Positions 1 through 40,028 of a stretch of 40,028 nucleotides of DNA are shown here, piece after piece. Below the pieces are notes generated by a model. The model was given only the letters and a program-made list of their open reading frames with translations, did no database searches and was not told the DNA's origin. The DNA is from Octopus bimaculoides (Eukaryota): the NCBI RefSeq assembly GCF_001194135.2, contig NW_026305254.1, positions 43,086 to 83,113 of the forward strand, in the 5' to 3' direction. How positions within the stretch are numbered: position 1 is the first letter of the stretch; every line of letters starts with the position of its first letter. Made by a program: the position numbers and the translations under genes.

Positions 1-260
1 CAGGTATATATAATGTCTCACCTGTTCTTCACTAGAAATGTCCTCCACTCAATATATTCACAACACAAACAGCCGACAAATTGTTGTCAATCCTTTCCTG
101 CCTCAGCAAACGCCAACAGACCTCGTTCCTCGTCGTTAACGGACCCAAACGGTCCACGTTCGATCGCAGCACACAGATATCGGTCCTTCTCTGTGCCGTG
201 GGGGTTGGTTGGCCGGTTGTCATGGAAGTAAGCGGAGGGGGAGGGGTTGAGCAGGAGGTA
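1..260. promoter_or_regulatory. Candidate promoter / first-exon region, possibly bidirectional
   Basis: CpG-rich unique sequence. Minus-strand donor CAG|GTGAGA (intron starts at 21). Plus-strand donors GAA|GTAAGC (228) and GAG|GTAAAG (258). Lies upstream of the acceptor at 2743 of the plus-strand gene. Confidence 0.3.
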
Positions 261-472
261 AAGTTTAGACGGGAGTTGGAGAAGGCGGCGAGAAAGACAA
301 AGAGCAACGAGAGAGGGCGAGTGGGAGATTGAGGAAAAGAAAGAGGAGGTCGATGCGTTGGAGGTGGAGGGTTACGTACGAGAAAGAGAAGGAAGGGGGA
401 GAGTGGAGTAGGAGTAAGTAGGGGGAAGAGTAGAAGGAGAAAGTAATGAGCAATGGTTGCTATTAGTTACTG

Positions 473-520
<48 letters not shown>

Positions 521-2063
521 CACATATGTATGTGTATGTCCGAGAGTTTCGTGCGTTGGCACTTACGCCTTATATTATGTGTGTGTGTAGTTATGTATGC
601 TAATTTCTGATGTGTGTTTGTGTCTCTGTTCTGCGTTTGTCCGTGAGCGCGTGCGCACACATGTGTATGTGTGTGTGCGTGTGTGTATGCTTGTGTGCGT
701 TTAAATGTTTGTGCGCGTGTTTAGCGTCTGTGTGTATCCACAGGTGTGTGTATGTGCGTGTATATATCTAGGTGTGTCTATGCGAGCTTGTATGTATGTG
801 TTTGGTTATATGTACGTGTGTGTGGGCGAGGAAGCTTAATAGCTGTATCTGTGTACGTATGTGTATGTCTGCATATGTGTGTAAGTGTGAACTTGCGTTC
901 GTTGGTGTATGTGCAGACGAGGTGGGGTGGGGGTGTACGTGTGTGTGTCTGAGCACGCGCGTACTTGTGTATGTGTGCATGAATATGTGTACATGTGAAT
1001 GTGCGTTCATGCGTGTGTGTGTGTGTGATTGTGTGCGTGTCTGTGTGCGGTTGTGTGGAGAGGTAGGGTGTCTACGTATGAGTACGTTCGTGTATGAGGA
1101 TGCGTGTGACCATGCGTACGCATCTACGTGCTTGTTATTATGATTGTGTGCGTTCGTCCAACTATATGTTTTTTCTATGCGTCTGTGTGTGTGTGTGTGT
1201 GCGTGCGTGCTAGAAATGTTTTCCACAGTTGCTCCTAGTTACGACGCATGCGCCTTGAGCGCCATCTCTTTCCTTAAATAAAAAAATAAATAAATAAAAT
1301 AAAATAACATGTCTGCTCTCTCTCCAATTTTTCCCAAAGTTGTTGAGACTCGTTACATTTTACAGTTTATATTCTCCATTACCACCTTCGAAATTTAAGC
1401 GAAACTATAGCCCGTTCTTCCATCTAAATAATTCAATGGATTATTTGTCGAAGAAAGTGTCTAGAAAATTTGATAATCTTGGTTTAAGATAAGGTGGTNN
1501 NNNNNNNNNNNNNNNNNNNNNNNNNNNNNNNNNNNNNNNNNNNNNNNNNNNNNNNNNNNNNNNNNNNNNNNNNNNNNNNNNNNNNNNNNNNNNNNNNNNN
1601 NNNNNNNNNNNNNNNNNNNNNNNNNNNNNNNNNNNNNNNNNNNNNNNNNNNNNNNNNNNNNNNNNNNNNNNNNNNNNNNNNNNNNNNNNNNNNNNNNNNN
1701 NNNNNNNNNNNNNNNNNNNNNNNNNNNNNNNNNNNNNNNNNNNNNNNNNNNNNNNNNNNNNNNNNNNNNNNNNNNNNNNNNNNNNNNNNNNNNNNNNNNN
1801 NNNNNNNNNNNNNNNNNNNNNNNNNNNNNNNNNNNNNNNNNNNNNNNNNNNNNNNNNNNNNNNNNNNNNNNNNNNNNNNNNNNNNNNNNNNNNNNNNNNN
1901 NNNNNNNNNNNNNNNNNNNNNNNNNNNNNNNNNNNNNNNNNNNNNNNNNNNNNNCATATGTGTGTGTGTGTATATATATATATATATCCATGTATATATA
2001 CACGTATATATATATATCAGTGCGTTTATTCTATTGTGGTAAGATACTGAATTTTCCTTTATT

Positions 2064-2100
<37 letters not shown>

Positions 2101-2758
2101 CTTTTTTTTAAGGTTCTTCTATCTTGTACTTGACTGTGGTCATGCTGGAGCACCGCCTTCGAAGAAATGTTTCAGTCGAATATTATTGTTTTTTTCTCTC
2201 TTTTTTTTTCAAAACCTGGTACATATTGTGTCGGTCTCTTTTGCTGAACCGCTAAGCATCCCTCGTCTCCCCATCCTGCTATCTAAAAGTGAAAATGAAC
2301 ACCTTGCAAATATGAAAGAGACAACTGTCCTAATGTGAACAGAATTGAGGGTTCAAACCATTCTTCTTGCCAGCAATTAAGAATATGAAGACTGTGAAAG
2401 CCCCTTGACCACCAGGAATTATTTCTAAAGTGCATAAAATATGTGGCATATTAGGATACGGCCTAAATTTGGGGGTGAGATGGGGAATTTCAGAAAATTC
2501 ACCAGAGTCCCCTTCAATTCGAAATAACTTCCAAGAAAATGAATATTTTTTAATGAAATGGACTTGTTCTTAAACACCCATGAGTAGGGAACTGTTCTCA
2601 AAAATAACCCTCAATTGTACTTGTGTTACATTTCCCCCTCAGTTACAGCCCCAGGGTGATGCTTATACCATTTGACAATAATGCCAACCTATTAACCAGT
2701 GTAGATATTGGCCAACTCTGTCATGTCTTATTATTATTATCAGGTGTTATGAAACTAA

Positions 2759-2852
2759 ATGGGAACTAGATACACAAAGAAGCAAGCGCTGAGAAAGAAG
2801 CATCTCTTACCTGCATCACTACGCAACAAGATACGAGAATCTACTCTTCAAG
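2759..2852 (+). CDS. PRR19-like coding exon 1 (MGTRYTKKQALRKKHLLPASLRNKIRESTLQ)
   Basis: Acceptor ttatcag at 2743; in-frame TAA directly before ATG 2759; donor CAAG|gtgagg; ends phase 1. Confidence 0.7.
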
Positions 2853-4736
2853 GTGAGGAAAATACGATGATAATAAGAATGGTTTGTGATTGATTTAAAT
2901 AAGAATTAGTATAAGTTCTCTTTGGGGACCCCAAATACCACAAACAACTGTGAAACCTCAAATATCCTGTTGTCTTTTCCCTTTCAATGTTTTTCCCCAG
3001 TTTTTCGAGATCGGCTGAAATCTCCAGGGAAAGGTGGTGCTCTTTTGGTTGGAAACAGCACAAACCAAGCTGAAGACTGTTTGGTGTCCTCGGCACCAAC
3101 AGCGAAAGATAACTCTTCATCCCCTGTTCCATGCTCTGTAGAGGACCCCATACCCCAAGAATCAGTCAATAATTCCGACTCCAGTCTACAGTCAATGGCC
3201 AAGAGGAAACGTGTTCGAGTAAAGAGGAAGAATTTACAGAGAAACCAATATAAGGTTGGTGCTGGAGCTTTTCAGAATTATTTTGACCATTTAGTATATT
3301 CAAATTACTGCTTGAGAAGAAGACCCATTAAGCCGAGAAAAATTGCATTTGTGGTAGATACAGGGGTCACGCGAATGGAGCTGGATTTTCTATGGGGAGC
3401 ATGCCCTTGCTTACCCCCAACCTCAGTTTCTAGATATGAGTGGTCCTGAGACCTCTACCACAATTTTTAAGAAATGTAGTGGAAAACTAGCTCAGAAAGG
3501 CAGGGACGCTACTCTCTGAGACCCCTTTCAGAGCCCCCACCGTTATATCATAACAACAGCAACCATACCTTTATTCATTTGTGTCATTAATTAATTATTT
3601 TCTCATTCTTGTTCTCTTTATTTTCAGAACACTGGATGCTTAAAGAAATACATCTCTGTAAGTGCTCCACTCCCTGTTTTACTTGAGCAATTTTTCAATA
3701 AGTTTACTTCTATATTTGTTGTGTTTCAAAGGGTTTGCATTCTTTCAAGGGGGCTTAAGGGTTTTGCACTGTTTTAAGGACTATCAAGGAGTTTGCAAAG
3801 CTTTAAAGGGTTTCATGGAGTTTACATTGTTTTAATGAGTTTGAGGGGTTTGTAATGTTTTAAGGGGTCTCGAGAAGTTTGCAAACCTTTAAGAGGTTTC
3901 TAGGGGTTTTCATTGTGTTAAGAGCAAGCTGGGTGCTCTTGCAAATGCCAGACACTTTACAGTGTCCCCAGTGCTGTTTGTGATTGAATATTGATCTGGT
4001 TGAATACGATTTCTCTCTTTTCTCAGCAAATGACTAAGATTAACAACATGGTTTCGTGCAACACAGCGTCACGACGGATCAGGTCCCCTGAAAAGAAGAT
4101 CAGCATAATCGCTGAGAATCGAATCACGGTGAATACTTGATCAATACTTTGTTAAGGTTTCATTAATTTGAGTTGTTTAAAATTAACGAGTCACATGTAT
4201 GTGGTTCAGAAGTTGGCCTCTCATCCGCACGTCACAAATGTTAATAATTACACCTGTTTTGAGTACCATTTCAGTTTCTTTTTGTTGTTTTTCCTATATA
4301 CAAGGACCACTTTGTGTCCAATATATACAATGCCCAATGCGTCCTTCCTGTTTTAAGTAGGGCTGTTGTGATTTGAGGGAATTTAGCTGCTATTTCTAGC
4401 AAGTTAAAGTCATTGCATAGTGGCTCCTTTCCTATGTTGGTTCACTCCTTTTGTTTACTGCTGTTGTTGTTGTAATAATTAATCTTGCTGTTGTTCTCTT
4501 CTAGAAATACCTGGGTATCTTCAACAGAGGAAGGAAATCGGAGAGGATTGCACGCGGTAATTATCCGCTTCTCAATTTATTGTTGTTGTTGTTGTTGTTG
4601 TTATTGTTGAGGCAGTGAAGGCAGAATCGTTAGCACACTGGATTAATTGCTAAGTGGTATTTTCTCTGTCTTCATGCTCTGAACTCGGAACTATGTGGTC
4701 AGGAAGCAAGCTTCTTACCACACAGCCACTCCAGCA

Positions 4737-4813
<77 letters not shown>

Positions 4814-7800
4814 GTATGTGTGTGTGTATGTGAGTGTGTGTCTGTGTGTGTGTGTGTGTGTGTGTGTACATGCAAACCCATGTTTGTTTATTTCTGGCCC
4901 TTTCTTTCTTCAGTTTATCCGCCGATACCAAAGTCTGTCCAAGACAAAGCTGACTCTGATCTCAAGAAGATTCTCAACATCACTTCCGACTCACAGGATG
5001 TCATCACCATCACAGAGAGCGATGGCAGTGGCCGGCATGGTTACCATGGTAACAGAGAGATGAGTCAGGGGTGAGTTGATACACATACCTCCACCTCACG
5101 CTTACACATAGAATCACACATACGTACCTTTTAGTCTTTTACTTGTCTGCGGCCATGCTGGGGCAATGCTTTGCAAAATTTTAGTCAAATGAACCAACCC
5201 TGGTACTTACTTTTTTTACTGAACCATTAAGTTGTGGGGATGTAAACATACCAACACCGGTTGCCAAAACAGACTCAGAAGTATGGTGCAGCTTCCCGTC
5301 TGGCCAGCTCCTGTCAAACTGTTCAACCCATGGCAGCATGGAAAGCAGACATAGATACACACATATATATGCACGCGTATATGTATCTATGTAGAAAAGG
5401 GCCTGTTGTCTCAAGTACAATACTCGTCCCTAAATCTAAGGTGATCCATCGGAGACCATCATGTCTTTTTGTATATCTAGAACCTCATTGCCCAATGAGT
5501 CCTTCATTTTCTTCTTTTTAAACAGTAGGATGTCCTTTAGGAGATATTTAGTTGCTATTTCTAACAGGTCTGGCCACCATGTAGAGGCCTCCCTCATTGA
5601 TTCATACATATATCCATAGATAAGAGAGTAGGGTGTGATTTGAGGGAGATTTGGTTGCTATTTCTAGCAGGTCTAGCTACCATGTAGAGGCCTCCCTCAT
5701 TGGCTCATACATATATCCATAGATAAGAGAGTAGGGTGTGATTTGAGGGAGATTTGGCTGCTATTTCTAGCAGTTGAATATCTTGCTTCATGCATTCAAC
5801 TCTTATTCCATTCTTTTGTTGACTTTTCAGTGCCATGACAATCCAGTTTGCCCAGAAAGCCATGACGCCCACCACTGAGGGTGCAACTAATACCTCCAAT
5901 CATTTACCCGAAGAGAAAAATGATTTACCACAGGTAAATACTATAGTTGTTGTTTAACCCTGGGTCAGTCCTGATCCAGGCAGACCAATGACGTTCCACC
6001 TGTAACCACCCCATCTTTTATTCAGGAATAGTGTATCTAGGACTACATTATGCAGTGTGTGTATATATATTTGTGTGTCACAGAATCTCTCAAAACATCA
6101 ATATTTAAGCATTGCAACATGGTGAGCTGTCAGAATCATTACTGCCTTCCAAATGTTCTGAGTTCAAATTCCACCCAGGCCAACTTTACTTTTCATCCTC
6201 TTGGGGTTGACAAAATAAGTACCTGCTTAACACTGGAGTCGATACAATTGATTTACCTCCCTCCCAAAATTGCTGGCTTGGTGCTAAAATTTGAAATCAA
6301 TATTTAGCCCTTTAGCATTTAAAGTGGCCCTCTCCGGCCCAAATATTCTATCTGTTTTATGTTCACCCCTACCCAACAATATGTACCTATTCTTTAGCAA
6401 GACATCTGTTTCTGCCTCTCCGTCACACTCTAACCTTTCGTCATCTGACACAAAACCACCTCCTCCAATGCCCCCTGCCCTCTCAAAGGATCTTTGTGAC
6501 CCTGCCAGTGCTGGTGCCACTTCAAAAGCATCCAGTCTACACTGTGAAGTGGTTGGTGTTTGGAAGGGCATCCAGCTGTAAAAACCTTGCCAAAACTGAC
6601 CTTGCCTGTGCTTGTGCCATGTCAAAAGCCCTCAGTCGACTCTGCAGAGTGGTTGGGGCTGGGAAGGGAATCCAGCCGAAAACCCTATGCTAAAACAGAA
6701 GCCTGGTGCAGTCTTTTAACTAGCCAGCTCCTGTCAAACCATCCAACCCATGCCAGCATGGAAGGCAGACGCTAAACGTTGATGAAGACGACAACACAGG
6801 TATATATATGTATGTATGTTTATTAACCTATCTGCTCTAAATTACAGCAAACACCATACAAAGAAGTTGCCCAAGATCTCCTCTCAACACTCCATGAGAA
6901 AAAGAAACTTTTCAATCAAGGTAAATCAACGCCATGATACTTCAGAGATTATTTACCATTCTGCCAACAGAGTATGCCTGCTATTTCAAGCAGCATTGAA
7001 TTAATATATTTTACATTTAACAGAGTAATCAGAATGCTCTAAACAGTTATACATACATATTCAGACATGTATATAAATAAATATATATGAAAGAAGCATT
7101 GTTTTATATTTCTAGACCTCCGACTCACCATCTCCACCCAACTGTACAACCTTCTGAGGCAAAGGTTAGTGAAAATCTTTTATCTTTATCAAACTTTCCC
7201 ATCAATAGTTAACAGTAGTCCCCGTTTTTAAATATAGCTTACGACAGCAACCCTTACATTTGCAGAACTGGAAAGATTCCCATAAAAGAGCTCTAATTAT
7301 TGTAGCTGTTGTATTAAGGTCATGTGATTATATGGAAGCTCTCTCATGAGTTTACGTGGTCCCTATTTTGAAGGCAGAAGGGAGTTTGTTGAGGAGACAT
7401 TTTTGCTTCTACATTAAGGTCAAGTGACTACATAGAAGCTCTCTCACTGGGTCCTGTGACCCCTAGTGGCTACTTAGAAGTGCACTCACTTGATTACATG
7501 GCCCCTAGCAGCTTCATAAAACTCCCTCACTGATTCATCCGGTCCCTATTTTAAAGCTGATAGGAGTTTTGTTGGGGGTAGAATTCGATTCAGTTGCTAT
7601 GTTAAGCAGCTCAAACATCTCTGTACAAGTTCCCTCATTAGCAGAAAAGGGATTAAAAGTAGATCCGTCATCATTTAATGTCTGCTTTCCATGCTGGCAT
7701 GGGGTGGATGGTTTAACTGAAAAACCGGTAAGCTGGAGAGCTGCACCAGGTTCCAATCTGGCATGGTTTTCTACAGCTGGACACCCTTCTGAATGCCAAC

Positions 7801-8725
7801 CACCCCAAGGGTGTAATGGGTGTTATGTGACACCAGCACTGGCCACGACCACGACTTCACTTGGCCTGACTAACCCTTAAATTTGCAAAACTGGAAGGAT
7901 TCACCTAGAAGCTCTTGTAATTGTGTGTTTGATCCTTATTTTAAAGACGCTATTGAAATTACTGTAAGTTCTGGTGGCTTTGTTGTGATACAACCCCAGG
8001 TTGACCCCGGTTCATATAGGTATCACTGCAATAAATATGATCCACAAATCCAGTCTCCTAGATAAACCGTAATTCCACAAAGTCCACTTTGCCATATTTG
8101 TATGGGTCTGACCCAAGGAAATCTGCTCCATAGAATATTTCCTGACCCAAACAATCTTAGAACATTGACGGTAGTGGTGGGGGAGATGTTTACCTTTTCG
8201 ACTTCATATGTGTCTGTCTGTTTGTCTGTTGCCCTGCCAGCATCCAGCGCAGCCCGGTGTCAAAGCGAGAGACTGCGACAAAGTGCAACAGAACAACCAG
8301 CGAGACAACACCCCCGTCTGCACTCAACAAAGAGAAATCACTGCCATCTTCCACCCAACATGGTAAGTGTAACGGTGTGTGTGTGTGTGGGGGGGGGAAG
8401 AGCCATTGCACAATACACACACACACACATATATATGCATGCATGCACACACACACAGAGCCAATGAGGGAAACCTTTCTGAGTTGGCTACACCTAGAAA
8501 AAGCACAACCTGCTATCTTAAGAAAGAGAATTGAATAATGTAGCTACTCTTTTACTCGTTTCAGTCATTTGACTGTGGCCATGCTGGAGCACCGCCTTTA
8601 GTTGAACAAATTAACTCCAGAACTTATTCTTTTGCAGAACCGCTAAGTTACGGGGACATAAACACACCAACATCGATAGTCAAGCGATGATTGGCAGACA
8701 AACACAGACACGCACAAATATGAAC

Positions 8726-8788
<63 letters not shown>

Positions 8789-11276
8789 AAATCCACTCTC
8801 ACGGTTTTGGTTGACCCAAAGCTATAGTAGAAGACATATCCCAAGGTGCCACATAGTGGGACTGAACCCAGAACCATGTGGTTGGGAAGCAAGCTTCTTA
8901 GCACATGGCCACACCTGTGCCTTACCAAGCAAATCACCTTTTTCTCTTGAATTCCATATATTGGACTGTATTATTTGTTTCTCTGTTGTTATTTATTTAG
9001 GGCACAGTAAAACCCCTGCCCAGAAATCCCCCTGCATTGACCAGATTTTACTGAACGCTTGTCCCCAGGACGATGGCAGATATCTGCTGATGAAAAACGA
9101 CTACGTGATCAAGATCGATGAAAACATGAATGGCAGTAAGAAGAGGATCTATCAGGCCAGCAGCATTTTACCCTCCAGGGACAGACACGAGGATGGCAGC
9201 TCAATGCGTAGCACTGGTAATAACAAGAGTCACTCCTGCTACTTGGACCCCAAGTATGTAAGGACTCAAACCGAATCCTACAAAAGTGTGAAGAGCTCTG
9301 TACCCTGGGACAAAGGGCTGAAGTCAGAGTTTAATGTTCAGAAGATTTGGAAGTCGAAAAAGCTTGTCGCAGACGTCGGTTTGGATTATGAGGTAATTAT
9401 TGTAACGTGTGTCTATGTGTGTGGTTTGGACTATGATATTGTTGGTGTGCGCAGGTGGCCAGTTGGCAGTGTTGTTAGCATGCTGGGTAGAATGTTTGGT
9501 GGTGTTTAGTCCAGTTTTGTGTTCTGAGTTCAAATTCCACTGAAGTCTGCTTTGCCCTTCATCCTTTCGGGGTTGATTAAATAAGTACCAATTAAGCACT
9601 GGGGTTGATTGTAATTGACTTACCCCTCCCCTGAAATCGTTGGCCCTGTGCCAAAATTCAGAATCATCATTATTATTATTATCAAACAATAGTGAACCGG
9701 CAGAATTGTGAGCATGCCAGACATCCTTTTAAGTTGATAAAATAAGTACGAGCTGAGCATTGGGGGGTTGATGTGATCAACTAGTACCCTCAACCCCTAA
9801 ACTGCTAGCCTTGTGCCAAAATTGGAAATCAGTATTGTGTGTCCCAAGATGGTACTTTATTTTACTTTTTATTTTTTACCCCAGTGTGGTCAGAGTTATG
9901 AAGGTATGGAGTCAAGAGAAGGCAGTGGTCACCCTGGACACCAGTGCACAGAGACAGATATTTTCTCTCTCTACCCACAGAAATTCGCAGAAGCAGGCAG
10001 CTACCCAGAGCAGAGTGGCGAGGGAGGCAGCTACCCCTGTCACCTGCACCAACCTACAAAGACAGACAGTTACCCACAGCAGAAATCAGAAGTCAGCAGC
10101 TACCGTTGTCACGTGCACAAGTCTACAGAGGCAGACAGCTACCTACAGCAGTGTACGAAGACAGATGAACACACACATCCCACTCACATAGGGTGTACAG
10201 AGGTAAGCAGCTTCCTGCATTGGTTTGCTAAGGCATGCAGGGATGTAACGAAAAGAAAATTGGACAATGGCTTTGTGGTTTCGAAGCTCTCTTTTACATT
10301 TCATGGTTCCAGGTTCAGTCCCACTGCATGACACCTTGGGCAAGTGGCTTCAGCTATAGCCGCAGGCTGACTGAAGCCTTCTGAGCAGATTTAGTAGATG
10401 GAAACTGAAAGAAGCCCATTGTGTGTGTGTGTGTAAATATATTGGATCAGCCAATACATCTTTCAAACATCACTTCCACAACCATCATTCATTCTTCAGA
10501 GTCCCAGAAAGATGGTTTGTCCCTTCCCCGGCCCACCTAAAAGATCAAGGTGATATCAGGTGGAAAGTAATAGAGCATTCAGGCCCAATATATTAATGGA
10601 AGTGACCATTGCGGAGAGGGCCAAAATCCTCAAGGACTATACTAAACCTGGCGTGTTAAATAGTTGTAAAGAGGTTTTTTCTAAATGTGTCCAATTCAAA
10701 CACTACCTACTGGAAAAAAGGGACCTCCTCGTTTGCTTGTTAGACTTTTCGGGTCTAAAAAAGGGTTGTTTTATCCTTTGGCTCAGGGGAGACAACCCAT
10801 CCTCATTAACACACTTATTGCAGTGCCCTTCAGGTTTTTAAACCCCAGTAAAAGAACTCAACAGACTGGACCTCTAACCCAGACTTTTGCGATACCCTTA
10901 AGGTCAGGAACTTTTCAGCAACCCCCTCGTGTATTTCTGTGTGTATAAGGATTCAGTTGTGTGAACTATAATACATCCATGGGCCTCACTCTGTATAACA
11001 CAAACATGTCTCTTCCTATTGCAGGGGCCTGACTTCCTACAATATCTCGAACAGACCAGCCAAGGGACCATATCACCAGAGAGCATTGCCACGACAGTCA
11101 ACTACCAACTCCCGAAATTAAAATGGAACACCACAATATTCAAGGCTCCCACACCAGATTCAGACTTGTCCCCTTTCTGGCTGTCAGAGCCCTCTCTTCC
11201 CCCTTTACCTACAAAACCCTCTTTAGACAACGTGGTCAGTCCTCCAGGTAAACTCTACCCGAGGAAGCTGTATTGA
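2759..11276 (+). CDS. PRR19: Spliced 13-coding-exon gene, 633 aa, putative PRR19 (proline-rich 19)-like meiotic crossover factor
   Basis: All 12 introns are GT-AG with polypyrimidine tracts, and the phases chain without a stop (1902 nt including TGA). Motifs RVRVKRKNLQRN, KISIIAENRITKYLGIFNRGRKSERIARV, SPFW and terminal SPPGKLYPRKLY* resemble human PRR19 as I recall it ([59 protein letters not shown]). The gene model is well supported; the name is from memory and unverified. Confidence 0.65.
3001..3254 (+). CDS. PRR19-like coding exon 2 (VFRDRLKSP...KRKRVRVKRKNLQRNQYK)
   Basis: Acceptor tttttccccag|, donor AAG|gttggt; phase 1 to 0; part of track ORF 2922..3449. Confidence 0.8.
3628..3657 (+). 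CDS. PRR19-like coding exon 3, 30-nt microexon (NTGCLKKYIS)
   Basis: Long pyrimidine tract ending ttttcag|, donor TCT|gtaagt; phase 0 to 0. Confidence 0.7.
3728..3925. repeat. Degenerate minisatellite, unit about 29-30 bp, about 7 copies
   Basis: Recurrent (a/g)gtttgca...tttaagg...agg units in intron 3. Confidence 0.6.
4027..4128 (+). CDS. PRR19-like coding exon 4 (QMTKINN...KKISIIAENRIT)
   Basis: Acceptor ttctctcttttctcag|, donor ACG|gtgaat; only the phase-0 frame is open. Confidence 0.85.
4505..4556 (+). CDS. PRR19-like coding exon 5 (KYLGIFNRGRKSERIAR)
   Basis: Acceptor ttctcttctag|, donor GCG|gtaatt; phase 0 to 1; carries the core conserved motif. Confidence 0.85.
4914..5070 (+). CDS. 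PRR19-like coding exon 6 (VYPPIPKSVQDKADSDLKKILN...EMSQ)
   Basis: Acceptor tttctttcttcag|, donor GGG|gtgagt; phase 1 to 2; frame of track ORF 4820..5074. Confidence 0.85.
5540..5772. repeat. Tandem duplication with 103-bp period of an interspersed-repeat segment
   Basis: catgtagaggcctccctcattg at 5578 and 5681; tagggtgtgatttgagggagatttgg(t/c)tgctatttctagcag repeated; related sequence near 4358-4400. Confidence 0.8.
5831..5933 (+). CDS. PRR19-like coding exon 7 (GAMTIQFAQK...KNDLPQ)
   Basis: Acceptor gacttttcag|, donor CAG|gtaaat; phase 2 to 0. Confidence 0.8.
6150..6300 (+). mobile_element. SINE-like interspersed repeat (ttctgagttcaaattcc...gactttgcctttcatcc family)
   Basis: Homologous copies at about 9520-9665, 11445-11540, 20385-20560, 20590-20760 and 37530-37590; gagttcaaattcc resembles a Pol III B-box. 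Confidence 0.65.
6848..6920 (+). CDS. PRR19-like coding exon 8 (QTPYKEVAQDLLSTLHEKKKLFNQ)
   Basis: Acceptor aattacag|, donor AAG|gtaaat; phase 0 to 1; amphipathic-helix pattern. Confidence 0.8.
7116..7164 (+). CDS. PRR19-like coding exon 9 (DLRLTISTQLYNLLRQ)
   Basis: Acceptor ttttatatttctag|, donor AAG|gttagt; phase 1 to 2; bridges the phases of exons 8 and 10. Confidence 0.8.
8241..8362 (+). CDS. PRR19-like coding exon 10 (SIQRSPVSKRETATK...PSSTQH)
   Basis: Acceptor gccctgccag|, donor ATG|gtaagt; phase 2 to 1. Confidence 0.8.
8545..8720 (+). mobile_element. SINE-like interspersed repeat (tttcagtcatttgactgtggccatgctggagcaccgcc family)
   Basis: Homologous copies at about 2128-2260, 5130-5260, 14150-14235, 20935-21070, 30285-30470 and 34790-34850, and inverted at about 26780-26915 and 36850-37050. 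Confidence 0.7.
9001..9392 (+). CDS. PRR19-like coding exon 11 (GHSKTPAQKSP...VADVGLDYE)
   Basis: Acceptor atttatttag|, donor GAG|gtaatt; phase 1 to 0; core of track ORF 8811..9509. Confidence 0.85.
9981..10202 (+). CDS. PRR19-like coding exon 12 (KFAEAGSYPEQ...HIGCTE), with internal 69-nt duplication
   Basis: Acceptor ttttctctctctacccacag|, donor GAG|gtaagc; phase 0 to 0; frame of track ORF 9813..10331. Confidence 0.8.
11025..11276 (+). CDS. PRR19-like last coding exon (GPDFLQYL...SPFWLSEPSLPPLP...SPPGKLYPRKLY*)
   Basis: Acceptor tctcttcctattgcag|; phase 0; TGA at 11274-11276; AATAAA about 30 nt downstream. Confidence 0.85.
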   Translation, partial: GPDFLQYLEQTSQGTISPESIATTVNYQLPKLKWNTTIFKAPTPDSDLSPFWLSEPSLPPLPTKPSLDNVVSPPGKLYPRKLY

Positions 11277-11308
11277 TGTTGGCCTGGGGTCTGGGCAGAT
11301 GGTTTGTA

Positions 11309-11314
11309 AATAAA
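11309..11314 (+). terminator. Candidate polyadenylation signal of the PRR19-like gene
   Basis: AATAAA shortly after the stop codon. Confidence 0.35.
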
Positions 11315-11340
11315 TAAGATTTAAATATGTGGTGGATGGT

Positions 11341-11442
11341 GGGCAGATATGGAATGTAGGCGAATATGAAATGTGGGCAAGTACAGAATGTGGACAGATA
11401 TGGAATATTTATAAATATGAAATGTGAGCAAATAAGGAATGT
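11341..11442. repeat. Degenerate 17-bp minisatellite, 6 copies
   Basis: gggcagatatggaatgt / aggcgaatatgaaatgt / gggcaagtacagaatgt / ggacagatatggaatat / ttataaatatgaaatgt / gagcaaataaggaatgt. Confidence 0.75.
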
Positions 11443-12419
11443 GTTTATGTTCTGAGTTCAAATTCCACTGAGGTTGACTTTGCCTTTCATTCTGGTCCCC
11501 CTTCCCAGAAACTGCTGGCTTTGTGCTAAAATGGGAAACCAATATAGATAAACACAGTGGTAGTGCTAAGGGGCACGGCTAGGGTAAATGGTGCCCAGGG
11601 CCTCCACCAAAACGCAGCACATGCATTTTGTGAGGTCAAGAAAGAACACTCATTCGGTCAAGTGGTGCGGATGGCAACAAGCATAACAAACGAAGCCTGC
11701 AAAGCTTTAAAAAATTTTTGTTAATGGCTTAATTAGAAAATAACGGTGGCCAAAATTGCATGGGCCCCGCTTTCCCCACTTAAACACCCCCCCACACACA
11801 TTATATATATGTATATATATTCTTTGAGGAATTTGTTTGATTTGTCTTCTCTTTTTCCTTCCTTCCATCTTCCTCTTTCTTTCATATTTTTGCTATTTCT
11901 CCTCCATCCTCTCTCTCTCTCACTCATTCAGTTAACCCCTAACACACAGACACCCATGTATATTTACACACACACACAAGACACTGCATTAAAAACTTCA
12001 AATTGATTTCTTGACAGTTGTATCTAATCAATAATAAATGTGGATCGTCTTTAATGCATCAGGTTTGATATGGTGTTGTTGTTGCTGTTTAGCCCTAGGC
12101 AGACATATACAGGGTGTTTGGGCTAAATTTGATGCTCTTTTGTGTCTCCAGTTTCCAGAAACAGCTTGAGGTGTTGGAGAGAGTAAAGATTCCAGTCATG
12201 GTCAAGGAAAACTTAGCTGACGTGGAGGACTGGATGCCATCTGAATATTGGCAAAGAGTCACCTGTATTATGGGGGACAGCAGCCTGAAAAAGTTTGGGA
12301 ACCACTGGTTTAGCTGACATTTTCTGGGTTTTAAAAATACTTTTAGTTTGCGATGGGATGTTGTTTTCTTTCCCTTTAATGCAAACTGTCAAATTTAGCC
12401 AAAATACCCTGTACATATA

Positions 12420-12633
12420 CAAGGGTGCGGAAAAGTTCCTGGCTTTGGGTAAAAGAAAATACATAAAGATGAGTTAATTACCATTTTACTGAACATATTC
12501 CCCTTTCAAATTCACACATTTATTGCAGCGGTCCTTCAGTTTTTCTAAGCCCTGTAAAAGAACTCAGACAGCTGGGCCTCCAAGCAGGCCTTTTGCGACA
12601 CCCTTGAAACCAAGAATTTTCAGCATCCCCTTG
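12420..12633 (-). mobile_element. Non-autonomous mariner deletion derivative (MITE-like, 214 bp), same family as 31994..33279
   Basis: TA on both flanks (12418-19, 12634-35); imperfect TIRs caagggtgcggaaaagttcctggc / caaggggatgctgaaaattcttgg; the reverse complement of the interior matches the 3' end of the transposase at about 33110-33280. Confidence 0.85.
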
Positions 12634-12943
12634 TATATGCAAGTAGTATAAGATGTGGGTTCAGAAATCTGTGCAGCTATCACAGTAAGCTCCTCTTACA
12701 GACTTGACTATCAGTCCACACAGTAAGCAATTTGCATGAGAATGTAATGTAAAGTATCCGTGTTGCTTAAAATCCAGAAAATCTGAGCAATAAATTAATT
12801 ATTCTGTGAGGAGTGTATGAAACCATAGAAACCAGGTGGGGCCTCTCGGATGCAATGACCAACACTTTTGGCATGACTGCAATTTTGCTCGCCTCAATGG
12901 GTCTTCTTCTCAAAGATGACATAATGCCACAGGTTTTGGTCAT

Positions 12944-13158
12944 TGCCTCTGTGAGGACCAACACTCGAAAGGAACTCGGCCACTTTGCTTCCGTGAGGTC
13001 CAACACTCGAAAGGAACTCGGCCACTTTGCTTCCGTGAGGTCCAACACTCGAANNNNNNNNNNTGCTTCCGTGAGGTCCAACACTCGAAAGGAACTCGGC
13101 CACTTTGCTTCCGTGAGGTCCAACACTCGAAAGGAACTCGGCCACTTTGCTTCCGTGA
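12944..13158. repeat. Perfect 42-bp tandem array (ggaactcggccactttgcttccgtgaggtccaacactcgaaa), at least 4-5 copies, interrupted by a gap
   Basis: Identical head-to-tail units without spacers; 10-N gap at 13034-13043. The left flank (12830-12945) is an inverted copy of an interspersed repeat also seen at about 3270-3320. Confidence 0.9.
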
Positions 13159-13219
13159 GCCCCAAAAAACAAATAAAGAGATTTATACAATCAAACAGAC
13201 TCCATAACGAGCAGGTGTG

Positions 13220-13233
13220 TTTATTCTTTTATT
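13220..13233 (-). terminator. Candidate tandem polyadenylation signals of the SRSF7-like gene
   Basis: Two AATAAA on the minus strand (13220-25, 13228-33) within unique sequence downstream of the last identified coding exon. Confidence 0.35.
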
Positions 13234-13336
13234 CGAAGCAGACGCTTCATTTTTATGCTACTCTTAGTTTTATAAGTGACACAATATAGAGTAACTGAAT
13301 AGATTTAGAACAGACTACATATACACACAGGATAAC

Positions 13337-13372
<36 letters not shown>

Positions 13373-14254
13373 ATATATATATTAAGACAGAGAATATATT
13401 TACATGTATAGATATAAATCCACACATACACATCTGTACGTATAAGTATATACATACAGACAGAAGACAGACATGCACACATACGTACATACATAGGATG
13501 TATATATTAAATGATTCTACATGAAATATTCAAGTTCTCAACACACAGAAAGAATGTAGAATTAGCTGTTTTTGTGCGTGTGTATATTATTGTGTGGACA
13601 TCTTTCAGATATATATATCTGGTTATTAGTATACAATATAGTGTGTATATGTACGTGTATGTATGTATGTATATACGCATATATAAACATATATATATAT
13701 ATATTGTGTATGTGTATATCACTATATCAGTGTATATATATTTGTGTATACATATATATTATATATGTATGCATGTGTGTATATACATGTGTGTGTATGT
13801 GTATGTGTATGTATGTATAATATGTGAAACTGAGTGAGAAGAGATGGAGTAAATGAATTGTCACAATGAGCAATGTCCCTTCAACACACTGCTGTAAACC
13901 ATGTGTGTGTGTGTATGATGTATGTATAAGCAGATATTAGTGTTTGCATATATATATATATATATATATATATGAATAGTGTGTGTGTGTATGCAATATA
14001 TGAATATGGAAAAAGACAGAATGACTCATGGCTGTGTATAAATGAGAAATACATTAAGTGAACTGTTCCCAGCTGAAGGTAAACATCCCTCTGACACACA
14101 AACAGACATAAGATATGTGTCTAGAGTGAGGCATAGGTAGCTGTCCTTTTAATCTTTTATACTTGTTTCAGTCATTTGACTGCAGCCATGCTGGAGCACC
14201 ACCTTGAAGGGGTTTAGTTGAATCCCAGGACTTTATTTGGGAAAGAATTACACT

Positions 14255-14301
<47 letters not shown>

Positions 14302-16117
14302 GATTACCAATAAACTGCACTTCATATTCAAGGCTCTGGTGAAGCTGTAATATATTACTCAAGTACTCAGCTCTGAGTCCACAGCATCTTATAGATAGCA
14401 GAAAAAGCTGTAAGCCAAAGAAGTTCATAAGACATCTATATATATATATATATATAAATATATATATAATTTAAGTGTGTATCTACACATGTGATGCCTT
14501 AGGAAAAAGTGAACTCGTCAACTCCAGGGACTAAAAAGGAACAAGAACCACAGCATGGATCCCTAGAGATTTAAGATCAGGGTCTGTCAGCATGGTGAAA
14601 CCCTGCCGTCTGTGTGTGCATGTGACAAGAGGTCAACATAGAAGGGCACCCTGGCCACCCTCCAGCTCTAAGCTGGGTCTTGAAGCAGCGACAATCCAAT
14701 TCAAAGGCACACAGACCCAATTCACTTCTTTTGTATTAGTGAGGTGTCAGTTTTGATGGAGGGGAGGGGAGGTGTGTGAGTGTGAACACTTTTACAGGTC
14801 CCAGTTCCTGAACCGTGACCGTGCTGGAGCACTGCGTGCCACTGTCCATCTAATTTTACCCCAACCCTTGGTTCAGAGCTGGTATTCGTTTAATCAAATT
14901 GATATATTACAGACGTAACTTCAGCAAACACAAAAAAATATGTGTGTATATATATATATATAAATATAAACACACATACACATATTTATATACATACATA
15001 CACATATGTATTACACACATCTCGCTATATACATCTACAATCATTTTTACTCTGTGTGCTTGTGTGTGTGTGTGTATATATGTATATAGTAATCTGTGCC
15101 TATATATATGTGTATGTAAATAAGAGATAGCAATGAGTGTGTATACATATGTAGGTGTGTGTATGTGTAAATAATATATAGTAATGCGTGTGTGTACATA
15201 TAGATATAATATGGGTGTGTGTGTGTTGATAAGNNNNNNNNNNNNNNNNNNNNNNNNNNNNNNNNNNNNNNNNNNNNNNNNNNNNNNNNNNNNNNNNNNN
15301 NNNNNNNNNNNNNNNNNNNNNNNNNNNNNNNNNNNNNNNNNNNNNNNNNNNNNNNNNNNNNNNNNNNNNNNNNNNNNNNNNNNNNNNNNNNNNNNNNNNN
15401 NNNNNNNNNNNNNNNNNNNNNNNNNNNNNNNNNNNNNNNNNNNNNNNNNNNNNNNNNNNNNNNNNNNNNNNNNNNNNNNNNNNNNNNNNNNNNNNNNNNN
15501 NNNNNNNNNNNNNNNNNNNNNNNNNNNNNNNNNNNNNNNNNNNNNNNNNNNNNNNNNNNNNNNNNNNNNNNNNNNNNNNNNNNNNNNNNNNNNNNNNNNN
15601 NNNNNNNNNNNNNNNNNNNNNNNNNNNNNNNNNNNNNNNNNNNNNNNNNNNNNNNNNNNNNNNNNNNNNNNNNNNNNNNNNNNNNNNNNNNNNNNNNNNN
15701 NNNNNNNNNNNNNNNNNNNNNNNNNNNNNNNNNNNNNNNNNNNNNNNNNNNNNNNNNNNNNNNNNNNNNNNNNNNNNNNNNNNNNNNNNNNNNNNNNNNN
15801 NNNNNNNNNNNNNNNNNNNNNNNNNNNNNNNNNNNNNNNNNNNNNNNNNNNNNNNNNNNNNNNNNNNNNNNNNNNNNNNNNNNNNNNNNNNNNNNNNNNN
15901 NNNNNNNNNNNNNNNNNNNNNNNNNNNNNNNNNNNNNNNNNNNNNNNNNNNNNNNNNNNNNNNNNNNNNNNNNNNNNNNNNNNNNNNNNNNNNNNNNNNN
16001 NNNNNNNNNNNNNNNNNNNNNNNNNNNNNNNNNNNNNNNNNNNNNNNNNNNNNNNNNNNNNNNNNNNNNNNNNNNNNNNNAAAGATATTACAAATATATA
16101 TAAATATATATATATGT

Positions 16118-16420
16118 GGATGCGCAATGGCCCAGTAGTTAGGGCAGCGGACTCGCGGTCATAGGATCGCAGTTTCGATTCCCAGACCGGCCGTTGTGAG
16201 TGTTTATTGAGCGAAAACACCTTAAAGCCCCAGGAGGCTCCGGCAGGGGACGGTGGCGATCCCTGCTGTACTCTTCCACCACAACTTTCTCTCGCTCTTA
16301 CTTCCTGTTTCTGTTGTGCCTGTAATTCAAAGGGTCAGCCTTGTCACACTCTGTGTCACGCTGAATGTCCCCGAGAACTACGTTAAGGGTACATGTGTCT
16401 GTGGAATACTCAGCCACTTG
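16118..16420 (+). mobile_element. tRNA-derived SINE
   Basis: A-box-like TGGCCCAGTAGTTAG and B-box-like GTTTCGATTCC followed by about 220 bp of non-tRNA body. Confidence 0.7.
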
Positions 16421-16967
16421 CGAATCAGAGGTGAGAACACAGTAAGCAGGATCCCTCTGGGCCAAACAGTCTGCCTCCCAGTGTCTCAGTAGAGTCGTTG
16501 GTTGGGTACAAAATCCGACCAATGGGAACCCATAATCCTGCTGAGAGTCCAGATCCCAAAGGACCTTCCTAAAGGCCCTGGATTGTCCAAGTCTCCCAAC
16601 TACAGACAAAGGAGGATCAGTGACCTAGGGACCCGAACATTTGTCCTCCTGCTCAGATATCAGCAGGGCCACACACCCCTGTCCAGAAAGTCCACAACAC
16701 ATCCAAGTCTTTCCAAGACTTCAGACTCAAAAGGCTGATGCTTCTGACATAAGTGAAGCTGTCGACACACAAGAAAGAGTTCTCCAAGAAGTCAACGAAA
16801 GACTAGATTTTTGCATTGACCCAAGAAACTCTAAGAGCAAGTGGTTTTACTTCCTCAAACAGTGAAAGGAGGACTTGCAGCTTATGACAACAGACACAAG
16901 GCATTTGATTTGGCTCACTTGGCAAACATACACGTGCATTGTTAAAAATAACGTAATGTCCCTCTAC

Positions 16968-17051
16968 CTTCCTCGGTTTCTGTATTTGTCGTTCTTCGGA
17001 CGTCGGCCACGGGATCGAGATCTTGACCTCGAGTAGGAACGAGAGGAAGAC
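16968..17051 (-). CDS. SRSF7-like coding exon 3, RS domain (RSSSRSYSRSRSRSRGRRPKNDKYRNRG)
   Basis: Strong acceptor ttcttttttttttctcttccttttgtccttccatcttttag|, donor AAG|gtagag; 84 nt, phase 2 to 2, compatible with exon 25353-25523; not shown in the ORF track. Confidence 0.85.
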
Positions 17052-18384
17052 CTAAAAGATGGAAGGACAAAAGGAAGAGAAAAAAAAAAGAACAGGCATA
17101 TGAGATCTCATTACGTGGAAGTCACGAGAAAAAAAAAAAAGACCAATTAGATATTAGATAAAATATGGTAGATACAGGACACACAGACAGACATACACAG
17201 AATATAATGCATACTGTACATATATTCATAGAGAAGAATTAGAAATGATAGCTTATGTTAAAATATCACATCTTGTTATATATAATGATGCTAATGTAAG
17301 TACATCTATATATATGTAACCAAAACTCATTTTGCATCCAGCTAAAATTATAGGGAAAAAATCTTAAAATTTCCATTTTAATAATGTTACTTTTCTTGTT
17401 CGTTTTAAACATTGTCTTTGCTTGAAAGGACCAGTAGCCCCCATCATTCACTGCACCCAACTCTTCATCGACTTCCTGCATTCCTTTTTAAACCTAGCTT
17501 CACTTGTCCGCCACATCTGCACCGCCACCATCTCCAGCCTAATTTATGCTGTCTTTTGCTATTATCACAACATTCTTAGGGCAATGGTACCATCAACCGG
17601 TTTTCATACCACGTCTGCCTGACTCTGCCCTTCAATCTATCATCCAAACTCCCGCTTTCAAAGTGATCAAAATACCATCTACCATCAAAATTTCATATCA
17701 ATTTATGTCCCAAACACCAGATTAATTAACAATAAACTTATTTGACTAAATTCTTCATTATTTTCAAAATTAATCAAAACAAAACCTGTGTATTTCAACA
17801 GAAATATAACAATATGTCTTTACCCTAAAGACATTTAGAGAGATTTAAGGGGCCAGGAGTACCACAGTGGTGTTCCTTCACTGCTTACTGAGCATGCAGT
17901 ATAATGTGTATATAACATGGATATAGGTTTCATGTATGTATACAGTAACATGTACAAAGTATATATAATTATACAGTAATACATGTAGCTATGTGTGTGT
18001 GTGTGTGCAAAAGCGTTCATATGTATGGGTTAGCAGCGGGGGAAAGTATCAATAATATATTAACCTAACTTATGCTAGCATAGAAAACAAATGTGTGTGT
18101 GTGTGTGTGTGTACAATATCTCTTGATGTCACATGACTGACCAGACTATCAGATGTGTTACACATCACTGGTCACAATGCACTTTGCATAATTTCAGCCA
18201 CTGAATGATGGTTAGGCAAGTGGGCCAACGTCCCTACCTGATCAGAAGTGGGATTGGAGCATTGTGAAATGGAATATTTTGCTCAACAGCACAACACACC
18301 ACCCAGCCTGGGAATCAAACCCACCATCTGGTGATCATGAGTACAAAAGCCTAACCACCAGGTCACGCACCTATTTGTTTGCTG

Positions 18385-18790
18385 AAGGTGCATGGCTCAC
18401 TGGTTAGAGAGTCATGGCTAGTGAGTTCAATTCCTGGACAGGGCTGTGTCTTGTGTTCTTGAGCAAAATTATATTCCACGTTGTTCTCGTTCACTCATCA
18501 GTAGAAATGAGAGGGGACATGACTGGTGCCAAGCTGTATTGGCCCCTTTGCCCCCTTTGCCTTTCCCTTGGACAACATCAGTGGCATGGAGAGGGGAGGC
18601 TGGCATGCATGGGCAAACGTTGGTCTTCCACAAACAACCTTGCCTGGACTTGTGCCTCAAGGGGAACTAATCCCATGGCCCTTTATCCTTTACTCAATGT
18701 ACATACAATGGCATGGCGAAGGGAAGCTGGTCTTCCACAAACCTTGCCTGGACTTGTGCCTTGGAGGGGAACTTTCTAGGTTCAATCCCN
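18385..18790 (+). mobile_element. tRNA-derived SINE with internal duplication
   Basis: Head tggctcactggttagag...gagttcaattcc; ggtcttccacaaac...cttgcctggacttgtgcct occurs twice. Confidence 0.6.
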
Positions 18791-18939
18791 NNNNNNNNNG
18801 GGGGGGGGGGGTCTTTACTTTTTTATAGATGTTTGAGTGTGAGGTGACTATATGATTGCAAAAGTATGTTCGTGTGTGTGTGTAAATGTATGCAACTAAA
18901 CAGAGATGCACAATGTAAGTATATGTAGCTTCAAAGATA

Positions 18940-18985
<46 letters not shown>

Positions 18986-19059
18986 AACAGTGTTGATGTA
19001 TACGTAAGTAGTCTCAAGTATGGCAGTGACCACTTAAAATCATAAAGCTATACATGCGC

Positions 19060-19093
<34 letters not shown>

Positions 19094-22000
19094 NNNNNNN
19101 NNNNNNNNNNNNNNNNNNNNNNNNNNNNNNNNNNNNNNNNNNNNNNNNNNNNNNNNNNNNNNNNNNNNNNNNNNNNNNNNNNNNNNNNNNNNNNNNNNNN
19201 NNNNNNNNNNNNNNNNNNNNNNNNNNNNNNNNNNNNNNNNNNNNNNNNNNNNNNNNNNNNNNNNNNNNNNNNNNNNNNNNNNNNNNNNNNNNNNNNNNNN
19301 NNNNNNNNNNNNNNNNNNNNNNNNNNNNNNNNNNNNNNNNNNNNNNNNNNNNNNNNNNNNNNNNNNNNNNNNNNNNNNNNNNNNNNNNNNNNNNNNNNNN
19401 NNNNNNNNNNNNNNNNNNNNNNNNNNNNNNNNNNNNNNNNNNNNNNNNNNNNNNNNNNNNNNNNNNNNNNNNNNNNNNNNNNNNNNNNNNNNNNNNNNNN
19501 NNNNNNNNNNNNNNNNNNNNNNNNNNNNNNNNNNNNNNNNNNNNNNNNNNNNNNNNNNNNNNNNNNNNNNNNNNNNNNNNNNNNNNNNNNNNNNNNNNNN
19601 NNNNNNNNNNNNNNNNNNNNNNNNNNNNNNNNNNNNNNNNNNNNNNNNNNNNNNNNNNNNNNNNNNNNNNNNNNNNNNNNNNNNNNNNNNNNNNNNNNNN
19701 NNNNNNNNNNNNNNNNNNNNNNNNNNNNNNNNNNNNNNNNNNNNNNNNNNNNNNNNNNNNNNNNNNNNNNNNNNNNNNNNNNNNNNNNNNNNNNNNNNNN
19801 NNNNNNNNNNNNNNNNNNNNNNNNNNNNNNNNNNNNNNNNNNNNNNNNNNNNNNNNNNNNNNNNNNNNNNNNNNNNNNNNNNNNNNNNNNNNNNNNNNNN
19901 NNNNNNNNNNNNNNNNNNNNNNNNNNNNNNNNNNNNNNNNNNNNNNNNNNNNNNNNNNNNNNNNNNNNNNNNNNNNNNNNNNNNNNNNNNNATTTTAAAA
20001 AAACATAACCCACTTCATTATTATTATTAATAATAATAATAATAATAATAGTAGAAAACAAAAAACTACAATCCCTTAACATTTGAAATTGCAAGAATTT
20101 GGAATATGGAAATTGTAAAGGTCTTTTGCTTGTAAGAATTGGTTGATTGGGAAAAGTAAGGAAAGGTACAGAGAAACGGTTGTGTAGAGATTCTAGAGAA
20201 AGTTTGCCTCTTCGGAAAACCAGGAAAGATTATCAGGAGGGTTCTAAGCACTATTGTGGATGTCTAAGGTTACCTAGGTTGTAACCTGCTACCCACATAA
20301 ATTCTACCAGGAATTAGAACAAACCCAAGTTAAAATCAATAATAATAATAATAATAATAATCCTTTCTAATATAGGCACAAGGCCTGAAATTTTTGGGAG
20401 GGAGAGGGGACTAGTTGACTACATCATCCCCAGTTCTCAAATGGTACTTAATTTATTGACCCCATAAGGATGAAAAGCAAAGTAGATTTTGGCAAAATTT
20501 GAACTCAGAACCTAGCGGCAGATGAAATACTGCTAAGCTTTTCGCCTGGCAAACTATTCTGCCAGCTCACCACCTTCATAATAATCTTTTCCTCCTAAAA
20601 GCACAAAGCCTGAAATTTTGAGGGAGGGGGGACTAGTTGATTACATCGACCTCAGTGCTTCACTGGCACTTAATTTATTGACCCCTAAAGAGATGAAAAA
20701 CAAAGTCAACCTCGGCAGAATTTGAACTCAAGAACGTAGGCATTTTGCCCAGCATGCTAACGAATCCACCAGTTCACCACTTTATGTAATAATAATAATA
20801 ATAATAATAATATCTTATTGAAAATGCCTATAGGAAACCCTTAATGATTACTTTGAACAACAATAAACCTAAGAAATATGAATATAAAAATAAAAGAAAG
20901 ACTCTTTTCCCCCCCAGATTAATTCTACTTAACTCTTTTCTTGTTTCAGCCACTTGACTGTGGCCATGCTGGAACACCGCCTTTAGTCGAACAAATTGAC
21001 TCCAAGACTTATTCTTTGTAAACCTAGTGCTTATTCTATCGGTCTCTTTTGCTGAACCAAGATGTAAACAAACATACACACACACATGTAATATATACGA
21101 CAGGCTTCTTTTAGTTTGTCTACTAAATCTGCTCACAAGGCTTTGGTCGGCCTGAGGCTATAGTAGAGAACACTTGTCCTCGGTGAAACTAGATAGTTGG
21201 AAAGCAAGCTCCTTACCATGCAGCCACTCCTTCACTCCATAGAAATTAAATATAAAACTGTAGGAGTTATAGAGAACCTATGTGTGTGTGTGTGTGTGTG
21301 CGTGTGTACTATTAAATATTTTGAAATCCTGAATAATTTTTTTTGAATGCATTGAATAAAGAAACCTGGTTACATTATCAATTCTATTCCGTTATTATTG
21401 TTGTTTGTTTTGATCAATGCAAGCCCCAGTTTTTGTGGTTTATTTCATCTTTTGATTTGCATAGTCCTCAGTGTCTTGGGCACACAACGCAAAAAAAAAA
21501 AAAACTATTATTATTATTACTAGTATTAAATAGAGTGACTATAGCCCTATTTTTTATTTTATTTTATTAAGAAAGAACAATGCAGGTAGCTAACGACAAG
21601 ATATTGTATCTTTACCAATTCTCATTAGTTCAGTCAACAGAAGACAGCAAGATCACCTTACACATGACACTATACTATATATATATATATATATATANNN
21701 NNNNNNNNNNNNNNNNNNNNNNNNNNNNNNNNNNNNNNNNNNNNNNNNNNNNNNNNNNNNNNNNNNNNNNNNNNNNNNNNNNNNNNNNNNNNNNNNNNNN
21801 NNNNNNNNNNNNNNNNNNNNNNNNNNNNNNNNNNNNNNNNNNNNNNNNNNNNNNNNNNNNNNNNNNNNNNNNNNNNNNNNNNNNNNNNNNNNNNNNNNNN
21901 NNNNNNNNNNNNNNNNNNNNNNNNNNNNNNNNNNNNNNNNNNNNNNNNNNNNNNNNNNNNNNNNNNNNNNNNNNNNNNNNNNNNNNNNNNNNNNNNNNNN

Positions 22001-23098
22001 NNNNNNNNNNNNNNNNNNNNNNNNNNNNNNNNNNNNNNNNNNNNNNNNNNNNNNNNNNNNNNNNNNNNNNNNNNNNNNNNNNNNNNNNNNNNNNNNNNNN
22101 NNNNNNNNNNNNNNNNNNNNNNNNNNNNNNNNNNNNNNNNNNNNNNNNNNNNNNNNNNNNNNNNNNNNNNNNNNNNNNNNNNNNNNNNNNNNNNNNNNNN
22201 NNNNNNNNNNNNNNNNNNNNNNNNNNNNNNTTTAAGTCTATCAGCTGTGAGATTTACCAGATTTTTCCCCTTTTTTCCCAAATTCATCATCATCGTTTTA
22301 ACGTCCGCTTTCCATGCTAGCATGGGTTGGACAATTTGACTGAGGACTGGTGAACCAGATGGCTACACCAGGCTCCAATCTGATTTGGCAGAGTTTCTAC
22401 AGCTGGATGCCTTTCCTAACGCCAACCACTCAGAGAGTGTAGTGGGTGCTTTTACGTGTCACCCGCACGAAGGCCAGTCAGGCGGTACTGGCAACGGCGA
22501 CGCTCAAAATGGTGTCTTTTATGTGCCACCCGCACAAGCCAGTCCAGGGGCACTGGCAACGATCTCACTCGAAAATCCTATATATACATATTTTTCATTA
22601 TTTATAAATTTTATGATTATCATTTCTTAAAATTGATTTCTTATTGGAGAGTCTTTGTTGAAGTGTGTCCATAGTAATGTAAATGTAAAACACAAATATA
22701 CCAGCTCCATACTTCAGTAGGAAACGAGTACCTACCATTTACATACACAGACATATATATATATACATATAAACCTATAAATTAGATAAACAGTCCTAAT
22801 TTAGTTATTTCTCTGCAGAATGAAAAACTGATGAAGAACCTTAACTGATTTTCGAGTCTTATTGAACTCTTATCAGAGGTAGATACATCAGTTTGATCAA
22901 TCCTAGAGAAAGAAGCAGCCATTCATAAACGCACACGCACGTATACAAATGGAGATTTGATAAAAAAAGAAAAGTGATCAATTTTGAAAAATACAAAAAC
23001 AAGAAGTCGTTGAGTTTTAATTAGCTAAGAAAAATTAATTAGCTAGGATGCTAAATGACGAAATATCTAATCGTAGTCATACATACATACGTACATAC

Positions 23099-23784
23099 CT
23101 GAAACAACTGCAGCTGGATCGTGCATCACCGACAGTAATCTTTTTTTTGTTTATTTTTTTTTTGTTTGTCTCATTGTGATTAATTTATTTCTCAAAAAGC
23201 TTTCCAAAAAACTGACCACCATGCATCCACCACTAGCCATATTATTTCCTTCCAGTTGCCATTTGGGTTCCGGTAACATAACCATCATCATCATCATCAT
23301 CATCACCACCTTGTACACATTTTTCTATCATATACCATGCTCCACAAAACCATCATGGCACCTTGTCGGGAGAGAGCTTGGAGGACCAGTTTCCTCCTAT
23401 CACCATCAGTTGCAGCAGCAGCATCAGGAAGACAGCGTTTCCATCACAACATGCCCAAACTAACCACCAGAATCGTTTCGCCGTCATTTTCCTCCATTTT
23501 TTTTTCCTTCCATTTACAATCGATTCACATTTTTTTTGTGATATTTTTGATACTTTTCCTCTAGAGACCACCAGACGAGATGAGACGAGAACCAGGCGAA
23601 GGGGAGGCCCCCCGCGCACGCCAACAACGGCGGGGGGGCCCCCAGCCAGCCAGCCAGCCAAGCCAAGGGGGGCACCACATACCAGAACAAAAACCAGACC
23701 AGACCAGTTTTATATTTGAGACCAAAACCATCACCATCACCAAAAACCATTCACAGAACCATACCATAGCCATTAACCACATCC
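23099..23784 (-). other. Candidate PTC-containing poison or alternative terminal exon of the SRSF7-like gene
   Basis: Acceptor cttacctatttttatcag| after a long pyrimidine tract; donor TTTCAG|gtatgt at 23098. Spliced to exon 2 it reads RDVVNGYGMVL then TGA (23753-23751). Two AATAAA near the 3' end. Confidence 0.5.
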
Positions 23785-24231
23785 CTGATAAAAATAGGTA
23801 AGACTGTGAAAGAATCGGTTGTCTGCTAACAGCAATATGGTTTGTTAAAAACACACAGAGAACAAAAATAATAAGGAACGGAGAGAAAAGGAAAGAGAGA
23901 AAGAGAGAGAATTGTTTTTTTTTTTTTAATACAGGGGGGAGAAAAAATATATCTAAATTAAACAACATAAACAGTATTGAGACAAATCTACATACACACG
24001 TGTACGTATATGTGTATGTATATATATAAAAATATATATATGTATATGTACACACACATACACATATATACAACATGTGCATATCCTCATCATCAATATA
24101 TATGCACACACACACACACATGTATATATATGTATACATATACACACATATAAACAAATATACGTTTATATATGTATACATGTGTGTGTGTGTGTATATA
24201 CACATAGATTATATATATGAANNNNNNNNNN

Positions 24232-24292
<61 letters not shown>

Positions 24293-24704
24293 CTTCACAA
24301 TTCACAGTTGAATAAAAAGAAGGATTTAAAAAAAGTTAATTACAGAGAATAAACAAATTAAACTGAAAAAAATAATTACACACTCACGCATACAGATACA
24401 CACATAAATTTATACAAACGCCAACGTGCATACAAATATGAATACACAGTCATACACACACACACACACACACATTCATACACATTACAGACACACATAT
24501 TTACATATGTAAATAAAGAATTTGTATGATTAATTCCTGAAAATTGAAGAAATTATGGAATAATTTTAAAATAAATAAAACAAAATTAAAAAGGAAAAAA
24601 TATTTTTTTAAATATCGGTTACAAAGAAAAATAGTATAATTATAATAATAATAATAATAATAATAATACCCAATTTGGGAACCACTGGTGTACATTGCTT
24701 TGTC

Positions 24705-25195
24705 TTAGTATAAAAGATGAGCTACAGCAAATATTCTGCTCAATACCACAGATTTGCTTGTCAGTCGTTTGACCTTAACCAGCTGAGCATGTCCCTCGGT
24801 GGCTGACGATATGTGCATCTCTATCACGAGCAGAAGTAGTGGGGGAGCATCAGAGCCATGTGTTGAGAGGAATTCTTTGGGGTTTGAATAATTTTACCTC
24901 TGGAAACATGGGTGTTTCGTTCAACATCCTTAAACAACCCTTATTCAGGGACCTTTTGAGTGGGACGGGCTAATCGACCTGAAGGAAATTCTAATCGGGC
25001 CGCACCTGCAAGGTCATGCACTGTTTAACTTGGTGTGAAGTCACCATGTCACGCACATATGGTTGTGAGGCATGTGCCTGGTGTACCCTGATCAGACGGG
25101 TAGTCACGATGGGTATACTGGGCTTCGTATATTTTACCCCAGGGTCACTTTGATGACATGTGCTGCTCTCTCACTCAATAATAATAATAGTAATG
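24705..25195. mobile_element. Interspersed repeat of about 480 bp ending at an (AAT)n tract
   Basis: Higher-GC block bounded by (AAT)n tracts; recognised as a common repeat type in such genomes; family not determined. Confidence 0.45.
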
Positions 25196-25352
25196 ATCAA
25201 ATAGTACGAAAATACTTAAAAAATCAAAAAGTGAAAATGCAATGGAGAAAAATGAAAAGAACATACATACAATGTATGCAATAGAAATACATGTGGATAC
25301 ACATACACACAATGTACACAAAAGGAAAGGAAAATATGATGGTGGTAGATAC

Positions 25353-25523
25353 CTGCTGACGTAGCGGCGTCTGGGGTAGCGTCTGGAGTCGTCACAGTCA
25401 CGGAAGAAGTGTCCCTTGCGTCCGCACTGGTAGCAACGTAGGTTGGGGTCAAACACACGCCGGCGCCTCCCCCTTGTGCGGGGCCGTGCCAATGAGACGC
25501 GGATCCGACCACCACTCAACAAT
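25353..25523 (-). CDS. SRSF7-like coding exon 2: end of RRM plus CCHC zinc knuckle
   Basis: Acceptor ctctccag|, donor CAG|gtatct; LLSGGRIRVSLARPRTRGRRRRVFDPNLRCYQCGRKGHFFRDC (CX2CX4HX4C; the FDPN.RCY.CG.KGH...DC pattern is SRSF7/9G8-type); phase 2 to 2. Confidence 0.92.
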
Positions 25524-26076
25524 CTGGAGAGGCAACGTCAATGCAGCCATCAAATTGAATTGGTAAATGGAGAGACGTGACCATCAAGATGGAGTGAAGA
25601 TTCGGCAAGAGGTTTTGAAAGAAAAAAAGGAAAGAAAGAAAAGAAAAAAAATGACAAAATTACTAATGACGAAGTTTTTTTTTTTAATAATCAACAAATC
25701 AACATAAATGAAGACATGGCAGCATGATTAAGAAGCTTGTCTTGCAATCTCGTGATCCTGGGTTAATCCCAGACTACAGATTACTGAATTATCAGAAAGG
25801 GTGGGACGATTTGTGAGCTCCTCGTACTGCAGATTTCTGCTGGTGCTTCAGGACAAAAATTCACATGAGTCTCAGCTCGCACAGCAAATTACTCGTACAA
25901 TGGGGCACTTATACTGTAAGGTCCTACTGTATGTGACTGTCGATAGCAGATATGAAGGGGATCCTGAAGATGTAGCTCAGAGGAGAGGGAGAGACAAGTG
26001 GGGGGTGGGGGTGATGCCCACACTGACACACTCCCCCCCCACACACACACACACGAAAACAGTAAACAGCCCTTAC

Positions 26077-26351
26077 TTGCCATCCATCTCTTTGATGGCT
26101 GCATCAGCATCTTCGCGATATTTATAAACGATGAAGGCAAAGCAAGGGGGGCTCTTGGCCACCCACACCTCCAGCAGCTTGCCAAACTTCTCAAACACGC
26201 ACTCCAGCTCCCTCTTTGAGGGATCCTCGCCCAAGTCAGCCACGTGGACCCGGACTCCGTCTTCTGAAGGGCTGCGACTCCGACTACGGCTGTGGCTGTA
26301 ACTGTAGCTGTACCAACGCCTCTCCTGTGACCGGGAGCGTGAACGGCCCAT
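26077..26351 (-). CDS. SRSF7/SRSF3-family SR protein, coding exon 1: N-terminal RS stretch plus RRM
   Basis: Acceptor tttcatttgcag| then CCACCATGG (perfect Kozak, ATG at 26351); VRVHVADLG...ELECVFEKFGKLLEVWVAKSPPCFAFIVY...DADAAIKEMDG; donor AA|gtaagg. Confidence 0.92.
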
Positions 26352-28427
26352 GGTGGCTGCAAATGAAAGAAAAGCGACAAAAATTATTGCAACAGAAAAT
26401 TTTTTCCAAAAATATGTAAAAAGCTTGCTTCCCAACCACATGATTTCAAGTTCAGTCCCACTGCATGGCACCATAGTGTCTTCTGCAACAACCTCAGGCT
26501 GACCAGAGCTTTGTGAGTAAATTTGGTAGACGGAAACTAGAAGAATCCCATCACATATATATACACACATCATATATTGGCATGGATGAGTGGTAAGAAG
26601 TTTGCTTCTGAAGCACATACTTCTTGGCTCTGTCCCATTGCATGGCACCTTAGGCAAGTGTCTTCTACCATAGCCCCAGGCTGACCACAACCTGGAGAGT
26701 TGATTTGATATAGAGGGAAACTGAAAGAAGCACGTCCTGTACATATATATCTATGTGCGTGTTCCTTTATGTCTCTGTGCCCAACCACTGCTTGACAACT
26801 GGTGTTGGTGTGTTTACATCCCTGTAACTTAGCAGTACCGGGGATGATTCATTAAACTAAAAATTCTCTTAGGCAGTGCTCCAGCATGGTCCCCAGTCAA
26901 ATGACTGAAACAAATGAAAGGTAACATTGTTTAGTTGTTGGCCAGTCCTGATGGAGTCTTGTAGTATAGCACTGGGCTAACCAAAGCCTGGTGAGTGGAC
27001 CTGGCAGGTGGAAACTGAAAGGAGTCTACTGGTTATACAAATATAGGTGAAAGTTAATGACAGCAAGGGCATCCAGTTGTTGAAAAATATGCCTCAACGC
27101 ATTCAATCCAATCCATGCAAGCATGGAAAAGTGGATGTCGAAACAATGCCGGTGATGATTCACAATAGAAGATTAAATGCGAACTCAGTCATGTTTGAAA
27201 GATAAACAAATTTATGCAACAGAAATTATAAATCACATTCTATAGACCTCAAACTTACATGTCTGTTTCCCTGTTGATTAGTTTTCCTGTTTATGGTAAG
27301 CTGGAAAGAGAAAGCAGTGGCTGTGTTGAGAGAGATGCANNNNNNNNNNNNNNNNNNNNNNNNNNNNNNNNNNNNNNNNNNNNNNNNNNNNNNNNNNNNN
27401 NNNNNNNNNNNNNNNNNNNNNNNNNNNNNNNNNNNNNNNNNNNNNNNNNNNNNNNNNNNNNNNNNNNNNNNNNNNNNNNNNNNNNNNNNNNNNNNNNNNN
27501 NNNNNNNNNNNNNNNNNNNNNNNNNNNNNNNNNNNNNNNNNNNNNNNNNNNNNNNNNNNNNNNNNNNNGTGGAGTCTCGTGGGGTGGGGGTGGGGGCTAC
27601 GGATGTGGACTGGGTGCCAGAGAGGAGGCAGTTTGGGAACTGCTGATCTAAGAGGATAGGTACGCTGAGTGTTACAACTGGTCGGACCGTCGGGTTCCAA
27701 GTCCACAGCTGAGGCTGGATCTGGGGATCCGTATTAGGGTTCCGTTATACCTGGTATTATATGAGAAGAAAGAGCCAATCGAAGGCAGAACAAATATCTC
27801 AAGTCATCTAGAATAATCCAATTAGGGTAAGTGTTACAGCAGGGATAACCCGTCATCAGAGACAAGGTATGAAGGTTTTAGAAATATATAAGGGAAAAGT
27901 TACAGTTTACAAAGAATAAAATCTATTCAGTTTATAAGGAATACAAGTCATATAATGAACATGCATATGGTTTACACGCGTGCGCCTGTCGAAGTGTATA
28001 TATATGTATATATATATATAACGAGCTTATATCATCAGCGTATTTCCAAGGAGTTTCCACTCCACGACGTGTCTACATAAGTGTATATATCTCTACGCGC
28101 ACACAGGCATATATATACACACATATAAAAGCACAGACGCAAGGATGGTTATATACATATCAAGGTCTAAATGTCTTGACATACTTTCTCGCCGATCAAG
28201 TAAATTAGTTTTTCCGATTTCGTGCAGATTTTCATAATTGAAAATCCTAGATTAATTAATTACCACAGGTCTGCATTAATTAATATATAATTAAAATGAA
28301 ATTGTTTTATAAAAGAATTACAATTAACAATCCTCTAAATACCAACGTAGGAAAAGAGGCAAAAGAAACTATACACACACATCTATACACGTACACACGT
28401 ATATATATATATATACATATACACGTA

Positions 28428-28461
<34 letters not shown>

Positions 28462-28978
28462 CACACAAACATCTATATATACTTCGTATGTGTATTTCGT
28501 GTGCAAGATTCTTGATGTGGATACGTGTGTTTAATTGTATCTATATATACGTACACACGCATATATATACATATACACGTGTGTATATATACATACACAC
28601 ACCAATCATCGAAGGACACATCTTCTACATATACGTAAATATACATTATATATACGTGCACACATATACACTAACAGATATTCGTATATGTATATATGCA
28701 TACACATCCCATCAACATAGACACATCAATTATATCCATGCATACATTNNNNNNNNNNNNNNNNNNNNNNNNNNNNNNNNNNNNNNNNNNNNNNNNNNNN
28801 NNNNNNNNNNNNNNNNNNNNNNNNNNNNNNNNNNNNNNNNNNNNNNNNNNNNNNNNNNNNNNNNNNNNNNNNNNNNNNNNNNNNNNNNNNNNNNNNNNNN
28901 NNNNNNNNNNNNNNNNNNNNNNNNNNNNNNNNNNNNNNNNNNNNNNNNNNNNNNNNNNNNNNNNNNNNNNNNNNNNNN

Positions 28979-29028
<50 letters not shown>

Positions 29029-29809
29029 GTATTAACATTTAAAATGTCGTCTGATAGGAAACGTAGTCATATATGTGGATATATAAAGAGCTCGTTTTAT
29101 GGTTTCAAAGGACGAATAAAGACAAATCAATGCTTCAAAAGAAAGTCGAAAGGTTGCATTGTAAAGATGACCATAATAAAAGATCAGATGGTGAAGGAGA
29201 GATGCCAAATGAGGGCGGATAAAAAAGAGAAGCAAGAGGCAGAGATCGTTAGCCATACATACTGAACAAGTTCCTTCTTGGTATTAACGATACATACGTC
29301 ACGACTTTAAGTTTCGTAGCATTCGGCAGTTTCCGGTAAACTTCGGAGACACTCATAGTTGTACACTACACACACACACACAGATAGATAAGTCTATATA
29401 TTCTGCGAGAGATAGGCAAATATATATATATATATATAATAATAATAATTAATTTGTGCGTGCACATGTGTATGTGTGTGTGTATGGATCGATGTATGTA
29501 CGCAAGGATGTGTATGCGTGCATATTATAAAGTGTGGGGGGGGGAGATAACTTTTAAAATTGGCTTCTAATATTTTTTCATCTAATTATAAATGATCGTT
29601 GTTTTGCTTGCAAAAACTTTCAGTTATATGCTATAAAAAAAAAACATTAATTAATTTCCAGTATTTAATTTTTTTAAACGTTGTCGTAATATTGTCATCA
29701 CGCACAAAATGCCAGCTTCTAAATGCTGTTCTCTGATTGGATAAAAATAATCAAATTTTAATCATCTCTAACATTTTTCTGAAATTTTCCTGAAATAAAT
29801 AAATAATAT

Positions 29810-30130
29810 CGTCAGATTCAGCGTGGATAATTATATCAATACACCAAACACAAAAGTTTTCTGGAGGAGAAACGAAACGTAACGCATCATTCGCCGACTT
29901 CGTTTTTGTATGAGTCCGACCCGTTCACCATAAAGACTCGATTTTCTCTCAAATTTAATCTTTTTGGGGGTTTATTTTGGATCCTAAAATTGGTAAGTCT
30001 TTTTTTCATCCTTAATCGTACGATATAGAGTTTATAGAATACAAATTCGGAGGAACTTTCCGAGAATGCCAAAAACGGAACGACTTACGACTGGATGAAA
30101 CGATGACATTCTAAGATGTCTTTTTTTCGT
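29810..30130. promoter_or_regulatory. Candidate promoter / non-coding first exon of the SRSF7-like gene
   Basis: CpG-rich unique island about 3.7 kb upstream of the acceptor at 26357; minus-strand donor TC|GTAAGT (30088); also a plus-strand donor TG|GTAAGT (29993). Confidence 0.35.
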
Positions 30131-30717
30131 CCAACCTCCGATAATAATGTTCAGCTATTTAACGATGGTATTTTTATGAACCTAAACATGATATTAAAGC
30201 CTTCATTTCCTCTAGCAATTTGTCCTGTGTCGCCTTTGATAATAGCAACGTTGTATCTGTTATTCATTCATATATTCCGGTCAATAGACTGTGGCCACGC
30301 TGGGGCACCGCCTTGCGGAATGAGTCAATCCCAGTAATTATTATCTTTTTTTATAGTACTTGTTCAGTCTTTGCTGAACTGCGAAGTTACGGGGACGTAA
30401 ACACACCAACACCTGTTGTCAAAGGGTGATGGAAGCGGTGGTGGGGACAAACACACGCACACACATCCAGCTGATCCAATGACAGTTCTGCAAGTCAAGG
30501 CGAAAGATTGCCCCTATATAATACTTAGCTCCTGTGGAGGGCACTTTTGAGGTCTTCGGCCCCACTATCGGGCAGCTAAGAATTTTGCCAGCTGGTTTGC
30601 ACACTACGGCAGCACCATTGTCTTGTTTATTCTGTGTAACGTCCTTTCTTTTTTTTATTTCAGATGCTTCAGCGTTTGGGTGAACCACTCTGATAGTGTT
30701 TCTCCTCTCTAAGAACA

Positions 30718-31276
30718 ATGGGACGTGGAAAAGGCCTTAACAAGGAAGAGAAATCTATCATCATGAAGGAAAGTACCAAAGGCACCTCTCTTCATGTCAT
30801 TGCGGAGAAGTTAGGCCGTCATGTGGACACGGTTAGACGATTCCTGAAGGACCCTTCACCAAGGAAGAAACGATCCGATTGTGGGACCTCCAAAACTGTG
30901 ACAGCTAGGGATTTAAGGAATATTGGCCACAAGTTACGTGAGAAACCTGGACAAACAAGCAAAGACATTTTCGCTGCCTCCGGACTCCCTCATGTACCGA
31001 AAACCACCAGAAATCGCATCCTTGGGACCATGGCTTCTGTTGTTCAAGAACCCCTGAAACTGCCTCCTTTAATGCCACATCGAAAATCTTTGGTCCATCA
31101 TTAAACAAGATGTTTATGCCGATGGATGCCAATTTACATCGAAAGATGTCTTATGGGTGACCATCAAAACTGCCACAGAGGCAATCCAACCTGCTACTAT
31201 TAAGAAATTGACAGATTCCATGATTAATAAGGTTTTTGAAGTTATCCGTTGAAACGGCACTCATGTGGCTAAATAA
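30718..31276 (+). pseudogene. Internally deleted Tc1/Tc3-like transposase
   Basis: N-terminal paired HTH-like region (MGRGKGL...IAEKLGRHVDTVRRFL...SGLPHVPKTTRNRIL) joined out of frame at about 31079 to the C-terminus IENLWSIIKQDVYADG.QFTSKD.LW...IKKLTDSM...FEVIR*NG; central DDE core missing; internal stop. Confidence 0.85.
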
Positions 31277-31991
31277 TTCATTATGTCAATAAATGTTATA
31301 ATACGATCATGGTTTTCTGTTAAATATACTCAATGTATGCTTGATATATATCATCACACTTCATTTTCTGAAAGAAAAAAAACATGTCTAGATGGGCTAT
31401 TTTCATACAAAAGCTATTAATGTGGTTCACCCCAAAACTGAAGAATCTGAAATGATAAAAAAAAGGACATTACCAAGAATATTGAAAGCATGAGAATGGT
31501 GTTGCCATATTGTGGGAAATAGCTGGCAAAAGTCTTATCAAAATCAATTCACAGAAAACTGAGAAATCCTAAATTTCACTTTTAAGCTATTAGCATGGTT
31601 CCGGGTGTGTATATATTATATATATATACATGCTTTCCCTGATGAGAAGGTTACAATTTTAATATCAAAGATCCCTATGGAGCACACAGGTTGTAATCCT
31701 TTGAAACATATGTAGGAATAAAGTATGCAATTATAACATGCGTTTTCTCCAATCCTTAAATTCTTAAATATACTCAAATACCCAAAATTTCAAGGAGTTC
31801 CTGCCTTAAAAACAGGAACTAAACCACAGTTATTTTGTGTTCTTTGCTACATTGGTTTCTATTAACCCATTTATTCTATCAGAAGAATTTTTATTCATTA
31901 AGATAGAAGAAATACACATAATTATATATATATATATATGAATAATTAATGAGCTTTTAAAGAGAGTGGAGGATAAAGGGAGGTTTTTATA

Positions 31992-33281
31992 TATGAGGGG
32001 GTACTAAAAAGTTCTTAGCTTTACGGGTATCATGAAAGGATAGAGGTGTTACCTTTACAGGGGAGGTAGGACAACTGTTGAAGAGAAAATACGCAAAAAA
32101 TCCTGATGGTATACAATATATCTTTCTCTTTTTTGCAGATTTAACGCATGATGGCAACTCCTGCAGTGGATTTTGGTAAAGTTGAAGCACGGGCAATCAT
32201 GAAGTTCCTTTTTTTGCAAGGCAAAGGAGCAGCAGAAATCCATGGCAAGATGAAAAAAGTCTTGAAAGATGGCTGCCCATCTTACTCCACAGTGAAAATC
32301 TGGGTGTCACGGTTTCGGACTGGTCATTTCGAGGTCACAGATGAACCCCGGTCAGGACGGCCAGCTTCTGCCACCACAGAGGACAAAACTGATGCTGTGC
32401 ATGTCATGATTCTCGAGGACCGCCGGATTTCCGATAAAAGCATAGCTGAAAGTCTGGGGATTTCCCGTGAAAGAGTTAGTCACATCATCTACAACATTCT
32501 GGATATGAGAAAGCTTTCTACAAAATGGGTCCCGAAATTCCTGAATGCTGATCAGAAGCGCATGAGAGTGGCGGCGTCAAAGGCGATTTTGGACCGGTTT
32601 GCGGCAGGAGAGGCTGATTTTATGGCTCGTTTAGTGACCATGGATGAAACTTGGCTTCATCATTACGATCCTCAGACCAAGCAGCAATCAATGGAGTTGC
32701 CCCACAGCGATCCACCACCTCCCAAGAAGTTCCGGAGCCAGGAGTCAGCTGGGAAGATTCTGGCTTCAGTGTTTTGGGACAAAGATGGAGTACTCCTCAT
32801 AAAATACCTGCCTGTGGATTGCACCAGGAACACAGAATACTACATTTCTCTGTTGGATGACCTGCGTGAAGCTTTGCAGCAGAAACGCTCTGGCAAGCTG
32901 AGCCGTGGCATCCTCTTTTTGCTGGACAATGCAAAAGTACATGAAGCTCTACGGAAAATACGTAACTTTGGGTTTGAATTGGTAAACCACCCACCTTACT
33001 CGCCTGATTTGGTCCCCTCTAACTATCACCTCTTTCCACAACTGAAGAAACATCTCAATGGAACGAAATTTTACTCCGATTCAGAAGTGATCGCTGCTAC
33101 AGTGGCCTGGTTGGAGGCCCAACCTTCCGAGTTCTTTTTACAAGGCTTAGAAAAACTGAAGGACCACTGCAATAAGTGTGTGAATCTGAAAGGGGAGTAT
33201 GTTGAATAAAATCATAGTTACCTGATCCTCCTCTATTTTCTTTCACCCAAAACCAGGAATTTTTGCAGCATCTCCATCATA
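31992..33281 (+). mobile_element. Full-length mariner (Tc1/mariner) DNA transposon
   Basis: TA flanks at 31992-93 and 33280-81; degenerate TIRs tgagggggtactaaaaagttcttagcttt / tgatggagatgctgcaaaaattcctggttt; about 1.29 kb. Confidence 0.85.
32148..33209 (+). CDS. Mariner transposase, 353 aa, uninterrupted ORF, catalytic triad D166-D260-N292
   Basis: Motifs PRSGRP, WVPKFL, MDETW, DNA, HPPYSPDLVPSNYHLF; the last motif is canonically YSPDLAPSDY. Confidence 0.93.
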   Translation: MMATPAVDFGKVEARAIMKFLFLQGKGAAEIHGKMKKVLKDGCPSYSTVKIWVSRFRTGHFEVTDEPRSGRPASATTEDKTDAVHVMILEDRRISDKSIAESLGISRERVSHIIYNILDMRKLSTKWVPKFLNADQKRMRVAASKAILDRFAAGEADFMARLVTMDETWLHHYDPQTKQQSMELPHSDPPPPKKFRSQESAGKILASVFWDKDGVLLIKYLPVDCTRNTEYYISLLDDLREALQQKRSGKLSRGILFLLDNAKVHEALRKIRNFGFELVNHPPYSPDLVPSNYHLFPQLKKHLNGTKFYSDSEVIAATVAWLEAQPSEFFLQGLEKLKDHCNKCVNLKGEYVE

Positions 33282-35416
33282 CCCAACAGGTTTGAGACTT
33301 TTGAACTTCAGCTTGCATTATGGCAGCTTACAATAAGCTAAACTCTGTCCAATCCATACAAGTATGGAAAAGTGGATGTTAAAATGATGATGATGATGAT
33401 GACACTTAGGCTTCATGCAGTTTCCATCAGCTAAATTCTTTCACATGCCATTGGTTGAATTTAAATCACAAGTATAAAATGAAGGGAGACGAAAAAAATT
33501 AAAATTTATAATTTTTATTAAGTTTTTGTTGTTTCTTTTACTTACATATTTCATAAAAATTATTCAAAAAACCGTACAACATTGCAGTTATATAACCTCA
33601 ATATTATGAAACAGTGAACAGCAAGTCAGAAATAAGATTAGTAGAATGTATATGTTAGACAACAGCTGTTCAGACAAACTTTGCTCTGTTACTGCAGTAT
33701 TTTTCTTCAACAGCAACACTGGGAAAAAATCCCCCCAAAAAACAATTCAACCTTGCTACGAATTGCCAGCTCTCACTCCAGTAATGAAATAGTCCCACAG
33801 AAAACTTATATGTACTTTCACAGCAAGTACATATATATTAAATATATTTGCAGTTTTAATATACTGTATTCAACAAGTTATGTGACTTGGTTACAGAGGG
33901 TTAAGGAACTTGCTGAAAAAAGTATTTGGGGGCCACAACCCCGCAATGTCATTCTTGGCTGACACGACCATAAAATGGAACACATTTAGACACCTGGGGG
34001 GTCTTTTATTAGACACTGGTCTGAAATGAAATTTGCTGACAATTACAACACCAATATTATGTGTTGTTCAACCAGCAAGGCTAATATATGGTTTGATTTT
34101 GGCATACATACAAAAATACATTCTTTCATTACATATATACATGTATGCATGCATACATACATATCTTCATCACATATATACATACATATATCAGGATTAA
34201 TTTAAGCAATCACCTGAGGATGTCTTACACCGTGGATATATGATTACACAGCATCTCACCAATGCACGAATTAAAGGTGTAAAAATGTGTCGAGACAATT
34301 GTAGGGACTTTAAATAAAGAACACCATTCATTTCATTTTCTATCATTCGTGTGTGTGTGTGTGTGTGTGTACACGCATGTACGTATGTGTCTGCTATCAA
34401 ACATGGAACTGTTAGATTATACTGCTGTATGGTGTGCCATATAAAACTAATTATATATGAATGTTTATATATGTATATATATATAATTAACTATACATAG
34501 ATATGTGTATACATAAATATAATATATATATATATATATACACACGTGTGTGTGTATATACATACATTTTCACACACGTGTGTGTGTTAGAAAATTCTAC
34601 AAAACCTCTACACCCAGACTATCTAAATATATACATATATATCCAACATACAAAAATAGACTCTCACATACTAAACTATTTACGTTTATATACATGTGTG
34701 TGTATATATATGTATGCTTGTGTGTGTGTGTGTATATAGATATACATGCATATATACATACATGTATTCATGTGTATATCATCCTTTTACTGTGTTCAGT
34801 TAGTGGATTGCGACCATGCTGTGGCACCCCCTTCAAAGGTTTCAGTCACTCTCATAGACTACTCCCCCACCCCACCTACATATTTCAACCTAATAATTAG
34901 TCTATATTCATCTAATTGCTTAATTGTGCATCTTGGATGAAACACCCGATATGTTTATTGAACTGCCACCAGCGTTTACAATATAAACACATATAAAATA
35001 GACATGCACACATTTACATACATGTATAGACAGACCAAGCATGGGATTAGCCGCTGCCCCAAGATGTCCTCTAGGTATCTCCTCCCCATGGGACACAGTG
35101 TCGTCACAAAAACATTTTGCAGCCAACATCATGGAAAACAAATCATTTTAGTGTATAATAAATTATTCTGTATGTCTTATGTCTGCACTAGTGTTTATGT
35201 TATAAATTCCAGAGTATCATTGTACATTTTAAAAGCTAATACAGGTGTAGATGGCTAGCTCTTCAGAGCCATAGAATATTGTGGTTCCATCCATTCTTCA
35301 ACACATGCAAAGAGTAATCTTTGAAATATTAATGTGTGGAAGACAAGAAGGGAGGAAGGAGATTTAGTTGGATATTAGAAAGGAGACAGTGAGTGCTGGT
35401 GGTGGAAATGAAGATC

Positions 35417-35459
<43 letters not shown>

Positions 35460-35889
35460 ACCAAGAAGTATTAATAAAAGAGAAAGAAAAGAAGAGAGGA
35501 GTGTGCAGATATTGTCTTTACAAAATATAGAGAGATTAGATAAATCTACACATTGTGCAATACACACACACACACACATACAAGCAAACGTATAGAAACA
35601 CACATTTGCCTTCCATGGATTCACTGGCTGAACGGGGTCAGGCAGAGAGGAGGACCAGTGTCTGTTTAGGCATCTTGGCTACAGACGGAGGCCCTTCCTA
35701 ATGTCAACACCTTTACAAAGGGTTACTGCATGGTTTATGTGTGACACCAGAACTGGTGAGATTGTTCTGGATTTGGCAAGACTAAAGAAGCAGCACCACT
35801 GAGAAAAATGACATCATCAAAAGATGGAAACCTCTTCATTGTCCTAAAAACAGCACATCCATCCATCTTCTCTGCCCATTATTTCTGGT

Positions 35890-36240
35890 GGGGAGGGTCC
35901 TGAGTCGTCCGGCACTTCCTCTATAAGGTCCTATCAGGAACAACTTTCCAGCTGGATTCTAAAGCGCGACCAACTGAGAAATCTCGTTGATCTCCTTTTG
36001 CTGGTTGACTCAGCTTGAAGAATCCATCTTGCAATCTTTCCCGTGGTATCCTAACCCCATCTCTGTAATATCAGAGCTATTGACTTCTCAACGAAGAGAA
36101 GTAGTGGCTCCACCTGGAGGAGAGACTCCCTAATCTCTGAGCAACAAACTCTGTTGAATAATGTTGGTCCAGAAATCCTTTGGAGGAATCCCATCTCAGC
36201 CCCTTGCATTCGGGGAGCTATGGCTATTCTCTTCTGTCGT
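35890..36240 (-). mobile_element. Decayed RTE-clade LINE 3' fragment
   Basis: RMQGAEMGFLQRISGPTLFNRVCCSEIRESLLQVEPLLLFVEKS followed by frameshifted remnants of the SQLR.YGHV.RMP.ER block typical of the RTE ORF C-terminus. Confidence 0.75.
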
Positions 36241-38643
36241 CCGGGCAACTATCTTCTATTCCTAAACCTTGAAGATGTGGTGTTGATGAATGCAGAGTGG
36301 ACGTGTTTGTCAAATATATAGAGATGAGACAGAGAGACAGGGACGAAGGGACACTAACTCCGAACTTCGTGATATCATTCTGAAGGAAACGACAGTCTCT
36401 AATGCAAGGGAGAAAACTCTGCCATCCGTCATTTCTGTATTTCAATGGAATCATTTGACGACTGGTCTTTGACAGAAAAATCATCGAGTGTTTAAGAAGC
36501 TCAACTGCTGTTGGTTGTTAACCAGTATATATTAAAGTGAAACAAGCAACTTGTATACACACTCTACTTTCGGTTTCCAAATACTATTTTGTCCACCTTG
36601 TTTCACCTTACTCTGGTGTATGTATGTATATATTGTGTCTATGTGTATATATGTATATGTGTGTATGTCCATGCACACACACACACACACACATGCATCA
36701 TTCGTTGTGGTGATGATATTTGTGATGATGATGATGATAATGTTGGCTATATTTCTTTTTAACTAATTGAACTTAGTTGTTCTCAAAAAGGAAATTCAAA
36801 TTTCAGAAAAACCAACAAAATATTCTTGTGTGTGTGTGTGTGTGTGTATCTGTGTTTGTCCCCCACCACTGCTTGACCGACCAATGTTGGTTTGGTTACA
36901 GCCCCCATAACTTCGCGGTTCAGCATAAGAGAGTGATAGAATGAGTAGCAAACTTCAAAAATAAATACTGGAGTCGATTTGTTGAACTAAACCCTTGAAG
37001 GCAGTGCCCCAGCATGGCCTTGGTCCAATGACTTAAACATGGAAAGAGATCAAAGCTAAAAACAGTGATACAAAAATAACTTGAAAAAAAAAAAAAAATG
37101 GAGAAAAGATTCTTCAAAAAAAAAAAAAAAACTGAAAAGTGAAACATTTGAAATAAAGGAAAAATTAATAATTAAAAAAAGACAAAAGATGTTTTGTGGT
37201 TCAGAAGAAGAAAACGTGGAATGGAAACAGAAAGAGTGTGAAAAAATATACAGCAACACTGCAAAAGGGTTAAGGGCTTGGAAAAAAAAAAGGGTGGGTA
37301 AAAATGAAAAAAGCAAAGAAGGAATTATAAGGACCAGTTTGTTTCGAAACGGGGGTAAGATTGGTTTGGGTTGGCAGGGTCGAAAATATTTGAAAGAAAA
37401 TTGATAATAAAAACCTGGGGAAAACTCCTAAAATTTGTTTGTAATTTTGGCAGAAGGTCAGCAAATTTGAGAAAGGGTAGTCAATAAATCCCCTGCAACC
37501 CCCCTTGACAAGTGTTTTAGATTATTGAGCTCTCCCCACCCAAGAGGGATGAAAAGCAAAGTTGTTCTTGGTGGAATTTGAACTCAGAATGTAAAATGAG
37601 AGAAAGACATGTTGTGAAAGAGTTCTTCCTGACATTGCATCATCATCTAATAAATAGAGTGGGGGAGGGGTATGGAAATGGGTTAAAAATTACAGAAACA
37701 TGAAAAAGAAAGGTGGTGGTAGGGTTTGGAAAAGTTGAAAAAAAATTTTAAAGGCTAGGGTAAAAAGAAGACGAAAAGGGGCCAGTGTAAAGCTGAGATG
37801 GGCAGGTCAAGGAGTAAAGGAGTTTAGGTAACCCCTTTTACTTCAAAACAAAACAAATCTTGGCACCGGTATTGTTGTAGTTGTGTGCTGGTGGTGGTAT
37901 GTAAGTGGGTGGGTAAGTGATTGTATTGGTCATGTTAGAGGAGAATGGAGGTTAAAATATTGAAGATAATGATATGTATATATATACATATATATATATA
38001 AAGGATAGCTGAAGATCAGATACAATTTAGAGGTGGGGGTAAAACATTAGGTATGATAAAGGGAAACCCAACTGAACTACAGCCCACACATGAATGCTAG
38101 AGCCCCAACCACTTCCACTACATCTTCCCCACCCACACATCTATCCTTCTTCACAGCCCATCAAATAAACACAAGAACAGTGACGAAACAGTGCTGTCGA
38201 GGCTAGTCACAAGGTGAAGTAAAAAGTGGTCATGCAGTGGTAAAAGAAGTGAATAGGACCAATGAAAACAGGTGCTAGGTGGTGGTAAAAACAGAAAACT
38301 AATATAAAGGGGGTCGTAAATTGAAGGGAATGGTAGTGGAAAGTGGATAAAATTGCAGGAAAACAGCTGGGATGAAATATTGGTGAAGGTCAAAGGTCAA
38401 AGGAATGCATGAAAATACATCGTGCCACATCCATTTTCTCACCCCACCCCAACTTTTTCCAAATTAGACAATGTAAAACTCAGCTGGCTGTTTTTAATTT
38501 CTCTCTTGTCAGCTTTTCCCTTGAAGAAACACTGGATTTTCCATCCCCCACGGAAAGTTCACTGTACTCTTTTAGTTCATTATACTATATACATACATAT
38601 ATAAACAATCTAACATTTGTCTTTTTTATAAGCACTGAAATGG

Positions 38644-38675
<32 letters not shown>

Positions 38676-39280
38676 TGTTTTGTATATTTTAGAAAAATAT
38701 CTTATCTTTAAGAAAAGATGAGAGAATATTTATTGTCCTAAAAATATCACAATATAATGATAATCCTAATCAAGATATCAGGGGATACCTGGTTCACCTA
38801 GTTTGAGTGGTGGGTTGACCCACTGGCTGTAGACCAGCTATCCTGGACTCCCTCAGCCATTGCACCTGTTGATGAAGTAGTTGGCGGGAGAGAGAGAGAG
38901 AAAAGAGTGGGGGCAGGAGGTGACACACGCATTAAGAAACTCAGTTGACCTCAGGTGTTAGTCTGATTATGTTTATGGTAAAGGAGACGTTTGCATCTAT
39001 ATATATATATACACAAACACATACAGGTGTATATATATAGATATATACAGAGAGAGAGATGTCTGGGAGTGTGTATGTATATGTTTGTACATCTGTATAT
39101 ATATAGAATGATGTGAATCCAGCAAGAGACCTAGCAAAACCAGACACCAACGGAATTGTTCCAGTTTTCTGCCTCAAATATAACTCAAGTCACACTGCCA
39201 AGTCCACTCACAACATTATCCAGCTAACTACTACCGATCAACTATGCCCAGCTTGCCCATCCCATCCCATNNNNNNNNNN

Positions 39281-40028
39281 ACGACAGCTGACACCGTGGC
39301 TAGACAGAACAAGAAGATGACCGTTGGGGTGAGCACAGTTGGCACCAGCTGGCCATAACTCACGTTCAGTACCCACTGGTCATCAAGGTAGCCACTCTCG
39401 TTTCCACCACGACCAGCTGTCGGACCAACACCTCCAAACAGAAAGAAGTTGTCATCCAGTGACCACTGGACACTGTCGTAGCGTCCAAGTGGACTCTGAT
39501 ACTGCTGCAGGCGACTCTCTATGTCATTGCGGCTGGAACCTGGCGAGAGACGCGCATATTCCACGCCTCCTCTGGCTCTACTCTTTGTCCAGTTGTTGCT
39601 ACTGGATGATGACATCAACTTCCAGGTCAAGTTCTGTGTGTCAAAGAGCCAGAGGTCAGAGAGGGGCACATCCACCTCTCTCGCTCTCTCCCTCTTCTGT
39701 TTCTGTTGTGCGATATTTTCGTAGGGGCCACTAACCCCATCTCTTCCGACATTCCCTCGCATTTTGTTGCCCTCACCACCAAAAAGCCACAAGTTGCCCT
39801 TGGAGTCTGTCCATCCAGCACTTTTACCACGGCAATCCGGGACATTTTTTGATGATAAACAGTTCAAGAATCTTCTCGGGACAGTGTCCGAGCTGCTGGG
39901 TCTTGGTGCATCAAATTTTGACCGAGAACCGGATGCAGGAACATTCAAACAGCCAGACAGACAAGACCATGTTGCATTGTCTAGGGAAAACATCCACAGG
40001 TCTGATGTGTAACCAGCATTCTTCAGCT
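39281..40028 (-). CDS. Kelch-repeat beta-propeller protein with probable C-terminal transmembrane segment (partial; open at window end, 3' end lost in a gap)
   Basis: The frame is open from 40026 (LKNAGYTSDLWMFSLDNATW) through GWTDSKGNLWLFGG, LSDLWLFDTQNLTW, WSLDDNFFLFGG and YLDDQWVLN to hydrophobic LVPTVLTPTVIFLFCLATVSAV; 10-N gap at 39271-39280. Confidence 0.85.

Follow-up and report, generated by a model that had tools for sequence, protein, structure and literature searches.

The gene LOC106873055 of Octopus bimaculoides is annotated without a functional name, and the question raised by this locus is whether its product belongs to the family of PRR19, which in mouse acts together with CNTD1 in class I crossover maturation (Bondarieva et al. 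2020, PMC7303132). The gene lies in a 40,028-nucleotide stretch of contig NW_026305254.1 (positions 43,086 to 83,113 of the forward strand), which we call the window and in which all nucleotide positions below are counted. An earlier note on this DNA had read here a hidden 13-exon gene with PRR19-like blocks.

We rebuilt the gene model from the sequence and found that 13 exons on the + strand, from 2759 to 11276, join into a single frame of 665 aa, the longest joined frame of the gene. All introns are of the GT...AG type with pyrimidine-rich acceptors, and in-frame stops stand just 5' of the start ATG at 2759. Use of an internal acceptor in exon 12 (AG at 9979-9980, exon from 9981) gives a 633-aa version with the same sequence as RefSeq XP_014775757.1 (Octopus bimaculoides, "uncharacterized protein LOC106873055 isoform X2"); the 665-aa frame differs from that entry only by this acceptor. 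The coding sequence of LOC106873055, a gene of 13 exons that evolves under purifying selection, spans 2759-11276 (+). The features are as follows.

2759..2852 (+): exon 1, 94 nt; translation starts at 2759 with MGTRY... and covers the first half of the conserved N-terminal helix (whole block, residues 19-50)
3001..3254 (+): exon 2, 254 nt; remainder of the N-terminal block (VFRDRLKSPGKGGALLV) and CR1
3195-3254 (+): CR1 basic block KRKRVRVKRKNLQRN, in exon 2
3628..3657 (+): exon 3, a 30-nt micro-exon
4027..4128 (+): exon 4, 102 nt; CR2 start KKISIIAENRIT at 4084-4128
4505..4556 (+): exon 5, 52 nt; CR2 core KYLGIFNRGRKSERIAR
4914..5070 (+): exon 6, 157 nt; CR2 end and conserved helix SVQDKADSDLKKIL (4931-4981)
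5831..5933 (+): exon 7, 103 nt; disordered linker, CR3 starting at 5925
6848..6920 (+): exon 8, 73 nt; CR3 helix 1 (PYKEVAQDLLSTLHEKKKLFNQ)
7116..7164 (+): exon 9, 49 nt; CR3 helix 2 (DLRLTISTQLYNLLRQ)
8241..8362 (+): exon 10, 122 nt; disordered, Ser/Thr/Pro-rich
9001..9392 (+): exon 11, 392 nt; mostly disordered, with a predicted helix
9885..10202 (+): exon 12, 318 nt, or 222 nt with the alternative start 9981 (isoform X2)
11025..11276 (+): exon 13, 252 nt including the stop TGA at 11274-11276
11025-11054 (+): DFLQYLEQ, in exon 13
11151-11180 (+): PDSDLSPFW, in exon 13
11235-11273 (+): CR4, SPPGKLYPRKLY, in exon 13, at the extreme C-terminus
11309..11314 (+): AATAAA, candidate polyadenylation signal by sequence reading only, 33 nt after the stop

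The MG[KR] start seen in exon 1 is common to most members of the family described below, and exon 11 carries a weakly conserved D-x-x-x-LL-x-x-ND block. A second copy of AATAAA lies ~757 nt after the stop, and the O. vulgaris gene call runs ~1.2 kb beyond the stop.

The gene model recovers most of what the earlier note had read. Its 13 canonical-splice exons in one frame agree with our rebuilt GT-AG model, with RefSeq and with the collinear O. vulgaris locus; the lengths it gave for the small exons (30, 49, 52, 73, 94, 102 and 103 nt) are right in 7/7 cases; and the peptide blocks it quoted are all present, at residues 102-113, 150-178, 270-302, 631-634 and 654-665. Its 633-aa frame stands as isoform X2, by way of the acceptor at 9981, but is not the longest frame. 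The gene is "hidden" only in a prokaryote-style ORF track; it is annotated in RefSeq, under the uncharacterized label that the note had foreseen.

A separate annotation of Octopus vulgaris contains a 660-aa protein with 91% identity. All 13 exons are collinear at the O. vulgaris locus and the AG/GT sites are kept; 12 of the 13 exons are of equal length, and exon 7 has a 1-nt indel. The O. vulgaris model places the acceptor of exon 7 16 nt downstream and has the long form of exon 12. Identity to O. vulgaris is 88-100% in exons vs 75-92% in flanking intron, and the smallest exons follow the same pattern (exon 3, 100% vs 79% in flanks; exon 9, 98% vs 75%). The gene model is far above chance expectation. 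The dN/dS between the two species is 0.22, and the strongest constraint falls on CR2 and CR3: all six codon differences in CR2 are synonymous, with no amino-acid change, and the changes in CR3 are likewise synonymous only.

To collect relatives, we used the octopus protein as seed in a profile search against 1.84 billion representative proteins (cut-off E<=1e-3). It gave 20 matches, the window's own protein included. Among them are proteins of Sepia (E 1.6e-24), the scallop Pecten maximus (2.4e-19), Capitella (ELT87451.1, 1.4e-6) and S. purpuratus (3.5e-4). The 17 named matches are from molluscs, a nemertean, an annelid, a hemichordate and echinoderms, all labelled uncharacterized, and 2 further matches come from read assemblies. 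A profile of 19 relatives, gathered with the octopus seed but including neither octopus sequence, aligned to residues 7-665 of the octopus protein with 226.7 bits (E 7.8e-62 at Z=1.8e9).

Published homologues tie the family to PRR19. Listed as sharing CR1-4 with PRR19 are ELT87451.1 and one protein each from scallop and S. purpuratus (PMC7303132); the invertebrate homologues named there are Capitella teleta ELT87451.1, Mizuhopecten yessoensis A0A210QF54, Lingula A0A1S3HP68 and S. purpuratus W4Z018 (PMC7303132, Methods, Supplementary Fig. 2). PRR19 homologues were reported in scallop and "other molluscs", and in "most metazoans except Ecdysozoa" (Bondarieva et al. 2020, PMC7303132). No arthropod, nematode or other ecdysozoan occurs among our 17 named matches, a pattern that could also reflect search sensitivity; their lophotrochozoan and ambulacrarian range fits that of PRR19, which we count as weak evidence. 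The alignment of PMC7303132 includes no cephalopod and its supplementary text does not contain the word "Octopus"; our literature search on the octopus locus found no paper.

The link to the vertebrate protein was assessed with the Pfam model PF15455 (Pro-rich_19), which is seeded from vertebrates and has a gathering cut-off of 27 bits that is operational and not family-defining. The full-length octopus protein had no Pfam match at E<=10. Residues 85-215 gave Pro-rich_19 as the top Pfam match (14.8 bits, E 0.016, profile positions 8-95, covering CR1 and CR2 together as a fragment match), which is below 27 bits. The Haliotis member (residues 82-169 to profile 15-95, E 1.2e-4, 21.9 bits) and the published member from Capitella (9.6 bits) also scored below the cut-off. 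The profile search that the earlier note had proposed as a check recovered published PRR19 members, but the Pfam score stayed below threshold; because of that score, we assign the gene to the broader metazoan PRR19 family and do not call its product a Pfam-certified Pro-rich_19 domain protein.

For direct comparison we used a human PRR19 sequence that was checked indirectly and may not equal UniProt A6NJB7 at every position. Its residues at all eight CR boundaries agree with PMC7303132, and it scores 678 bits over its full length against Pro-rich_19; no identical entry turned up in the protein collection. Two invertebrate profiles matched it at 15.8 and 11.9 bits (p 3e-7 and 5e-6), vs maxima of 4.4 and 3.4 bits in a shuffle control (n=2000). 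With hhalign, the family profile matched CR1+CR2 of human PRR19 (P 6.1e-8, probability 94.7%); the next match, CR3, was collinear and not significant alone (P 0.19). A direct comparison of octopus with human PRR19 was not significant (E 1; CR2 alone, p 0.057), and the link needs intermediate sequences. The resemblance of human and octopus blocks that the earlier note had described holds at the profile level, for CR1+CR2, but not pairwise. On CR1-CR2 these comparisons tie the family profile, in register, both to human PRR19 and to the Pfam model Pro-rich_19.

Taken together with the match to ELT87451.1 and S. purpuratus, these profile-level results indicate that the octopus protein is very likely a cephalopod member of the metazoan PRR19 family, as the earlier note had claimed in calling it a diverged lophotrochozoan PRR19. 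The novelty implied there was overstated: the gene is already in RefSeq and mollusc relatives of PRR19 were published in 2020 (PMC7303132), so the gain is one of naming, not discovery. It is incremental because PRR19 across non-ecdysozoan metazoans, molluscs included, had already been reported. With it, a cephalopod gene gains a functional name and a hypothesis that can be tested, and so do its relatives in cuttlefish, gastropods, bivalves, a chiton, a nemertean, a hemichordate and echinoderms, all "uncharacterized"; the sampled range of PRR19 is also widened to coleoid cephalopods, in which meiosis has received little study.

Mammalian PRR19 (human A6NJB7, mouse B2RW88; PF15455) has the same order of blocks: basic CR1, CR2, helical CR3 and C-terminal CR4, of which CR3 and CR4 are putative in octopus. 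In CR1, octopus KRKRVRVKRKNLQRN (residues 99-113) aligns with the family consensus KrrKsraeRNk; human CR1 is R19-A32, Arg/Lys-rich and upstream of CR2 (PMC7303132). This region is probably a nuclear-localisation or nucleic-acid-contact patch. CR2 occupies octopus residues 150-178 (KISIIAENRITKYLGIFNRGRKSERIARV) and human L61-S91 (PMC7303132). Its octopus motif, I-I-A-E-N-R-I-T-x-x-L-G-I-F-N-x-G-R-K-S, resembles the mammalian ITQxRL..GLFN...KS...R, and R158, T160, G164, N167, K171, S172 and R177 are invariant or nearly so across the family.

CR3 corresponds to human V144-V191, and in mouse this region and its surroundings bind CNTD1 (PMC7303132). In the family profile, CR3 is collinear with human 139-184 at only 3-4 bits. 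It reads LFNQD in octopods, more diverged than the F-P-G-R-D of the family, including the published invertebrate homologues; human has FPRRN. AlphaFold2 (coordinates in the 660-residue O. vulgaris numbering) predicts a mostly disordered protein, with 434/660 residues at pLDDT below 50, and a helix pair at CR3 (263-281 and 285-302). Further predicted helices lie at 184-197 (exon 6, block-mean pLDDT 82-91) and 365-383 (exon 11).

At the C-terminus, human CR4 is S344-Y356, ...SFPPMRLY (PMC7303132), and the octopus protein ends in SPPGKLYPRKLY, ...LYPRKLY. The two share the [RK]-L-Y ending, and P-x-[basic]-[LMV]-[YF] closes 15/21 family members and human PRR19, a match at motif level only. The octopus C-terminal fragment had no Pfam match and the CR4 domain score of the profile comparison with human was negative, the block being too short for HMMER. 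The earlier note had paired human TPFW with octopus SPFW. This is probably wrong: human TPFW stands at ~213, and it is the invertebrate D-S-D-x-S-P-x-W and human L-D-W (323-325) that both lie 32 residues from the C-terminus, the human positions being those of the sequence used here.

Both proteins are largely disordered, but the octopus protein, at 665 aa vs 356 aa, is nearly twice as long as human PRR19, and its gene has 13 coding exons. Proline makes up 6.9% of it vs 18.3% in human, and only its C-terminal 35 residues are Pro-rich. Compared with human PRR19, it has in addition an N-terminal helix with an SPGKGGALLV block, a DLKKIL helix and a DFLQYLEQ block; the published invertebrate homologues share with it CR1-4 and the extra N-terminal and DLKKIL blocks.

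Going by its homology to mouse PRR19, the octopus protein would most likely bind CNTD1, be expressed in meiosis and act there. The CR3 helix pair may dock on an octopus orthologue of the cyclin-like CNTD1/COSA-1; the complex, with CDK2, would gather at crossover-designated recombination sites in pachytene and would then promote class I crossover maturation. A likeness is found in COSA-2 of C. elegans, which is disordered and partners the cyclin-like COSA-1 (bioRxiv 2026, PMC13192651). COSA-2 is predicted to bind a CNTD1/COSA-1-type cyclin by two adjacent helices, and PRR19 to place two helices in the CNTD1 groove (PMC13192651); the octopus protein has a predicted helix pair of this kind at CR3. 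That study found no confident homology at the sequence level between COSA-2 and PRR19 (PMC13192651), and the likeness of COSA-2 to the octopus protein would be one of manner of working, not of family membership. The conserved CR3 helix pair is a handle on whether PRR19-CNTD1 pairing is ancient.

It is very improbable that the family is a lineage-restricted lophotrochozoan and ambulacrarian group of disordered proteins whose likeness to PRR19 is a convergence of short motifs (a basic patch, an ITQxRLT-like peptide, a C-terminal RLY). The lack of significant octopus-human pairwise similarity, the sub-threshold Pro-rich_19 scores of all three invertebrate proteins (21.9, 14.8 and 9.6 bits), the roughly two-fold length difference and the strongly different composition would all fit convergence. 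Yet CR1 and CR2 match as one collinear profile segment (hhalign P 6e-8; HMMER 12-16 bits vs <=4.4 in 2000 shuffles), CR3 and CR4 come next in the same order with CR4 at the extreme C-terminus in both proteins, the tryptophan stands 32 residues from the C-terminus in octopus and in human PRR19, and an independent HMM search begun with the vertebrate proteins retrieved members in scallop, lancelet and brachiopod (PMC7303132).

Somewhat less remote, though still unlikely, is a true PRR19 orthologue with a diverged function, or with one not limited to meiotic crossover, for example a general nuclear disordered scaffold with the invertebrate-specific modules (N-terminal helix, DLKKIL helix, DFLQYLEQ) as its main activity. 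Those blocks are strongly conserved among invertebrates and absent from human PRR19, where CR1 starts at residue 19 and thus leaves no room for the N-terminal block, and the octopod CR3 reads LFNQD without the F-P-G-R-D signature. However, CR2 and CR3 are the most constrained regions between the Octopus species, with synonymous changes only; the CR3 helix pair is kept in the AlphaFold2 prediction; and the distribution of named matches, without ecdysozoans, fits that of PRR19.

Within the PRR19 reading, we tentatively consider it possible that the ancestral protein was a larger scaffold than the mammalian one, with at least three further conserved modules. If so, these could dock further pro-crossover partners that were lost, or moved to other proteins, in mammals. 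Human PRR19 is without all three, and they are unmentioned in the 2020 description (PMC7303132). In the lophotrochozoan and ambulacrarian members, octopus among them, they are an amphipathic helix at the N-terminus (R-E-x-[IV]-L-x-V-F-R), behind which comes SPGGGGA[IL]LV; a second helix, directly after CR2, with DLKKIL at its end; and a D-[IF]-L-[DE]-Y-L-D block ahead of the C-terminal tail.

We rebuilt the model of LOC106873055 exon by exon from positions 2500-11500 of the window, using splice sites and reading frame, and obtained the following 13 exons.

2759-2852 (+), exon 1
3001-3254 (+), exon 2
3628-3657 (+), exon 3
4027-4128 (+), exon 4
4505-4556 (+), exon 5
4914-5070 (+), exon 6
5831-5933 (+), exon 7
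6848-6920 (+), exon 8
7116-7164 (+), exon 9
8241-8362 (+), exon 10
9001-9392 (+), exon 11
9885-10202 (+), exon 12
11025-11276 (+), exon 13

AG and GT border all 13 exons, the acceptors are pyrimidine-rich, and in-frame stops lie immediately 5' of the ATG at 2759. The model agrees with an earlier note on this DNA, which had proposed 13 exons with canonical splice sites in one frame and had given seven small exon lengths, all of them correct. The length of 633 aa proposed there is that of one isoform, whereas the longest joined frame comprises 1998 nt, or 665 codons plus a stop. The shorter form uses an internal 3' splice site in exon 12 (start 9981), which drops 9885-9980 (32 codons that are present in the O. 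vulgaris annotation), and is exactly RefSeq XP_014775757.1, isoform X2, which identifies the window as O. bimaculoides DNA. The gene had also been called hidden, which is true of a stop-to-stop ORF list but not of RefSeq, where LOC106873055 is annotated.

The O. vulgaris orthologue (P0002), annotated independently at a locus on a chromosome-scale contig (L001), has 660 aa and is 91% identical. All 13 exons at L001 are collinear with those of the window gene, with AG/GT conserved, and exon lengths are identical between the two species in 12 of 13. The exception is exon 7 (window 5831-5933 versus L001 27457-27560), in which a 1-nt indel lies inside the coding exon, in a region encoding a poorly conserved disordered linker; the O. 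vulgaris model keeps the frame through an acceptor 16 nt downstream, and its protein is 5 aa shorter. Identity between the species was 88-100% in exons versus 75-92% in the 150-nt flanks, and the micro-exons of 30 and 49 nt were 100% and 98% identical (flanks 79% and 75%, respectively). Nei-Gojobori analysis gave a dS of 0.168 and a dN of 0.037 (dN/dS 0.22), and the codon differences in the stretches matching conserved regions CR2 and CR3 of PRR19 were all synonymous (10 of 10). The exon conservation and the dN/dS comparison together rule out a pseudogene or a chance ORF, and the gene model is far beyond chance.

All 12 introns are longer in O. vulgaris, by 2-16 times (window 2853-11024 versus L001 10095-42880; for example, 148 versus 1531 nt, 357 versus 5361 and 195 versus 3164), and the coding span is 8.5 kb in the window versus 33 kb in O. 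vulgaris. The gene region in the window is free of N, and the blastn blocks resemble clean insertions. The length difference reflects either many repeat insertions on the O. vulgaris side or repeats left out of the window assembly. Many SINE-like copies with TTCTGAGTTCAAATTCCAC, some of them in tandem, occur in the O. vulgaris locus.

A Pfam scan with the full-length octopus protein gave no match at E<=10, a PDB sequence search gave chance-level matches only, and a word-indexed protein search returned the two octopus proteins and nothing else. The same kind of search with the 21-sequence family alignment was uninformative, as it again returned only the two octopus proteins and missed the alignment's own members. 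A profile of the two octopus sequences was then run exhaustively with HMMER against 1.84 billion representative proteins and yielded 20 matches at E<=1e-3, of which those named below were identified by exact look-up.

Acanthosepion, cuttlefish, E 1.6e-24
Pecten maximus, E 2.4e-19
Capitella teleta, annelid, ELT87451.1 (P0010), E 1.4e-6
Other molluscs: Gigantopelta, Batillaria, Mytilus, Patella, Haliotis, Liolophura, Saccostrea
Lineus, nemertean, and Ptychodera, hemichordate
Echinoderms: Anneissia, Patiria, Apostichopus, Strongylocentrotus, Asterias

No ecdysozoan or vertebrate protein was among the named matches, and two of the 20 came from read assemblies. All named matches are labelled "uncharacterized" or "hypothetical", as the earlier note had anticipated for this gene. 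A profile of 19 relatives built without either octopus sequence matched octopus residues 7-665 with 226.7 bits (E 7.8e-62 at Z=1.8e9). The family alignment contains the following blocks, in order.

Block 1, N-terminal helix R-E-x-[IV]-L-x-V-F-R, then SPGGGGA[IL]LV
Block 2, basic, K-R-R-K-[ST]-R-A-E-R-N
Block 3, [IL]-I-T-Q-N-R-L-T-x-x-L-G-L-F-N-x-G-K-K-S-x-x-I-x-R
Block 4, helix with a DLKKIL end
Block 5, P-P-x-x-E-I-A-x-x-L...F-P-G-R-D...E-L-x-K-x-M
Block 6, D-I-L-D-Y-L-D
Block 7, C-terminus, D-S-D-x-S-P-x-W...K-P-x-x-x-x-P-S-P-P-x-K-L-[YF]-P-R-R-L-Y

The four ordered peptide blocks described in the earlier note were located at octopus residues 102-113, 150-178, 270-302 and 631-665. In the Acanthosepion pharaonis gene model (P0003/P0022), the first half of CR2 (ISLITQSRVT) joins directly to CR3 (NAPIKEIA) and the N-terminal block is missing; these gaps are probably small exons skipped or missed in annotation.

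Bondarieva et al. 2020 (PMC7303132) place homologues of PRR19 "in most metazoans except Ecdysozoa". The conserved regions of human PRR19 are CR1 (R19-A32, arginine-rich), CR2 (L61-S91), CR3 (V144-V191) and CR4 (S344-Y356, the C-terminus), and non-vertebrate members were found with a CR2-CR3 HMM and then BLAST; those listed are scallop A0A210QF54, lancelet, Lingula, "other molluscs", S. purpuratus, Capitella ELT87451.1 and a coral (PMC7303132). Because ELT87451.1 is also the Capitella match of the octopus profile, the octopus protein is placed in the PRR19 family.

The Pfam family PF15455 (Pro-rich_19) is vertebrate-seeded and has a gathering score of 27 bits. It was the top Pfam match of octopus residues 85-215 (E 0.016, 14.8 bits, profile 8-95); the Haliotis member matched it with 21.9 bits (E 1.2e-4, residues 82-169 on profile 15-95) and the Capitella member with 9.6 bits. 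All three alignments are in register with CR1 and CR2, and all fall below the gathering score. For the human protein we used a 356-aa validated stand-in sequence rather than a database record. In this sequence, 8 of 8 CR boundary residues agree with those printed in PMC7303132, and it scores 678 bits against the whole Pro-rich_19 model; its exact string was not found in the protein collection. A word-indexed search with the human PRR19 fragments given in the earlier note yielded two candidates, none of them scored. Against the stand-in human sequence, invertebrate profiles scored 15.8 bits with octopus included and 11.9 bits with octopus excluded (single-target p 3e-7 and 5e-6), while the best of 2000 shuffled controls reached 4.4 and 3.4 bits, respectively. 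Alignment of the family to it by hhalign covered CR1 and CR2 (probability 94.7%, P 6.1e-8), and the next alignment was CR3, collinear (P 0.19). Direct comparison of the octopus and stand-in human sequences by phmmer gave no significant similarity. On these comparisons, the octopus-human resemblance is real and demonstrable only via intermediate sequences. Taken alone, the block resemblance claimed earlier does not count as evidence. The earlier reading of the protein as a diverged lophotrochozoan PRR19 relative is supported by the ELT87451.1 match and by the profile link to human PRR19.

The pairing of the octopus SPFW with a human TPFW, also proposed in that note, is probably non-homologous: TPFW lies about 140 residues from the end, versus 32 for the invertebrate S-P-x-W. 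The W of human L-D-W (323-325) is likewise 32 residues from the C-terminus, and this equal distance makes L-D-W, rather than TPFW, the likely human counterpart.

AlphaFold2 was run with the family alignment on 660 residues (O. vulgaris numbering). Mean pLDDT was low at 49.9, 434 of the residues scored less than 50, and confident helices were predicted at 19-38 (N-terminal block), 184-197 (DLKKIL block), 365-383 and, as an adjacent pair, 263-281 and 285-302 (CR3). Mouse CR3 and its surroundings mediate a yeast two-hybrid interaction with the cyclin-like CNTD1, and in mouse PRR19, CNTD1 and CDK2 are found together at crossover sites (PMC7303132); a 2026 preprint predicts that PRR19 places two helices in a groove specific to CNTD1/COSA-1-type cyclins (PMC13192651), and a comparable interface is predicted for COSA-2 with COSA-1. 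The predicted CR3 helix pair, together with the mouse interaction and the groove prediction, points to a disordered adaptor whose helix pair would dock a CNTD1 orthologue at crossover-designated sites, with the basic CR1 probably serving nuclear import or DNA contact. This is the best-supported mechanism, in which the functional steps are carried over by homology.

The octopus protein has nearly double the length of human PRR19 and is Ser/Lys/Thr-rich instead of Pro-rich, with 6.9% P versus 18.3%. A further difference from mammalian PRR19 lies in the 13 coding exons of the octopus gene, in which CR2 and CR3 span three exons each. Octopod CR3 reads LFNQD and has lost the F-P-G-R-D signature. 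Three blocks have no room or counterpart in human PRR19: the N-terminal helix with SPGGGGALLV, the DLKKIL-ending helix and D[IF]L[DE]YLD (DFLQYLEQ in octopus), at octopus residues 19-50, 184-200 and 583-592 in the family alignment (A2). The first two are confident predicted helices. These extra modules are common to lophotrochozoans and ambulacrarians, which is the sole, mildly new point; the presence of PRR19 in molluscs is already published (PMC7303132), and a literature search for the locus, cephalopod PRR19 and cephalopod CNTD1 found nothing beyond that paper. The sequence evidence supports interpretation as a PRR19-family gene, and LOC106873055 adds a new and so far unlabelled member to a family already known.

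Other features of the window are the following.

25175-25522 (-), CCHC zinc knuckle
26073-26744 (-), RRM_1 domain exons of the same gene, E 1.2e-9
30718-31104 (+), 128-aa ORF with a Tc3-type transposase HTH
32148-33209 (+), mariner/Mos1-type transposase, uninterrupted 353-aa ORF, HTH_48 and Transposase_1/DDE_3
39238-39993 (-), long exon-like ORF with Kelch repeats, Kelch_4 and a weak attractin/LZTR1 beta-propeller match
5524-5773, 6497-6696, 4739-4867, 8727-8786, ~6158, ~9520 and ~11450, intronic repeats (103-bp unit x2.4, 100-bp unit x2, (TA)n/(TG)n microsatellites)
1499-1954, 15234-16080, 19094-19991, 21698-22230, 27340-27568 and 28749-28978, assembly gaps (N runs)

The neighbouring gene with RRM_1 and CCHC domains also carries Arg/Ser-rich tracts and looks like an SRSF7/9G8-type splicing factor. 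Both transposase ORFs are transposon copies downstream of LOC106873055. The Kelch ORF is broken by a 10-N gap at 39271-39280. The flanks of the window gaps are microsatellite-rich and low in GC, and the N runs show up in the ORF list as long, spurious ORFs filled with X.

What the first reader, a model, noticed from the sequence alone, without database searches (positions are those of the whole stretch)
23099..23784. Candidate autoregulatory poison exon in the same intron position as vertebrate SRSF7
Seen: within the 8.3-kb intron between the zinc-knuckle exon and the RS exon, otherwise mostly microsatellites and SINEs, lies a 686-nt unique block bounded by a good acceptor (23785) and donor (CAG|GTATGT, 23098). 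Inclusion gives a stop after 11 codons, about 650 nt upstream of the next junction. The block holds GAT-repeat runs and two AATAAA (23184-89, 23150-55). Knowledge: vertebrate SRSF7 and SRSF3 autoregulate through an ultraconserved PTC exon after the RRM/zinc-knuckle exons, SRSF7 binds GAY-rich motifs, and stops more than 50 nt upstream of a junction trigger NMD. Inference: a conserved or convergent AS-NMD (or intronic polyadenylation) feedback loop producing an RS-truncated RRM+ZnK isoform in a mollusc.
Basis: partly seen in the sequence, partly recalled or inferred. Interest (0 to 1): 0.7.

Follow-up and report, generated by a model that had tools for sequence, protein, structure and literature searches.

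The report
Conserved poison exon in octopus SRSF7-like gene
The 686-base block is a real, already annotated alternative exon that puts an early stop codon into an octopus splicing-factor gene, an ordinary kind of self-limiting switch whose unusual feature is a UGGU-rich core conserved across molluscs.

Summary
The window is Octopus bimaculoides scaffold LGKD02010370.1. The gene lies on the minus strand and encodes an N-terminal RS stretch, an RRM, a CCHC zinc knuckle and a C-terminal RS domain. RefSeq already annotates isoform X2 (XP_052834171.1, 159 aa). It equals exon 1 + zinc-knuckle exon + the 11 codons read from block 23784..23099. The O. vulgaris annotation carries the same tail.

The first 250 nt of the exon are 98.8% identical between the two octopuses. 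Coding exons are 97% and intron 83-85%. The core aligns with the same exon in cuttlefish and, more weakly, in a bivalve-like transcript. That transcript shows the full cassette with the RS domain out of frame.

- The gene is a paralogue, not the SRSF7 orthologue.
- The GAY signal is one (GAT)7 microsatellite.
- Both AATAAA are lost in O. vulgaris.
- Vertebrate SRSF7 poison-exon tails are unrelated in sequence.

The conserved signal is strand-specific TGGT: 39/kb against 5.5/kb in the intron, with no ACCA. It recurs in cuttlefish, bivalve and beetle counterparts. NMD and autoregulation remain inferred. Verdict: a new member of a known kind.

The parts
26077..26351 (-). Coding part of exon 1: Kozak CCACCATGG, N-terminal RS stretch and most of the RRM. 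The acceptor puts the exon start at 26356; donor GT at 26076-75.
   Evidence: The translation is identical to RefSeq X1/X2.
25353..25523 (-). End of the RRM, linker and CCHC zinc-knuckle exon. It ends in phase 2 (AG|); donor GT at 25352-51.
   Evidence: Pfam RRM_1 and zf-CCHC on the O. sinensis full-length protein.
23785..23884 (-). Conserved intronic flank with the pyrimidine tract and the acceptor AG (23786-85).
   Evidence: 95% identity to O. vulgaris against 83% for the upstream intron. It aligns to the cuttlefish acceptor region, E=3e-12.
23099..23784 (-). Poison cassette exon, 686 nt. Stops are present in all three frames and the length is not a multiple of 3.
   Evidence: The RefSeq XP_052834171.1 and O. 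vulgaris CAI9744134.1 tails are read from it. Sequence. Single copy in the window.
23751..23753 (-). Premature stop codon TGA, 652 nt upstream of the exon's donor.
   Evidence: The end of the O. vulgaris first CDS maps exactly here.
23535..23784 (-). Highly conserved 5' core of the exon. It is rich in (A/T)TGGT (16 TGGT, 64/kb) and includes a GC-rich stretch.
   Evidence: 98.8% identity to O. vulgaris. It aligns to the cuttlefish exon (z=8-12) and the bivalve-like exon (z=3-4.5). TGGT counts.
23677..23685 (-). Internal donor-like site CTG|GTATGT (GT at 23682-81). If used, it would give a 102-nt version of the exon that still contains the stop.
   Evidence: Read from the sequence. Usage was not tested.
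23284..23304 (-). (GAT)7 microsatellite, the source of all six GAYGAY matches in the exon.
   Evidence: One unit is changed to TAT in O. vulgaris.
23150..23189 (-). A-rich stretch with two AATAAA hexamers (23189-84, 23155-50). The ATG at 23174-72 corresponds to the start of the second O. vulgaris CDS.
   Evidence: In O. vulgaris the first hexamer is AATTAA and the second is deleted. In the window the ATG is out of frame with the RS exon.
22999..23098 (-). Donor GTATGT and the conserved downstream intronic flank.
   Evidence: 98% identity to O. vulgaris over 100 nt. It is the only AG|GT[AG][AT]GT in the intron.
16968..17051 (-). First RS-domain exon (84 nt, phase 2 in and out). The donor AAG|GTAGAG has its GT at 16967-66.
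   Evidence: The junctions are confirmed by O. sinensis X1, 330 aa.
15234..16080 (.). Assembly gap that most probably hides the terminal RS exon (364 nt of CDS in O. vulgaris).
   Evidence: O. vulgaris sequence 600-1000 nt downstream of that exon maps to window 15123-14686, and the exon itself finds no match.

Best explanation
Block 23784..23099 is a conserved poison cassette exon of an SRSF7-like SR-protein gene. The protein has an N-terminal RS stretch, an RRM, a CCHC zinc knuckle and a C-terminal RS domain.

Shown:
- The exon is spliced to the zinc-knuckle exon in annotated octopus isoforms.
- It adds 10 codons and a TGA and shifts the frame, so the mRNA encodes RRM + zinc knuckle without the RS domain.
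- Its 5' 250 nt and its splice-site flanks are conserved at or above coding-exon level.
- The same exon, with an alignable core, exists in cuttlefish and in a bivalve-like transcript. In the latter it is a true cassette followed by the RS exon out of frame.

Inferred:
- The stop lies 652 nt before the next junction, at least two junctions lie downstream, and the 3' UTR would be very long. The inclusion mRNA should therefore be an NMD target under either the exon-junction or the long-3'UTR model.
- The strand-specific array of (A/U)UGGU motifs is the enhancer that a trans-acting protein reads. The most economical candidate is the gene's own RRM + zinc-knuckle protein.
- High protein level would then drive inclusion and lower productive mRNA. 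This is homeostatic negative feedback as in vertebrate SRSF3/SRSF7.
For: - The window is 100% identical to O. bimaculoides LGKD02010370.1.
- RefSeq XP_052834171.1 'SRSF7 isoform X2' (159 aa) equals exon 1 + exon 2 + the poison-exon (PE) tail exactly. O. vulgaris CAI9744134.1 has the same tail.
- In O. vulgaris the next annotated CDS (171 aa) starts at an ATG inside the exon. It is reproduced exactly by 68 nt of PE + the 84-nt RS exon + the 364-nt terminal exon, which implies use of the PE donor.
- Identity to O. vulgaris: PE 5' 250 nt 98.8%, exons 97.1-97.5%, introns 83-85%, 100 nt after the donor 98%.
- A cuttlefish transcript contig joins the zinc-knuckle exon to a 208-nt homologous exon.
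- The bivalve-like contig L004 has zinc-knuckle exon + PE (~172-175 nt) + RS exon in a shifted frame.
- Local alignments beat shuffles: octopus-cuttlefish z=11.6/8.1, octopus-bivalve 4.5/3.2, cuttlefish-bivalve 5.5/3.5.
- Similar tails occur in Mytilus californianus X4 and Pomacea X2.
- TGGT: 27 in 686 nt against 8.6±2.6 in dinucleotide shuffles (0/500), 5.5/kb in the rest of the intron, and ACCA 0. Densities are 35-58/kb in the counterparts of cuttlefish, bivalve and three beetles, against 4-7/kb in their introns.
- Background: SR genes autoregulate through poison exons, and position can be conserved across Metazoa (PMC4379411; 10.64898/2026.05.22.727176).
Against: - There are no RNA-seq junction counts, no NMD-inhibition data and no binding data. 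Decay and feedback are analogy, not observation.
- The exact reconstructed 171-aa second CDS is not in the protein collection. Use of the octopus PE donor therefore rests on a length and coordinate match.
- The cuttlefish contig runs through the PE donor into the intron.
- The binding specificity of this paralogue is unknown, and UGGU could be read by another factor.
- It is not established whether NMD in molluscs follows the 50-nt rule (PMC6173133).
Confidence: 0.7

Rival explanations
1. The block is an alternative terminal exon. Cleavage and polyadenylation at the AATAAA hexamers near its 3' end give a stable mRNA for an RS-less RRM + zinc-knuckle protein, with no NMD involved.
For: Two AATAAA lie in an A-rich stretch 50-90 nt before the block's end. 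The annotated CDSs stop inside the block, and the tool reports CDS ranges only, so the mRNA 3' ends are unknown. Early polyadenylation inside SR-gene poison exons has been seen in frog and zebrafish SRSF5 (PMC4379411).
Against: In O. vulgaris one hexamer is AATTAA and the other is deleted. The donor and the next 100 nt are 98-100% conserved. The second O. vulgaris CDS requires splicing from the block's donor. The bivalve-like transcript is spliced on both sides. The cuttlefish contig reads through its own AATAAA. The A-run could also give oligo-dT internal-priming artefacts.
Confidence: 0.1
2. The inclusion mRNA is mainly translated rather than degraded. It would yield a functional truncated protein, dominant-negative or regulatory. 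As in human SRSF7 'Split-ORFs', a second ORF starting in the exon might protect the mRNA from NMD.
For: The O. vulgaris annotation has exactly this layout. ORF1 ends in the exon. ORF2 starts at an ATG in the exon and is in frame with the RS domain. The human precedent is described in 10.64898/2026.05.22.727176.
Against: In the window the same ATG (23174) is out of frame (76 nt against 68 nt to the donor) and stops after 7 codons. The frame that leads into the RS exon has no ATG after its last stop. The tails differ in length, frame and stop position between octopus, cuttlefish, bivalve and snail, so selection acts on the RNA and not on the peptide.
Confidence: 0.15
3. The exon is a poison exon, but inclusion is set by another regulator that binds UGGU/GU-rich RNA. 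That could be the true SRSF7 orthologue or another RNA-binding protein. This would be cross-regulation rather than autoregulation.
For: The motif (TGGT) is not the GAY motif reported for SRSF7 (PMC9022966). Nothing is known about what this paralogue binds. SR proteins are known to cross-regulate one another's poison exons (PMC4379411).
Against: The TGGT-rich element travels with this gene family in molluscs and beetles. The simplest explanation of that is self-recognition. This is not a proof.
Confidence: 0.25
4. The exon is splicing noise or a gene-prediction artefact with no function.
For: The isoforms are computational annotations. Splice-like sites and stops occur by chance in long introns.
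Against: The exon shows 98.8% identity over 250 nt, at or above coding exons. Its splice sites and flanks are conserved. Homologous exons occur in cuttlefish and bivalve transcripts. It carries a 7-fold, strand-specific motif enrichment.
Confidence: 0.03

Closest known systems
Vertebrate SRSF7 (9G8) poison cassette exon, and the related SRSF3 exon 4
   Same: Both lie in an SR-protein gene with RRM + CCHC knuckle + RS domain. In both, the alternative exon sits in the intron between the knuckle exon and the first RS exon, within about one residue in the protein alignment. Both have an early in-frame stop, very high conservation of the exon and its flanks, and transcripts that retain an adjacent intron.
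   Different: The octopus gene is a paralogue with an extra N-terminal RS stretch and only 42-45% RRM identity. The exon sequences and encoded tails are unrelated (RFLRLSQSP against DVVNGYGMVL). The enriched motif is UGGU, not GAY. A Split-ORF start codon is present in O. vulgaris but not in frame in O. bimaculoides.
Unproductive splicing of SRSF5 orthologues, positionally conserved across Metazoa and fungi (Lareau & Brenner 2015, PMC4379411)
   Same: A PTC-introducing alternative region is kept at one intron position of an SR gene over very long evolutionary distances. Its form varies between cassette exon, intron retention and early polyadenylation. Here the form is a cassette in molluscs and an alternative 3' splice site in beetles.
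   Different: The gene family is different. Here a short sequence core is still alignable between cephalopods and a bivalve, and a specific tetranucleotide is enriched in every lineage examined.
Beetle 'SRSF7-like / RSZ21-like isoform X2' variants of the same paralogue family
   Same: The protein family is the same. The PTC element lies after the knuckle exon, with TGGT at 35-46/kb and M/V/L/W/Y/G-rich tails.
   Different: In Hypothenemus hampei the element is a 222-nt extension of the terminal exon made by an upstream acceptor, not a cassette. It has no alignable similarity to the mollusc exon beyond motif content (z 0.5-1.3).

Membership tests
Poison cassette exon (AS-NMD) of an SR-protein gene | An alternative exon that is actually spliced into some mRNAs of the gene | tested here: met
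   RefSeq X2 (159 aa) and O. vulgaris CAI9744134.1 read into it. Homologous exons occur in the cuttlefish and bivalve-like transcript contigs. No read-level data were available.
Poison cassette exon (AS-NMD) of an SR-protein gene | Inclusion introduces a premature in-frame stop | tested here: met
   TGA after 11 codons. Stops are present in all frames, and 686 mod 3 = 2.
Poison cassette exon (AS-NMD) of an SR-protein gene | The stop lies more than 50-55 nt upstream of a downstream exon-exon junction (cassette, not terminal exon) | tested here: inconclusive
   The geometry is met, at 652 nt. Use of the donor in octopus is inferred from the O. vulgaris second CDS, from donor conservation and from the bivalve cassette. 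The cuttlefish contig is unspliced at this donor.
Poison cassette exon (AS-NMD) of an SR-protein gene | Conservation well above the flanking intron | tested here: met
   98.8% over the 5' 250 nt against 83-85% in intron. The core aligns with cuttlefish and bivalve.
Poison cassette exon (AS-NMD) of an SR-protein gene | The inclusion isoform is stabilised when NMD is blocked | not testable with these tools
   Needs cycloheximide/emetine treatment or UPF1/SMG1 inhibition followed by RT-PCR or RNA-seq.
Poison cassette exon (AS-NMD) of an SR-protein gene | The gene's own protein promotes inclusion (autoregulation) | not testable with these tools
   The only support is an indirect cis signal: a strand-specific TGGT array conserved with the gene family.
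Orthologue of vertebrate SRSF7 | RRM + CCHC zinc knuckle + C-terminal RS domain | tested here: met
   Pfam RRM_1 and zf-CCHC (the latter just under its cut-off). The closest solved structures are SRSF3 and SRSF7.
Orthologue of vertebrate SRSF7 | It is the closest relative of SRSF7 in its own genome | tested here: not met
   In cuttlefish the adjacent head-to-head gene is 75% (RRM) and 64% (knuckle region) identical to human SRSF7, against 45% and 48% for this gene. The human query sequence was written from memory.
Homologue of the vertebrate SRSF7 poison exon itself | Same intron position | tested here: met
   The junction follows ...RRRRSR in vertebrates and ...RRRYVSR in octopus, within one residue in the alignment. 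The intron phase of the vertebrate gene was not checked.
Homologue of the vertebrate SRSF7 poison exon itself | Recognisable sequence similarity of the exon | tested here: not met
   Only the encoded tails could be compared, and they show no likeness. No vertebrate exon DNA was fetched.
Intronic polyadenylation terminal exon | A conserved poly(A) signal at the 3' end of the block | tested here: not met
   Both AATAAA are absent from O. vulgaris.
SRSF7-type Split-ORF transcript | A start codon in the poison exon, downstream of the stop and in frame with the RS domain | tested here: not met
   Met in O. vulgaris. In the window the ATG at 23174 is out of frame and stops after 7 codons.

The most novel reading that the evidence does not exclude
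The PTC-introducing element after the zinc-knuckle exon of this SRSF7 paralogue may be ancestral to protostomes. It would have been kept for more than 500 million years as an array of (A/U)UGGU motifs, as a cassette exon in molluscs and as an alternative 3' splice-site extension in beetles. Those motifs would be the binding sites of the paralogue's own RRM + zinc knuckle. The genome comparison would then reveal both a very old sequence-defined poison element and the RNA specificity of an unstudied SR protein that vertebrates appear to lack.
Probability: 0.35. Interest if true: 0.55.

Novelty: new member of a known kind. Interest (0 to 1): 0.4.

Why it matters
Poison exons in SR-protein genes are well studied in vertebrates, where they are ultraconserved and are being shown to be essential. 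Almost nothing is documented for lophotrochozoans.

This case shows that an SR-gene poison exon in molluscs can be as conserved as coding sequence. A short core survives between cephalopods and bivalves. A simple, testable cis code (UGGU repeats) accompanies the element in two phyla. That gives a concrete handle for three things:
- testing whether NMD-coupled homeostasis of splicing factors operates in molluscs;
- finding what this uncharacterised SRSF7 paralogue binds;
- correcting annotation.

On the last point, the O. vulgaris gene is split into two CDSs at the exon, and the O. bimaculoides X1 protein is truncated by an assembly gap.

It does not change the general picture. The mechanism proposed is the expected one.

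Tried and rejected
- Known RNA family in the block: Rfam at permissive E-values gave nothing inside 23099-23784. The only hits were sub-threshold miRNA-like matches in the TA/TG microsatellite at 23990-24225.
- Stable RNA structure of the conserved 250 nt: z=-0.33, no signal.
- A protein-coding gene on either strand of the block: only short ORFs without matches.
- Split-ORF in the window: the ATG is out of frame.
- Exact look-up of the reconstructed O. vulgaris 171-aa ORF2: not in the collection.
- Genomic or transcript loci for P0004, P0006 (Mytilus), P0024 (Pomacea) and P0121: not on record. Gastropod and Mytilus evidence is therefore at protein-tail level only.
- Homology with the vertebrate SRSF7 poison exon: the tails are unrelated.
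- Alignable mollusc-beetle similarity: not significant under a motif-preserving shuffle.
- GAY motifs as the cis signal: all six GAYGAY come from one microsatellite, and the cuttlefish PE and one of the three beetle elements have none.
- Literature: no paper found on a cephalopod or mollusc SR-gene poison exon. Königs et al. 2020 is not held.
A self-BLAST was used instead.

Full report
**1. What is in the window**

A tblastn with human SRSF7 (sequence written from memory) finds one gene, on the minus strand. Reading the sequence gives the following structure:
- Exon 1 carries the start codon at 26351 in a CCACCATGG context, an N-terminal RS stretch and most of the RRM. It ends at 26077.
- The linker and CCHC-knuckle exon is 25523..25353.
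- An 84-nt RS exon is 17051..16968.
- The intron between the last two is 8301 nt, of which 1451 are N.

The window is 100% identical, gap for gap, to Octopus bimaculoides scaffold LGKD02010370.1.

**2. The observation**

- acceptor AG at 23786-85;
- block 23784..23099, 686 nt;
- donor CAG|GTATGT;
- reading frame R-DVVNGYGMVL-TGA, with the stop at 23753-51, 652 nt before the donor;
- two AATAAA hexamers;
- a (GAT)7 run.

The exon length is 2 mod 3, so inclusion also shifts the frame. The block is single copy in the window, whereas other parts of the intron carry interspersed repeats and microsatellites.

Taken alone the sequence evidence is modest. The acceptor has 14 of 20 pyrimidines, and stops are expected in non-coding DNA. 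However, AG|GT[AG][AT]GT occurs only once in the intron, at this donor.

**3. Independent evidence that it is an exon**

- A protein search with the predicted inclusion product returned O. vulgaris CAI9744134.1 with 100% identity over 100% of the query.
- Its cluster contains RefSeq XP_052834171.1, 'serine/arginine-rich splicing factor 7 isoform X2 [Octopus bimaculoides]'. At 159 aa it is letter for letter exon 1 + exon 2 + the 11 codons of the block. The junction 25353>23784 is therefore already annotated on this very scaffold.
- Isoform X1 (177 aa) is the skipping form. O. sinensis X1 (330 aa) shows the complete RS domain.
- In the O. vulgaris genome locus (L001) the tool reports CDS ranges. 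The first CDS ends exactly at the TGA in the block.
- A second CDS of 171 aa starts at an ATG inside the block. I can reproduce its length and both end coordinates only as 68 nt of the block up to its donor + the 84-nt RS exon + a 364-nt terminal exon. This implies a transcript model that uses the block's donor.
- That reconstructed protein is not in the collection as an exact sequence, so this step remains an inference.

**4. Conservation**

Identity of the window against O. vulgaris:

| Region | Identity |
|---|---|
| Exon 1 | 97.5% |
| Exon 2 | 97.1% |
| Introns | 83-85% |
| 100 nt before the acceptor | 95% |
| First 250 nt of the block | 98.8% |
| Remaining 436 nt of the block | 89.4% |
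| 100 nt after the donor | 98% |

Evidence from other taxa:
- A cuttlefish RNA-derived contig (L002, 98% identical to Acanthosepion pharaonis) joins the knuckle exon to a 208-209-nt exon lying 1.8 kb into the corresponding intron of the A. pharaonis gene (L003). It then runs on through the GTATGT donor into the intron.
- A contig whose protein is closest to Mytilus (82%) contains the knuckle exon, a ~172-175-nt exon with stops, and then the RS exon in a shifted frame. This is the complete cassette.
- The 5' cores align colinearly, as ATGGTT.TG..AATGGT.TTTGGTGATG.T.GGT.
- The alignment scores exceed dinucleotide shuffles and a stricter motif-preserving chunk shuffle: octopus-cuttlefish z=11.6 and 8.1, octopus-bivalve 4.5 and 3.2, cuttlefish-bivalve 5.5 and 3.5.
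- Annotated short isoforms of Mytilus californianus (…SRKVVLV…) and Pomacea canaliculata (…REWYGMVSA) have tails of the same kind.
- Tail length, frame and stop position differ between lineages. The constraint is therefore on the RNA, not on the peptide.

**5. The cis signal**

All six GAYGAY matches come from the single (GAT)7 run. It carries a substitution in O. vulgaris, and the cuttlefish exon has no GAYGAY at all.

The striking signal is TGGT:
- There are 27 copies in 686 nt (39/kb), and 64/kb in the conserved 250 nt.
- Dinucleotide shuffles give 8.6±2.6 (0 of 500 reach 27).
- The rest of the intron has 5.5/kb, and the coding exons 0-12/kb.
- The reverse complement ACCA does not occur once.
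- The same enrichment is found in O. vulgaris (39/kb), cuttlefish (53/kb) and the bivalve-like exon (58/kb). Their flanking introns have 4-7/kb.

A strand-specific, conserved motif array inside a regulated exon is what an exonic enhancer bound by a sequence-specific protein looks like. Which protein binds it cannot be determined here.

**6. What the gene is**

Its nearest solved structures are SRSF3 and SRSF7, and it has RRM_1 and a zinc knuckle. It is not the SRSF7 orthologue.
- In cuttlefish a head-to-head neighbouring gene is 75% identical to the human SRSF7 RRM and 64% identical in the knuckle region. This gene scores 45% and 48%.
- The family (N-terminal RS stretch, 'PPCFAF' RRM, 'FDPNxRCYxCG' knuckle) is found in molluscs, annelids, many insects, rotifers and hemichordates.
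- The true vertebrate SRSF7 short isoforms end in ...RRRRS-RFLRLSQSP (mammals, birds), RFLHLSRS… (fish) or RYLYLLGGGIT (frog).
- The vertebrate junction is thus at the same place, within a residue, as in octopus. The inserted sequence is unrelated.
- 'Same position' is supported. Homology of the exon is not, and convergence or turnover is at least as likely. Turnover is what Lareau & Brenner documented for SRSF4/5/6 (PMC4379411).

**7. Beetles**

Many beetle 'isoform X2' proteins of this same family end after the knuckle in M/V/L/W/Y/G-rich tails.
- In the Hypothenemus hampei genome the element is a 222-nt extension of the terminal exon, produced by an upstream acceptor.
- Two beetle-like transcript contigs contain the element followed by the C-terminal RS/RD exon out of frame.
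- TGGT is again at 35-46/kb, against 3.9/kb in the intron.
- The beetle and mollusc elements do not align beyond motif content (z 0.5-1.3, one pair 2.5).
- What is shared is the position, the outcome and the motif, not a demonstrable common sequence.

**8. Mechanism**

Shown: a conserved alternative exon that truncates the reading frame before the RS domain.

Inferred: the inclusion mRNA is an NMD substrate.
- The stop is followed by two or more junctions and by more than 1 kb of downstream sequence.
- That satisfies both the junction-based and the long-3'UTR models (PMC6173133).
- Which model applies in molluscs is unknown.

Inferred by analogy with SRSF3/SRSF7 and other SR genes: the protein binds the UGGU array and promotes inclusion, giving negative feedback.

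Alternatives:
- Cross-regulation by another factor.
- Some translation of the truncated protein.
- Early polyadenylation. This is disfavoured as the conserved function, because both AATAAA are lost in O. vulgaris while the donor region is nearly invariant.
- A Split-ORF like that of human SRSF7. It is annotated de facto in O. vulgaris, but it is not in frame in O. bimaculoides.

**9. Other checks**

There is no Rfam family in the block, no unusual folding energy, and no convincing ORF on either strand. I found no paper describing a poison exon in a cephalopod or mollusc SR gene.

**10. Verdict**

It belongs to a well-known class and is already present in RefSeq as an unnamed isoform. The orthology, the GAY motif and the poly(A) details do not hold.

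What is new is modest:
- coding-level conservation within octopuses;
- a core shared with cuttlefish and a bivalve;
- a UGGU motif array that recurs in the same gene family in beetles.

Noticed in passing
window 15234-16080 (N gap) and 16964-16968: The terminal RS exon of the gene (364 nt of CDS in O. vulgaris) appears to lie in the assembly gap. RefSeq isoform X1 of O. bimaculoides (177 aa) therefore ends artificially, by reading through the RS-exon donor into a TAG. O. sinensis X1 has 330 aa.
   Followed up: partly
L001 (O. vulgaris OX597842.1) 10001-21857 and 22472-30852; window 23174-23172: The O. vulgaris annotation splits this one gene into two CDSs at the poison exon. The second starts at an ATG inside the exon, a layout like the human SRSF7 Split-ORFs. 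In the window the same ATG is out of frame because an A-rich run differs by 8 nt.
   Followed up: yes
L003 (Acanthosepion pharaonis) 1-2854, minus strand: The true SRSF7 orthologue (75% identical to the human RRM) sits head to head with the paralogue in cuttlefish. It is not within the window, nor within 10 kb upstream in O. vulgaris. Whether it has its own poison exon could not be checked.
   Followed up: partly
window 23590-23672 (minus strand): There is a GC-rich stretch (GGCTGGCTGGCTGGCTGGGGGCCCCCCCGCCG...GCGCGGGGGGCCTCCCC) inside the exon. Between the two octopuses it differs only by a 2-nt GC indel. It is absent from the 208-nt cuttlefish exon. The folding energy of the region is not unusual, and its role is unexplained.
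   Followed up: partly
window 23677-23685 (minus strand): An internal donor-like CTG|GTATGT lies in the fully conserved part. If used, it would give a 102-nt poison exon closer in size to those of cuttlefish and bivalve.
   Followed up: no
L007 (Hypothenemus hampei) 6659-6880; L005, L006: In beetles the same gene family makes its PTC isoform with an upstream alternative 3' splice site, not a cassette. The 222-nt extension is TGGT-rich and ends ...TGGTCTGGTTTTTAG, which resembles CTGGTCTGGTCTGGTTTTTG in the octopus exon.
   Followed up: partly
window 32148-33209 (+) and 30718-31104 (+): An intact 353-aa mariner/Mos1-type transposase ORF (Pfam HTH_48 and Transposase_1) lies here, with a separate 128-aa Tc3-type HTH fragment upstream of it.
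   Followed up: partly
window 39238-39993 (-) and about 6964-11276 (+): A Kelch-repeat coding exon lies at the right edge of the window. On the other side of the SR gene, an annotated 665-aa gene without Pfam hits lies on the plus strand (from L008).
   Followed up: no
window about 28185-28235 (minus strand): This region aligns to the first annotated exon of the O. vulgaris model (MKVSTKK...). The upstream ORF is broken by an indel in the window. The N-terminal extension in CAI9744134.1 is therefore probably 5' UTR, and the MGRS start at 26351 the true one. The intermediate piece encoding RKQTS could not be located.
   Followed up: partly
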